A stretch of 64,000 nt of DNA, from NCBI GenBank assembly GCA_050084515.1, contig CM114271.1, positions 49,104,001-49,168,000 on the forward strand. The letters run 5' to 3'. The notes beneath the pieces were generated by a model. The model had not been told where the DNA came from and did no database searches. It worked only from the letters and a program-made list of their open reading frames with translations. Below are positions 1 through 64,000 of this stretch, piece after piece (the first letter of the stretch is position 1; each line of letters opens with the position of its first letter). The translations under genes were made by a program, and so were the position numbers. The stretch comes from Blasia pusilla. Its lineage: Eukaryota.

Positions 1-294
1 CTGAATTGTGTCGCCTTGTACTCTTCCTAAACGTCTTTTTTTTTCGGTGATGAGTGCTCCACAAGGATGGAATGTGCACATTTTGAGAGTTATTCTTGAA
101 CTAATGGTGTCAAAAACCAGAATTGCAATATTTGGTGTGCATGAAAATCATACCAATCAGGATGTAATTAAAAAAGGAAAGACACAAACCAACTAGGGTT
201 GAACCTCCAATTTTTTCTAATGGGGAAGATACCTTCACTTCAGAAGTTTTCCTCACTATCACACAAGCAAGAACATGCATTTAGTACAACCATA

Positions 295-297
<3 letters not shown>

Positions 298-370
<73 letters not shown>
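298..370. repeat. (TA)n microsatellite
   Basis: Uninterrupted TA dinucleotide run. Confidence 0.98.
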
Positions 371-371
<1 letters not shown>

Positions 372-2659
372 TTTTGTACAATCAGCAAAGAGCTTATTTT
401 CAACCTTCAACAATTGCCACTGCGCATTGGTCGATCATGCCCATTCGACTCTCTCAACATCTCTTTGTGAGAACCACCACCAATTTTTGCAACTTTTACC
501 TTCACTTTACCTTCTCTACCTCAACACCAACACGGCTTGCTATATACAGAACAGGGAAATATGATCAACTATTCAAGAATACCTTGAATGATCCAAAATG
601 AAACCATGCAATGCAAGTGATCATGTCTTACCCTCCCCTTCATCAGAAATGCAGTCTCTTGATGCAAATGGTTGCGTTCTCTTCTTCTCTGATAGCTTGT
701 TGATCAATAAGCATGGAGAACGCCTCATTCTTACGGTATGCCAAACCCCCTTCCTCACCCCAACCTCCACCACCATGAGATCAACAAACTCGTCCAACGA
801 GCTTGACTATTCAACAACAACGGGTTGGTGGCATAAATTGGTCGCAACCCCCAATGGGCAAGGTTGGAGAGTGTACAAAGAGCATCCAATCTACATTCCT
901 TGCTAGTTACAGTAGTGTTAATATTTTTGAAGATGAAAGGAATTGTGGAGATGCACCAACAACAGAGATTGAGCAAAGGGGGGAATCTGCTATGGATAAT
1001 GGTAAGGTTGGAGAGTGTATAGAGAGCATCCAATCTGCATTCCTTGATGTACATAGTAGTTTCGACATTCCTGTGATAGAGAAAAGTGATGAACTGCATC
1101 TTAATATAGATTCTAAAGAGTACAAAAAAAATTCAGAAAGCACTCAAAGTGAGTCCTTATTGCTTGGAGATCATAGTACTAGCTCGAGTGTCCATAAAAA
1201 TAGAGTAGAAAACCTTTGACTATTGAGTACATGTATCCATGGAGAGAGCAGATCTCAGCGATTATGTGGTGGCTTATGATTTGAGTACACATGGGCAAGT
1301 AAGATCTAGAGGTATTCAAAAGAGGCAACATATATGTCTCCACAGAGAGAGCCATCACCTCCATGCATAGCGAGGGAGGCTGAAAAAGAGAGTAATGACC
1401 ACTTTAGTGATAAAAAATATTCCACTAGCAACGATGAGTTTGAAGACACTCCATCTTCTACTGGAGTTGAGAGCCTCGTCCTTGTGGATAAGGACCTTGA
1501 TGCTGATTTCCCAATTGACCAAGAATGTGCGAGGAAGATAAGGGGAAAAAAAAAAGACAAGCATTCTTACTTGGTGATATTCTTGCTGAGTAAGGAGTTC
1601 CCCCATTTGCATAATGTATATTCTCTTAATTGAATTTCCATCATGATTTTTTTTCTTCCTTGTACTTCACGTGTATATAGAAAAACAGAAAGATTTGATT
1701 ACTTATAGATGATTAATGGTGAAATGCTTGTTTGGAAAGCTAGGCTCAAACCAGCAAAGGAAACCTGGAAAGCCTTCCCTTCTAGAGTAGTAGTGGTAGA
1801 GGGTGTTGAAGTGCGACGAAGTTCAGGTTGAGATCAAAGGAGAGCTTACCTAATATGATTGAAAGCACAAAGGATAATACTGTGAGAGATCCTGATTATA
1901 TGCCACCTCAACATATGGATTTCCAATCTGATGATGATGAGGGCATGCCTTATCGTTCTATTGAGAACCAAGACTTTGGACCGACAATCCATCTCAAACA
2001 CATTGAGAGGGTAACTACTTTAAATCTGCCACTTCCTTTTTCATGATTGAATATAGGATTCCTCTAATCATGGTGATGAATAGAACTCTCCATAGCAGAT
2101 TCCCTCTTTTGCCCAATCTCCTCCTCTGTTCTTGGTGCATTTCCACATTTCCTTTCATCTTAAGAAATGATGCACACCTTGGAGTTAACTATCTCCTCAT
2201 GACATACTTGATCCTCTTCCGTGCTTGGATAAGGTTCCCAATCAACATCATGCACATAATCATATGAAGCCATACGAAGCACAAAAATTTCACTCTTGCT
2301 TCCTTGACGTTTCCACTTCACTATCCAAACTTGATGGTTCTTCCCATCAGGCAAGTCACTCCTTGCATCACATAAGCCTTAAGACGCAAGAATGGCCTCA
2401 AGATTTTCTCGATCACTAAAATCTTTTGCAATGGTACTATTGTGTTGGGCACCCCCCTTAATTCACAAAGTTTCTGTTGAGAAATGTGGTCAATGAGCTC
2501 AATCAGGGAAGGAATGATGAATGATTAACATGATGAAACATACATCTCAAGCAAGACCTCTATAACTCCTATCACAACCTTTGCCTCTATCTCTCACTAC
2601 TTACAATAAGACGTGTAGGAACTCTACAATCAACATGCATTGACTTTAGTGCAGAAATG

Positions 2660-5160
2660 TTATATACCTACATCCAATTCACATGTGTCATCTTCAGAAA
2701 CCTCATCCGTGGATACATGGACAACCAGCACATTATTGTCATCTCTATGGGCTGTCACTAATTCCTTAGCGGTCAACTCTATGGCACTGATTGTGTTCAT
2801 CGGTGGCATCCTATGGGGCAATGTTTCAAAATCTTGATCAAGGCCAATAGAATGTCCTTCATCAAGATTCCCCCCATCGTAGATATCATAAATTACTCTG
2901 CGAGATCTAGCTTCTTTCCTCAATACTACCTTCCATCCACTCCCCTCGTTAGCATCTCCAAAAACTACTTGTTCCACTTTAGATGGGAAAACAAAGGGTT
3001 GGTGATTCAAAGGCTCACAAGATCTAAGGTTGACAAGTAAGAAACCTTCATGGTCTCGCTTCATGGATGGCGTACGTGACTCCCAATCTGCCCCAACCCA
3101 TCTTCCTCTCATTAAGATGACACGCTGGTCTACGATCCCATAATCAAGTGCAATAATATCGACAAGAACTCCTACGTATGAATAAGCACTATTGTGGGAG
3201 TCATTATTCTCGTCCACAAATATTGCTCCAATTCCACTATCCTAAGTAGAGTATGCATTAGATCCACCCTCTCTCTCTATCCTAAAGTGGTTGCTATAAG
3301 CCTTCATAGACTTGTAAGAGAGTATTTTTTATTTTATTGAGGAGGAATTGATAAGGCTAATGCCTCTTCATCCACCTTCCCATTATTTTGCCTAGCATCT
3401 TGGAGGATAGCTGGTTGGATCCACTCTTCGGAAGGAATTGATGCCCTCTCAGAATCATATTTCTTAGCAAAAAGAACATTATGGGGCCAATGGACAAGGT
3501 GATCCGTTAGCTTTCGGGAATAGACAGGGTTTAGTGATGCTAAAAACCCACTCTACAAATTGAGAACACAAGTAATTAAATAATACTTGTGCCATGTAAC
3601 CATTGACTTGGTATTGTCTAAAACATAGTGGTGTGCCAAGATCATCAGATCTCTTGAAAGTCATACTTGCACTCCTACACCTTTGAGCTCCTCGCCAGCC
3701 ATTCCTTCTTCTTCACCCTCATCCCAAATTTGGGTCCTTACACCCTCGAATCTCTTCATATACTCAGTCACAAATCAAAAGCCTCGTCTTTCATATACCC
3801 CTCATCCATGCAACCTTCGGGCCGAGCTTTTGATCTCACATATTTCTTCAAAACATCCACATATCTCTCCATAGGATGCATCTATCGGAAAGCTAAAGGC
3901 CCACATATGTCCAATTCTTCAATTACATAGATCAAAAGATGTGTCATCACATAAAAAAAGGAAGGTGGGAAATGCATCTCCAAGAGACATAAGGTTGTCG
4001 TTGTTTCCTTGTGTAGTTTTTTGTAATATATAGGATCATACATTTTACAACACAGTAACCTGAAACTTTTACTCAAGCGCATGATTATCGAACGAACAGG
4101 AGCTTTCAATAGGCCACGATGGGCAAAAGGAAGGATTTGGTGAATGAGCACATGATAATAATGTGACTTCATGTTACCTAGATTCTTTTTAATCATATGC
4201 TTTCTTAGCTCACCACTATATCCTGTGGGCACCTTCAAGGACTAAATCCTAGATAAGAACGCGGCCAACTCTTGAGGTGATAAAATATAATCACATTGAG
4301 GTTTCACTAGGCCTTGAGGTCTACTTGGATGGGGTTGTAACCACAAGTGAGGTCTTATTCCACAAGCTTCCATATCTCTTCTAACCTTGACAATATCCTT
4401 CCCTATCAAGGTCTTCACCAAATTCTCTGCAATATTTTTCTCCATGTGCATAACATCTAGGGTATGTCGTATCAAAAGATGATACCATCAAGTCAAGGAA
4501 ATCTATGTTCATCATAAATAAATAAAATACTTGCTGCAAAATATATCACAAGCATGAGTAAGATAAAATCACATTGGTGCAGATACTCTCCAATATGGAA
4601 AATCTTACAATAGAGACCTTTTCTTCACCCGTGTCCTTTGGTAGGGATCACTTGGACCATTCTCTCGACCTCCACCCTCATCATATATTCTTTCTTCCTC
4701 TGCCCATCTAAGAATCTTGTTTGTTGTAATCCTTCGAGGTGCATCCCTAGACTCACCCCTTCCATTGAAGTGGGAACCATAGGCTTGTCTTCTCCATACA
4801 TGATCATGGGGAAGGTGTCTACGATGACAACCAAAAATAGACTTCCCACATTGTTTGGAGAAATCTGAATCTACATAAGGACCACATATTGTACACGCAA
4901 GTTTCCCACCATGGCTTTGCCCTGAGATTGTGCCATATGGTGGATAATCATTTATTGTCCAAAAGGTCATGGCTCTAAACAGAAAGCTTGAGGATCCATG
5001 TGGTCTACGCACATCATGGAATTCTACCCCATTCCACAACTCATGTAATTCAGCCTCCAAGGGGGCCAAGTAAGAGTTAATGTTCTCTCCATGGACACTC
5101 TCCTTACCGGGCATAATAAGAGCCAATATCACAGAACTTTTGGTTTGAAGCAAAGGTGGA
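2660..5160 (-). mobile_element. CACTA (En/Spm) transposase remnant, frameshifted and 5'-truncated
   Basis: Successive minus-strand ORFs carry Transposase_21-type motifs (LIMPG...YLAPLEAELHELWNGV...WTINDYP), LDVMHMEKNIAENL, DUF4218-type (LCLLEMHFPPSFF, YVRSKARPEG) and DUF4216-type (YVGVLVDIIALDY...PFVFPSKVEQV) motifs in the expected order. Confidence 0.9.
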
Positions 5161-6337
5161 AAATTTTAGTGAGAGCGCCAAAACCAGCCCGGAAAAAGAG
5201 GGACATCCCCTTACCAACTAAACTCACAATCTTTAGAGTCAAAATCAACATCTGAAATTATACGACTCCTTAAATGGGCTTAAAACACTAACATTTCCCC
5301 CAACTTGAGTCCTCCAAAACAGCCCATTGGCTTGGACATGCTACAAAACTATGCTTCCTAGAATAAAGAATTGCAGTACCTAAGAAAGGAAATTTATGAA
5401 GAACAAGTCGGACAATTTCCAAAGAAATGGAAAAGGTCTCTCCTACCACACTTTATTTATCCACACTCTCGTCTGCCCCCTCCTTCAAGTTTGACTTTGG
5501 ATTCCTATGCGGATGAATCATCCTAGTCACCACCACCCTCCTTAGTATGAAAAGACTATTAGCCCCATGCATACGTGTTACTAATGATGGGTGATTTGGA
5601 TTACCTATCATTAGCCACTGGTTGATACCAGTTGACCCCAATTAGATGAGCACAAACTCTGAATCAACCATCAATTCTTAACCATCCTTGACTTTTAGAA
5701 GCAATGCTTTCCTTATGCACTAACCTGAAAATTGAGAATTGCAACAAGACCCACTCGCAATCAAATTCATCACAACACAATATATGCATGCCTCTGAGAA
5801 GTGCACTTGTGCCCAATATTAGATACCCAGGCGCTACACCATTGCTGGGGGGCAATGGTGTGGCACCCCACCATCCCCAAAGGAGGTGATGTGCAAAATG
5901 TGAATGTTTTCATATAATGAAAATATTCGTATTGTAGAGTATGAATCATGATGTGCAGAATAGTTTTAGAGTAATCAGTTAGGACCCAGACAATTGACCG
6001 GTGGCCTTGCGGTTGGACATATATTTCTCTTTGTATCCATGGTGATACAACCATGAATCTGGAAATTTTTGGAGGTCCCCATCCTAGATTTAAGGGGGAG
6101 AATTACAACATTTACTCATACCAGATGCCGCAAAAATCTTCCGTCATATCTCATATTGAACTCACTCAGTCCCATGTGTTGGACTGGAAATTGCTTATCT
6201 ACATGTGGCGCTAGAATCATGTTGTGGACATTAAATTTATAAATCTCAATCTAAGGATGGATCTAATCAAAGTCATGGTAAAACACCCTGAACTGCAATT
6301 GAACTGTAAGACAAGTTAGTCTGTTTTGCGCAGCAGT

Positions 6338-7260
6338 CTATCGGAGCGATTCTACGACTCCTTGAATACTTTGCATAGCAACGAGCAGTCGGGTTTCCAC
6401 CAACACCTTCTCCCTGCGAATCTTCATCAACTTCAAGGTACTTGGCATTGATACGATTACCTTTTCATTGATGACCAAAACTTTCAAGGAGACGGGAATC
6501 AAAAGTTTAGAATACTTTGGCAAAGTGGCTTGCTTGGAAAGAAACATCAAGAGGAGTTCCACATTCTTCTCATCCCAGTTGGAGAGAGCACGTCCCAGGC
6601 CTTTCCAAACCACCAGCTCCTGCATGACTGCGACAAAAATCTTTGGATCTAAGGTGCACATCGCGGCGATGAGAGCGTCTTTGTACCGGAATTTCAGCAT
6701 AAACTTGTCATACTTCGTCATATTGGACTTCGTCAACTTGGCAAGGTAGAAATCTCCGTCTGAAGGTTTCTCTATGTGGCCACACAAAAATAGCGATGGT
6801 TTTTGGGGTTCAGCGGACGATCTCGTGCCCTCTCTGTGCTCATTTCGAGTCATGCTTGCAAGCGTCTCGCAGACAACACGAGAGCCCCTTCTTTGTCTAC
6901 CGGCCCTTTGACTCGATGTCGAATAGCAAGCATCCCAGATGACGAACCCATAGCCATGGTTCTACATTCAGGGGATACATCCATGGACAAGAGAGCATCC
7001 AAATACTTGGTTGGATGGGTGACCTTGAAGTGTTCCAATTCAAATACCTTACATGTCTATCCAAAGAAGCGGAGAGCAGGCGGGGCAAGGAATCAGCGCC
7101 GGCTGATCCGTCGAGAGAAGGAGTCATGAGACACAACTTAGTCATAGTCTTCTGGTGGCTCTCGATACTTTCCACCTATAACGACAAGTCTTGCATGAGA
7201 TCCTCTGGAACTATTCCCAATATCTAAGCCGTGTGATGACGGCAGAGGTGATAATCCTTT
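6338..7260 (-). pseudogene. UTP15: UTP15/SLOW WALKER1-like fragment (last WD40 repeats plus UTP15 C-terminal domain)
   Basis: ESHQKTMTKL...RLLSASLD, FKVTH...LLSMDVSPE..MAMG and YDKFMLKFRYKDAL..AVMQEL..LGRALS..LLMFLSKQATLPKY lie in three frames; N-terminal half is missing. Confidence 0.8.
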
Positions 7261-7508
7261 GTTTCACGCACGAAGAAGACAATCATCTGTTCCACCAATC
7301 ATGAATAAGAAAAATCTAGTGCTCCCCATAGAGTATACGATTAAAGCTATGCAGATAACAGCAGTGCCTCCTCCATGACCGGCCCCACCTTTACCAGGTT
7401 CTTATGCCAAGCACGGATCGGCTTCGCACCCCAAGTTCGACTATATTGAAGCACAAGATGATAGCTTTGTCTCCCTCATAGCCATCCACCAATTCCTTCT
7501 CTGCATCC

Positions 7509-7509
<1 letters not shown>

Positions 7510-7549
<40 letters not shown>
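7510..7549. repeat. (GA)n microsatellite
   Basis: Direct observation. Confidence 0.97.
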
Positions 7550-7551
<2 letters not shown>

Positions 7552-7907
7552 TGTAGTGCGACTACTGTTCTGAATCCCGCGTTTACACACAGAACTGGAG
7601 AACCAGCAAAATCCTCTCTCTAATGAGGATTGAGTAATTATCAGTAGTCTCTGCATCTATTTCTCAAACGCTAATGGACCGATTCTTGTCCACACTCTTC
7701 AAATACTAGATATCCTTACTCTTGACGAGGAGCGTCAATCCATCTGATTTTTGTGAGATTAGCACTCACGTTGTGTGAGTGATAAACAAAGAAATGGCAA
7801 TTTCTTTGTTTCTTTGTAAGGTAAGAATAAAGAAACCGTTCTTACCACTGTTCTACAATAGCTGATGTTGCTCGATTGCATTCGGCTCAAGTTTGCTCAT
7901 CGCCGAA

Positions 7908-8190
7908 ATGGGGGACACGAAGGTCCAATTGCACATGGGAGGACTCTCACCAAAAATCAGCGCCAGTGATTTGAAGGAGCGGTTTGCACCTTTGGGCAGC
8001 ATACAGAGTGTTGTGTTCCTGATGTCCAAGTATGGCCCTGATCATCGAGGCTTCGCCTGTGTGGACTTCCAACCTGAAGAGAGAAGAGCTTCACAACACG
8101 AATTCGTGAAAACCACGTCCTAAGATGAAACTCGGCTCTTATGAGAAGTCGAAGCCATTTCCAATGCCAGAAAGTGGCTCCCAATTACTG
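7908..8190 (+). pseudogene. NOL8/ROS3-like N-terminal RRM fragment
   Basis: VQLHMGGLSPKISASDLKERFAPLGSIQSV...RGFACVDF fits the RNP2/RNP1 pattern of NOL8/ROS3-type RRMs; the frame breaks right after the RRM core. Confidence 0.65.
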
Positions 8191-8919
8191 AAAAGTTTGT
8201 GAGTTGTGGGGAGAATATCGGGTGAAGAGAAGCGCTTCATTTGAGATAGAGAGATTACTAGCAGTTGAGAGAATCGGTTTCTCTTTTACACCTTCGTACA
8301 ACAAAGTGCACCCCGGAAGTTGTTGGAGCTTCTAAGATCTCCTTACGCCCTCGACCACTCTTTGTGCCTACAACTCAAAGCGCGCGTGATCGAACCCTCT
8401 GTGGCTGCACTTCCTACACCTCTGAAAAGAGAACTTGAACTCTCGGCTCGCGCGCAAGCTCTGCGAGGACTATCATCTCTCCTCTCTGGTTCCTCTCTCG
8501 GCTCTCGCATTAGCTCTATGTGTTCTATCTTCTCAATCTCCTCTCTCGTTTCCCTTACTGTAGTATCTCCCACGCACATATGCTCATACACCTAAAAGTG
8601 CCAAGTTACCATTCTTCTCCTATGTGTTTTTCCCTTCCACTCTATGCTCAAATCTCTCCTACATGTGTTAACTCCTTCCAAGGGTCTCAATCGCTATCTA
8701 AACCCTTCTGTGTGTCTTAGCTTAGTATGGTCTACTATAAGCTACAATTAAGGGTCTCTCCACTTAAGGAGAAGGAGAATTGCTTCTCCAAATTTTTCCA
8801 AACCCTAAATATTTCCAAGGGTTTGGGAAGAAGGGTTTAATCTATACATTCTTTCATAAATTTTACAAAGGCCTTGAAACATCCTAAAGTGGATCAGTTA
8901 GGTTTGAGTGAATCTAAAT

Positions 8920-11830
8920 TTTCTACATGATAAAATTGGAAAATCATGATTTGTGGCTCTTGTAGGAATAGAAAAAAATTCATGACGATTTTTTTTTAAT
9001 GAAAAATTAAGGATCCTACCTCGCATCAAGATACGACGATATCTCGTCAACAAGGTCATTTGCATTGGATGTATCCATATCCTTTGATAACTTAAATGAC
9101 ACCGCATCAGACCCCTTAAAAAAATATTTGTATAAGTAATTGATGGCAGACACACTACTTGTGATTTACAAATTGATGTGACAATAAAAAAGGATGGATA
9201 ATATAGGATTGTAGGGCACAATCCAACGATTATCCAATGAATGTTCGCACTTGATTATCGCCCTCCCATTCTCCAATCTTAGAAAACACAGTAAGAAATC
9301 ATGAATCTATCAAGGTCATATGCCTTAGAGTAATATAAATATAAGCCAAGCTAAAAGGATCCTTACCTGCGAAAAATTGGATAGCCGTCTTCCGTCTCTA
9401 TAGTGTTGGCCGCAAAAGCTTTAGGATAGCCTCTTGTACAATTTTTTGTTTCCTTATCCATACATGGAGCATTAGGATTAAATGGTCCATATGGCTTATG
9501 AATCATACAATTAGTAACAGTAGAATACAACCTTGGATGGGTAGATTGATCAAGGATTTCTGCCGAAATAACATGATCATAATCTGAAGTGGTATGTGGT
9601 TTATCTTCACGACCTAATATAATAAGAACGTGCACATGTGGCAAACCTTTTTTTTGGAATTCCATCACATTAATGCATCCAACAACTTGACCCAATATCT
9701 GATTTTTTATGATAAGTCGTAGCAACTCCTTCTTCTTCTCAAAAACCCGCACAACCACATCCGCACGATCCGTAGCTGATTGACCTGGTAATAAGGCTAA
9801 TGTAATCTTCTCCCACTTTGGATTACATGTCATGGTCAAAAGGTAGTCATGCTTCCCCAAATGTCTTACAATTTCCATTACATCTTGATACAATTGATGC
9901 ATATGATGCGACCCTCCAATAAAAGAAGGTAATATAATGCGTCTCCCAAACCTTCGACTATCCACATCCTGTCGATGCAGAAGATCTTTCACAACTTGAT
10001 ATAATTTGGCCCTTAACTCCTTCTGATTTAAGCGAACCTAAGATAACCGTTGCATCTCTACAATGGCATAGAGATCAACCATGTATTCTTGAGTGAGTCA
10101 ACCAAACCGCAATAACCGATTGTTATCTTTGCCTCTAGCCCGTGTTTGAAGTCGAAAACATACAAATTGCAACGCCGTAACACTTTTTTGATTTCCTTTC
10201 CACAATACCATCACCATCAAATCGTTCCTCATCCATGCAATCTTCTGAAGGTTCAATGTGTTCCTCCTCGTGAATAATGCGGCCCAATCGTTGTGATTCT
10301 CTATAGCCTTCAATTCTTCCAAACGGTATTCGAGGATGCTAACTAGCTTCACCATAGATAAATAATAGAACAAAATATAATGGAATATATGCTTCATTGA
10401 GGTCAGAGATACGCCTCACTCCTCCTCCATATAGTCGTACAATGATATCATGATGGTCAACATATTCACTTCCATCACCCGGTAAAATAGCAGCAACCTC
10501 AAAAGCAGTTGGTAAGTTATAACGCTTTGCATGGAGCCCTCTCTTACTTGCTTTGAGGATAATCCACATATTAAGGGTCACTTGCTTCATACGCCATATC
10601 ACGAAAGATCTTCACATATGGATTGTATTCATGTAACATGTCTTGTAGCCCTGTTAGAATGTCAATATTAAGATGAGATGATCTAGACATAACTCTTCCA
10701 CAATTCCCCAATTCATTTGTAGTATTATGGATGTAGAGTTGAGCAAATTGGGGATGGCCGCCTATCTCATTTACATACACTCCGGTACAAGCAAGTTGGA
10801 GTGTAGAATTGTAAGCTCAAAAATGTGTAAGAAAATGATGATTTCTCGGACTAACACCCGAAATCAATGATTTCAAAAATGGAGGAGACGATTTCAAAAG
10901 GGGTAACTCTATTCTTCCATGGCCACAACACATGCCATACGGAGAATCACTAAACTTAGTGCCCCTGATGATTTCATATTTCCAATGCAAAGCTTGTCAT
11001 GATGGGCATATCTCTGTCATAGAACTTAATGTATGACGACCGTTGGTACGATTCAAACTCCTTTGTACTCGCAACTTCCTAATATCACTTTCTTGGAATT
11101 TGGTCTCTTGGCAAGATTGAGTAATGTATTCAATCTTCCAACCCTATTAACAGTAGACACCGGACGAATAATGGCGCTTTGTGGAGATAACACAACTCCA
11201 TCAATGGTAGAAGACACAAGATCTACTCCTGACCTTACTTCATCCCCCGCATGGGGGAATGTCTCAAAATTGTCGACAACATCATGGTCAACCGGAATGG
11301 AAAGAGTGGTAGGTAACTCAACTCGTGGTGTTACATAAGTAGTAGCCCTGCTCGGGGATATATTCTCGATAACTGCATGGAGTGCACTATCTGCTATACC
11401 AAGTCTTCTTTATTTTCTCCTACGTTACTCCATCCTCATTGAAAGGCCTGAGAAAACATTAACATATTATAATGAGCAGATAGAAATAAAAGATGAACAA
11501 TGAAGCGAATGATTTAGAGTAAGATAAGAAAAGTAAGATATATGTACCTCGAGAATTGACTATCAATAGTCATGAGGTCATTATTTTCCATAGTTGAAAT
11601 ACTCTCAACTACCAAAGTAGGCTCAACTTGAGCATTAAGCGCTTTCCTTCTTTTTCTATACTCTTGATAGTAACTCCTCTTTTTTTCTTTGAGAGCTTCC
11701 ATTTTATCAGCACGAATAACCCATTCTCGTTTTTGGGTTTCCCCGTGTAGAACCTTCCGAAAATCACGTATATTGACAAGATTCAATGGAATGGGAAGTT
11801 TGGAACAACAAATGAATGGTAGGAACAAAT
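8920..11830 (-). mobile_element. Helitron RepHel remnant (Rep region; helicase absent)
   Basis: Motifs PQFAQLYI, RYNLPTAFEVAAIL, TMTCNPKW, EFQKKGLPHVHVL, GYPIFRR, then after a GT-AG intron (9278-9366) LDNRWIVPYNP...YLYKYFFKG; many stops and frameshifts. Confidence 0.92.
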
Positions 11831-13449
11831 GAAGTTCACACTATGAAGAGTAAATTTTAACATGCTAAATGGTCATTAATACATTGAACTTACGTTGGAG
11901 ATATTTCTGGGAGGAGTTCATCTTCAACATATGTTTGTTGTGCTAAGATTTCCTTGCGACGGGCACATCTTTTTTGTTGTGCGTTCCCTTGCATCAATTT
12001 TTTAAAGTCGCGCAAATCCGTAAGGTTTTATGGAAGAGGAAGTCTACACAAAATTTGGGTGATTGCATGATCAAAGTATATAATAAACATAAAGAATGGC
12101 ATCAAAGGCATAATCATGGAAATGGAACTAAGGCATAAATCAAGCGTGCTTACATTGGAGAGTTGTTCTTCGATAGTTCAAATTGTGTCCATAAAATTTG
12201 TTGTCGGATTTGTATATTTGTAATAACAATGGTCGTCTCTCCAAGTTCAGTGACCCGCCGACACTCGCAATCTACACAACACACAAAAATATTCATTAAA
12301 CTTGAGAATTGAAGTGAGCGGTTAAATTTGAATAAAATTTAAAAATTAAGTTTGAATAAAATAAAAATAAAAATTTGAATGGTCAAAATGAAAAATTAGG
12401 GAAAGGCTTTAGTAAAAAATAGGCAAAATAAGGTAGGGTATTTAAAAATAAAATTTCTAGGGTAGGTTAGGGTATTTTAAAAAGGAAAGGGTAGGGTAGG
12501 GTATTTTTATTTTTAAAAAGGGTATTTTAAATTTTTTTAAGTAAAAATACTATTACCCAGGTTCAGGATCCTGAACCTCCGCCTAACCTAGGTTTTGGAC
12601 CTGTCTGCCCCCGCCGCCACCTCTAGAGATCAAGCGGCTCTCCCCACTTGAACTAGATCCTACGGCGCAAAGTTACGCCATAGCCTGGCCGTCCGATCCG
12701 CAATCGGACGGCTCGGGGCAACCACCGCCAACAACTCCCTTCGACCTTCAACCTTCTACCATAATCGGATAGGATCTCTATTTTGGAACCACCCAGGGGA
12801 TTCGGAAAATACTCTTTGTCTGACAACTCAGGGTTTTCTCATACGGGGAGGGAGTCTTTTATTGCTCCTTCAAAGCCAAGAGCATGCTCCGGTGTGATTC
12901 TACCACCCCAAGGAAGACTCTTGTTGAAGTGTGTTTTCTTCCACTTACTCAACCACATACAGTCCTCTTGGGAAATTGGCAACCATTTTGAAGTGTCCAA
13001 CGCTTGGAGATCACCCGACTTTACACCGTAGTGTTTTTTGTCTGATGTGGCCTTGGATACACTTTTCCAATTCCCTTGCGTAGACTTCTTTGCTGTAATC
13101 CTTGCAGCAAAGAAGTCTCTTTCCGTTGCCATTGCCTCTTTCCGTTCTGTTGTTGATGATATTCGCAAGGTTGTGATAGGTGTCGGAACAGCACCGAGGG
13201 ATGGGAGTAGTTCCAGGAGTTGTCGGAACAATAGGAAGAGACTGGAGGAGTTTCAAGAGTTGTCGGCCAGAAGCTAAACCAAACCTGAAAGAGCAGCCGC
13301 AAACTGGCGTTGCTGTATAGTCAAGTTGCTGAACTGATTGGCGAGAAGAATATCGAAGCAGAAGCACGCATTCCAAAACTAAAGCCGGTACTAAATGCCA
13401 CGTTTCAAGAGCTGGAGTGTTTGCACTACGAGAGCGAATTTCCTTTTAA

Positions 13450-13790
13450 TAGCATACATTATGCATGATGAAAAAATAAGATAAATTAATAGCAAATTTT
13501 TCTTTTTATTTTTAAACATACATTGGAAAAAATAAAATGAATTTGAAAGGAAGAGGGAACTTTTTTCATTAATTAAAATTAATTAAAAAAATATTTTTAT
13601 TCTATGTTGATGGGAGGAAAATAATATATTTTTAAAATTTTTATGGAAAGATGATATTATTTAAGGGAGTGGAATTTTTTTTAAATTCAACTGGAGAATG
13701 AAATTAAAGAGAGAGAAATGTTATTACTCCTTTACAAAATGGAGATACTCTCTAAATATTGAAATGAAATTTTTTTCTACGATTAAAAAA
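13450..13790 (-). repeat. AT-rich dispersed repeat, inverted homolog of ~19270-19630
   Basis: Reverse complement shares colinear blocks (AAAGGAGTA.TAACATTTC, CCACTCCC, TTCCATAAAA.TTTAAA, TTCAAATTCATTT) with the 19.3-19.6 kb copy; boundaries approximate. Confidence 0.65.
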
Positions 13791-13893
13791 GACAACATTA
13801 GCATGCTAACTAGTACTACTCGATCTACTAATACACAACTGTATAATCCAGTGAGGACCACCCGAAAAAAATTTAAGGATTTCCTTGACCACT

Positions 13894-15442
13894 TTATTCC
13901 ACATCTGCGGACTTGTGATGGCCAGGTGACAGTTTATCTTTGATTCTCTCCATGAAAGTAGGCTTCTCGTGGTCACTTTCCGACGTGGTCGATGCGGTAG
14001 CGTGCGTCTCATGACCATCTTTCTTATGGCCGGGTAAGTGAAGTTTGATCTTCGCCATTAACCCCTCGTCGTGTCGAGTCTCTTCGGTGGTGGTTGCCTT
14101 ATGGGGGTCTTGTTGAAGATTCGCATGACTACCTGCGCATGCCAAATCCGGGCTAAGAACCTCTACGTCTTTGAACGCCCCATCCTAGTAACTACGAGAA
14201 GTTACCGGAGTCCCCTAATCATTCAGTGAATAATCTGCGGAAACGAGGGGATGACGAAGGAAATGAAGCGAGAACTTTGAAGCAGGAAATGATTCAGAAA
14301 CAGCCAATCGTCCTAATCGTACCTTCGTGAGCCGCAGCAGAGGGATGATTGTCGTAGCTGTAACTCTTATCAACCTGAGCAGATGAGTCCGAGGCGTCTG
14401 GCTCGGTCGATTCTCGATTGCAAGCGAAATTCTCGTGAACACGCAACGGCCCTGTTTGATTATACTGCTGGGATTCCTCTCCCTGAATCCCACTTTCATC
14501 ATCCATCTGTTGACCCGCGCCGGAGGGAAAGCCATCGACAACCCCATGAGCTACCCCATCTCTTACCTCCAGCTCTTGCAAACTGGCAGTATTCGAGTCG
14601 GAGACGTTGGGTCGAGAGTTATGTCCTCCGGCAGCGACAGCAGAGGGCAATTCACCATCGTGACCGTATTTAGGACCGAAGTGATTCTCGTCGAAAAGCA
14701 CAGTACCTGGTGATCGCGTTGGATCTAGTAAATGCCCATACTGATTGTCCTCCCCAAAGTGTTTGGACTTATGGGTTACGGGTACTCGCTGACCGAGAGC
14801 CAAGCCATCTCCTCCGTCCTGGCTGAGAGGGACATGAACATCTTCCACGTCACAACTCCGTCCCACATCTCCTTGCTCTGAATGTTTTCCAGGAGTCTGA
14901 CCACCACGCTCAACCTCCGATTGAACAGATCGAGTATTCGCATCTACTGCGCCATAGGCAGAGCTCCGCTGTTCAATTCTACCCCCCATATTCCCAGCTT
15001 CCGACTCGGATGGAGCATAGTAATCTCCCTCACCTCTGTAGCCTCCCGGTGTGGAGCTACCACGTCCAGCATCTGAAGGAGCGGTGTTTGGATCAACGAA
15101 GCCGTACTTAGAGTTATCTGCTTTAGAAGTGTTATCGACGAAACGTCCGTCGTGATTGTCATCCCTTCTCACACCGGATTCCTCGCCGATGTGATATCCA
15201 CCATCACCGAAGTTCTTTAGGAGCTCAGCCTCGCGGTCCCCCCCACCGTAGCCGACTTGGGATGATGGTGGCTCACGGAGCATGCGGTCGCCATGCTCCT
15301 GCGCATCATTTCTTGAGCTCTGGTAATCTTGTCTACTGGAATACGGCGTCTCCTGCAGCAGACTTCTCTCCGATCCCTGTCCTTCCGCCGCATTAGCATC
15401 CTGCCACTTCTGTCCCTGACCTGATTCGAATGGAACGGACAT
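13894..15442 (-). CDS. Dehydrin (LEA group 2)-like protein, join(15442..14323,14132..13894), 452 aa
   Basis: Gly/Ser/Asp/Glu-rich hydrophilic exon 1; phase-1 GT-AG intron 14322-14133 joins it in frame to an exon with two K-segments (DEGLMAKIKLHLPG, EKPTFMERIKDKLSPG). Confidence 0.85.
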
Positions 15443-15829
15443 AGCTCCAGAAACGATCTCCCCTGTTCACCCGATCCCACCCTTTTCAAATTCTACAGTA
15501 TCAGACACTATCCAGATCGCCTCTCGCAGACTCCTCCGCAGCGAAGTGTAGCAGTAGACTTCGGTTGGCGGCTTCGGTTACAACAAGTCAGTAATGCGAA
15601 AATTTTCGACACAATCCGATTGCCATGCACTAAAGCTCCTCTCTACAGTTTGGAATTCTTGGGCTTTCCAAATGTGCCGTGGAACACCAGAAGTAGAGAG
15701 AGTATACCGATAATCGCAGGTTATGAAGTTGGAATGTCCACATCCGACAGTTTTCCAAGTGTCGACGATCTTGGGGCTGTCCGACGGACCTACAACACGT
15801 TCGCAACTGCCATGTCAGCTCCCCTCCAA

Positions 15830-15868
15830 ACTCGACGCGTGGCTCTAGGTTGCAGCCACGCGTCGAGT
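15830..15868. promoter_or_regulatory. Perfect 15-bp inverted repeat of an ABRE/CE3-like element upstream of the dehydrin
   Basis: ACTCGACGCGTGGCT-9 nt-AGCCACGCGTCGAGT, about 390 bp upstream of the ATG. Confidence 0.6.
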
Positions 15869-18800
15869 ACCCTTAGACACGGATCTACCTATAAGAATGT
15901 GATCGAACCGATCCTTTACCACTGCTACCACAAAGCGACAGCTGTGAGGCGAGCACAATACAGGAAACGAAACAAGTATGCGGCCGGCAAAATTTTAAAA
16001 AGGAAGGGACGTCAACGGAAGCAGATATCATACATCCCTGGAATGGCAGTAGGTAGGTAGATATTGCCGTGTTTAAGGAGTGTTAAAGAGTAGTACTCAA
16101 GTTAAGGCATCAAGTCGAAATTATTGTTGCAACTTGCAGCAAGCTTCCGTCAAAATGCCAATGGGATTGTTGTTTCGGGACGATATATTTGAGCACACAT
16201 GTTGAGCATGGCGAATGGGCTGAAACAGTTGTAATCATAAGAGTGCACAAATGGAGCTTCTATTAAAGTAGCTTACACTGGTATGATAGGAACATGTGAA
16301 GACGATCTTGTTAGAGTAGTACAATTGCCATATGGAGCGCAGGAGTATGTGGAAAACATTTTCATAGAAAATTTCATTACACCGGAAATGAATATGAGGG
16401 TTACTTTTTTGACACAACATTGGAGTGATGTTCATTGATGGATTGAGAATAAAGCGCAGAGGTGGATGGAAATGGTAATTTGCATTGTTCCATAAACAAA
16501 AGATGTAGATGGTCAAAATTATTTAAACGAAACAACCAGATAGTTGCTAACATTGTTGGCAAAATAACATATAGCAAAGTTTTGCAACTTCATACCCTTG
16601 AATACATGAGTCATTGCATCTACAAACAATGTAAATGCACGATGGGTCTTAATGCATATGCCACAAGTGCAGACAAATTCCAAAATTTTCTTGTTTGCAA
16701 CCTTCAGCCTATCAAGTAGGTTGTTTATACGGAAAATTTGAATGTCTAAGTCCTCATTTCGTAGATGACAGAAAGCCATTCAGAAAATCAACATTACGGT
16801 GGGACTCGTCGTATTTTGATGTGACCGCGTTAGTATTTGCAATTGCAGCCTCGTACATGTGCATTGGAATTGTCCCATGGGCAAGAATTTTGCCTTTGAG
16901 AATAAGTAATGTTGGTTCGTGACTCTGCGCAGACTTGGAAACATTGCACCTTTTCTTCTTCCGTAGCGAGACAATTGTAGAAGGAACAATCGAGGCAGTC
17001 GACATTGGTGGATCCTTAACGACATGTGAAGCAGAAATATTGCCTTATTGTAAAGTACAGAAGAGCAGAGTGCAAGTGATAAAAAAAAATTCTAAGATAA
17101 CTCAGGTCTCACAATAAGTAATGGAGATAAGCAAAGCATATTCACAATGCAAATAGGTTGTCAAAAAAAAGGTTGGGTTAGAGCATAGTAACATCAATAT
17201 GGATAAAGGAATATTAAAAAGTGACGAAATTACCCTTCCTTCCTCCAACCATGTTTCATCATCATGATCAGATGCATGATGTTCCATACTAGATCCAACA
17301 TGTCACTTATTATATGTGGGTCTAAGCAAGCGGTCAAAGTAACCTTCTTGATTGGAATGTATAATAATCCTTCATGAGATTTCCTCTCTAATCTTGAACT
17401 CCGCCTTGGGTGGAGACTAGCTATCCTCACATACTTGTGCCTTCAATTCTTTCTCTTCACAACCCTTGGCACTCCAAACCAACATAGAAACCACGAATAT
17501 ATGAGTTTTCATTAGCAAAATATACACACGAATGAGTAGCTCTATATGTTCCTATTGCAAGCCAGAAACTTGAAATCCACCCAATGTTCAACAAAGATAG
17601 ACATGCACCTTAATGAACTAGAAGTTCAAAGATCGAGAGGGAATCTTGTAGATCTGAGTCACTGAACAAGAGAGCTTCTTTGGTTGTTCTCTCTTTCACT
17701 ATATAATTACAAGCTTGAGCCTCTTTGTAACTGTTTGGAGGACTCTCATGACCATTGTCGTTGTCAACATTTGGTTGTGTTAAGGTTATGGACCCTGATT
17801 GACCAAAGGCATCACTACCGGCATAAGACAAGATTTTTGGACCCACTCTCCAATCACTATAGTTGTTTGCACTACTCCAACTCTCTTCTTCCTGTCTCTC
17901 TCCAACATGGCAACTAGGACTCTGAACTTGGAACAAAGATGTAATTTCATTAGTACTACTTTCATTCAATATGGAATCAGATGCTAAGCCACCATTGACA
18001 AGGCCAAGAATGACTCAACTAGTTTGTAGTCATAGATAATATGACTATCAAGTTAGATATGAATTCCTTCAATTAATATATTAAAATGAAATTTACCAAC
18101 AAAAATTTATTTTTAATTTTTAAATGATAAATATTTTTTATTACTAAAATAGTAATCCAATCATCTTTGTATGACTTTAAGTTGGTAAAATTGTAGCTAA
18201 AAAATTCATATTTCTATTTAAGTCATTTATTCAGTCATTTACCACACTTACTCATTCTATTGCTAGTCATACAAATCACTCTTTTCTTCTAGTGCATGTA
18301 CATTGATGTGTTTTTGCATGACAAAGTCCATGGGTTGCAATAAGGGCAACAATGCACATTTTCACTTTACGTTGTTCAACTTGATGCTTGATCTTTATTT
18401 TTGTCAAAATTATTGCCGGCCCAAAGTCATGCCCAAGTATACGACTAAGACCCCATAGTTTGCTGCACATGGAAATATTCATGCATTGACTTGGAGAAGG
18501 ATGAAGATAATTATCGCAATTGTGGCACAAAGTGCTCCTACACCACACTTTGCTACACTCAACTTTTCTAGCACTACCTTGTAGTTTTTTTCCTCGAGGT
18601 ATGTTAATGATCTCCATAGATTGATCTCGGCCCTCATACACACATCGGGCACTCAACTGAATAAGGAATATAAAATTTTATTCTTCATCTCTAGTTGGTG
18701 CTCTTCTTGACTAGCTTGAGAAATAGAATTGTGCGTCCATACTAATCCCAAATGATCAGCAAAATTTAGTGGGAAACCAGCTGGTCATTAATTCAAAGAA

Positions 18801-19269
18801 AGCTAGCATGAACTGATGGACGACAAATTTTTTTCCGAACCCATGATCTAGTATACAAGCAAACTTAGCTTATTAAAATGAGAAGTGTTTATTTCATTGT
18901 AAAATAGTCTAAAAAATAATGAGTTTTTTGCCCATGCTTGAGCACAAAAATTATCTTCTTAATGATTAAAATTTTCCATTTAAAATTTTAAATCTAATTT
19001 TCAATTTCTTATTTCTTAAATGTTACAAGAGTAATAAATTTTGGATTTTCTAAATAATTTCACTCCTCAATTAAAATCAAATAATGCCCGACTCTCGTAA
19101 ATAATTTTACCCCCACCATTACATTTAACATCCACTAATTCCACCATTACATTTTAAAAAATTCCTATTTTTTCCCCTCCATTCCTCCCACCAAAATAAC
19201 ATCCACTAATTAAATCATTAGTTGATTTTAATTGATGGAATAATTTCCCTTTTCCATTCGAATTGACTT

Positions 19270-19630
19270 TCCTTTCTCAAAATATCAAATGTGAATGAAG
19301 ATGATTATTTTCAGAATTTAAATATAATTTCCATGTTTGAGTCTTAAAGGAGTATAACATTTCACTCTTCTAAGTAACTCCACTCCTCAATTTAAATTTA
19401 AATGATACCCCACTCCCCAAAATAACTCCATCATTCCATAAAATTTTAAACAATACATATTCCTCCCCTTTAACTCCTCTCACCAAAATAATACTCATTA
19501 AGTAATAATTAATTAATTTAATAAAATCCTGTTATTTTTCATTCAAATTCATTTCCTATTTAAAAATAAAAATTTTATATTTTTTAATTAACTTGTTATT
19601 TTTTCCTATTTTACATATAAGGTTGTCCTT
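19270..19630 (+). repeat. AT-rich dispersed repeat (probable DNA-transposon terminal sequence)
   Basis: Inverted homolog of 13450-13790; a partial tandem copy precedes it at ~18960-19270. Confidence 0.6.
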
Positions 19631-20499
19631 TATAAAAAAAATTAGAATATATCAAAAAATCCTCCCGCCTATTTATCCTTGTGTTAAGCTAACCCGAGGA
19701 GAGGTTGCTCGAGCTGCCCTAGACTCGACAATGGCGAAAGGAGAGAAGGCCACACTGAGGAGCTTATTTGAAAAGTTTGGCTAGTGGCGGGAAATCTCAT
19801 AGAGGCCATGAAGTAGGGTAGAGAGTGAGCTCAATCGAGCTTGAGCGCTGCATGGGGAGGGAGGGAGGGGAGGGCCATCATTCTACTATTAGAGTAGGGA
19901 ATAAAGACTTGCACAAGTTCAAAAATTCTAGGTGCTGTAGAAGAGAGTACTCCACAAGAGAGGAACTTCAAACGAGGCCGTCATGGAAGGAGCGGTAAAT
20001 GGTGATTTTGTGAGGCCCAAGGTGAAAATTTCTTCTCGTCCAGCTTAATTCATTGCTTGAGGCATAGTTAGAGCTTCAAAAAAAATTCCCTTGTTCAACT
20101 CCCTTCGTCCGTTCCTTTGCCACTTTTTGTTTTAATTCTTTGATGGGAACATTCTATGTAATTTCACGTCACTTTTGAACATTGGACATAAACATGTTCG
20201 AACATCCTCATCATGTACTTCACATTCTTCCTCCTGGACCCTTTTTGTCTATTCATCTTAAATAGACAAATGAGGAGGCCACTATCCCTCTTTGAACCTA
20301 TCCAAAGGGATAGGTTCAATTATTTTCTTGAAGGGAAGAGAAATAGAGAGAATTTCCATTGTGCCTTCAAGATTAGAAATTCAAGTGAGAGGAAAATTTA
20401 TCGAGACATTATCTGATATTGGTGTGCTTATGGACCATATGACTTTCAGAACATTGTTAAAAATGATCTCTTGAGTAGTGTAGAAAAAGGGAAAAAGAA

Positions 20500-22400
20500 A
20501 GGTCCGAAATGTAGACCCCTAGCTCAATTGATATTGCTTGGTACATCCGTTTCTCAAGGATATCATACCACTTTGCAAAGGTGATGTATGTAGAAAGACC
20601 AAATTCCTGTTTGATTTAGTGGATGCATGGAGAACACACTAACAAGAATATTGAATTTTGTCATGAGATATTGGATAAGAGTGCAATTGTAGAAAATTCT
20701 ACAATTGCACGTGAATTTGTTGAAAGTTGGTGTTCAACGTGCAGACATTTTAAACGAACATTAAAAATACATCAGAGAGAGGTGTTTGGGAAGTTAAGTT
20801 CAGAAGGTGATATGGTCAAGGGATATGAACCTCATGGGTACCAGGAAAGATATCTATAACATTAAACCACAATTGAAGCGAGATTGATATCATTACATTG
20901 TGATGAAATTACTATAAGAATGTGGATCCAACAACATCTTGGTTTGGCTTTGTTGTATTGAGAACAAAACAAACTAAAAGATGTTCCATTTTGCTTAGTA
21001 GTTGCAACGCCATGGATGCTTGACTTTTATGCTATGATGAATTTCAAAATGGAATTGCATGCGTTTGGGCTTTGATGGAAAGATACACACAAGTTGATAT
21101 TGCAGAGGTGTTAAGTGTCATCTAATTGCAAGTGAATTATTACACAAGGGTAGAACTTCAATCTTCTGAGTTATGGAGGACGTCCTATTCATAGTGGATG
21201 ATTCCAAAGAGGAACAAGCTGCAATTGAGAATGTGTTTTCCCATAAAATCCCCAATCCAATGTTGATATGTTTATTTTTGTATTGTATAAATTTGAACAC
21301 TATAGTGTATATTATTGAGCATTAAGTATGGTTCAATACTTCAAAAGTTTAATTATTATCACCTCCACTTCATTTAGAGATGTCTTCCCATGTGTCATGA
21401 TATTTTTGTGCATCTCGCACATCCACAAAGCGTGGATCAAGAACTTGCATATGAGAGTTCGAGATCCCATTATCAAGGTTTGGAAGAATAAAAAGCTTAC
21501 TTAAGTCAATGTTTACCACAGATACAGGTACTAAACTTTATCTATCATACTAGAATAACACCTACTGAAAAATCTTTTAGCTTGTATTTCCAATCATCAT
21601 AATTAAAACCATAGGTCAAATAGTTCACAATAGGTATTTTGAACATCTGAATAAGTGTTCCAAACACCGTTTGGAGGAGAGAAATGTGAAGTATTTAATT
21701 AAGGCCTTTCTTGTGACTCCACAAATCCTTTGGTATTTGCTGAAGCTTTCATTGCTCAATGGAAGGATAAAAAACCTGTATTTGTGAGTACTTCCAAGCA
21801 TATTAGCTTCCCAAGATCCACATATGGGCCACCCACTATTGGAGCACCATAAGGAGAGCAAATCATAACACAACTGGAATTTTGGAGCGGTGGCATTCCA
21901 TGTTGAAGACTCACTTGAAAGCTTCAAGGAGACCTAAACGTCAACGTCACCTATCATGGCTATTGCATATGTTAGTGGACATAGTAGAGTCGTATTGTTG
22001 ATGTACCTCAAATTTGAAGATGCAAGGGTGCATGCAGAATTTAAATGGTAGAGAATAATATGGTCATGGAAATAAAGAATGCAAAATCCATACAAAATGA
22101 ACATGTTACATGTAGTTCCATCAGTGGAAGGAAAGTTGCATTTGAGAAAAGTCAATCTAAACCCCTCCAAACTCATGAAGTGGTTGATTATGAAAATTAA
22201 GCGTAACAACAGGCACGTGTCCCCATGTTGCTGAGTGGAACAAATGTAAATATCAGGTTAGTAACTTTTATATCCATCGTAAATGATATGTACTTGCTTG
22301 AAGATTGCAACGTTCAAACATTTTGAAATTGACATTCCTATTTGCTTGCACAAGTAAAGGTTCTTCTTATGGAAGCTCACATAGAAATTAATATCCTACT
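20500..22400 (+). mobile_element. Degenerate Mutator-like (MULE) transposase remnant
   Basis: Ordered fragments PFCLVVATPWML (~20985), FIVDDSKEEQAAIENVF (~21190), LCISHIHKAWIKNL (~21405) and TTGILERWHSMLK (~21870) match MULE DDE-domain motifs. Confidence 0.75.
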
Positions 22401-24149
22401 TTATTTGGGTAGAAATAAGGGGACTATTGGGGGCAGGGGATGACAAGGCTGACTAGTGAGCTAGTCGGAGGTGGGGAACCCACTACCCTCCTTGAATTTA
22501 ATTTCCATATGGAGGATGTTCAGGGCCCCAAAGTAGTTGGAGAGAAAGAATTGGTTTCTATGGTTAGAAACATGTAAAAATGGTATACTATTGTCATGTT
22601 CTCATGGACCATTTTCTAACTCTATTGCAAGATATCATCCAAAAAGTCCTTGAATTGAAAGCCAAACGTGAGGTGATATCACACACTTTTTGGACTCGGA
22701 AAACACTACGCCCACACCCTTGGAGAGAGTTCATGGTGTTGATTGGAATTTACAACGAAGAAAGGACATTGTGGAGACTATGATAGATGGTCAGAAAAGG
22801 GAAAAAGCCTGCCATACCAATTGAGAGAGTCACCATCATATTTCTGCCCATCCTCCAATGAAGTTGCACGTTGCTCTCAAGGAAAGATTCAGCACTACAA
22901 ACGAAGAGTTGGACTTGAAAATGGATGAGGAAATGGATTTGGAGATCGTCTGGGTGAAATATGTTGAAAAAGTACCTACAAATCATAGCTGAGTGAAGAC
23001 GAAGAAGAAAAAATTTGGCACTATTCAAACTAAAAAAGCATTGGATCGCCTCGATGTTGATCAATACATAAGAGTAAAAGACAAACTTGAACCTCAAGAG
23101 ACTCAAGCAAGTTCGTGTACAAAGGACATATTACGTGAACTGAATGCAAGGAAATAAGCACTCACCTCTAGTAGAACTAGCATAGACATTGACCTTCAAA
23201 GTAATGGACAAGATCCAACTCAAAAAATGTGGACTTAAATGATGGGAAGTAAAGTCGAAACTATTTAAGTAGGAAAATTTCTCTCCAAAAATAGTTCTTG
23301 AATGTTGCAAACTTATATTGTATTAGTTGTTCAATAGTGACTTAATTTTTTTATTATTGTCATCCCCCCCACCCCAAACTACAATTGTCTATTTCCATCC
23401 CCCTAATCAAAGGAGTTTCCACATAATATTATAGAAGTGGATCAACACTTGTACAAACAAGGGGGGCGAATTGGGCGAATAGTGATATGAGAACATTGAA
23501 GTATGGGAAGTTTCTATTTGTTGAAGAAGCCTCACACCCAATTAAGGAGGGGTGGCAGAAGATTTGGATTGCGGAGTGAATGAGCGTTTATATGGACCTT
23601 GGAAATATTGTTTTGAGTACATTGAAACACTATTGCATTCATCTAAATTGATTGTGAGACATAGAGGTCCAACTTCATATTTTCCCATATGATGGAGGTC
23701 AAAAAATGTGCCTTTTCCATGGATACTATCTATGGAGAGTAGTTGAGGAACAAAAAGTGCTACTCCTACTTACACTCCTACGATTTTGATTCAAGAAAAA
23801 AAGTTCGTACTATTCCTACACTCCTAGGCTATTGATGTGAGACGAACTCCACTACAAAATGGACCTATCCAAAATCACTCCATCTTGGTCCCAAACTTCA
23901 AGATTTATGTACAAGGACAACCAAGCTTGAACGTGTCATCAAAGATAAGAAACCAACCCAACAAGAAGTCCTAAATATGGCAATAGATATTTAAGCATAA
24001 TGGCTTGCAAAGATATATATTTACATGTTGAAATCTGGTGTGGATGGCTTGATTGCTTCTTGTTACAAAAGTTCTCATCCAGGATCATGCTTGTAAGAAC
24101 AAAACATGTAAGAGCTATGTTCAAGTCAAATTGAAAACTTTGTTAATTC

Positions 24150-27100
24150 AGGTCATAGTTTCATTTGGCATTTAACATGGAGAAGAGATTCCAACATTGA
24201 AAAAAAGGTTTTTTTCTCACCTTTTTTAGCTACCTTGCTCTTTGCCCTATTGCGATGCATAGTCCTTTGGTTTGGAACAACCACCAGCTCCTCACTATCT
24301 ATTGCAATTTTCTCAACAATTGTGGGATTAGGAACTACATCATCTGCCACTACTGTAGATTCCATGCTTGCTTCCATGGATGACTTCTGAGGGTCACATT
24401 CTCCGTCATGGTTGCATATATTCTGCTTGAGTTTGAGTGGTTCTTCTCGCAAGACATCCTTCTCTGCTCTCATTCCTCCAATGCCTTCTCCATGGCAAGT
24501 CTTTACTCTGCTGCTCCGCTCCCACACGCCTTCTTCTCTATATCTTCCCTCCTTTTTGCCCTCCTTTGCCTCTTTGCTAATTGGAAGGCAGATTCCATGT
24601 CCTCTCCATCTACAAAGAGCAAATGAGTAGTGTTGTAAGTTCTCCTACCCTATATAACCGAGCAAAATGAATAGGTTCAAGAATTAAGTGGAAGGTACAT
24701 ACAAGGTCCAATAATTCGGTGTTACTTGATGAAGATACAGTCTCTGTATCCTTGTTTTCTTTTAGATGACTTCCTTGGTGTGTCTCCTCTTCCTCATCTG
24801 AGTTATCAATAACCTTATTAATCTATACGGCCCTACATATGACGAACATTACTGCATGTTAGGAAAGGATAACATAGGTACACACAGGTGGAAGACTATA
24901 TGTTGCATTAACTCATAAGAACAATGAGAAAACTATTCAAAATAGGAAAAAAGTAGTGTTCATGGTAAAATCCTCCCCTCCAATAAGGATTATTAGGGAG
25001 ACTACAATAAGAAGACAAATAATGGATAAATAATGTCCGAACAGTAAAAAAGTGTTCATAGGCAAAGGGTTACATTGACATAGGAAAGAAAAGGACATTG
25101 AATTGAAGACAAAACACAAGGAAAATTTTACCTACACTCTCACCTCCTCCTCTCAAGTTCTTGGGTACTAGCTTCTTTATGCATGCCTCGACTACTCTAT
25201 TTTGAAACCTGGCCAAGACGTCCTCCTTGTGGGTCTTCTTCCACGCATGGTAATCTCTAATGGCGAGTGGTTGCCAATACTCCTCAATCCACATGTGCTT
25301 GTAGGTGGCTAGGTGTGCTTGACTCTTGATGTGGTCCATAGTCATATTCACCTACGCCTCCCTCTCAAGGCAGAGGGCCTCTAGGTCCTTTCCTCTATAG
25401 AAAGTGGAGGAAGATAAACGTGGAAACAAGGCCAAGTAAAAAATTCTCCGCCTAAACCAAAAGCGAAGGGTTGATACAACACTTTGAATATGATACCAAC
25501 TCCAACTAAATTCTGAGTCAACATCAAGTTTTGGCTTAGCAAGAATAGAATTTTGAACTTTGTCACACCATTACTACACACATTCATCAACAAGGAAGAA
25601 TTGAATGCTCTTCGATATGTCATGCTCAAGAAAAAAATTAGACAAAGCATCCCAAGAGCTTATACCAAAATCTTGGAAATAGTGCTCAATCAACTCAACT
25701 AACAAACATGAAGTTGATTGGGTAGGGACCTTCCCCGTGCTATGAAACATTTATTGCACCTTATCAAGCGCAATCATCTTTGCCCGTTGAGCACGCTCTT
25801 TCTTCTTATCTGTGTTTTGTCGCTTCTACCAAGCAAGCACATTCCCCTTGAGGCAGTCATGGTGCTCCATGCTAGTGGCTGCAAATATAAACCAAAGTCA
25901 ATAAAAAAAAAATCAAGTTTTTTGGGGTAGTGAATCACATATACATAAGAATTGAAAAACTTGCATTCATGACATAAGGATTTACCTTCCCACTGGCCAC
26001 GAAGTATTTGGGAAATCTTCTCCGCCTTTGATGAAGCAAAATTTCTTGGCTCAATCAAAAAAGGCACGTTGGCCATCCTTATTGTGGAACTTTTTCTTTA
26101 GATTCGACCTGGACCTTTCCTACCAAGTCTTAATCTCCTCAGCCTCCCTGCCGCTTGCTGATTTCTCCTTCTCCCCACTTCTAACCGAAGAAATCAAGCC
26201 AAGTTCAGGCCTCAACTCTAAAGCTCTCGCCGCTTCCCTACCTCTTCTTGCTCCTAATTGCTTGCCACCTCAAGCTCAGGTTGCAGTGCCTCATCTCGAT
26301 CCTCATCTCTCCTCGAGCTACTTGCAATCTAGTCGCCGTCTCTCGCCTCTCGTCTTGATCAACATTGATCTTGAGCTCTCGGGCTCTCCTTGTGCTCTCC
26401 TCATCCTAGCTCTCCTCCTCTCACCTTGGGCATTCTGCCTCCTGCCTCCTCCTCAAGCTCTCCCCTCTCCTTGCGCCCTCCTTCGAGCGCTCCTACTCCC
26501 ACCTTCGGCCTTCGGCCTCCCACCTCCTACTTGAACGCTTCATGGAGTGCGATCCAAGCTTTTGGGCTCAATCATAGCTCTCCTCCTCCCACCTTTGGCC
26601 TTCGGCCTCCCGTCTCTTCCTCTAGCTCAATTTGAGTTGATCGAGTTTGATTCGGGCTCTCCTCCTTGTAGGCACTCCCGCACACACTTGCCTCAATGCC
26701 TCGTCACCTTCTCCTCCTGACTCGCTGCCTCGTCCGACGTCCTGCCTCTTCTCGAGGTCTTCCTCAAGCTCAATTTGACCTACAAGCTGATCGAGCTCCT
26801 AGCTCTCCTCTCCACACTCTCGCCTCGCCGCCCTCGCCGTCTTTGAGCCCTCCTCCCGCCTCACACTCTCCTCCGCACACTCTCGAGCTCGAATGCTCAA
26901 TCCTCCCCTCCCACCTTCAGCCTCTTTCCTCCTCCTCGAGCTCGATCCAAGCCCTCCTCCGCGAGTTCTCCTCCTCTTGCGTGCACTCCAGCAATACCCG
27001 TTCTCCGCACACACTAGAGCTCGAACGCTGGATCATCCTAGCTCTCCTCCGCACACACTCGTGCTCTCCTCTCCGCAAACTCACATCGCCGTTTTCACTC

Positions 27101-27428
27101 TGCCTCCCCGCGCAAACTTCCCACGCCAACCTCGCCGACCCCGAACATTCCTCGAGCTGGAACGCTCGATCCTCCCCTCCCGCCTCATCGGACCTCTTAC
27201 GGGCAGCTCGGGCAGCCCCGCCTAACCCTCCATTTAGTTTAACCGGACGATGCATAGGCGCGCGGCTAAAAACCATTAATAAACCCGCATTACCGTTTCC
27301 GATTGGTGAATACCAGCAGTGTACCAGCAAATTGCCGAACCCTCCGCTGAGTCCGCTCCTTACGCAAAGTGGACCCGGACCTTCGCCTCTTATTGAGTGC
27401 CAAATAGGCCACAAGTTCTGGTACAGTA
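24150..27428 (-). mobile_element. Possible CACTA-like remnant with low-complexity subterminal region
   Basis: Broken ORFs and a CT-rich, GAGCTC-rich tract at 26100-27200; the right end reads TACTGTACCAGAA on the minus strand, one change from a CACTG-type terminus. Weak. Confidence 0.3.
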
Positions 27429-27469
27429 CTTAAGTAGAGAGTCTTAAGTAGTCATTACATACTTGGCGA

Positions 27470-27725
27470 TGCCACGCGTCGGCGAACGTATACGTTTCAT
27501 AATGGTGTTCTCTAAAAAGACCGGTTAATGCTAAAGTTGTGCGCTTATGAGCCTCCACGTAGCAGGAAACATTTAAGACCTCTGACATGGTTTCGAAGAC
27601 CATCCAGCGTCACAATCAGAATGCGCCACATGGAGAAGGTAGGACAGGTTGATAGCGGTGATGGAGTGCACCGACTTCTGAATGTGGCGAAGCCAATGCT
27701 TGACGCGTGGTATTTCCACCACGTC
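27470..27725 (+). promoter_or_regulatory. ABA/drought-type cis-element cluster upstream of the LEA-like gene
   Basis: GCCACGCGTC 27471, CCACGT 27555 and 27719, ACCGAC (DRE core) 27670, GACGCGTGG 27702; followed by a probable 5'UTR intron 27797-27993 (GTGAGT...CTGCAG). Confidence 0.55.
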
Positions 27726-28030
27726 ACCGCTCTCGACTCTGTGAGAGCTATGGACGTTCAATCCTTCATCGCCTTGTACAAAGTCATCCGTCATCTGTGA
27801 GTACTCCAACAATTTCAATTCTCCATTCTGCGATTTCCCTGTTCTCAAGACTTCCATGTATTTGTTTGATGTGTTGCCTCTCGCATCATCAGCAGCAGCC
27901 GCTTTGATTACGGATTTGGCCCATCTGTAGTTGGAGTGTTTCATCAATCTGTCTGTCGTTTACCATTGTGTGTTGTTGTTGTGAAATCTGCAGCTAAGGC
28001 TCGTGTGACAAGGCTTACGAACGGGGAGAT

Positions 28031-29055
28031 ATGGCACAGGAATTTCAGGACGAGAAGGAAATGAGGGAAGCGGAGCAGCGGTTACTAGAGGAAGATCCGT
28101 TGCATGACGTGAAGCAGCAAATTGAAAGTGGGGCGGGCTTCCTGAAAACCCAAATGCTATCACCAGGCGCCGGTGTGAGCGAGAAGCTTGCGGACTCTAG
28201 AGTCGGGGAAACTCTGGCTTCGGATAATACATCCAAGCTTGACGATAGCTCGTCCGGCTCTCGGATGGAATGCGAGTCTGCGTCTAGCGATGTGGTGAAG
28301 GGAGATGTTGCGGAGACTTTTGCAGAAGAGTACATAAAAAGTCATAGGGGATCATTGGAAAAAAAGGATGAGGTTGGAATGTCATCTGGAATGGATGAGA
28401 AATCCACGTCCGGAGGCTATGGCAAAGACGACGAGCTGAACGGGGACTCTCAAGATCAGTTCGGAACGAAATTTAAGAAGTTGACTGGAGTGGGCATCCC
28501 TCGAGGAAAGCCCCATTTCAGGATCAGTGCCAGTCATGGCAATCGGGGTCTCAGCAGCGCTGGTCCACGCAGCGGGGGACTCGCTAGAACCGGATCTGGC
28601 GTGCCCGGCGATGCGAAGGGAAGCAACGATTTGAAAGATTTCAGTGCCGCCCTCCTGGAGGGCGATAGCAAGAGTGCCGCCACGCCCCTTCCTGAGACCA
28701 CTGGATCACACGAATCTGGTGCGCCAGATTATAGTCTGGGCACGGGCTTAGATATGAAAGACGCTTACAAATCCACCTTGTCGGATGGATTCTCTGAAGT
28801 CGTTGGGGAGAGGAATGCATTCGCTGAGCAAGCATGTGCTGCGAAGGGCACCAGCGCCGCGAATCCCACTGCTGGAGCGACTGGGAGATCCGCGCCATGA
28901 TCGGAGGTTTCTCCGCGAAAGCTACCAGTGCAAAGGACACCATCGTAGGGAAAGCTGGTGAGTTCAAAGTGGCATTTGTGGAGACAATGAAGGACCAGTC
29001 GCTCCCAACAAAGGAGCCCAAAGCCGACGAAGATTTTAAAAGCGCAGAAGAATAA
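28031..29055 (+). CDS. Hydrophilic LEA/low-temperature-induced-like protein (289-aa ORF; 341 aa if a 1-nt frameshift at 28883-28885 is corrected)
   Basis: Charged, Gly/Ser/Ala-rich ORF; C-terminal repeats FAEQACAAKGT / FSAKATSAKDTIVGKAGE resemble LEA group 3 or LTI65 motifs; ABRE-rich upstream region. Confidence 0.7.
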
Positions 29056-30379
29056 TGGTCGTCAATTCCCAAGTGAAAAGATCTAAATGCATCCTATTGA
29101 AATCCGTTTAGTTTAGTGCTGCACTAAAGGAGATTTATATAGAGTGCTTTCACGAGTTATCGCAAAGCTTATGAGTTTTTTGGCCATTTGAGCTGGCTGT
29201 TTTTGGAGATGCAAGTGCAGATGCTGCGCAATCAATCTTTGAGCCGGCTAACATCTCCTCCAAACCAGCTGGTATGGAGAATTTTTCGGATCGTTCTAGA
29301 ACACGTACGAGATCCGTTACCCCTTGAGGGTTTAATAGTTGTGTAGAATTTTTTGTATTCTAGAGTCTTCGACTGGAGGAATTGATCGTGTAGTACACGG
29401 CACGTAATGAGCTCATGGAACATTTCGTTTTTCCGTATATGTAAAAATTATTGAAGGCGTTTTTTTTCTCCTTTTAAGAATCGAGAAATGTTTAGTGTCT
29501 TCTATATGCTCTTGTCAAGGATTTTCAGCTGTTTCTATCCGTTTTCTGTGCACATATTTCTGAAGAGTTTTCAACTGTTTTTGCTATTTTTCTATGACAC
29601 TCTGATTTGTTTATTTTCGTAGCATAATCATTCAGCCCAATGTTGGCTCCTGCTCCCGTTTGCGTATGTCTTCGTACTGTGTCATAGATGAACATGTGTT
29701 TCTTCCTATAGAGCAAAATGATGTTTGTAAATCGTTTACCATTGAGACGGCCGGGAGTGTGTCCGAGAAAGTATTCTATAAGGAGTTGAGCTGACGAATC
29801 TACAGGGAGACTATCCATTAGGTGTGTCCAAAATGTAGAAGTTATCTTCTGAGGATGAAAGTTGGTTCAGATTTACAGTAGAATACAATTATACTATCCA
29901 TTTTTTTAGACACCTCTTTGTGTGGTACATACAGAAAGTATTGTATAGGGAGTCAAGCTGACGAGTTGAGTCTGTTACGAACGAAGGTGTGTAAATCAGA
30001 CATTTCGTAGGTGGACAGTTCGAATGGAAGATTTTCAGAGTGGAATTGTTTTAATTCTCTGTAAAGCTGGAAAATTAGAGCGTCTGCTTCCAATTGCCAC
30101 GAAGAGTGAAAGAAAAAAATGGATATGGATTCATCTGCCTGTGACGTCCAGATCAGACAGTCCAACACGATGGCAGAGCGGGGCAGACATAACTACTAAA
30201 CGCTTCCTGTTTGCATGAAAATGAAAGGTAGATTCGTTGTATACACCATGTTAAAAGTGCACATTTTTTTCTGTGTGTCTTCAAAATAAGCGACCACATG
30301 AGGATTAATTGATTGCTATCCAGGCTGTATTCATAAAGCAGTGCCTGCCCCACAGCCTTGCAGCTACAGAGCCTGCGGC

Positions 30380-30870
30380 CCAGTTGGACGGTGTTAATGG
30401 CTGAGATGGATGCAGAGTGAGGAAGAAGTGGAGTGGATATAAGAGGAGAGGAGGAAAACTCCAACACATTGAAGCGCTGACCATAAGAGTTGTGGTGTGG
30501 AGCTTCCCCAAGGGTCTAATCAGAAGCTCCTTACAACACTATGTACCTGACTTGATTTAAATCCCAATTACAAGTTACTCACAGGTATAGCAGCTTTGGG
30601 CAGTTGAATTTAGGGATTATAGACCGCTACACCCTGGTTGGATGATGTTCGAGCCTGGGAAGAGTGCAAAGAGAGAAAGTGAAGAAGGTACCATATGAGT
30701 GTCCATATCAGTGCTAATCATGTACGCTGTTGGTGTGGGGCTTCCGAAAATCAACCAATCAGCTCTTTATTACACGGTCTTGTCTACCTTGACTTATTTA
30801 AATTTCGATAAAGGAAACTCACGATTGTAGCAGCTGGGGACAGTGCATTTAGGATTGTGGATTGGTGAAT
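30380..30870 (-). repeat. Diverged ~240-bp tandem duplication of an exon-intron module
   Basis: Two homologous GTGAG...pyrimidine-tract-AG introns (30822-30655, 30582-30401) flank a 72-nt exon that has stops in all frames. Confidence 0.55.
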
Positions 30871-31099
30871 GTGTTGAACAATTCTTGTGCTATGAGAGAG
30901 GACTGCACTCATGAAATGGTGCATGTCGCAGCCTTGCGAAAATGGATTCCGGTTGGACAATGATATATAGAGAGAGGATTAGTTAGAATAGAGAATCGAA
31001 GTGGAATGGAAGGATTAGGTGGTTAAACTATGATATGTAGAGAGAGGATAAGATAGAATAGAGAATGGAAGTGCCAAGGAAGGATTAGGTGATAGACTA

Positions 31100-31670
31100 G
31101 GGTGCGGGTTGTTGATATGTGGGCCCTTACGGACATATAGAGTCCGTGATCGCTGACTTTGTTTGTGTGCAACCTTGACTACCACTTTTCGATATGCATT
31201 CAAACATTTGAAACAAGTGTAAGTAAATATCCCGTATGTAGGAAGTTTTGGCCTTCTTTCTAAACCCCTCGGAAATATATGAATGTGAATGAACTAATCA
31301 ACCAGATTTCCTTGAAATCTTGGCAAATCCAAAAGTGGTGAAATACTCTCAGAATTATGCAAACAACAAAATCAAGAGTTGGAATTTTGATATATGTTTG
31401 AAAGGAGCAAGAAAATTCTCTCTTCTTGCCTTGTGAAACAAAATATTCAATGCAGGCTTAGAGCGCGTCGGCATGGGCTACAACAAGAGCGAAGGGTTCT
31501 CAGATTGAGTGCGCATTCGGGTTGGCCAAGCTCGGATGTACTTTGCGGACGGGGCTAATTGAGGTGCGGGCCGCGGGTACGTACGTCCGCACGAATCCAT
31601 CTTAGGGAGGAATGTAAGTCCATGGACATGGACTTGTTCGCGGACATAGACTTTGTCCGTGTGCAACTTT
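31100..31670 (+). mobile_element. Two partial hAT-type MITE right ends
   Basis: GACTTTGT..GTGTGCAAC(C/T)TT motif ending at ~31177 and ~31670, as in the complete copies elsewhere in the window. Confidence 0.6.
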
Positions 31671-32299
31671 AATTACAAGAGTAGTGTCAAATTCAGGATT
31701 TGAGGCTCAATAATTTGTTTATTGTTATATAGGCATTACACCCGAATACTTCTCTATTCTTAGGTAAGGACAACTAGTGTAGCAATCCCACATGGCTATG
31801 GTTTGTGTAGTAAAGTGGAAACCACATTCTTATTTTAAATATAGCAACAATAGTGATGGCAGTAGTTTTTAAATTGGCCTAGAGCTAAGAAAAAGTGCAC
31901 CCACAACTATTGTGCCGAGAGGAGTGTGACCATGTTTACTAATTATGACAAGTCGTGCATTGTACATAGAGTGTTTGTAAAAAGAATGGAGATAACCTCA
32001 AATAGATATGATCCATCATCGAAGTTTGGTGACACCAAGGGTATGACAACATATTTCAAGAAGTGGTGTAATTTTCCAACTGCAAGAAGAACTACTATAA
32101 CAACTAACATTGGTGCTCACAAGATCAAGTAGATCGCATGGTCACCTATTCCTTGGTTGGAGTTAAACTTTTGAAGACTACATGTTTAAAGCTAACATAT
32201 AATAGGCTATTGACAAAGAAAATATGAAATTGAATGTCTACATTGAATATAACCAGGTGTGTTGCCCAATCACATTTAAAGTGAAGTGATAAGTTCTCA

Positions 32300-34450
32300 T
32301 CAATTCTATCAGAGCTTCATTCAAATGCGATAGTGCACTTTTGGGATGCTACTTCCACACAAAAGTAACTGGCTTGGTATGGGATTTGAGTGTGGAGTGG
32401 ATGCATTAGAATAGACCTAATGAATTTGAATTGACATAGGAGACTATAGGAAAAAGTTTCCAATGCAAGCTAAAGTCATGAACAAGAACATCAGAATTTA
32501 GGTAGATTAATTAGATAGGAAAAATCATGGATAAAAACTTCTAGAGGAGCTACTTTGTTGAGGGACCAAGACTTTTGGTGTAGAGGATTTCGGACAATGG
32601 TAACCACAGAAATGAAAACTTTGAAGTGAACGTGGAGTGAGGAAAACCAAAAAAAAAACATTTTTGACCAGTTTCAATTCTTTGTACACTCTGAATCAGC
32701 AAGCTCATCAACTACTTTGAGGCAGTTCTTATGTTAATCTCCACCAAAGTCCAAGCACAGTCTATGTAGAACTCATCTAAATCACAAACTGAATACAACA
32801 ATTCAAAGATAACATCGGAGAAAAGGCTTAATACATCCTTGTTCTTTTATTTACCACAATGGCATCACTAATGGAGTATACTGGTAGTAAAGCCAATCTT
32901 TCTTTTGGAACTCTCTACTTGAAAGAACTCAACCTTGTGCAACAAAAGCATGTGTATGAAGAAAGGAATTAATAAGTCCGGTCAAGACTAAGATTACCTC
33001 GAAATGCTTCATTTGTGAACAGTGCACATGGAACTGTCAACAACATAACTTCTCAAGGATTGTCACCTTTTTCTTACCTACATCATGGCTCCTATGAAGC
33101 CATGAGTTCATAATTTACAAAAAATAGCTGCAGCTAACTAAGTGATGACTAAATATAAAGAAACAACTAAAAGCATCCTAAAATGTGGATGCAATGGACT
33201 ACAACTACTTATCATCTATTCATATTTGTTGCTTGAAACTCTCTGTAGTTGCAGATATCCTTGAGCCGAGTGAAGGATGATTATCCAGAACTAAGATCAA
33301 CTATTTTGCAGCCCTATGTAATGATTCAAAATTTCCCCTAATCACATTCATCCTATTACACACTATTACAAAACTTTTTTGTCTCACCTTTGGATTGGGT
33401 TGCCACCGTTTCATCCGTTGTTGTCTCTCCAATGAAGTGTGTGAGCCATTAGTAGGATTCTGACGTTGAGGATGAGATATTTGTTGTGCTTGTACATTAG
33501 TGTAGGACTCCAATTGCTACACTAAGCCTTGATCAATATCCTGCCATCGCCAATTGGACTTGTTTGAAACCCAACAACACCCATAGGGCAAGCATTTGGA
33601 AAGAATGAAGTTTAAGATAAACGCATTAGGAGGGAATCGTATAGACAAGGTTACCTTGTGCGAATTCCACTCCATCGACAAACATATTTCTAAGAAAGAA
33701 AATCCCTTATGAATAATAACTATAGAATGAACTAGGTCACATTGTCTAGCTGCTTCAATTTGTGGAGTGTTAAAGGTATATTTTTTACAAAAATGGGTGG
33801 TACCCGTGGATTGAGAGGAGTCCTCATACTTCTGTACATTATAGAGCTGTGAAAATGAACTCATCCTAACCAATTCTGATTCATCATCAGATACATCTAA
33901 CCCTCTCACTAACCCTAGATTAGACGTCTTGCCAAATCTTTCCTTAGCTCTAGTCATGTGCCTCCTCCCTCCTCGAGGAACAATCCTTTCCAACATTGCA
34001 TCGGCTTCACCATCATTTGTGTCTTATGTTTCTTGTGTTGGAAACATCTCCAAATCTCTCTTGAAGAATCTGACAAGTTCCTCATGAATTCGACGGGAAT
34101 AATGGTATATTTGTGAATAACCCCCTTCCATCCTTTGAGGAATATCTTGCCATAAGAAAGATGGCAAGATCAATTCGAGTCTCCTCAAGACAAGATCGTC
34201 CACCAATGGATTTCATTGATCGTTTAGAAAAAACTAATGATTTTTGTTGAGGGCATTCCAAACTTCTCATGGATTCAACCCTTATCCGAAGAAGAAGTTC
34301 TCCACCTCTTGATTTTGGAGGTCTATTGCAATTTTGTGAAATTGCAATAGACCTCCAAAATCAAGAGCTCCCCTCGATAGTACATGTCAATAAAATGAAC
34401 AAGCCATTATCACATCACCCAATCAATTCTTTGTTGCCATGGAATTTTGC
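32300..34450 (-). mobile_element. Highly decayed transposase-like remnant (possibly MULE/SWIM)
   Basis: Chain of broken minus-strand ORFs with only faint motif resemblance. Confidence 0.25.
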
Positions 34451-34509
34451 CATGAACCATCCCATGTACCTTCACTTCAAGGTTATAATTTGATCAAGAG
34501 CTACGATGT

Positions 34510-34800
34510 CTAGGATCTAGGGGTTAGGGTTTAGGATCTAAGGTGTATGGCTTAGGATTTTGGATCTTTGGTATATTGCTTAAGGTTTAGGGTTTGGGGT
34601 TTAGGGTCTAGATTTTAGGGTTTAGGGTCAATGGCTTAAGATTTAGGGTCTATGACTTTAAGTGAAGGTTTAGTGTGTAGGATTTACGATATAGATTTTA
34701 GTGTTTAAGCTCATAATATGGCTTAGGATGTTGTGTGTATGGCTTAGGGTTTAGACACTATAAAGGATATATGGTTTGGGACCTAGCATATCAGGTTTAG
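34510..34800 (+). repeat. Degenerate interstitial telomere-like (TTTAGGG) 7-mer array
   Basis: Repeated GGTTTAG/TTTAGGG units interspersed with variants. Confidence 0.75.
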
Positions 34801-34886
34801 TAAACGCAATTTTCAACTAATGTCCAAAGAAAGGAACATACAATTATGGATGGATTTAAGTTTTTGGCTTGAAATCATCAATTGAT

Positions 34887-35193
34887 CATGGTTGCATAAA
34901 AATGGATATGGACAGAAAAATTTGGATATGTCCATGGATATGGATTGCTGAATGTAAAGCCCATACTTATAGTTCATGGTAGAAGGCAAGGCAAGGGCAA
35001 GCGAGGCAATTAGGGGGAAGGGAGTTGAGGTGGGAGGAGGTAGAAATGAGAAAGTGCAAATCAATGAGGCAAGTGGGGGGATGAGAAAAAAGGGAGATAT
35101 GGGGCCCACATGGATAAATCCTTCTACATGACAAACGTAACTCACGGACATGGACATATCCGTGGACACGGACTTTGTCCATATGCAACCTTG
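34887..35193. mobile_element. hAT-type MITE
   Basis: Ends CATGGTTGCATA...TATGCAACCTTG; 8-bp TSD CAATTGAT/CAATTGAA. Confidence 0.85.
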
Positions 35194-38100
35194 CAATTGA
35201 AACCTTGAAGAGTAAGTCCCAAGTTTAGAGATGTGTATACTATCGATTATCAATTCTACTTTTACCGTTTGAGGAGAAATATACCATTAAATCGACATAT
35301 AATATGATTTATTTATTGTAGTGTGTGTTTACGAGTTCATGTAACTTAAAAGATTAAAAATTACAATAATTTCATATAAGATCATGCAATATGTGTAGAT
35401 ATAATTTAAACAACATATATTCTACATTTAGTGTCATCCAAGAAATCAGAGATGATCCAAGGTATTGAATATACAAAGAAACTTTAATTATATTGAATTT
35501 CAAGTATAATGTTAATAAGGTATTTTATGAAATAAAATGATGATTCACAATAAAATTAAAATTTTTAATAAAGATTGAGTAATGATATTGAACAGAATCT
35601 GATAGTACTAGATTAGCGCTAAAGATTATTCTAGACTTCATCAAATTAGCCATATCAATGGGGATACTCACTAGTCACCCTCCATTGCATATGTTGATTC
35701 AAAATTAGCAAAAGAAGCTACCATCGAGCTATGTTAACACGACATCATTTTTCACCAACATTCTTCTCCCATTTTTTTCAATCCCAATTTTGATCTCTTT
35801 TGCTTAGGGCAATGTTTCCTTATCCAAATGTATTCAATGGCCACCAATATTGAATTTTCAAATTATGTTGTGTATTAACTCCAACTAGAACTTGTCCCAT
35901 CGCCATATGATATTTTTTTCTTTCTTGTCTTGGTCTTATTATAACAAAGTTTTTGACATTGAAATCTAACATTTCACATTCTATTTCCTTTATTGGTAAT
36001 ATATCAAATCTTGGCCTTAATCTAATGGGACCATAACCATGATTTGGATTTCAAAGAATTCCATTTGCAAAGATAATAAGAACTTGAATGTTTTGTTTGG
36101 TTTAAGGCCAAAAGTTCTCCAATGTCTCTAAGAACAATGATGCAATGTCACTGGCTATCAACTTACTCTCATTATTCGTACAAGAATCTTTATTTCTTGT
36201 TTCTTAGTCATTTAATTGCATATTTTGTATCTTTTCCTCATGGTTTCTATGAGGAAAAAATCTATCCAATTCCTTAATTTTCTTTCTCCACTACCATGTT
36301 AGTTGGTGGAACTCCACCTTTGTGCTTCCAAAAGACTTTCTTTCCATCTTATCAAAGTAATCAATTTACTAAGCAATATCCAACTACAGATGTAGTAAAT
36401 TAGAATCGATGTCGCTTCTATATTTCATACCATTGATTTTTTTTTGTCTTAGGCCTGATGAAACCTTTCAAGTACTACTTAAGGAATACTTAAAATGTTC
36501 ACTTCACTAAAATCGACACGTCAAGAATGTCTTGAACCAATTGTTGTGCCGTATTTCGTAAAGTGGAAACTACTTTGCAAGATCTTTTAAGGTGTATGCA
36601 TTTTGTTGTTGCAAATTTTTAGATGGAGAAGGAATGATGAACCAGAAGAACCATGGAATCCTTAGGAAATCAATAGTCAAACATCCTATAATATTGGAAA
36701 TAATAACGTATGGACTAGAAACAATAAAAAAAAAGCATAGTTTCTTAACAATGTGAACGAACCGCTCACAAAAATTTCTCACTCATGTTTGACCCTCAAA
36801 TTTTAATATGTAAAGAAAGAAACTGAAAGTAAATGCATGCAGAGCTATAACCATGTGCTGTAAGGGCTCATAGCAATTCGAGGAGGTAGAATCGAAGGCA
36901 CACTTACACGAAAGCCTGTCATGCACAAAGATCTATATTCTTAGTGTCAATCTGACACTTTTGAATCATCCATATACTACTTTTAGATACCTAGATAAAC
37001 TCTATGATGAGATATACATACGAGAGGGATAGAGGTAGTAGAAGAAGATATTGAAAATGAGGCCTATTTATAAAGGTTGTAAAGATAGTAGACGCCAATG
37101 TGAACCTTATGCTTGGGATGGAATCTTATGAGTTGTTCCATTTCCTAATTTGATATGGGTTTCTAAAATTAGAGTTTGATAAGCTTATTTCAAATTCATC
37201 ATTAAAAATAAAAATTGATACATATATGTAATACTTTCTATACAAAAATAAATGCAAGCATCCTTACATGAGCGTTAGCTTATTCATTTTGATATCCCTC
37301 ATTATTATGAGAATATTTTTCGTATTACAACATCTTGGGACAAAACATGTTATAAGACTCATAAAATGAAAATAAATTCAAAAATGATTTTATTTTTTAA
37401 AATATATATTATCTTAATCATATATACTCATTTGTATTATTAATCTAGGGACCTTTCTAATATCTAGTGATAGATATGTAGTACAAAAGATAAGGAGAAA
37501 TATGAATCATGGTTCTTTAGGGATCTATTCCCATTCCTATGTTACTTGCAATAAAAGAGAGAATGATAGTTAATAGTGCATGTGATATCACGGTAATAAA
37601 TGCTCTTCATCAAAAGATATGTAGATTTTATAACAAAAGGTAGCTTGGACATCTAGGCCTTTATGAAATTTTTGTTATTAATTGAAAAAGTAAGGGTTGC
37701 TATGATAAGAAAATATCCATTGAAATAAGTTAAGTTTTTTAAAGAGATATAATAACTCCTTTTGTGAAAAGAACTAAGACTAGTCAATAAACTACATGTG
37801 GTTGTGAATGAATGGAAAATTTCTTGATTTTATGTATATTACAAAATTTACTTGAAAGAAATTACTTATCTAGAAATAACTTTATCAAATAATGAATCCT
37901 CATAACGTGATATAACGCATCTTTTTCCTTTCCAAGAGTTAGAATATTTTATAGGAAATTTTTTTTCTTAAATTTCAGGTGTCTTAACAATTTAATATGA
38001 GTTAATGAGATGAACATACATTGCACATGCATTACTATTTGATTATTAATATAATTTTCTGCTTTCTTTTTTTTCAAAAAATTTAAATACAAGGATTTCT

Positions 38101-39252
38101 CAAAAAATTTAAAATAAAATTATATATTAGTAGTTGTTGTACATCGAGTGAAGAAAGAGAACAATGGATCGATAAGAAAGGATAGAGAGCTTTTTTAGTA
38201 TGTTTGTAAACTTAAATCAGTGGAATGGGTTACAATCATAATACCGTGTAAATACGTCTACTTATATGCGGTTAAAAAGGGTTCCTTTTAAGCCTTTCCA
38301 TTAATGCCCTACAAGAAATCCTATAGAAAATAAAAAGTGTCATGAAGAATTGCTCCCAAGGAATGAAAACTCTTAGCAAGAGGATAAATTTATTAATTGT
38401 CCCATTCCAATGGTTCGCAATAATGATTGAAAATAAATTGTGAATCTGATGAGAAATTCTAAAAAAGAATCTTACAAAATAAAGGCATAGATCAGCCTTG
38501 TTGCAAGTACTCTTTTACCTACCAAGGAACATAATCTTTATTGATAAACAAAAAAGAAACATAACAAAATAAGGGATGGACCATGGGGGTTTGGGGAAAA
38601 TAAGGACATAAATACAAGGAAGCCCTGTCCAAGCTAAATGAGAAGAAAAAAAAACATAAGGGGTCAACCCCCTAAAATAATATCACCAACAAAGAAAATA
38701 ATATGAATGACAACTACAAAAGTATGAAACTTTGGTGTTTGGGAGGAAATTGATTTGATTTAAACAAGATACGGTCAATCTAGCCCAAAAAACTATATTT
38801 CTTTTTACCCAAAGTTCATTTTCTTATAATCCCCTATTTTTCGCGACTCTCATAGCCAAACGTGTGTGGATGCGGAACTTCAAAACTCTAGTAAGTTCTC
38901 ACTAGGAGGGATGCGCGTCGAAGAAGTCTCTTGAAGGAGACACAAGATGTGAGAGGCAAGCAAGGCTAGGCGCTTCAAGTGATGAGGGTCATAACCCAAT
39001 AAATTGGGACCAAAAGCAAAGCAAGACTTGAGAGGAGCTTAAGTCTCATAAAAGTTTGTTGCCAACAGGATTTGGAACTTCACTAGCATTTGAGGGTTTT
39101 TACGGTATTTAAGGTCATGCTGACCAGACTCAATGTGCATTAGGGATGAATAAGGTGGCATTGGAAAGCTTATGCCAAGAAGATTATAACACACCAAAGA
39201 TCTAGACAAACCCAAGAACACATATCAAGAAAATGCCCCTCAACTATCATAT

Positions 39253-39262
39253 TGGTATCAGA
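39253..39262 (+). other. tRNA-iMet-type primer-binding site of a decayed LTR retrotransposon
   Basis: TGGTATCAGA amid degraded retroelement-like sequence; LTR boundaries not resolved. Confidence 0.4.
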
Positions 39263-42200
39263 TTGGTAGTTGGGCTAAGGATCAAAATGAGTGGCCCAAG
39301 AGGACTTTCCCAAAGGTGTGAAGGGAGTGGAGATCTCTAGAACTATACAATAGGGGGAGGGTCTCTAGGGGGTGTTTAGAACCTCAACTCTACTTTAGAG
39401 AGCCGCGATCCAACTTCTACTCAATTCAACCTTAAGATAAACTGAGCATATATCCCATTTCTAAAGTCTCAAATAACATTCTTGTAAGATGTTCTCACAC
39501 TTTCCTTCAATCACCTACAAGAACAACCCTCACAAACAAGTCCAAGTCCTAAAATTCTTCCATGCAAAGTCAACTTTGAGTAATGCCATCAATTATTGTA
39601 GACAAAGTGAAATTTAGGCTAAAATTGGATGGTTAGTTTAACTTATAAACTTGTGTGGAAGTTGGCTATTATCCATGGGTTAAAGGAATATGAGTATCCC
39701 GAGTGGTCACTAGCTTATCATCCAACTTTCTTTGGTAACATGATGGCAAGGAAAGAGAGCACATCAATATGACTTACTTCAACAAGAAAGAAGAAATGTC
39801 TCCCTTCTATAGAAACTATGGTGCATCCTAGTGTAATCCATTGATGTTGTTTTGGCACAATGTCACGTGGTATCCTCCTTACCACTTTTTTGAACGCATA
39901 GAAATTTCCTTTCCTAGAGTAGAATAATTTAGCTACATTGTTAGTGAAAAAATTTGGGGCTCTCCATGGAGAGATCACAAGTTTGTCTCTAAATTGTTAA
40001 GGAATTTTCCAAGAGAACATGCTATTTTTAAGTTCTTAAGAAGGGAACCATATCAATTCTTAGGGTCCTATCATCTTCCCTCATGACTACTTGTAGCCCA
40101 CTCATTTATTTATTTTGAACATAGCCTTGGTCTAATTTAAAATTTTATCTTGAAGAGAGATTTCACATGAATGGTAGTTGGTTTTCAAAACCATCGAGAG
40201 TGTATACATTTCCAAAATATTCAACTTTCTAGTTTAAGGATATTGAGTTAATCTTGCAATAAAATATGAGTGTTACAATTATTCATATTTCTTGTTACTT
40301 TCTAGATTAAAATTTCTGTCCGTCCTTTTGATGGTCAAAGCGTTTTCTTTTTTCACAATTTCGTAACGTTTATCGTAGTGCCCTGACCTTATGGAAATAT
40401 GATCATCTCATAGTCTACGAATACCGTATGCCCCATCCAATATGGACAGTGGTACCTTCTGGGTGGCGTATGAGTTGTCGAATTCAGTATGATTTCGTTT
40501 GGTAGTTTCTTGTATTTCTAATTTTAATTATTCATTGAAATCCATCTGTAGAACAAAATACTCTTTGGCGTCGGTGGTATGTCTTCGAGATTCCAATAAT
40601 TGACGTTCTTATCCTTTTTCTATGGCTTAGATTCTTTACCATACACATGCAATACGTACGGGTTCCTGTAATCCAAACAATTATCACGAAACAACATCGT
40701 GATAAAAAGCGTAATAATTAATAGTAACTCTTTTTTCAATCTTATCTTTTGGACACCGTCGTGGACACATTCAAAGATTACTGGTGACCAATCCAAGTAA
40801 AGGCGGCGACTCAACAAGCTTGGAAGGACAAGATATCAAGTATATACGAAAGTCGAATTCTCGATAAGACGTAGAGACGCACACGACTTCTATGCGTTCC
40901 TTGCGAGCACGAGAAAGGAAACTTCGCACGCTTTCCACGTTTGTTTTTATGACTTGTGATGAAGTCCGAGTCAAACGAGCTGGGGGTGAGACTTCGATGA
41001 TTTTCAACAGAAGTAAATCCTCAAATTCAGTACATTTGTAAATTGCTCGGAGAAATATCTCACCGTGTTTGATTTGACGAGAACGTTCCCTGATACATTT
41101 GAGGTTGGGACCGGTTAATTGGGAGAAAGGAAAAATCATGAAAAATACACGGGAGAAAATAAAATTGTTAATCAACAAGCGTTCTTAACTTCATTAGACC
41201 TACAAACTAGAGTTAATGCACAACACCTTCATGGTTTAATTTTCGTCTTACAAAAGTTATGAATATTAATAATTAATTCTTAAATTTTATCGTACCAAAG
41301 AATCTAAACCCTACTGTGGTAAGTAAGTATCAATGAGAGGTTGGTCACACCAAGTAAGATACATGCAAGGAGTTCAACCAATAAGTCCAAGTCCATCGCA
41401 CATGGTAGTCGTCCATGTAGTTTGGTGACACAAAAAGAAGGCAATGTCTAGGGAGAACCGGGGTTATGTATCGAGCTAGCCGGAAGAATTTTAAAATTAC
41501 CGATTCAATTTTTCAATCACCAGCCAATTACCGACGGAATACATAGACTCTCCTTTGTATTTGTATCTAGCCGGCATGAATCACGAAATTTCTAAATTTT
41601 ACCCTTCCTTTTTTTACAAACCGTAATTGTTCTCATGAAAAAACTCTCCGGACCCTAAAAGAAAGGAGGCTTGGATTGACAAAACTAGTTCATTTTTTGG
41701 GTCCACAAACGCTTAATGCAAAAATATTGAATGGGCTCCAAGCATCTAGGATAACCAACAAAGAAGTCTAGATCAAAAGTGGACGCGGTATTTGAGCATG
41801 GGCTACGAGGCAATTCAAACCAGACAGTGGAGAGAAAATATCATAAATTTGGTGTGTTATTCACGTAATCAATTGTAAATTGACCTGAAGAATGGAGAAA
41901 TGAACTTTGATTGAAGTTGTTAAGAGAAACCCAGGAAGTATAGAGGTTAATTTTTTTTTTAATCAAAGGAAAACAAGAAATTTTTATGCAAGGGGGCATG
42001 AATGAGGAGCAAGAGTGCGTTATGCATGTTGAGATGTGGTTTCATAGCCCAATTTCTCTATGTTTCCCAGAGGAATTTTGGACTTGCATGTGATCTGAAT
42101 TTGCGGGTTGTACTTTTATTTTATGGAAAGTTTTCCTGTCTCACTATCCTCTCAATGAAGTATATTTACTTCTTTGTTTCTTGCACTCTTTTGCATGTAG

Positions 42201-42942
42201 GACATACTTAGTTTCTCATTTCTGATTTTTCTCTCCTCAATGGTTTGATATCTTGGAAATTTTTTTAATGATTTTATATAAAAATAAGCATAAAATTTAG
42301 ATATATTTTTGTTTTTGTGCGAGTTTTGCAAACATGCATATTGTGGTTCTTCATTTTGATAGGAAAGTACTTCAAACATCCAAAGGATTCTTAGTATTGT
42401 GGCTCCATGGTTTAATTTTTTGGACATTTCTCCTCCCACTCTTATGGCCATGGATAATAGTAAAAAAGAATGAGGAGGAAAAACTCTTGTGCCTATAAAG
42501 AATTCAAGTTGTGGTAACTTTTTTTGGAAATCTCCCCTAGTTCGATCTTTGATTGTCACAAGGTAGACATCTTGAACATTCTAGGAGAGACTCTCAAAAC
42601 ACTCCAATAAGGCGAATTGTTGAGGCATGACTTCTACTTTATTCTAGATCTTGTGCAAGGTATATCACCCCCGCGCACATGATTTTTATGTACCAACCAA
42701 TCCACACACATCAAAGTTGATATATGGCACGGAATTATTATTGATTGCCTCTCTTGCTAGTGTTAGAAGAAATTGGACAACCACTCAAACATATCACACA
42801 TATTATGTATGGTTCACTTCCCATTCAAAAGCTACATCCACGTTCACACACTTTCAGGTTGCTTTACTTAATTTTTCATATATTATACATTACAAGCCCT
42901 CAAGGACACTATCCTCAAGCCTAAAGCTACACTGATGGAAGG

Positions 42943-43896
<954 letters not shown>

Positions 43897-43964
43897 AAGG
43901 ACACTAAACCCTAATGTGAATTTGGTCATAGAGCCACAAAATAGTACATGTATTGTATATCCCT

Positions 43965-44439
43965 CAAGATTGCATGGAAACAGATTTTTCTACCCATGAG
44001 ATGAAGATGGCCAGACATATCCACGGTCATGCCCAACGAGTCTCTTGCCTAGGTTTTTTTAGTATCCCAATTGGATGCTCATGCTTGGGACACGGGAATA
44101 GGTGTAGACTCTACTTAAGGGAGGCGGGTAGGGATCGAACGGATGTGCGGGCTATGAGCCCTTGTTTGGCCTGCAATGGCCCGCATAGGGCTCACGACTA
44201 GCCCACACTAGGCGGGGTGTGGGTCTTGCTGCATGCCTCTGTGGGCAAGGCACGGGGCTGAGTGCACACTAAAAAATGGGTGGCAAGAATGAGTGATGGA
44301 TTGCTAGCTAGACTGATGTGCGGATAGGCCAAAGTTGGGTCTACATTGCGGGCGGCTAGAACCCAGCTCTATACAGACATGTCTATCTTAGGGATGGATA
44401 TAAGTCCGCAAACATAGGCTTTGTCCATGTGCAACCTTG
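43965..44439. mobile_element. hAT-type MITE
   Basis: Ends CAAGATTGCA...TGCAACCTTG; 8-bp TSD ATATCCCT/ACATCCCC (two transitions). Confidence 0.75.
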
Positions 44440-44599
44440 ACATCCCCCAAACTCCCCCCTCATAGTGTACATAATCCGCAAGCAAGCTCACCATTTTAGG
44501 ATTTGGATTGTATCACTTTAGTGATGAATATGATACAAGACACATAGACAACAACTAGGTCTACCCTCACGACATGTCCGCCAAGAAAATATTTGGCCA

Positions 44600-46600
44600 A
44601 CGAGGCGTATATGCTAGTCCTTATAATTAAGTCTCTGCTATAAACTACACCCAACCTTTGTCTACATGCCGGACATGCTAACTCTCTTGAACTTGCATAT
44701 GGACTGGAATATGAGGCGTCATGTTATAAAAAAACTCCAAGAATATAAAACTTGTACCTAGAATGATTAATCCTGAAATAAAAAAAAACCCCTCTTCATG
44801 GTGAACCAGGATGGATTCTGATAGTTCACCGACATAATTGACCACAATAAATAGGATCTTCATGTGAGGTTGTATGTGAACATTCCATTGGTTATCTTAT
44901 GTGGCAAAGCTTTGATCGCCAATCCACGTATGTGCTCTCCACATACAAGTGGCCTAGGGTTCAGATGCATCACCAAGCGCATGACACCATGAATTAACAC
45001 ATGGCGTTCATACGACACCGTAAACTATGAAAAGTGGTGGCTCGACAATGTGGGAAACACCTTAAGGTTGATCCATAATTGTGATGTAGGAATTGGTCGG
45101 AAGGGCATGCATGTACAACTTCATGTTCTACTCCCATAAGTCAATTGTTGTCCAACAATTCATCTACAATACTAGTTAGGGGAAGTGTTATGCTTTGATA
45201 GCAATCTATCATGAGGTAGGCAAAATAATGGGTCCATATGCATGACCACGTTTGAAATAGAGAATCTCTCTTGTGAGTTTTAAAGAAGCAAGATGGCAAC
45301 CAAGTAAGATGTTTGAGCATTGTGATATAATAGAACTTGGACATCCTCGTCCAAATGCTCTCTTGATGCATCGACCTTGGGGTTAAGCAAATGGTCATGG
45401 AAGAAATCTTTTATGTCATTATCAAGGAACTTATTGAGAATGGTTGATTCTTGGTCATTCTCTGAGCCTCCAACTCATCTTCCAAGGAGAAAAAAAGGGC
45501 ATCCTCCACCATGAAAAGATGCTCCAACTCATGATGCCTCTAAGTTGGGGAAATCTTCTATACGTAAGTTTTAGATCTATTGGAATATGTTTGATGGTTG
45601 GACTTTAGGATGCCCCAAAGAGGAAATGAGTAGATATACTTGAAAAAAACATTAAGGAGAAAAAAACTTATTTTAAATTTATTTTAAATATGTACAATTG
45701 GTTGATTGATTTTTCATGGGTCTTACCCATTTGTAACTAACAAATATCTCCTCGCCTATCTCTATGGTTTTGGTAGCTAGGGTGGAAGTGTAAAAATCTT
45801 CATCCCATTGAGAACAAAACTACTTGTGTTGTGCCTCCATGTATTCCACAAGGTGTTTCCCTCGAAATTATGACTTGATGAATCAATATACCTAGATATC
45901 TTACGGCATTTTACGGGATCACCATCAATATATTTTTGATGTGAGTGTTAATGATGAGAGTTGTACACAATAATAGCATGCATGGACAAGATATACTCCA
46001 AGAAAGATGGAGCCATTTTCACCAACTCCCTCCATGGAGCATGAGAGTATATATATAGTACCAACATATGGGAATAGGATGGGGCAATCATCTATATCAC
46101 ATCCCTCTTCAACCACTTTCCTATCTAGTGTGAATACCTCAGATCCGTCCCAAGAAACAAAGTTGAATCTTTGACTATGTATGTCCTACCCCATATCTCT
46201 ATAGGCACACTAATGGGGATAGTACAAGGACATCCCCATAGGGTCGTGTCACACTCTAGGTATATTCAATTGAAGGACCTTCCAACTCCATGGGATCATG
46301 TGTGTCGAGCATATTGTGTACATCCCTACGTGTCTAGATCCAAGGTTGCTTACATTCACTATGGGATCTGAGGGACTCAAGGGCTGACATGAGATGCTCA
46401 AGTGCTCAACATTTGGTTGTTCAACCTTGATCTCAAGGAGAGGTAGTGGCAGCAAAGGCATTTATTGGAGAACCAACATTATGACACGGGGGACAACTAC
46501 ACAAATATCCACCCATGTTGTCCTCAAAGGATACACGAGAGGATACATTGAATCATGTGTCAGAGGATGTATTTCCAAGAGATCCCTAAGTGATTGAGCA
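44600..46600 (-). mobile_element. Heavily decayed LTR-retrotransposon pol-like remnant
   Basis: Short broken ORFs with faint integrase-like traces only. Confidence 0.25.
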
Positions 46601-47379
46601 TAGTTTCAATTGCACATGAAGACACCTTCATTCAAGTATTTACTCAACCTATTGAAAAAATAGCAATGGACAAACAAATTAGTATAATCAAGGCTTTTGT
46701 GTGAGTAATACCTGTGTATGCTCTCTATTAAAGATCCTCTAACACTCGAGAGATATTACTAGAGGCCTCCAGAGCACATCCATACTATGGAGGCCTTATG
46801 GTATTGTATCTTGAGTTCATCCATAAACCTCTTTGTTTGCAACGTCGATAGAGGTTACAATGAAACACTCAAAGTAGGAAAAATGAGGAGACGGGGGAGC
46901 ATTGAGACATAAATACCTGCCCTTGGGGTTGAATTGCTATTTTTACAACTTTTTTGTGAGTACTTTGTGACTCCCAAGACTCACAATACCCGGCTAGTGT
47001 GTCTCCCCTAAGTCACACAATTGCGAGGGCTTTGGAAGTCTTGGAAATACATGAACAAACCTTGCAAGTGAAGTGTGAGTCCTTGCAATGTTTGGAATTT
47101 GCAAGTGCTATGAGCCCCAACCTATTTCAACTCTTTAAAATTTCTTTGGAAAAAACTTGTGAGTCATGAAAGGCACAATGGACTCCCACGATGCTTACAA
47201 TTGGCGGTGTGCAATGGACTCGCACTAGACTTACAAACCCAAAACACCACCACTTACCTATGTGTCCCTCCATGTTTTCTTGATTTCCGACACTTCATCT
47301 TGAGTTGGGCCCGTTCAAGGTGGGCTCAAGCCCGCAACACCCTACGGGCTAAGTTGCGGGCCTCTATACAAGCTTGAGC

Positions 47380-47670
47380 CAAGTTTGCATGTTGATAAAG
47401 TCTGCATCCGTAGACATTTCCATATCTGTGGACTTACATCAAACCTATCCAAGGACTTGTTCATATAGGCCTCACCTTCCTCTTCTTTCTCATTCCCCCG
47501 ACTTGCCTTTGTGTTCCATACTTTTTTATTTCTTCCTTCCTCCACCTCCACTTCCTTCCTCCTTATTGCTCCACTCACCCTTGTTGTGCCTTCCATCATG
47601 AACTATAAATATGGGCCCCACTTCTTGCAATCCATGTTAGTGGACATGTTCAGACTTGTCCGTCCATGTT
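47380..47670 (-). mobile_element. hAT-type MITE, inverted homolog of 34887-35193, one end lost
   Basis: CAAGTTTGCA terminus and shared internal CCATCATGAACTATAA.TATGGGC block. Confidence 0.75.
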
Positions 47671-49092
47671 CGCTAGTCAATCAGTCTTCTTCCTCTTGAA
47701 CGTGGCAAAGCCCTTGCCATTTCAAGCCTCTTCCTTTTCTTGTTTTTCCCCCTATTTTGGCATGAGCATAGACGATGGCATGGCAAAGAGGAGGGCTTTG
47801 AAAGTGGTTTGGGAAGACCACTTTCAAAGCCCTTTGGGTTTACCACCTCCATATGGTAAAACCAAAGGTAGGGATGGGTATGGCTAGCAAGGCAAAAAAA
47901 TGGCTCCATAAATGGAGTGAGGAAATTCGAGAGTAAGGGGCTTGAAGAGAATAGTTAGTGCCTTGGGTTGTCTTGTGAAATCTTAGTTGAAGGCGTTTCT
48001 TCACATAATCGTGCAGCATGTGTTCAAGAAATGCATGCTTGTGTGTGATGTGTGGGTGGATCGGACCAGCAATCTAAATATCATCAAGTCATCCAAAACA
48101 CAATTATGGTAGAGGTCCAAAATGGAGCTACAACTTCTCCTAAGTGCATGTAGACCATGATCAACATGTTTTCTTTGGATTGTCATCACCACATGATGAT
48201 AGAGGCCCACAAGGAATTATAGGGGGCTTTTGAGTCAGAGGAGGATCACGAGGCATGGTTGTTGGCTTTAGAAACACCTACCAACTATAATCGAGCTTCA
48301 TGGGTGTCAATCCTACGGATGGAGGTACTAGTTGGAGGCTCGCGCAGAAAGCAAGTGGACTAATAGCGGTTGGTGGAAGCATGGTATTTGACTCAAATGC
48401 CAAAGGGGACACATTCCTTAGTCACGGAGGAGAGGAGGCATTTTAACATGCCTTTATGATTATCTATTATCTTACATTACTGCCCTCAGAATGTAGGGAT
48501 AGTTTTTTGTATTATAGAATACTTCACTAATTATGTGGGTGCCTTGTGCACTTTACAAAGTGTATTGAGTTATGACTTCTCAAGTTGTGGATGATGTGGG
48601 ATAGTGTTGAGAGACATGAGATGATGTATTTTCCAATCAAGGATGTATTAGCATCCAAGGTCAGTTCTTGAAACTTTAATAGTCCATGTAGTGTTCTCCA
48701 ATTTATTTCTTTCAATAAAGTTTTTAACTACACTTTCCCCTTTATGGCGTAGCATGATTTGTCGCATCCCAATGATGCCATAGTGAAGGAGGAGCGATGA
48801 CCGGCACACGCGCCCATGTTGATCGGCTCACATCTACATCTGGGAATGGATCAAGTTTTCGGAGGAGGGGACGATTTGTGTCATGCGCATACCTATCGCT
48901 ACATAACATACATCGCTGGTCACATCTACACCACACAACACCGATCTTCCCCACACACGGGTCGATCCACACATGTACAAAAATCAACTTGTACATATAC
49001 ATGGAGATTACACAACCGCCCCCCTAGCTGGCAGTTGGATCCCCCCAACTCCAGATAGAAAAAATCACATCTCTCTGACATGACCTACTACC

Positions 49093-49231
49093 CTATACAC
49101 ATCTCGGACACATCCATCGTCCCGTGGGAACCACATCAAGAGGGGGTCAGACATGACATATGCCACCCTCGAGAACAACCATCACATACCAACATGGTGG
49201 CTGCACCCCTCGTAGATCCACATAACATACA
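49093..49231 (-). pseudogene. PHD finger at the integrase C-terminus
   Basis: CMLC...MLVCDGCSRGWHMSCLTP/LDVVPTGRWMCPRC gives a full C4HC3 pattern across one frameshift. Confidence 0.9.
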
Positions 49232-49239
49232 CCTTAACC

Positions 49240-50450
49240 CTGCAGGTACCACTTCCAAGCTCGGATCCACTGTCCCGTCTACGTTTGGAAGATGACATGG
49301 CGCACAATTGCGCACATGATCCTTCCAAACCATACCATCCCGTCCCTCCAACATGAAGACTTCGGTCGGTAATACCTTGCGCATACGTAGGATCGTGCGC
49401 CCTGCAGTGACATCTAGCGTCGTGGGTGCCGCCTACTGTAAATACATGTAATCTCCAAGATGAAACCTCCTAATCCCTGGACGATAACCTCCTCCACGAA
49501 TGGTCGCATACCTCAATGTATCTCTATGCTAAGCAATAGCTAAGTTCTCAAAGGCCATGGGCATAACTCTACGAAAAACCTCCACCCTCTGAGAACATGC
49601 TTGTACCCATACATCTGGATCATCAAGATCTAACACCTCCTCCATGTCACGTCGAATTGCTGCAAGTAAATCTGGCTCTCTTCCAAAGAGCAAAAAGTAT
49701 GGTGAAAATGACGCCAAGGATGCTTGTCGACTAAAGCGATAACCCATAGCCAACCATGGGAACTATAAGTCCCACTCCCTCAACTGTCCCCGTTGCAAGC
49801 CATACTTGCGCACAATCCTCTCTTCACTGTCTGTACCACTCTCTTCGCCAACCCATCCGCTCAGGATGATCTCTGGACGTTGTATAGTGATCTATCAGTG
49901 CCTGATCACACAAGGCCTGAAACTCTCCCCTGAACTCGATACCCTGGTCAGTCAATACCTCCGCCGATGCACCAAAGTGACTAAGCACATGATCTAGAAT
50001 GCATAAGTTGTTCCCTCATTTGCCTTGTCCGATAGTGCCACCAACTCTATCCACTTGGAGAAATGCTCCACCATGACCAACACGTACCTATGATGACGCC
50101 CCGTCAATGACAAAGGTCCTCGCAAAGTCTAAACTCCACCAATAACCTAAACCCATAATTGGCAAAGGATGTAGTTGCGGAGTGGGAGCATTGAAGGATG
50201 CTCGCACTCTGTCACATACCATACATCTGGCCACAAGCTGCTGTACCCCAGTATGCATGCCGCACCACCAATATTGAATCTGGAGTAAGCTGTAAGTACG
50301 CTTCACTCCAAAATGTCCCAACTCATCATGGGCATGTCGCACTACACGTGCTCGCTGGGAAGGATGAGGTACCACTCGTATCCTACCATCTCCCCATACC
50401 CGCAAAATGTGAGTCCCCTCCCACCTGAACCTCCTGGCTCTCTGTAGGAT
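49240..50450 (-). pseudogene. Gypsy integrase (H2C2 zinc finger plus core)
   Basis: HAHDELGHFG...YWW...CMVC, WSLDF, FSPYFLLFGREP; several frameshifts. Confidence 0.92.
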
Positions 50451-50717
50451 CTGATCCCGCTCCCTAGCACTCAATGTGCTCGCTATGACGCCAATGCGCA
50501 AGAACTCCACAACCTCCACGTCGTCATGGATATCACGGCCACCTGTCGCCTCCTTACTGACCTTCGGATCCAAAGACTCATCATCCAATCCCACCATTGG
50601 AGTCATCACCTGTGGTTGACCTACCATAGTCAACCAACAAAGATAGGCAGATGCATGCCAACCGGGCACCATCTCCTCATCACTCTCTCCGTGCCATCGA
50701 GCTTTTGTGTCATCTCT

Positions 50718-51140
50718 CTAACTCGAACATGGATTACGAATCAACCCATCTGCATCTTGGTTCAGCCAACCTGGCCTATGAACCACCTCAAACTCATACT
50801 CCTGTAGTAATAGAGCCCATCTGGCAAGCTTTCCCGTAAGCTTGTCGGACTCCATCAACCACCTCAACGGTTGATGATCAGTGATAAGTGTGAAAGGGTT
50901 GCCGAATAAATAGCACCTGAGATGTGCCATGGCCCACACTGTAGCCAAGCACTCTCCCTCGTAGGAGCTATACTTTGCCTTTGCAATGTTGTTTGGTTGG
51001 TTCGCGTAAGCCACAACGAACTCCCTCTCCTTGTCATCCCTCTGAGTAAGCACTGCTCTTAGACCCAACATGCTCCAATCCGTATGTAACTGGAATGGGC
51101 GATCCCTAACCGGTCTCTGTAAAATGGGTGAGGACGTCAA
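50718..51140 (-). pseudogene. Ty3-type RNase H
   Basis: FQLHTDWS, YSSYEGECLA, FTLITDHQPL, LARWALLLQEY. Confidence 0.93.
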
Positions 51141-51249
51141 CTTGTCCTTGAGCTCCTAAAATGCTTGCTCCAGATCATCTCCCGACAACCAAACCTGATC
51201 AAGTCTCGTCAACAAGGTCAAAGACTTTGCGATCGTACTAAAACCCTTG

Positions 51250-52050
51250 ACATACCGTCGATAGAAGTTCGCCAGTCCAAGAAATGATCGGACTCAACTC
51301 ACATCTGTAGGGCATGGAATCTGCGCAATAGCCTCTACCTTCGTCTGCTGAACGCCTAACCCACTCGGGTATATGGTGTGTCCCAAATACTCAATCTCCT
51401 CCTGAAAGAATCTGCACTAGCATGGATGTAACTTAGGTCCATGTAACTGCAATTGTCGAAACACCTCCTCCAAGTGTCACTCATGCTTCTCAACCGTGGA
51501 AATAAAGATAAGAATATCATCTATGTAACATCGTACAAAATCCAAGCCAGCCAAAATCCTATCCATCACTCTCTGAAACTCTGCAGGCGCGTTCTTCAAC
51601 CCAAATGGTAAGAACCGCCACAGTTACAAGCAATCTCTCCCGAACCGATCTATCCCCCATAATGTTGTCTTCTCCCTGTCCTCCAACCTGATAGGAAGTT
51701 GATGATAGCCAACACGGAGATCTAAAGTATTGAAGATCTTTGCATGCCCTATCGCATCAAAGATCTCCTCAGGAGTAGGCATGGCGTACCGATCTGACCT
51801 CGTATGTCGGTTGATAGGACGGTAATCTCCACACATCTGCCTAACTGTCCAATTGCCATACATATCCTTCTTCTTCGGCATGACTGTGGCAGATGCATAC
51901 TCCCCATGTGATAACTCCACAAGTCCTGCCTCCAACAAGTCCTGACTCCTGCTCTGAATCAAGGCTCGCTCCATATCGAATACCAGAGGGTCGATTTAAA
52001 GATCGGTGTATCACTAGCCAACTCAATCCGTATCTCGGGACCCTTCAGCG
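51250..52050 (-). pseudogene. Reverse transcriptase
   Basis: MCGDYRPIN, LDLRVGYHQ, PFGLKNAP, and YIDD at ~51516-51527; in-frame stops. Confidence 0.95.
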
Positions 52051-52480
52051 TACCCAAGTCTCTCATATTGAAGGCAAAACAACTGACATGCCCTCTCAAA
52101 AACGTATGAACTCGCCGTCGCTCTCCTCCTATCAACTTGAGACCTATCACAGGCTCCCAAATCTCCATCGTGACCTCACTTGGAGAGGACGCAACCTCCG
52201 GCTTTGGTTGCTATGTAGCAACCCTAACCACCTCCGCAACACCAACTCCACTCTGACTTCCTACACCATGCTCCACATCCAAAAAATGAACATGTGCTAC
52301 TCTGGCCGCCTTCGCACTCTCTGCTCGAACGACGTCCCAGGAAGTCCATGGTTGCCTATCTCTCCTCGTCTCGCCCCCAGCCAATGCCTGTACAAACCCT
52401 ATAGGCAATGGTCCAACTCGTGGACGTGACGGCATGGATGACACTCGCGTCCACCTCTGCTCAGCCATACCTAGGCTGAC

Positions 52481-53480
52481 TATCCATGTGAGACAATTGA
52501 GGTCCATTGCCTTCCCCAACACCTATCTTCGGGATGCCTCAGTCATCCCTGGCACCGCCGTAGTACTGATAGCGAACCCCATGGCGGGCTCGTGCTCATC
52601 TGTTGTAGGCTCCTCCAATGCTCCAGTCACCTCATCCCAAATCATGCCTAGCCTTCCCCGACGAAAGGCATGGGATGTTGCGAAGCTCACCAACGTATGT
52701 AAGGCTACCCTCAACTCCCCCACCCTAATGGCCATCGCCAACGGTGGTCTATCATCCCATGTCACCACATGAGATCAACGCCTTGAGTCCTAAATAGCAT
52801 CCACTGTGAGATGTGGTGCTCTCTGGACTCCATCGTATGCTCGACCCAGTACCTCTCATGGTATCAGGTTCGTCCACCATAGTAGTGGACAATGGGCACG
52901 TGATCCAACTCTCGCTGCATCTAACAACATAGCAGGTCCCAACAAGGACCTCACTTGATGCACACTCGTCATCACACATGCACGAGTGTCTCCCAAAAAT
53001 AACACGTTCTACAAAATATACGTTGGAGAACATGTTTGACTCTCTGGATCCTGCAATCCAAATCTTGCAACATCTCCCAAAACTTCCCTGACCTCGGATC
53101 CTACAATCCAAATCTCGCAACACCTCCCAAAACATCCCTAACCTCAGATCATGCAATCCAAATCCTCGGCCAGGTGATGAATGGCCCTGACATGTCCATC
53201 CAACAATCACCAAATGAATGGTGCCAACTCTATCCAGATCCTGCGCCCCCACCAAAGAGATGTCGGCGGGTAGTGTATGCTGATATCCCCGAACGGCAGA
53301 TATCGGCAACAACTCAGGATACCTCTGGACCAATCTCGCCACGTGACGTAATGATACTCACCACGCGGTCTCATCTCTCTCCACATAAAGGTACTGATGC
53401 ACCCGTATACCCGCCTGCAATATTGCAGCCAATCCGGTGCTAATCCCTCCGAAGAGATCTAACACCCTAACACCCTCCTC
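52481..53480 (-). pseudogene. DNMT3-like C5-cytosine DNA methyltransferase domain inside pol
   Basis: Motif I VLDLFGGI, II YVERD, III ADI, IV VIVGWTCQG, VI YIL*NV, VIII LLDAARVGSRAHCPLLWWTNL, IX EHEPAMGF, X RR*VLGKAM, in DNMT3 order and spacing. Confidence 0.9.
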
Positions 53481-53762
53481 TAGGGAATGCCACACAATAG
53501 GTGTGGTATTTAGTGGGGTCAACGTCTCCACTCCAAGAGCCCAATCGCCACGTGACTCTTGCTGCTCCAGGATAAAAGCATGACTCCACGCTTGCCTCAC
53601 GAGGTCGTCGACACTCCTCTGTAGCTCTCGAGTCGTACCCCACAATGGTGAAGAGGTCTTGCCAACATGGGAAGAGACACCTGCCATGGCATGTCTCTCC
53701 ATTGGACTATCCACTACTAGGACATCCTCCGCATAAGCGTTTCCCTCCAAAAACTTTCCTGG

Positions 53763-54239
53763 CTAGCTAACACTACCTGTGAAAGCTGCCAACAGGGTCA
53801 CAGACTCGCCTCGTGATCGACCACCTTGTCCCGCAAACTGCACGGATAACTGACTCATCCGCCCGTCACCTGACCGCCACCTTGGCTGATAAGCAACGGT
53901 CTCCTCCCAGAAGTCAATGATGAATCCTAGGGGGTATAACACTGTACTCCCCACCAACACATCGTACGACTCAACTGGTATCGTAATCGTGCGTGTGCAC
54001 ACCATAGCACTATCCGTCGCATGCTCATGCTGGACTTTGACAACTATCTTCTGTTGAGTCATATATTGCCTGGGTGACACGCCCTCAATCGAGGTCTGTA
54101 TCTGGAAGGGACAAGGCTCAATGTCGGCCTTCCGTAACCCCAACGCTAAACACGCCGCCTTCCCTAACATCAAGGGTTGCGCTCCCGAAACAAGTAGGAC
54201 GCGCTGCGGGTGGTATAATGTCCCCGTCGGACTAACCAA
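53763..54239 (-). pseudogene. Retroviral-type aspartic protease
   Basis: RVLLVSGA (LLDSGA with Asp to Val) and YDVLVG motif. Confidence 0.8.
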
Positions 54240-55356
54240 GCAAAATACTCCAGCTCACTTATCCAATAACACTACTCCAGGTGTCACCACTCCTTGCTCT
54301 ATGGCCAGTCGAGCTGGCATATCTACCAATTTTGCCGCCGCCGCATGCCATGACTCTATGGGGAACGTCATGAGCACCGGCTCTGAGGGCAAGTCCTCCA
54401 CCTCCTCAACTACCTCTAAACAAGAAGCAGTCACCTCTCCATGCTCACACAACATGGCGGCGAGCCGGAACACCTCAGTTGGTCCAACTCCCAACGTCGC
54501 CAACTCTATGGCGGAAAATAGTGGAGTCTTACTCACTTTGGTGGCCACCTCCAACACTATGGTCGACACTGACTCCACTCGAGCCGGCATAGGAGTTGTC
54601 ACTCCAACTCCTTGTGATGTTGACGCACCTGCCTGAGCTATAGGCATCGCTGGTCGTCGAGGCACCATCGATGGTGTGTAGTGCCTCCGACAATATGAAT
54701 GATTGTAGAACCCTGGCCTGCCGCCCATCGGTTCCCTCTGGAGGGTCAATCTCAACTCCACCTCTCGATGGCTCGGTGCCTCTCGCAGTACCCCGAGTCA
54801 CCACTGCATCTGCCTCAACCTGGGCTGCACTACACATAAACCCCATACTGGCGAGATCCTCACCCGGTTACTTCCCGTGGTTGATCTATTTTCCTGTTTT
54901 CGCCCTGACCATCCTCAGGGCCCAAGGGGACCAGACCATTGGGAAAGGGATAGGTCCGGAGGAGGCCCCCAGCGTGGGCCAAAGGTCGCTCCGGCGTCAA
55001 TAGCTTTATCTTTTTTAAGCAATAAAGGCTCTTGACAAACAAGCAAGTATCCACAAAAGGACCTTTCCATATAGAGCGTGTCTTAAACTAATTTCTGTGT
55101 TTCCTTATTACTGTTTTAAATCCACCTTTGGTAGGCTTGCCCCAAGGTGATACCGAAGGTCTACCTCCTAGATATACTACGGAAAAAAATTGTCGAAATA
55201 CTGAACATGGTGGTGAAACTCTATTGCGCGAGTAGCATGGGGCACGTGGAATCACGTATGAAGTAGCTCAAGGAAGGTTAGAGCCATACTAGCTGCTCGC
55301 GGCTCCGTGCCTTCCCTGAGCTGCATCATCGTCATGGCATCAATCCTCTGCTCCAA

Positions 55357-56659
55357 CTAATCGATACGTGAGAGAAGTGCCAGCTCTGGTGCTCCTGCTC
55401 CATCTTGTCTAGCTGGTGGTGGTCCTCTACCACCACGTCTAGGAAGAACTCCCTGACCTCCTCCATGACGACCGCCCCCAGGCCCTCGGCCTACCTCTGG
55501 ACGTGACTCTCGGAGAAGGTCAAAACACCTATCCCTAGTGTGACCATATCTGTGGCAATAGTCACACTCGTGCCATGGTGGGGCCATCCTCTGTGGCTCT
55601 TGAGCAATCGAAGGCGCTCGTGGTCCTCTCCCATGCTGTGGGCAGTCTCTCTGCCTATGGGCCCCTCCACACGTCCAACAAGACCACATTGGTCCCTGTT
55701 GGGCAACATATGTAGGTACGGGTCGTTGCCTCATATGCTCACGATACCCGACCTGCTCTCTAGGCACACCGGCCTGTTCCCGTGGTACTAGTGCTTGCTG
55801 TGGCACCTGTGGGGTCACCGTCGCTTGTGGACCCGTCGACTCTCAAGAAAATCCAGCGGTCACTACCTGCTCCTCACTCATGTTGAGCTCAATACGCTCA
55901 GACAACTCAAAGACCACCTTCAATGTGGGCTTTCGCTGTGTGAATCAGCACCGCATCTCGGACTCTCCTCCGTAGTTCTCGATCCAAAACCCTGTACCAA
56001 TACTAGATTGACTGCGCCTCAGTCACTCCATGTGTAGCAATGATCAGCCTCTTCATGCGTGTGAATGCCTCTCTCAGACTCTCACCCGATCGTCGCTGAA
56101 AATCCTGTAGATTCTTCAGCTTGTCGGTGCATACACCCTGGTAGCTCTTCCCCAACTGTCGGTAGAACTCCACTATGGGGCTGAAGCTGGGTGGCCCTCT
56201 ACCACCAGAGGTCTCTGCCATATCGCTTGTCTCACTGCCCTTCTCTCCTTCTAGTCTCCAGGCTGATGGTGTGGGTCTCTCTCCTCTCACAATCCCATCA
56301 TATGCCTCGTGACCACTAGTGGACACATACCCTAGAGCCCAATACATCCTCCAAGCATCGATCTCTACTGAATATAGTGATCGAAACTCCATCTAGTCAT
56401 CCATCGAAGGACCCTCCAAGTGCTGGAACAACCTCTTCCATGCCATGAAAGGGTTGAACCGTGTCGGGGTCCGTATCTCCTAGAAGTCGCACCACGTGTC
56501 GAACTCTTGGATAAAATCATCTAAGTCGATGGTGCCCATTGCACCCAAGAAACAACGCATGCCCCGATGGCCCATGTCGTCCATCTCCTGCCAAGTGATA
56601 CTGCCTCCGTCTACAATCTCCTCACCAAACTCGGTGTCTAGTGATGACGATCCAGCCAT
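55357..56659 (-). pseudogene. Gag with two zinc knuckles
   Basis: FQRRSGESLREA (major-homology-like) plus CWTCGGAHRQRDC and CDYCHRYGHTRDRC; in-frame stops. Confidence 0.85.
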
Positions 56660-58803
56660 GGATGGATGTCGAGGTATCTCCTTACTCGTAACCCCTCAAT
56701 ATCTCACTCCACTCCGTGTCACTCCACTACTACTACTCGCACTATCCCGTTCTTTCGAACCCTAGAAGAAAGCCGTGATGATAACCTTGTCTCACCCGCT
56801 CAAGCACTCAGACTCACCGAGAGTCTCCCACACTCCTCACTAGCTCACCTATGCTAACATCAATCCCGTGATGACATACCCGGCCTCACGCACACTCAAC
56901 ACTCGGGCTCACCATGAGCCTCCCAACTGACTCACCTAACCTAGCGACACTCTCTCGGGTCATACACGTGATCCCTACTGGGCAACTGCCGTATATCCAC
57001 CAACATGCTATACATGAAAAGAATCTACACTCGTCACCATCATTGCACCCACCTAGCACTAGCTACTACTCGATACCCAGCTTTCTCAATCTCACAGGAC
57101 AAGTGCGGGAAAAGGGACTCGAATGGGTAACCTGATCACACCCTCCAACCTACTTCATCGTCAACACGCACTCCCCCATGTGACACGGCAACCTCATGAT
57201 TGGCAAACTCCCGTCGCAAATCCCATCCACGCTTGCAAATCACCAAATGCAGAAACGAGCTCCCATTGCACAACTCGCCTCAACCACGTCCAATTGCTCA
57301 ACCTCGTAGCCTGAGTCAACCTGGTTTGGCTCCACTCCTACCACGTACGCACTGTCCGATCACATCAACATGACCCCGACCACATTTGACCTTGCCCGAC
57401 CACATCCGGACTCTCAACCATGTAGCTCAACATCATCCACGTCCGCTATCCAACTATGTAGGTCACTTACCACGTCGGTATCCTCACCGCCACCACGTTA
57501 CCTAAATGGGGGGCCTTACGGCCTCCCCAAAGTGCGGGAAAGGGGGTGCGTCTCGCACCCCCTCCGCCTCCGCACTCCACATCTTTTCCGCCTCCGCGCT
57601 TGGCTGCTTCCGCCTCCTCTACGCCCTAAACCTAGCCGCGCCTAGCCCTAGCCGTCCTTGCAACCCTAGCCTTGGCGGCTACAAACTCTCAACGTTTCCT
57701 TTCTACACTCCCGTTGTGCGCCATTCTCTCGACGCTCCAACACTCTCCGTTGCACCCGAACGCTCTTGCGTAACCCCCACTCTGTTGTTGTCCCTCGTCA
57801 ACCTGCACCCAAAAAATCTGAGAAAAATGGACAACGCTTCCGCCCACGACCTTTCGAACAGAAAAATGACCAACACCCGCAACACACGCGTCTCCAGGGG
57901 CTCCCGACCAAGGCAACTCGCTTGCCTACCTGCAAACAACGAATTCCCACCAGCCCCCTGACATCTTTCTCATGTAAAAATAAAGAGTAGTAAAAATGGC
58001 ACACCCGGCCTTAAAATCCACTGCTTAATCTACATCGGCATATCGAGCCTCGTCCACCCTGTGCTATCAAGGAATCCGGATGCTAGCACCCTAGTCCTAT
58101 CTCACACATATACAAGAGAGGTGCTCCAACGGCCCAACATGAGAAAGATGGCTTAGGAAAGACATCTTCCTCTCTTATATAGGGTTGGGAAGAGCCAAAA
58201 GGCTCTTCCCCCAAAAATAGCCATCCCCTTGGTAACCTACGCGCACGGGTTACCAGGGGCGGGTGACCTGGTCAACAAGTCACCCGGCTGTGAAAGACCT
58301 CAACATGAAAGTTGTCAGAAATGATGTTCTTGACACAATAGACCTATTCTCAGCCTCATCCGACATCATGGGACAAAGTTACACTCAAGATAGTCTGCTG
58401 GCTCCTACGCCCTATCCACGATAGATCTCGGCCTATCGGCTACTCAGATGTGACATTTGAATGATGGATCCTAGAATAAGGAGGAGGAGGAGGAGGGCAA
58501 GGGGGATGAGGAGATTCTCCTTATAGTGTCTAGCCGCTCTAAGGTAGAGTAGGAGGTACCCATTGGATAGTTCTTCTAGTGGAAGCCCTAGGCCTATTAG
58601 CAATGGGCGTTGTAATATGGCATACGACCAAAATAGTCCTATCAAGGTAGCTATTGGTAGTGACAAGATGCATGCAAAAACAACGTCCATTGGGACTTTT
58701 TCATGTACTAGACCTTCTACGCATTCGACATTGTTGTTAGTGACCCCCTGAGTGCAAAAAGGAAACATAGATCCAAAGCATAGGAGGCCCATCCCATCAT
58801 TTA

Positions 58804-59092
58804 CAAGTTTGCACACGGAAAAAATCTGTGTATGTGGACATGTCCATGTCTACAGATTTCTGTCCGTCCCTAGGACGGACATGATCGTGTGGGCCTGGGT
58901 ACCTGCACCTAAGCCCATAGCGTAGACTAGCTTAGGTTGGCTGAGCTCGCATTGGTTTTTTGGTCAAGCGTAGCCCGCACCAGCCCGTAGCAAGTCCACA
59001 ACCAGGCCAACTATGGGCTCTGAGGACTAAGAAGGGGGATGCGGGTACGCGGGCGGCATGTTCATGGACTTGTCCATTTCCGTGCAACCTTG
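58804..59092. mobile_element. hAT-type MITE
   Basis: Ends CAAGTTTGCAC...GTGCAACCTTG; 8-bp TSD ATCATTTA/ATTATTTG (two transitions). Confidence 0.78.
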
Positions 59093-62000
59093 ATTATTTG
59101 CAATTTAGCAACAACAAGAGTTCACATTTTGGTCATGTGGAGGACTACATCATCAATGAGACCTACATGACAGGGGAGTGTATGGGGATCGAGGGTTTGA
59201 CGTGGAATGCCAACCCCTAGGCCAAAGGAACCTTAGACTAGGAGTTTTTTTTGTGACAGGTATCATGGATATGGTCGTACTTGGTATAGGTGATTTATCT
59301 TAAATGCTAAGTGACCCCAAAGCAAGCATCTGAGCAAGTCGGAGTACCCAGAGCAAGTAGAGGCTAAGGTGTTGGAAGTCTTGGAGAGGATATGGTGGAG
59401 GGTGTGCCCCAGAAGGAGGCAAAGGCCCACCACTTGGACATATTGAGGAAGAAAGATCATGGGCGTGCAGCATGATGACAACTTGAATAGAGAAGCAACA
59501 AAATACATTATAGGGGAAGCATTGTGATTGCATGACACTAGATCTATATCCTCTATGTCTAATGGTAGTGGCACTAATCAAGAGGATCCTAGATGGATTT
59601 GCAGAGTTTCCTAAGTGGAGGCAACTACCAGCATGACTAGAGGATCAACCATGGATTCGGAAGTGCAACGAGAGGAAGCATGTAGGCAGATGAGTCTTCC
59701 CCAATGATTTACCTTATTCAAGGCAATGAGGACCCTAGAGATGATTCTTGATCAACAAACGCCATTGAGTGGTTTTTGGTGTTGCTTGTTGCCATTTTCT
59801 TTGTGCAATCCTTTTTTATGTTCCTTTTTCCTTACTTGAGAGGCCTTTGATTGTCCTCATTTGAAAAAAAATTCAAATAAAAGGAAATTTTATCCAAGAA
59901 GACCTATGTTAATAATATAGATTGGAACATACACGGATTTGACCATGAATATGTTCCAATCTTTCTCCAAATTTTCGAGCTCTCTAGACGGGTCTATTTA
60001 TGAAAGAAATCTCCGACGCCCTATCATTTTTCCTCATAGACTCTACAAGGGGAAGTCCTTTTTAATTTTTGGATGTTTTGAATTGGAAATCATTTCTCGA
60101 AAGAGTGTGGTTAGTTTTGTAAAAAAACTATCAAGACATCTAGAATGCTTACAACTTCTTTGTTTTCCAAATGTTTCCAATTTCAACCCGCAAGAACTTC
60201 CACTTCACTAAAACCGCAACTTTACACAGAACCGCATTATACATCCGTATTCCACAAAATAATCCGGAATAGGAACAGAACGAGGAGTAATGGGCACGTG
60301 GGTCGACGCTTTTGGTAGTTAGACCGGTCCCACCGAGAGGAGCAAGATTCGACTACTATAATGAACTACTATAAGGTTCGATTGTGCTTTGGAACCTTTT
60401 GGTCTCGTCTCAAGAGAGTGACCAAGGCAAGGCTTGGCTTTTGCACGTTGCAGCTGAACAAGACGATGACATTGAGGCTTTGACCTTCACGCAAAAGGAA
60501 GTCGCCAGAGAGTGTGGCAACTCCTTTGCCATTTTGTCGCCGACTGCCCCACCATTTGGAAGCTTCCACCTTACCCTTATGATCGAGGGACGAAGATCAC
60601 GAAGGATTCTTGTTCTCTACAATACTTATATTAGGGAGCAACATTCTTCCATAATTTCGACCGAAGAGGGGTGCATAGGGAAGCTTGGAAGCTACGATTG
60701 CTCAATGCGACAAAACCCTATGTGGTTCACGATCCCACCATGAAGGAGTAAGAGGACTTAGACTTAGCTTATGTCAAAATCTTGGTCGTGGTGGAAGAAT
60801 CGGTGCATGGAAAGACAACTCCTTTTCGTGCCATGATAATGTTTCTTTTCACTATTATTTTATTTTATTTTTATCGTGGTTCTAGAATTTCTAATTTGGG
60901 TAATTCCGGTGTTGCTTACAACTGCCCTTATTTTTTCACTTCATCGGCCATATCCCACATGCTTGCCTTTTAAATACTAGCATAACAGAAATATCTCTAT
61001 TTATTTCCACACTAAATAAAGCTACAAACTGCTTAAGCGGTTCCCATAACAGTTTGGAAAGTCACATGTCATACAAAGTGGATGGACGAGGGACGCAAAT
61101 GGGATTGTTAATAAATATGTCTAAGAATCTCTTCCAAGTCTAGGCAAGTACTCCATTCTTCTCTTCTCCATTTTGAAGAGACATTCAAGAATGCTCTATT
61201 TTGAAGGGTAGGGGTCCACGTAAACGCATACAAGTTGGTGCCCGTGCAATGCATTGGATTAAAAGTGATGGGTAATTTTGAATTATCCATTATTATTGTG
61301 TAATGAAAAGATTTAATATCCCAAAATCAATTTTGAGCAATCCAATTGGCTAAGAGAGTAAGCGATCCTATTGATTGTGAGGGGCAAGTGTCAAGAGGAG
61401 ACGTGTTCAAAAATCAAGAATGGGTTATGCAATCATAATATATATGAAGTGAACTAGTAAAACCCATAATTTTTGAAAGCTTTGTAAAGTGGAACCAAAA
61501 TTTACGCATTTATAAAGTGCAAATTTTTTGTTGGAAAATATGACCAAATTCTTTGAATTTTTTGAAGAGATTTAAAAATTTGGGAAATATTCCAACTTGA
61601 GAATTGGATTTTATTTATTAATTTTAAAAATAACCAGAATTTTTTCTAGGAATATTTTCCATCCAAGAAAAATTAAACCAGATGGTTTAAAAAATATCCC
61701 CAAGCCATTTCCATCTATGGATATGATTTAATGGCGATAAGATTTCTTCAAAAATAACCTACATCTAAATAGTTAAGGCAACATTGGTTTTCTTGCTATG
61801 CCGTAGTAGATGAATATATTAGTAGGTAAGCATGTGTAATTCATGAAAAAGAAATGTTCTCGTATTGAGAAAATTGTAGTGCTTATAAAACTGCCCTTTT
61901 CTGAACTTGCTTCTTATGTTAAAACGCCATGATCCCCTTTCACTTAGAAAACCATCTATCCCATCTCCCAATTTGGGGGAAAAATAAATTTGCAACTCCT

Positions 62001-64000
62001 CCCTAAAAAGTATTGTATTCCCCTCTCCCTTATTTGAGAGAAGATATCCCTTCTCTCCCCCATGAGTCTTTTCCTTCATAAATTTGTTCCTTTCTCCCCT
62101 TCTACCTTTTTTCCTAAAATTTCATGCCTACACAACTAGCCACATATGATTTCTGGATTTGTTCGGAGTCTATGTGCTTGCCATATGGCACATGGATTAT
62201 AACACAAGGTGGAATTAAAACATCATGTACATGTACTTATTCTAGAGTTAATTATGTTTCTTATACTATTTTTTTGGTAACTTGTGCATCCCGTCATAAT
62301 AATTATCCAAAGAATCCAAAAGGATTTTCATGCCGCCCAGGATATGAGGACGATTTCTTGTTGCAATAGGACAGGTCTGTAGATAGAATAGAAGTGTTTG
62401 GAAATCAAGAATTTATATTTTTTTAGTAACATATACTAGTAAAGACCCTTAAGATGCATGGATCTGGGTTTAATTATTCATGTTTCAATGTCACTCTCCT
62501 TACCAATCTCTATATGATCCCAATTAATGCAACCAAAAGTACTTTTGAGAGAAATGTAGTCACATGTGAAGAACAACTAAATTCAATTAGTCTATAAATT
62601 TTTTGATTTATAAATAATTCATGAACTTATTCAAATAAGGATAATAAGGCATGCCCCGATGAGGGTACGTGTGCAAACAATGTTAAGGTCGGTCCCATGG
62701 AATTCTCATTCGACTCAAGCAAACTCTTCAGCAGATTTTATTTTGTAATTTTTTTTTAATTTTCAAGAAATCCGTACAAATAGAACACGCTGATAGAAAT
62801 GATCCATTAGTAAGTCAGAAATATTCTTTTCCCTTGAATAAGTCAACTTGTTGAAATTTATTGAAAATAGACTTTGTCTAGGGTGCAACAATTTACCGGT
62901 TCTATAAAGTTCGAAGGCTACCTCGTTCCGTTAACGAGGCTCCCCTTGCAACTCCATTAGGTCTCAATCACGAACAACTATTCCAGGACAAACGCAAAAA
63001 ATCATGATTTTCGTAAGGAAAAGTGACTCGAGACACAACCGGTGCAGAAGTCACTCAAAACCCCGATCTTGCGGAAGTAGAGGCAGGAATTGGAAAGGAG
63101 TAGAGAGGTGCGACTCCAACCGGCGACACGAGACCAATTGGAAATACAAGAGGATCCGTTTCATGTGTCTGCTGGATCTCTTCTAAATACTGAGTCTAGC
63201 TTAACAGCCTTCCCGACCAGAAAGGAGGAAATACAGTTCTCTTCCGTATAGAAGCAACCGCGTTACGACCACGGAATGACATTATTTACTGAAGAACAGT
63301 GTGATCGCGACGAAGAAGACGTCAAGGCAGAGCAGGTGGACTCGTGGAGACTCAGGAGAGCTGGTCAGGGAAAGAAAGCAGTCTCCTGCATGGATTAGTC
63401 CGGGCAGCGAGGTCTTTGTTGACGCCCGTCCCGCTCGTGGAGGGACCCGAGATGATTGGAAGGAATGAAACCCGGAGACTGGGGCATGACCGCAGATTCG
63501 CGGGCAGTTCTGGAATCTGGGGCATTGCAGTGCGCTCCCATTGGGCAGTACATGAACTGGTTCCCGGTCAGATACCCGAGCTGACCGCCGGGTGGGTGGG
63601 AACTCCTCCTCCACCATCTCCGCACCTGGTCAGTCTGCTTCTCCTCCTCTTTCCTCTTGGGCGGGGAAATGGAGGCGTGGTGGCGGTAGTGGTGTCTGTT
63701 CTCTCGTGTCACAGGGAGACAGACGGGCAGGACCTCCTCATTCCAGAGCAATGAAGCATCGGAGGAAGGTCGGACTGCTCTGCAGATCTGTAGAATAGAT
63801 CCATTTCCGGGTCGTGAGGGGAGGGGAAGAAGTAACGGACATCGGAATGCTGGCTGCCCTGATCCGGGCCATGTGGATGTGGAGCTGGAATTGGAGCTTT
63901 GGCGTTGGGTGAAGAAAGGGAATAAAACGAGCGGGAGGGATAGTTCGCACCGACTTTTGTGGAGGAGGATTAAGTCAAACATCCAGCAGGTAATGTGAGA

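Follow-up and report, generated by a model that had tools for sequence, protein, structure and literature searches.

Insertions of an apparently self-primed Gypsy-Dnmt3 family in Blasia pusilla point to an integration site inside U3

The genome of Blasia pusilla carries a family of Ty3/Gypsy elements whose usual form is B-internal-PPT-A-GC-B-A (repeat B, about 480 bp; repeat A, 138 bp; PPT, polypurine tract), set between 4-bp duplications. The insertion ends derive from a palindrome inside A-GC-B, GACA-GC-TGTC, and a terminal B|A seam unites the two predicted cDNA ends, sometimes retaining letters of the PPT or of the primer-binding site (PBS). We consider it probable that this is a self-primed Ty3/Gypsy-Dnmt3 element whose integrase attachment site (att) no longer lies at the cDNA ends but within U3, where it forms a ready-made palindromic junction, CA-GC-TG; the DDE integrase would open the upstream internal site once the cDNA ends had been joined, probably into a 2-LTR circle.

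The window copy and its family

The window is a 64,000-nucleotide stretch of contig CM114271.1. The original prediction placed in it an element with ends TTTG|TGTCA...TGACA|TTTG at 48879/58455 and no LTR pair. These ends were borne out, with TTTG target-site duplications at 48875..48878 and 58456..58459, and no direct or long inverted repeat links them (best self-BLAST match 26 nt, E 0.08). End-versus-end alignment scores of this copy fell inside the shuffled range, and a hidden, decayed LTR pair was ruled out, as nothing rose above shuffled background.

All parts of the copy lie on the minus strand. Repeat B (57976..58455, 480 bp) opens with the att half-site TGTCACA, comprises the remainder of U3, the promoter, R and U5, and in most copies occurs both at the 5' end and in the 3' unit. 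It includes the TATA box TATATAA (58175..58181) and, about 25 nt past it at the predicted RNA 5' end, the predicted self-primer CATCTTTCTCATGT (58137..58150). The PBS ACATGAGAAAGATG (57962..57975) adjoins the end of B and fixes the right cDNA end. Next come a broken region with two Cys/His knuckles (55357..56659; a weak zinc-finger match only, E 0.007), which from its position and motif we take to be gag; an aspartic-protease-like region with an altered active-site motif (approximately 53900..54250); a frameshifted C5 cytosine methyltransferase domain recognized by motifs and homologues (approximately 52490..53470), between protease and reverse transcriptase; reverse transcriptase and RNase H (50796..51872; RVT_1 E 3e-23, RT_RNaseH E 1e-29); the integrase H2C2 zinc domain and DDE core, split across frames (49850..50363, lower bound approximate; Integrase_H2C2 E 9e-15); and a degraded PHD finger at the integrase C-terminus (49139..49231; Pfam PHD E 3e-4), whose frame stops about 210 bp short of the copy's end, as predicted. 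The PPT AGGGGGGCG (49017..49025), identically positioned in relatives L186 and L181, fixes the left cDNA end, the start of A. Repeat A (48879..49016, 138 bp), with which U3 of the putative reverse-transcription LTR opens, begins directly after it and ends with the att half-site CATGACA (most copies have CACGACA); GC-B-A follows in the majority of other copies. The predicted PPT, TATA box and 9-bp subterminal inverted match were all found; family 3 and L181 retain the last only in part, and it is not evident in L186 or L190. The element had also been called complete, which holds for its domains, every one of which was found, but not for its frames, which carry many stops and frameshifts. The methyltransferase domain and the self-primer did not figure in that prediction.

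The domain order, gag and then PR-RT-RNase H-integrase, is that of Ty3/Gypsy, as are the DDE integrase with its 4-bp target duplication (4-5 bp in that group) and the placing of a PBS, here of the self-primer type, after the 5' repeat and a PPT before the 3' repeat. The integrase residues D, D and E are invariant in five of five aligned sequences, and other copies gave matches to rve (E 3e-14) and Pfam PHD (E 4e-11) in L095 and to PF00145 (E 1.4e-8) in L140; relative L181 matched Asp_protease_2 (E 2e-4). The pol region encodes both a C5 cytosine methyltransferase, as in Gypsy-Dnmt3 elements, and a PHD finger, which stands where Tcn1 and Tf1/Sushi elements have a chromodomain. Named relatives in the protein homologue search were liverwort and Sphagnum proteins; none of the 32 matches was from Klebsormidium. 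No Pfam match to a tyrosine recombinase appeared in the window copy's three sense frames or in four ORFs of intact relatives.

The original prediction took the missing repeat pair for a family property, which the other copies contradict. Matches to the 3' end run on into GC-B in 21 of the 30 best-matching genome copies, and genome-wide the internal att and B follow 303 of 504 exact PPT-A matches. A direct repeat longer than 80 bp in other copies, which the prediction had itself named as grounds for its refutation, is therefore present: B, 480 bp, at both ends in a split layout. Two identical complete TG...CA LTRs were not found, the 5' end being B and the 3' end A-GC-B-A or A. The window copy represents a minority form, B-internal-A, which lacks R at the 3' side and so presumably cannot be the replicating one. 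The signature of the mirror form, B|A-GC-B-int-A, gave three matches, all reassigned to the common form with an extended B, which leaves none for the mirror form against 156 for the common form. Repeat B by itself has candidate matches in the thousands across the genome.

Duplications around the whole B...B|A unit were exact in 16 of 23 both-ended copies and had at most one mismatch in 21. A matching duplication was missing in two of the 23 both-ended common-form copies and in one of five window-form copies; it was exact in four of five B-int-A copies and in all three B|A solos. The 5' end was not within the 10 kb taken for 9/20 copies of one set and 3/8 window-type copies. Tracing 18 copies from the 5' end yielded ten of the common form, two deleted B...A copies with exact duplications and six unassigned. 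Subfamily 2 had a 5' B in 2/10 loci, and those pairs were left out of duplication scoring; the family 3 data comprise nine stretches. A1 and A2, and likewise B1 and B2, carry common element-specific variants (permutation p 0.004, and 0/5000).

The second predicted family member, bounded by AAGG|TGTC...GACA|AAGG, was confirmed at its ends and proved to be an internally deleted subfamily-2 copy of B...A form (42943..43896, minus strand), consisting of B, a methyltransferase fragment, PPT and A, with an AAGG duplication and its PBS lost. The methyltransferase fragment and PPT rule it out as a solo LTR. Its PBS-deleting junction was unique among the 40 best-scoring of 1899 candidates, and its other deletion junction was common to the remaining 39 of those 40.

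Priming signals, internal att and terminal seam

The reverse-transcription LTR is inferred to be A-GC-B, which starts directly after the PPT and stops directly before the 14-nt primer site; its termini carry no integrase signal. The primer site is complementary to sequence just past the TATA box, which at the level of sequence is the self-priming arrangement of Tcn1 and Tf1/Sushi. This match spans 14-17 bp and differs in sequence among family 1/2, family 3, L186 and L181, with pairing compensated across these four sequence types; a match of at least 14 bp arose in 0/300 shuffles. Because the pairing is compensated, self-priming of the minus strand appears likely. In relative L211 the best match was 10 bp. 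Priming by tRNA was set aside, the self-complement appearing to explain the site after B fully.

All 29 junctions selected by similarity have a 2-nt att spacer, which reads GC or its C-to-T/G-to-A decay products. Relatives L186, L181 and L190 keep the internal att, as does L211 (67% GC) in the variant GTCA-GC-TGTC. In family 1, subfamily 2, family 3 (often with one extra A) and L186, the seam joins the last base ahead of the PBS to the first one past the PPT. Among the first 100 of 636 listed seams, 80 had exactly the standard length and 20 departed from it; extra letters there, ACA (three seams), A (one) and G (two), were adjoining PBS or PPT letters. Longer PPT remnants were present at the seams of L014, C4:26685249, L153 and L155, and the L014 seam also holds filler letters. 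The seam of L061 was resected, shortening A to 29 bp; that of L142 (L063) has a 5-nt microhomology and that of L141 (L062) none. In three copies the second B runs on for 43-150 nt of 5' leader until A starts, as expected from mis-priming plus de novo joining. Three 'junction' rows were spurious PPT matches and were left out of the seam set.

Among the 52 metagenome loci, most of them too short or degraded, only L186 was an entire element with its flanking DNA. L181, L190 and L211 resemble collapsed assemblies, in which att is visible and the integrated form is not. Viral contigs gave one weak, unrelated match only. In RNA run X8, 72-73 family-3-type reads span A-GC-B; since most are less than 95% alike to the copy used for comparison and the run was picked by its species label, they are evidence for relatives only. 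One read and one contig in X8 join the B end to the A start, which genomic B|A seams explain equally well.

Proposed mechanism and its alternatives

Transcription would begin in the 5' B, about 25-30 nt past its TATA box, and proceed through the internal region, A and the GC spacer into the second B; sense transcription across att was seen in RNA of a relative. The RNA 5' end would pair with the PBS after B and prime the minus strand in Tf1-like fashion, while the PPT would prime the plus strand. This should yield a linear cDNA of the ordinary two-LTR kind, with A-GC-B as LTR and TTTT instead of CA at its right end. End-joining of both termini would produce a 2-LTR circle, leaving the B|A seam that is observed. 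The DDE integrase would nick each strand of the internal palindrome at the 3' side of its CA, giving recessed CA-3' ends with 2-nt overhangs; these would resemble processed retroviral ends and insert with the 4-bp duplication seen in the copies. Almost exclusive use of the upstream-LTR site would yield B-int-A-GC-B-A, the sole transcribable form with R at both ends. The window form, B-int-A, would be a dead-end by-product of A-by-A recombination after insertion, of a 1-LTR circle or of cutting at both sites, with the B|A solos as its counterpart; these three origins look alike in sequence. The evidence for the mechanism is genome anatomy, read from insertions. A symmetric 2-LTR circle has two identical sites and the mirror form was not found, so an extra assumption is needed; the upstream LTR may become double-stranded first, nearness to the seam may matter, or the element's DNMT may methylate one site. 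The 80 length-exact seams would fit a templated join too.

The original prediction had suggested a circular or tandem intermediate. A circular or end-joined intermediate fits the internal palindromic att and the B|A seam with its PPT and PBS remnants; the premise of that suggestion, that direct repeats are lacking, was wrong, most copies having split direct repeats. The chances seem even that across this Ty3 lineage, from this genome to distant GC-rich relatives, the 2-LTR circle is obligatory, with att inside U3, ends joined by host repair, opening in IS3 style by the DDE enzyme and the site picked by the element's own DNMT or by the order of second-strand synthesis.

The same products and repair-like seams, including the resected L061 seam, would arise if integrase cut the upstream internal site of a linear cDNA and inserted the new ends, leaving host repair to seal the original ends later as a chromosomal break. 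Prior ligation and a free circle would then be unnecessary, yet every insertion would entail a double-strand break, while four fifths of those 100 seams have exactly the standard length and the majority of duplications are undamaged; nor does this course by itself explain the missing mirror form, and we regard it as unlikely. The precision of the seams could also be the element's own work. Were reverse transcriptase to jump on the plus strand from the B end to the A start, generating a longer-than-unit or nicked circular cDNA for integrase to open at the internal site, the microhomology at the L142 (L063) seam would be understandable, and a one-directional jump could account for the single permutation. 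The filler letters at L014 and the PPT remnants look instead like repair of imperfect ends, and the L141 (L062) seam lacks microhomology, which makes such a jump distinctly improbable.

A split-direct-repeat cycle of DIRS/Ngaro type, in which the RNA holds both junctions, the internal A-GC-B splints a single-stranded cDNA circle and a DDE integrase has replaced the tyrosine recombinase, would suit the layout, formally A-coding-B-A-B and termed DIRS-like in the part of PMC5890265 consulted, as well as the transcription of the internal att in relatives. We hold it to be slightly less probable still: in several unrelated sequence types the seam falls at the ends that PBS and PPT define, it retains remnants of either, the second B is sometimes extended with the same element's leader, a self-primer directly after B would bypass A2, and 4-bp duplications are present. 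Cut-and-paste movement of B-int-A copies as DNA through their TGTC...GACA ends, the Ginger-like mobilisation also raised by the original prediction, is very improbable. TGT...ACA ends, 4-bp duplications, a Gypsy-type integrase and the existence of B-int-A and short deleted copies with exact duplications speak for it, but RT and RNase H are conserved, the self-primer/PBS pair and PPT are kept across families, repeat pairs are re-templated within each element, the terminal inverted repeats measure just 4-5 bp, and the short copy's PBS-less junction recurs nowhere else among the 40 candidates scored of 1899.

Known systems and significance

Ginger DNA transposons have an integrase-like transposase without RT and long terminal inverted repeats, and at IS3/IS911 circle junctions a DDE enzyme works on ends that, in the IS3 family, abut across a spacer of 2-3 bp. 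The Blasia family resembles Ginger in its TGT...ACA ends and 4-bp duplications; RT and signals for retro-priming set it apart from both systems, and nothing indicates that it amplifies as DNA. SymbioDIRS-Dnmt3, PAT and Ngaro are DIRS-order elements with split direct repeats, an order not known to show integrase-type target duplication. With them the Blasia family has in common the A-coding-B-A-B layout and a probable circular precursor, whereas it possesses a DDE integrase instead of a tyrosine recombinase, 4-bp duplications, a PPT, a self-primer and gag-PR-RT-RH-INT order.

The closest known element, by its published description, is KnitGypsy-Dnmt3 of Klebsormidium nitens, for which the Fig. 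4c legend of de Mendoza et al. 2018 (PMC5890265) gives DIRS-type repeats (A-coding-B-A-B) and Gypsy domains; both it and the Blasia family thus combine that layout with a Gypsy pol containing a C5 methyltransferase. The searched passages of that paper mention no primer, att, target-site duplication, mechanism or PHD for KnitGypsy-Dnmt3. Tf1/Sushi and the plant Tcn1 chromoviruses, as portrayed in passages of PMC6317226, have the same Ty3 domain order and self-prime from 5' LTR sequence complementary to the PBS; the Blasia family differs in its PHD in place of the chromodomain, added DNMT, internal att and lack of a TG...CA LTR pair. Gypsy-7a_cRei of Chlamydomonas is likewise a Gypsy element with a PHD; no DNMT is listed for it, and its legend describes LTR 'subparts', the left LTR being without the last 8 bp of the right (bioRxiv 10.1101/2022.06.16.496473). 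It might represent this permutation with a very short A.

According to the portions of PMC11054761 and PMC4372172 consulted, linear cDNA is the accepted integrase substrate of retroviruses and LTR retrotransposons, 2-LTR circles are mostly deemed dead ends, and for retroviruses the circle-precursor (Panganiban-Temin) model was overturned (PMC11054761). Integrases can nevertheless cut a palindromic circle junction, as described for foamy virus and HIV-1 2-LTR circles (PMC1180852, PMC4372172), and there too cleavage of a CA-nn-TG junction gives processed ends. In those viruses the junction consists of the ligated cDNA ends and is a side route. The junction of the Blasia family is part of U3 and present in the RNA, is distinct from the place where the cDNA ends are ligated, and appears to offer the sole route. 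We found no published account of the proposed mechanism.

LTR-pair finders will probably mis-bound elements of the Blasia type, and methyltransferase-carrying Gypsy elements prove abundant in a land-plant genome. In the Blasia family the circle-junction route seems to have become constitutive, and such a route would be a natural, high-copy test of the old circle model, with predictions at the level of oligonucleotides. The mechanism would also account for the DIRS-like layout of Gypsy-Dnmt3 elements; if it is true, an ordinary LTR cycle would have given rise to that layout by convergence, perhaps a hint at how split direct repeats originate.

The window copy and the usual layout of its family

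The element at window positions 48879-58455 lies on the minus strand, and sequence inspection confirmed the boundaries and TTTG duplication described in the original prediction. Likewise, the short copy, an internally deleted subfamily-2 copy (42943-43896, minus strand), carries its own duplication, AAGG. Self-comparison revealed no terminal direct repeat in the window copy, and its end-versus-end scores equaled those of shuffled controls. The element had been called a complete gag-pol element, which holds for its domains (gag-like, protease-like, C5 methyltransferase, RT, RNase H, integrase, and PHD) but not for its reading frames, which are broken; Pfam matches to PF00145, rve, and PHD were obtained from less damaged copies. 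Most named homologues of the methyltransferase region came from Marchantia and Calypogeia (54-72% identity), with one from Sphagnum.

We denote the first 480 sense bases (57976-58455) B and the last 138 (48879-49016) A. The 390-Mb genome held 2478 candidate matches for the first 242 bases of the element and 3938 for the last 256. Among 30 loci similar to the 3' end, 21 continued past A with two bases and then B, usually with A again, and at nine, including the window copy, the element ended at A. Genome-wide, at least 303 of 504 exact matches to the polypurine tract (PPT) and A ran on into B, a lower bound because mutated sites escape exact matching. Four-base duplications enclosed B-int-A-GC-B-A exactly in 16 of 23 both-ended copies (21 with at most one mismatch), B-int-A in 4 of 5 copies other than the window copy, and the solo form B|A in 3 of 3. 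These locus counts and duplications establish that the window layout, B-int-A, is genuine and recurs in a minority of copies. In the usual form the direct repeats are split, and the lack of a repeat pair is thus not the family property it was taken for. The two B copies, B1 and B2, diverged by 4.6% on average (range 0.8-10%; n = 20 elements); the copies sampled are therefore not young.

DNA-level mobilisation, which had also been proposed, found no support: the short-copy junction that removes the primer-binding site (PBS) was unique to it among 40 scored places (of 1899 candidates). The other deletion junction of the short copy (43120-43318), which links a DNMT fragment with the 3' region, was common to the remaining 39, and this recurrence suggests that its type is an amplified non-autonomous derivative devoid of RT and integrase. 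A long (CT)n microsatellite (43505-43616) is expanded in the short copy, between the TATA box and the self-primer region.

Predicted cDNA ends and two kinds of junction

The start of A directly adjoins the PPT, and the 14 nt right after the 5' B are exactly complementary to another 14 nt lying about 25 nt past the TATA box. This exact self-primer/PBS pair was kept in 24 of 30 5' ends examined; another element family of the same genome (family 3) and the metagenome relatives L186 and L181 differ from it in primer sequence, and their two corresponding sites are perfectly complementary over 16-17 bp. None of 300 shuffled controls reached 14 bp. Ends set by the PBS and PPT give both cDNA termini the same LTR in the standard LTR cycle, which, given these positions, would place A-GC-B at each cDNA end. 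The right cDNA end is predicted to be a T run, without the CA required by integrase. Both repeat pairs behave as if re-templated every cycle: one A variant, found in 10 and 11 of 26 elements at the two A positions, was common to both A copies in 9, and within-element sharing of B minority alleles was 118 observed versus 34.6 expected. Self-priming of the same type is described for Tf1/Sushi and Tcn1 (PMC6317226).

The A-GC-B junction is a palindrome, GACA-GC-TGTC (hereafter att), whose halves are the exact ends of all integrated forms. In all 29 junctions selected by similarity, the two halves are separated by 2 nt. The palindrome is also present in L186, L181, and L190; the metagenome relative L211 (67% GC), whose methyltransferase segment is 32% identical, carries a version differing by one change. 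Coarse RNA comparisons, informative for relatives only, gave 72-73 family-3-type reads crossing A-GC-B in a run found by species label (X8) and strongly sense-biased element coverage in two runs. A 9-bp subterminal inverted match (48919-48927 and 58446-58454), only partly kept in relatives, would lie on either side of att within the A-GC-B unit, where it might fold into a hairpin when the nucleic acid is single-stranded.

At the terminal B|A seam, the right cDNA end predicted above meets the left one. Among the first 100 listed of 636 exact-anchor seams, 80 had the standard length and six contained additional letters (A, ACA, or G) that match the PBS or PPT next to them; two ACA seams are neighbours and may represent one event. 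Longer PPT remnants were found at L014, C4:26685249, L153, and L155. Three copies had 43-150 nt of 5' leader inserted between the second B and A, and in one of these three A was shortened to 29 bp. Metagenome contig L186 holds the complete arrangement, including an AAGG duplication.

Proposed integration route

The simplest account of this anatomy is that the cDNA ends would be joined and that integrase would open the internal palindrome, giving ends of the same form as processed retroviral ends. All five sequences in the alignment keep the integrase D, D, E residues. Pfam gave no tyrosine recombinase match in three sense frames of the window copy or in four ORFs of intact relatives. Opening the upstream site would yield B-int-A-GC-B-A, the sole form with R at both transcript ends; opening the downstream site would yield the mirror form, B|A-GC-B-int-A. 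With matched patterns, we found 0 mirror forms versus 156 of the common form. Were the mirror form made equally often and then collapsed by recombination, B-int-A would be expected to be at least as numerous as the common form; the counts are contrary. We infer that an upstream bias may stem from the upstream LTR being completed as a duplex first, from its proximity to the seam, or from CpG methylation beside the site. B-int-A itself could arise if the two A repeats recombined, if a 1-LTR circle was the precursor, or if both sites were cut, and RT should not be able to replicate it.

We consider integration through the internal att very probable, whichever way the ends are joined. Joining could precede insertion, in a circle, or follow it, by chromosomal repair, or be done by RT itself; insertion data alone do not tell these three apart. 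We lean modestly toward the circle. For foamy virus and HIV-1, integrase cleavage at the circle junction has been reported (PMC1180852 and PMC4372172); linear DNA is historically the established retroviral integration precursor (PMC11054761).

Relatives, neighboring features, and precedents

Family 3 combines an unrelated B (~500 bp) with a near-identical A end and att (L159:1700-2244, minus strand; L100, L120, L156, L062, L091, and L128) and is the type most evident among RNA loose ends. At three further genome loci (L024, L095, and L148), att leads into ATGACCATA, similar to the beginning of B in L186, hinting at a possible fourth family in Blasia. In metagenome contigs L181, L190, L211, and L212, the gag-PR-DNMT and RT-RH-INT-PHD frames are open; those of L181 and L190 lie in one frame, with a single stop codon between them. 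L211 has 133-bp identical ends and is therefore circular or a collapsed repeat.

Elsewhere in the window, the minus strand carries a Helitron fragment (9363-10037; Helitron_like_N, E 2e-35), CACTA-type transposase fragments (2660-5165; Transposase_21, E 2e-30; weak DUF4216), and an intronless UTP15 C-terminal fragment (6338-6961; E 2e-23), possibly a pseudogene or captured piece. A degenerate interstitial 7-mer array (34504-34752) resembles the TTTAGGG repeats of plant telomeres. A dispersed short repeat with inverted matches occurs at 31596-31673, 35147-35200, 44403-44441, and 58797-58879.

Among known elements, KnitGypsy-Dnmt3 has, according to a figure legend (PMC5890265), repeats arranged as in DIRS elements, a layout that the usual Blasia form shares. 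The legend for Chlamydomonas Gypsy-7a_cRei (bioRxiv 10.1101/2022.06.16.496473) gives a left LTR without the last 8 bp of the right one, and a 2026 preprint mentions streptophyte Gypsy-DNMT3 in passing. A full-text search, with subscription journals and Repbase outside its scope, returned no title or abstract on an internal att, self-priming, or a circular precursor for Gypsy-Dnmt3 elements. Both the family and its layout were known in part; the anatomy that accounts for the layout, with the integration route it would imply, appears to be new.

Follow-up and report, generated by a model that had tools for sequence, protein, structure and literature searches.

A DNMT3-carrying Ty3/Gypsy retrotransposon family of a liverwort ends its integrase in a conserved PHD finger

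DNA methyltransferase (DNMT)-carrying retrotransposons have been described from dinoflagellates and one charophyte alga. In chromoviruses a chromodomain sits at the C-terminus of the integrase, and in animal DNMT3A and DNMT3L a PHD-like fold, the ADD domain, is encoded together with the DNMT3 catalytic domain, N-terminal to it and in cis. KnitGypsy-Dnmt3 of Klebsormidium nitens (PMC5890265) has the same Gypsy domain set as the element that we describe here, with a DNMT3-related domain in its polyprotein, a DIRS-like repeat layout and purifying selection on the DNMT; the word PHD is absent from the main text and text supplements of that paper, though its Fig. 4c may label one, and its accessible text does not mention an internal stop. 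The KnitGypsy-Dnmt3 enzyme gave no methylation in yeast, in a test that the authors call inconclusive (PMC5890265). Gypsy-7a_cRei of Chlamydomonas reinhardtii is a Gypsy element with a PHD in its Gag-Pol, which was proposed to limit harmful insertions; its insertions lie between genes 2.6 times more often than chance predicts, which, as the authors concede, may reflect selection (PMC9940879). In EpiLTRs of Cymbomonas and Euglena a single LTR element encodes both a reader of chromatin, which is a chromodomain, and a cytosine methyltransferase, which is sister to DNMT4, and DAM is also present (10.64898/2026.05.21.726589). The reader domain that ends the chromovirus integrase probably guides target choice, as in MAGGY targeting (10.1101/2021.11.30.470311). 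PHDs in retrotransposons have been called widespread (PMC6673714; 10.1101/2021.11.30.470311), and one review describes transposon methylases as absent from land plants "such as tracheophytes" (PMC6338049). In accessible text, our literature search turned up no description of a PHD that ends an integrase and is linked to DNMT3, of an internal stop or of a land-plant host for a DNMT3 Gypsy, though Repbase, figures, preprint supplements and subscription papers may describe the PHD; the PHD-DNMT3 combination is likewise absent from the accessible text of PMC11982613, PMC10952607, PMC9985172, PMC6317226 and 10.64898/2026.09.17.752431.

We analysed a stretch of 64,000 nucleotides from the liverwort Blasia pusilla, hereafter the window. 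From 58455 to 48879 on its minus strand, on which all coding features of the element lie, we found an element with TG..CA ends and a 4-bp target-site duplication (48875..48878, partner at 58456-58459), encoding in order gag with two knuckles, a protease-like region (PR), a C5 methyltransferase, reverse transcriptase (RT), RNase H (RH), integrase (IN) and a PHD finger. The gag-PR-RT-RH-IN order, the DDE integrase, the TG..CA ends and the short target duplication are those of Ty3/Gypsy elements, and the top PDB match of one relative (P0003) is Ty3 Gag-Pol. Gag (55281..56660) has CCHC knuckles at 55680 and 55566, and its end continues in frame into the linker before PR in two sister copies (L006 and L016). 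The aspartic-protease-like region (53950..54300) is placed by position; it has no Pfam match in the window copy, and the corresponding place of relative P0186 does, with similarity in related loci too. RT and RNase H (50796..51872) match Pfam RVT_1 and RT_RNaseH in Ty3/Gypsy order, and they are followed by an integrase (49232..50340), broken in this copy, with an H2C2 zinc finger at ~50336, DDE core residues at 50138 and 49955 and a beta-rich C-terminal part at ~49459. The window copy is a decayed full-length DNMT3-carrying Ty3/Gypsy insertion with split terminal repeats. A ~414-bp piece at 54867..55281 is found in this copy only and is missing from the sister copies that cover the region. Many RNA reads match only at 55229-55262, inside this piece and on the strand opposite to the element's other reads, and these may derive from expressed host sequence.

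The split repeats consist of part A (57976..58455, minus strand, 480 bp), which starts with TG and contains a TATA (58181-58176) and a self-primer complement (58150-58137), and part B (48879..49016, minus strand, 138 bp), which ends in CA and is preceded by a purine-rich tract. The primer-binding-site position (57962..57975, minus strand) holds 14 nt complementary to the presumed RNA 5' end, and of 13 copies examined (window included) seven have this 14-nt complement, from which we infer Tf1-like self-priming. Of 20 copies, 16 have a 3' end that reads B1-A2-B2, three are arranged A-internal-B like the window copy and one is interrupted. Twelve copies with both ends comprise four with exact 4-bp target duplications, five with one mismatch, one that lies in a microsatellite and two with none. 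Parts A1 and A2 diverge by 3.4-9.0% in eight copies; the family is therefore old and the window copy dead. The B|A junction is mostly a precise palindrome and the A|B junction varies, as would be expected if circles that had been opened within the LTR were integrated. The true LTR seems to have the structure B-GC-A and to be flanked by the purine tract and the primer site. The palindromic B|A junction is where inserted copies are opened, and their forms are consistent with circles of one and of two LTRs. A ~950-bp non-autonomous derivative at 42943-43895 combines the A and B ends with a short stretch derived from the DNMT and a long CT microsatellite, and it has a target duplication of 4 bp.

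The methyltransferase (52480..53465; motifs I, IV, VI, VIII and X at 53465-52499) is broken in the window by stops and a 50-nt tandem duplication (53046-53145). A Pfam search of the window copy returned no DNMT match, and we identified the domain from its motifs and from sister copies. For an unbroken sister stretch the best PDB match is human DNMT3A (E 2.7e-8), which outranks DRM2 and HhaI and aligns at motifs I, IV, VI and VIII. The catalytic PC motif is kept in 14/18 and 18/19 copies, and ENV in 17/18 and 12/19. As in Gypsy-Dnmt3 elements, the DNMT3-related domain is an intronless, unrearranged part of the polyprotein with its catalytic motifs, and the repeats are split in DIRS-like fashion. 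PF00145 is annotated for only 5 of 120 listed homologues, and our own profile detects the domain in many more; routine annotation can therefore miss the DNMT. We sought a shared DNMT-only deletion family among RT-less copies and found none, the breaks differing between copies. Strong PF00145 matches without element similarity on the small contigs C20 and C23 (L161-L164) are possibly microbial or viral DNA in the assembly.

The C4HC3 PHD finger (49093..49231) forms the C-terminal end of the RT-RH-IN ORF: its first zinc-ligand Cys begins at 49231, it directly adjoins the C-terminal part of the integrase, and the ORF ends two codons past the last Cys, with a stop codon that ends at 49093. In the window copy the ligands C-C-C-C-H-C share one frame, from which a frameshift in a short run of one base near 49140 has displaced the final two Cys. 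Even so broken, this copy matches PF00628 over profile positions 1-31 of 47 (25.5 bits against a cut-off of 24 bits; E 1.4e-5), and four unbroken sister copies from the same genome match positions 1-47 of 47 at 46.0-46.8 bits. The six-ligand pattern occurs just once in the 16 kb examined and arose in 1 of 200 shuffles. Among 30 copies from this genome, the window copy counted in, each of the first six ligands is retained in 29-30, and the last two Cys are in frame in 18, have one substitution in two and are frameshifted at the same run in 10. A second subfamily in the genome, at ~75% nucleotide identity, also has the PHD (25 of the 30 best PF00628 loci), and PF00628 is found in 119 of 120 listed homologues (240 found, with a query that included the PHD).

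To assess constraint, we computed dN/dS for pairs of natural copies. Among members of the window's subfamily, PHD evolution is neutral (1.05), as is expected of dead copies after insertion. Between groups, PHD dN/dS is 0.135 against the second subfamily and 0.121 against metagenome relatives (14 pairs each), beside 0.144 and 0.085, respectively, for the 100 codons upstream, which are part of the integrase; for the DNMT it is 0.178 (18 pairs). The PHD and the DNMT3-like domain are both under purifying selection. The original prediction held that a C4HC3 PHD ends the polyprotein and that the element encodes a reader-type PHD alongside a methyltransferase, and it would have fallen with an absent or unconstrained finger. 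On these points it was right: the coordinates are exact, the ORF terminates right after the finger, the PF00628 profile is passed and is matched in full in the unbroken sisters, and both domains are constrained.

The family is abundant. In a Hi-C library, DNA reads at ≥85% likeness reached a depth of ~2,300-3,900 in the bins of the DNMT and the PHD and of ~3-11 in bins of the unique flanks, which implies several hundred close copies, and 2.3% of read records aligned to the element. In 20 content-blind 10-kb stretches, a small sample, 7,245 of 200,000 bases match the window's subfamily at ≥85%, and 29,075 match any of three baits, such that matches to the superfamily cover ~14% of sampled DNA, a figure in which RT matches may include other Gypsy families. 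Altogether, the host genome holds hundreds to over a thousand close copies; first-look candidate counts (11,415; 9,023; 7,670; 5,347) are not copy numbers. Each of three RNA-seq runs gave ~2,100-2,600 reads on the element, mostly sense. Only 1-4 reads are 99% alike to the window copy and 75-78% ran on unlike, so the RNA comes from other copies or subfamilies. Copies show a C-to-T excess of 0.086 at CG and 0.094 at CHG against 0.029 at CHH, which fits host methylation as well as methylation by the element's own enzyme. Elsewhere in the window, pieces at 6341-6961, 3885-5165 and 9366-10037 represent a UTP15 C-terminal exon, CACTA transposase pieces (Tnp2, DUF4218) and a Helitron piece, and a degenerate interstitial TTTAGGG-like repeat array lies at 34504-34752. 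As a marker of host lineage, a UTP15 search yielded nothing, and an LHCB protein of the host shares 94-96% identity with Marchantia proteins and 90-92% with those of Sphagnum, Calypogeia and ferns, so that by this one gene the host is most likely a complex thalloid liverwort.

We then asked how regularly the PHD and the DNMT occur together. In the liverwort genome, the DNMT is at least partly kept in 17 of 20 copies selected by IN-PHD, and the PHD follows the DNMT in 14/20 and 10/20 copies selected by DNMT; those lacking the PHD have partly or wholly lost the integrase or, in one case, were retrieved as a stretch without that side. Named hosts of homologues are Coleochaete scutata, a transcript of which has 71% identity over IN-PHD, Haematococcus, Pleodorina and Tetrabaena, with one protein labelled Chrzof; no match under the name K. 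nitens is among the listed homologues. With a PHD-free RT-RH-IN query, the best 150 proteins comprised 42 with DNMT and IN-PHD, 12 with IN-PHD and no DNMT in the ORF, eight with DNMT and no PHD, four with the PHD before IN, five with neither and 79 chimeric multi-element models. In an RT-RH tree (FastTree, midpoint-rooted, SH-like support only; every fourth chimeric multi-RT protein kept, 27 proteins added from the PHD-containing search), an 86-row clade (SH 99) holds the placed DNMT-bearing and IN-PHD rows, and the PHD follows IN in 75 of them. Most PHD-less members end or shift frame before the PHD place; P0080 has a degenerate finger and P0210 appears to be without one. The combination of PHD and DNMT3 therefore marks a deep clade that spans Coleochaete, chlorophytes and the host liverwort, and the co-occurrence of the two domains across related elements, a check proposed with the original prediction, is supported.

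Within this clade the DNMT occupies one of two slots. One lies ahead of RT, as in the window; the other, used by the named chlorophytes, falls between RH and IN, ~200-400 residues before the integrase in a single ORF. In three proteins (P0082, P0088 and P0231) both slots are visible in one ORF, the DNMT is missing and IN-PHD is retained. Given these slot changes and losses against a constant IN-PHD, the PHD belongs to the integrase, with the DNMT as a frequent, movable and dispensable partner. Several elements with the DNMT after RH (P0038, P0040, P0055, P0106, P0112 and others) also have a tail of 280-420 residues behind the PHD, often with motifs like DPWAGTG and TSPWF. As a lead only, the P0040 tail lies nearest phage N6-methyltransferase clusters (Atlas, 0.93; PF02384 in 36% of members), and going by such likenesses these chlorophyte-type members may combine two kinds of methyltransferase, the second N6/N4-like, with a PHD. 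Outside the 86-row clade, the Gypsy polyprotein P0330 carries a Dam domain (PF05869) ahead of RT, and its PHD precedes the integrase.

The DNMT and the PHD are separated by a stop. An in-frame TAG followed by CAA CCA (52205..52213, minus strand, read from 52213) lies between DNMT and RT in the window, and 15 of 16 aligned copies share it. It also occurs in 13 of the 18 copies that were selected by DNMT and include RT, and in most members of a more distant group. Metagenome loci read in the RT frame have the stop at the same place in 18 of 28 cases, and the other 10 shift frame before it. In the unbroken relatives L084 and L091 it is the sole break between the DNMT ORF and the RT-IN-PHD ORF; L084 has a 1369-codon Gag-PR-DNMT ORF, one stop and then a 1047-codon RT-RH-IN-PHD ORF. 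The context at 52213 fits the CAR-YYA readthrough signal, a stop context on which the literature search found no paper. The DNMT3-like domain thus lies upstream of the conserved stop, in the Gag-PR ORF, and from the stop between them we infer that the DNMT is made at the Gag level and the PHD only by readthrough.

This arrangement points to separate jobs for the two domains, with the PHD serving integrase targeting and the DNMT serving methylation of the element's own cDNA, a reading that we favour with moderate confidence. Gag-PR-DNMT would be made at the Gag level and packed into the particle, where the DNMT would methylate the element's own cDNA; RT-RH-IN-PHD would be made by occasional readthrough of the stop. 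After cleavage the PHD would stay attached to the integrase and tether it to the free H3 N-terminus (Ala1-Arg2), disfavouring H3K4me3 promoters. The PHD would then be a chromodomain substitute in target choice rather than an ADD-like regulator of the DNMT. If the DNMT is made at the Gag level, cDNA would probably be methylated inside the particle, the route that de Mendoza et al. suggested for DIRS elements (PMC5890265), and a one-to-one ADD-like pair in the window's family becomes less likely. The intergenic excess of insertions of the PHD-bearing Gypsy-7a_cRei, for which selection may be the cause, is in line with a targeting role of the PHD. Against two-level expression, the frame stays open from DNMT into RT in P0186, P0012, P0272, P0329 and other relatives, and against separate products, the chlorophyte-type arrangement keeps DNMT, IN and PHD in one ORF.

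These exceptions bear on a second explanation, in which one complex, or a polypeptide that stays uncleaved, lets the PHD deliver the DNMT to the integration site, such that the new copy and its flanks become methylated on H3K4-unmethylated chromatin. The ADD domain does such targeting for DNMT3A. The explanation draws on the 42 of the best 150 proteins that carry DNMT and IN-PHD on a single element, on the spacing of ~200-400 residues between the post-RH DNMT and the integrase within one ORF, on the purifying selection on both domains and on the 14/20 and 10/20 copies in which the PHD follows the DNMT, the PHD-less ones having lost part or all of the integrase or been retrieved without it. However, linkage alone predicts co-occurrence on one element, at least three relatives keep the PHD without the DNMT, and the finger resembles KDM5/CHD4/ATXR5-type PHDs, with no DNMT3 ADD in the best 60 of 78 PDB matches. 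In the window's family, moreover, the stop assigns the DNMT to the Gag product and leaves the PHD to the readthrough product, and across relatives the PHD stays with the integrase while the DNMT moves between slots or disappears. The ADD-like pairing of reader and writer in the original prediction is not supported by these two observations, and we regard coupling as unlikely overall; it is most possible in relatives where DNMT and IN-PHD share an ORF.

What the PHD might read can be judged in part from its pockets. We compared residues in the 112 homologues with all eight ligands (8 of 120 were dropped because the pattern was missing), taking the cage Trp position to lie two residues before the His. 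This position is Gly in 104 of 112 and Trp in none. In PHDs, reading of K4me3 depends on a Trp that is invariant in the cage, and reading of K4me0 on acids that precede Cys1 (PMC3241642, in which DNMT3L is also mentioned); a K4me3 preference of the ING/BPTF type thus appears unlikely. In KDM5A PHD1, Ala1 is bound by Leu, Pro and Trp, and an Asp after Cys3 is needed for Arg2 (10.1101/715474). This Arg2 Asp is kept in 104 of the 112 homologues and the Ala1 pocket has Trp or Phe in all 112, so that both the pocket for Ala1 (Leu, Pro, Gly, Trp) and the Asp that binds Arg2 in BHC80/AIRE/KDM5-type fingers are conserved. The K4me0 acids (before Cys1, and at the KDM5A E305/D306 places) are present in 65/96 and 65/96 other homologues, in 6/16 and 4/16 of the closest relatives and in none of the window's family. 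With these acids missing from the window's family, its H3 binding may be weak or K4-blind, and any K4me0 selectivity is putative.

In structural comparison, the best 60 of 78 PDB matches include CHD4, DPF, KDM5A/B PHD1, BHC80, ATXR5, AIRE and UHRF1 fingers, which we take to be mostly readers of the unmodified H3 tail, and no ING, BPTF or DNMT3 ADD entries. The IN-PHD model is poor overall (mean pLDDT 50.6) and better over the PHD (73-83), where the modelled finger overlays the ATXR5 PHD-H3 structure at 1.1 Å over 49 columns and lies at ~1 Å from the ATXR5, DPF3 and UHRF1 PHDs. Prediction of a complex between the PHD and unmodified H3(1-33) gave a score of 0.41, where the best control reached 0.02 (96% agreement of contacts, pLDDT of the partner 56), on a scale where 51 of 78 solved and 2 of 108 mismatched pairs reached the mark, values of 0.60 or below are more often wrong unless the pair was likely beforehand, and PHD-H3, as a textbook pair, can pass by likeness. 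Most likely the PHD holds the H3 N-terminus. The predicted histone-guided targeting therefore survives in part: the Ala1 and Arg2 pockets and the weak PHD-H3 prediction speak for it, while reading of the K4 state is doubtful, with the cage Trp found in 0/112 and the acids absent from the window's family.

The same data could also describe a finger that is a constrained structural or protein-binding module, contacting an integrase multimer, Gag or a host protein, and that has ceased to read histones in this lineage. PHD folds that do not bind H3 are known (PMC9640981), the acids of the K4 pocket are missing in the window's family and rare in its closest relatives, and the H3 prediction is weak. 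Nonetheless, an Ala1 pocket and Arg2 Asp conserved across 112 homologues, and the overlay on the ATXR5 PHD-H3 structure at 1.1 Å, speak against such a module, which we consider improbable. That the PHD is a host-gene fragment captured by the window copy alone, or a chance Cys pattern, as a broken copy and a short domain might suggest, is refuted to near certainty by the full PF00628 matches in sister copies, the 30-copy ligand survey, the same placement in the second subfamily, the presence in 119/120 listed homologues (with a PHD-containing query) and the dN/dS of 0.12-0.14.

Taken together, our results show that a DNMT-carrying retrotransposon makes up a large part of a liverwort genome, and that chlorophytes, a charophyte and a bryophyte share the link between DNMT3 and a PHD on the integrase. 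As to what the DNMT is for, the conserved stop offers a testable answer, since a Gag-level enzyme inside the particle predicts methylation of the element's own cDNA. A bolder and rather doubtful synthesis is that an old green-lineage Gypsy clade with split repeats, until recently alive in land plants, rebuilt the logic of DNMT3A, with the PHD picking H3K4-unmethylated nucleosomes and a co-packaged Gag-level DNMT3 methylating the incoming cDNA and flanks. If so, each insertion would arrive pre-methylated, independent of host RdDM, and a superfamily at ~14% of sampled DNA may have shaped the host methylome.

Of the described systems, KnitGypsy-Dnmt3 is likened to this element by description, and the present family differs in its land-plant host and its far higher copy number. 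Gypsy-7a_cRei has its PHD between RH and INT and, in the accessible text of its description, lists no DNMT (PMC9940879), unlike the window element, and proteins with a PHD between RH and IN fall outside the 86-row clade. Where EpiLTRs have a chromodomain, a DNMT4-sister enzyme and DAM, this element has a PHD and a DNMT3-like domain, and the window copy gave no match to Dam or a chromodomain. In contrast to the ADD domain, which shares one polypeptide with the DNMT3 catalytic domain, the PHD is a canonical C4HC3 finger encoded ~3.3 kb downstream of the DNMT, beyond a conserved stop, RT, RH and IN. As for chromoviruses, none of 45 relatives scanned against Pfam (45/45) matched a chromodomain, and the PHD that stands in its place would read the H3 N-terminus rather than H3K9me, making it a second solution, besides the chromodomain, for a histone reader on a Gypsy integrase.

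Follow-up and report, generated by a model that had tools for sequence, protein, structure and literature searches.

The window analyzed here is a stretch of 64,000 nucleotides of Blasia pusilla DNA. At 48879–58455 on its minus strand lies a dead, complete insertion of 9,577 bp, which belongs to a Ty3/Gypsy-type retrotransposon family. The identical four bases TTTG stand beside both termini (48875–48878 on the left, 58456–58459 on the right) as a target-site duplication (TSD). Its coding region is arranged in the order gag, protease (PR), DNMT3-type domain, reverse transcriptase (RT), RNase H (RH), DDE integrase (IN) and PHD finger. A preliminary description of this DNA had named it a Ty3/Gypsy retroelement with a methyltransferase between protease and RT. 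The domain content and order agree with that name: Pol contains PR-RT-RH-IN with a DDE integrase, gag carries CCHC knuckles, and the methyltransferase is located between PR and RT. Ordinary LTRs, however, do not belong to the element, which ends in split direct repeats, and the PHD finger is an additional component. Plant-type CACTA and Helitron fragments are found in the 64-kb window; like the bryophyte affinity of the element in the domain tree below, they indicate a land-plant host.

From sequencing runs that have 31-mers in common with the window, we mapped one genomic run (X18) and three RNA runs, all with the same species label, on 46000–61000 at 80% likeness. All features of the insertion described below are on the minus strand. 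Terminal repeat A (57976–58455), located by genomic (WGS) read depth, read joints and a terminus read, forms the 5′ end in the sense direction and begins with TGTCA. It is followed by a leader at 56585–57975 with no coding match, as tblastn matches begin at 56584; no primer-binding site was established by eye after repeat A. The gag region (55333–56584) has two CCHC-type knuckles and aligns with residues 1–412 of the Marchantia protein P0169 at 42–56% identity (tblastn). In the window copy, gag is disrupted by stops and a frameshift near 55931–55944, and at 55931 the reads of other copies show a 1-nt difference. Between gag and protease, an insertion of about 414 nt (54867–55281) is missing from many other copies, as seen from read joints and a gap in the P0169 alignment: 247 WGS reads skip 409–414 nt here and have about 20 other letters instead. 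An ORF at 54860–55087 in this insertion was considered as an rps19-like peptide and rejected, having no Pfam support.

The protease region (53763–54840) was recognized by tblastn with P0169 residues 430–780. The protease piece of the window has no Pfam match, and relatives carry the aspartyl protease families PF13650/PF13975 at this position. Val-Ser-Gly at 54189–54191 takes the place of the catalytic Asp-Ser-Gly of relatives. On the other side of the methyltransferase, RT locates at 51372–51872 with YIDD present (Pfam RVT_1, E 3.7e-24 with stops read through as X), and a frameshift occurs at 51977. RNase H follows at 50796–51179 (RT_RNaseH, E 2e-30; RT_RNaseH_2, E 8e-26). The integrase (49304–50363) consists of an H2C2 zinc domain at 50199–50363 (Integrase_H2C2, E 7e-16) and then a DDE core, matched by tblastn with residues 1805–2073 of the metagenome protein P0156; it has a frameshift near 50119.

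At the C-terminal end of Pol, a PHD finger is found at 49139–49231 (Pfam PHD, E 2e-6 to 9e-6, over the curated cut-off), and relatives also have a PHD after the integrase. In chromoviruses, which are also Ty3/Gypsy elements, a chromodomain follows the integrase. The window element shares with them a chromatin-reader module at the integrase C-terminus; its reader, however, is a PHD finger instead of a chromodomain, and unlike chromoviruses it also bears a methyltransferase. A G-rich stretch (49017–49040) precedes terminal repeat B (48879–49016), which is defined by a depth boundary, read joints and sequence, forms the 3′ end in the sense direction and ends with TGACA.

We found no LTR pair, either by a direct-repeat search or by sensitive blastn of 44000–49600 against 56300–61000, and therefore considered a split-repeat organization. 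Genomic reads join 49016 to 57976 (A-to-B, 388 reads) and 58455 to 48879 with two letters between (B-to-A, 305 reads). Because these joints add to the continuity of A with the interior and of the interior with B in the window copy itself, all four junctions of an A-internal-B-A-B arrangement are accounted for. The same arrangement is laid out along locus L076, with A1 at 7277–7586, B1 at 19192–19289, the letters 'AC', A2 at 19291–19608 and B2 at 19609–19706. This locus starts with TGTCA, ends with TGACA, is flanked by the TSD AGGT, and has a matching G-rich motif before B1. Locus L070 repeats the order of L076, and L063 contains the B-A-B part only. The ends of the family are thus split direct repeats, A-internal-B-A-B, and not two identical LTRs.

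The window copy retains only A-internal-B with its TSD intact, a form that would arise most simply from recombination between two B repeats. A second copy of the family, which has lost most of its interior, was detected by self-blastn at 42942–43896 on the minus strand; its termini are the same, its TSD is AAGG, and of the DNMT it retains 113 nt from around motif I (43206–43318). TG..CA termini and a 4-bp TSD are therefore common to the main copy (TTTG), the second copy (AAGG) and L076 (AGGT). Split repeats are also known from DIRS elements, but the tyrosine recombinase of that class is not what the element carries: Integrase_H2C2 and an rve-type core are present, and so are TSDs.

By three-frame translation and tblastn with a Marchantia model, the DNMT3-like C5 cytosine methyltransferase domain spans about 52445–53504 on the minus strand. 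The preliminary description had placed it at 52481–53480, correctly as to location and slightly too narrowly as to span. The motifs appear in the order I, II, IV, VI, VIII, IX, X. All seven motif strings quoted earlier are present on the minus strand between protease and RT, where they had been reported. VLDLFGGI(STG), YVERD and GWTCQG lie in one common frame; YIL*NV, LLDAARVGSRAHCPLLWWTNL, EHEPAMGF and RR*VLGKAM share a second frame. The single frameshift that separates the two groups is due to a tandem duplication of 50 nt, which lies between motifs IV and VI (53037–53164, minus strand; TRF period 50, 2.5 copies, 87% matches). This region lies within a GC-richer block, with about 51% GC vs about 40% elsewhere in the window.

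The domain of the window copy is heavily decayed. Six in-frame stops interrupt it (53358–60, 53009–11, 52856–8, 52790–2, 52775–7 and 52523–5), in addition to the one frameshift. Motif I is intact. The codon of the catalytic Cys of GWTCQG is at 53190–53192, as had been noted, but the adjoining residue is Thr, giving Thr-Cys where relatives carry Pro-Cys. At motif VI the Glu is replaced by a stop. Motif VIII reads AHCPL vs the conserved AHRxR, so that both Arg are lost. With six stops, one frameshift and these key residues lost, the window copy makes no enzyme. It is dead, in line with the earlier view that this copy is defective.

The assignment of such a decayed domain needs support from its relatives. 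The preliminary description had proposed a search of the region with PF00145. The window's own pieces, both the open pieces and the X-read-through halves, do not reach this family in Pfam at E<=0.01 to 0.1, but relatives do. Against PDB sequences, the window pieces alone give a best E of 0.013, and 29 of the 30 matches are DNMT3A/B/C. With the read-through N-terminal half as query, a search of 1.84 billion representatives yielded 607 proteins at E<=1e-3, of which 191 reach E<=1e-10. When it was searched against longer proteins, 17 matches were obtained (E 5e-66 to 1e-18), every one a family member: 13 belong to Marchantia polymorpha, Calypogeia fissa and Sphagnum troendelagicum contribute one each, and two are unnamed. 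A precomputed PF00145 match exists for 14 of these 17. PF00145 is also passed by 11 of 12 aligned family members and by five of six proteins in each of two other sets. Since relatives are found at E values down to 5e-66, the homology to C5 methyltransferases is far beyond chance. The assignment of the window domain as a C5 methyltransferase domain rests on these relatives.

Colinearity supports the same relationship beyond the domain. Between 56584 and 52265 the window aligns colinearly with the Marchantia protein Mp_4g09160 (P0169, 1,278 aa) across gag-PR-DNMT, at 42–58% tblastn identity. With P0181 and P0156, the colinearity continues across RT, RNase H and integrase.

We then ask which kind of C5 methyltransferase the domain resembles. 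A family profile made from 12 family proteins was searched against PDB sequences. Its 29 best matches, with E values from 3.9e-14 to 6.4e-10, were DNMT3A/B/C sequences, and after them came 4onj (8.5e-6; a tobacco DRM), HaeIII (1.4e-5), HhaI (1.5e-4), DNMT2 (6e-4) and DRM2 (2.5e-3). The profile aligns to DNMT3A from motif I to VIII and then from IX to X, in the same order. Because the motif order equals that of DNMT3A, the domain is not permuted in the manner of DRM. Plant DRM methyltransferases are DNMT3 relatives found in streptophytes, and their motifs are described as circularly permuted in the text of de Mendoza et al. 2018 (PMC5890265), in contrast to the family domain with motif I first.

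A second profile, built from eight divergent domains and searched against longer proteins, obtained 78 matches, only 16 of which are not retroelement proteins. These 16 are PWWP/ADD-bearing proteins of the DNMT3 type (5e-22 to 5e-13), and those with a name are without exception fish DNMT3A/B. For the Calypogeia protein, the AlphaFold model gives most of the domain a pLDDT >90. In a Foldseek search with this model, every match listed, down to rank 49, is DNMT3A/B/C (E about 1e-16; target TM 0.77–0.83 vs catalytic-domain chains). Among solved methyltransferases, the family domain is therefore closest to DNMT3, as judged by sequence profile and predicted fold. The preliminary description had reached the same view from the motifs, with motif I first and unlike DRM; profile order, the difference between 3.9e-14 for DNMT3A and 2.5e-3 for DRM2, and Foldseek all agree with it.

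The family domain shares the catalytic fold, as predicted, and the motif order with cellular DNMT3A, DNMT3B and DNMT3C and with plant DNMT3 (MpDNMT3b). Identity is about 22–26%. Unlike them, the family domain has no adjacent PWWP or ADD and sits in a retrotransposon polyprotein. Relative to DNMT3A, its motifs VIII and IX are also set apart by about 60 additional residues. The host gene MpDNMT3b is Mp5g09290 (bioRxiv 2021.02.12.428880) and is distinct from the element-borne models.

The domain is widespread in related genomes. At least 15 Marchantia gene models, together with Calypogeia and Sphagnum models, carry the family and are annotated as 'hypothetical proteins'. In a metagenome contig scan, 162 of 314 candidate stretches encode relatives. 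P0156, encoded on a metagenome contig, is a single open frame of 2,138 aa with the order gag-PR-DNMT-RT-RH-IN. Decay prevails among the copies: where the domain lies in one frame, which is the case at 39 metagenome loci, 38 have 1–16 stops and only L001 is free of them. In open relatives, the C5 methyltransferase motifs I (FxGxG), IV (Pro-Cys), VI (Glu-Asn-Val), VIII (Arg-x-Arg) and X are present in order. Across eight domains of 31–41% identity, the Gly of motif I, the Cys-Gln of motif IV, the Glu-Asn of motif VI, the two Arg of motif VIII and the Gly of motif X are invariant. For 10 decaying copies compared in 45 pairs, the median dN/dS is 0.46 (range 0.23–0.96), with values near 1 for the closest pairs and 0.35–0.45 for distant pairs. 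This pattern would fit lineages that were under selection while active and then decayed neutrally, for which it is only moderate evidence.

Read depth tells the same about the genome at hand. As a rough proxy, computed on about 1% of the run, genomic depth is 0.1–6 in the flanks, 1063–1213 in the DNMT bins, 1177–1256 in gag, 1290 in the protease and 1718–2379 from RT to integrase. At repeat A it is 1914 and falls to 25 just outside; along the leader it is 386–479 for 57022–58023 and 1256 for 56521–57021. The DNMT segment thus has about 500 times the depth of the flanks, or several hundred times single-copy, on par with gag and protease. The depth from RT to integrase is about twice that of the DNMT segment; this excess may come from relatives without gag-PR-DNMT, or from a conserved RT that recruits more reads.

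It could be argued that a host DNMT3 fragment landed out of frame, once, in a single retrotransposon copy. The window copy is indeed out of frame and full of stops, and we found nothing else in favor of this idea. On the other hand, gene models of Marchantia, Calypogeia and Sphagnum and the 162 metagenome stretches all have the domain at this place, a remnant of it persists in the second insertion of the window, and MpDNMT3b is a different gene. Because the DNMT segment is as abundant as gag and protease, a one-off capture is ruled out. Family-wide position, WGS depth and the second copy together refute this reading, whose probability is practically nil. The domain is a trait of the family, as the preliminary description supposed.

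The reads also reveal how the window copy differs from the other copies. At the tandem duplication, 168 WGS reads of other copies have 17 letters in place of 68–70 and so are without the duplicated unit. Small indels in other copies coincide with frame changes of the window copy at 51977, 54673, 55931 and 50120. The window copy has T for C or A for G at 545 places and the reverse at 297, an excess that would fit deamination of methylated cytosines.

All three RNA runs contain reads of the family. Sense reads number 44–103 over RT to integrase, and the DNMT bins have 2.5–20 sense vs 0–1 antisense. Nearly all of these reads are <95% alike to the window copy, and most align to it only partly; reads 99% alike to it number only 1–4 per run. 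The family is transcribed, and the window copy essentially is not. The RNA signal is at the level of the family and may include non-autonomous or dead copies. Taking the locus, its relatives and the reads together, we consider it highly probable that the whole is a dead insertion of a split-repeat Ty3/Gypsy-type family with a DNMT3-type domain embedded in Pol.

A tree was built from 115 element-borne domains only. The window copy belongs to a clade of 20 rows (SH-aLRT 97), which includes every row of Marchantia, Calypogeia and Sphagnum; the window domain is most similar to that of Calypogeia, at 66% identity. More distant relatives include Closterium proteins, a protein of Scenedesmus labeled 'pol', a large group of the order RT-RH-DNMT-IN-PHD, and an element that combines a Dam with a C5 domain. 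The window, Marchantia, P0156 and Closterium P0067 have the architecture PR-DNMT-RT. In P0043 and P0198 the architecture is RT-RH-DNMT-IN-PHD, and Closterium P0063 is a Copia-type protein with the DNMT at its C-terminus. Because the same clade occurs in at least three architectures, the DNMT module has been moved or taken up more than once. By homology, a methyltransferase-related domain is shown to be kept at the same position across liverworts, Sphagnum and distant green-lineage elements.

The closest described system is KnitGypsy-Dnmt3 of the alga Klebsormidium nitens, which the text of de Mendoza et al. 2018 describes as having Gypsy-type content and an unrearranged DNMT3 in the Pol frame, and its Fig. 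4 legend as having DIRS-like repeats with Gypsy domain content (PMC5890265). The preliminary description had mentioned DNMT3-bearing Ty3 elements in Klebsormidium. Judged by that published description, KnitGypsy-Dnmt3 and the window family share Gypsy content, a DNMT3 in Pol and A-coding-B-A-B repeats, as well as a streptophyte host and silenced or decaying copies. The two differ in host, since KnitGypsy-Dnmt3 is found in a charophyte alga, whereas the window family falls in the bryophyte clade of the DNMT tree. They differ in abundance as well: copies number in the hundreds here, whereas the text of PMC5890265 gives K. nitens fewer than Symbiodinium. No Klebsormidium sequence was among the named matches of the word-index searches, the search of 1.84 billion representatives and the cluster look-ups.

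SymbioDIRS-Dnmt3 of Symbiodinium, as described in the same text, also has a DNMT3-type domain inside Pol and split direct repeats. It is, however, a DIRS element with a tyrosine recombinase, in contrast to the DDE integrase with H2C2, the 4-bp TSD and the TG..CA ends of the window element.

Did the bryophyte elements acquire DNMT3 independently of KnitGypsy-Dnmt3, so that the likeness is convergent? The presence of one DNMT clade in at least three architectures is in keeping with such an uptake, and repeated independent acquisitions are argued in the text of PMC5890265. However, Gypsy content, an unrearranged DNMT3 in Pol and A-internal-B-A-B repeats form a rare combination, which recurs in the description of KnitGypsy-Dnmt3. 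Moreover, Closterium, a charophyte, has proteins with the order CCHC-PR-DNMT in the same part of the DNMT tree. We regard the convergent origin as distinctly unlikely.

This kind of element is also treated in PMC12344493, and a 2026 preprint (10.64898/2026.05.21.726589) writes 'streptophytes (Gypsy-DNMT3)'. The preliminary description knew of no land-plant family. As for a published description, this holds: in the literature searched, we found none of a DNMT-bearing retrotransposon in a land plant and none naming the Marchantia models, while the figures or supplements of PMC5890265 and PMC12344493 may list copies. As for the data, it does not, as public sequences and gene models of the family exist. 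The element kind is already known; what is added is its occurrence in genomes of bryophyte type, at high copy number and with family RNA, and no new principle.

The role of an intact domain may be considered next. The preliminary description had suggested that the active ancestor could methylate its own cDNA or insertion sites. A DNMT3-type enzyme would be produced as part of Gag-Pol and would accompany the particle or the pre-integration complex. There it would methylate the new cDNA of the element, so that the new copy would enter chromatin already bearing a host-like methylation mark. The PHD finger may steer integration via histone tails, judging from the general behavior of PHD fingers. 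De Mendoza et al. 2018 propose self-methylation of cDNA in their Discussion, where they name as alternatives that the element limits its own transposition or is protected against cytosine deaminases (PMC5890265). We put forward the cDNA model tentatively, as a possible reading whose prospects are somewhat less than even.

Alternatively, the domain may be retained for another role, such as RNA methylation, nucleic-acid binding or polyprotein structure. The KnitGypsy-Dnmt3 domain gave no methylation in yeast, which would suit this idea, but the authors call the assay inconclusive in the text of PMC5890265; SymbioDIRS-Dnmt3 domains, in contrast, methylate CG de novo in yeast according to the same text. 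Against another role, too, are the catalytic and AdoMet-binding residues, which are invariant across members of 31–41% identity, and the predicted structure, which matches DNA-bound DNMT3 catalytic domains over the whole length. We therefore think a role other than DNA methylation very unlikely.

A wider picture builds on the cDNA model. In it, an old green-lineage group of DNMT3-bearing split-repeat Ty3 elements would have passed from charophytes to land plants and would still be transcribed, in hundreds of copies, in at least one bryophyte-like genome. Its putative active enzyme would mark the element's own cDNA and sometimes host DNA. Taken in full, this picture is unlikely.

Cytosine methylation is the main tool with which hosts silence transposons, and a transposon with its own de novo methyltransferase is counter-intuitive. 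In the literature searched, only dinoflagellates and a single charophyte alga are described as carrying such elements. The element kind is now found to be abundant in genomes near Marchantia, Calypogeia and Sphagnum, where family RNA is detectable and naturally open domains exist. The question thereby shifts to land plants with good genetics, and for Marchantia there are knock-outs, methylome maps and transformation. Some bryophyte models named 'DNA (cytosine-5)-methyltransferase' or 'hypothetical protein' are transposon genes, which matters for counts of the DNMT repertoire. If the wider picture above holds, part of land-plant methylation would be written by a transposon and not by the host.

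A second insertion of the main element's family locates at 42942–43896 and spans approximately 955 bp, with most of its interior deleted. Its termini, TGTC..GACA, are those of the main element, and it is flanked by its own 4-bp target duplication, AAGG. Of the methyltransferase, a 113-nt stretch from around motif I survives inside this insertion, at 43206–43318.

In the main element, an insertion of approximately 414 nt (54867–55281) lies between gag and protease, and read joints revealed that it is absent from many other copies. A 33-nt piece of this insertion (55229–55262) also occurs, on the opposite strand, in an RNA that is very abundant in all three RNA runs. Because of this shared piece, the insertion may originate from a gene that is either strongly expressed or organellar. 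The guess of an rps19-like peptide for the insertion found no support from Pfam.

A further repeat lies beside the main element at 47002–48003, which the genomic run covers at a depth of 57–161 times, and the segment 34908–35193 resembles this repeat in inverted orientation. Other plant-type transposon fragments occupy 2660–5165 and 9363–10037, comprising a CACTA transposase fragment (Transposase_21, E 2e-30) with DUF4216 close by, and a Helitron helicase-like N domain (E 2e-35). The open frame at 6338–6961 encodes a UTP15 C-terminal domain (E 2e-23) and probably belongs to a ribosome-biogenesis gene of the host, as one of its exons.

We notice that the methyltransferase clade of the main element is also present in other element types, as represented by four proteins (P0063, P0047, P0043 and P0198). 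In a Copia-type protein of Closterium, integrase and RVT_2 are followed by DNMT at the end. One element combines a Dam adenine methylase with the C5 domain, and a large group of elements displays the order RT-RH-DNMT-IN-PHD.

Nearly all copies of the family at the metagenome loci (L001–L080) are decayed. Among these copies, His or Cys codons often replace the Arg codons of the AHRxR motif, a change that deamination of methylated CpG sites would be expected to cause.
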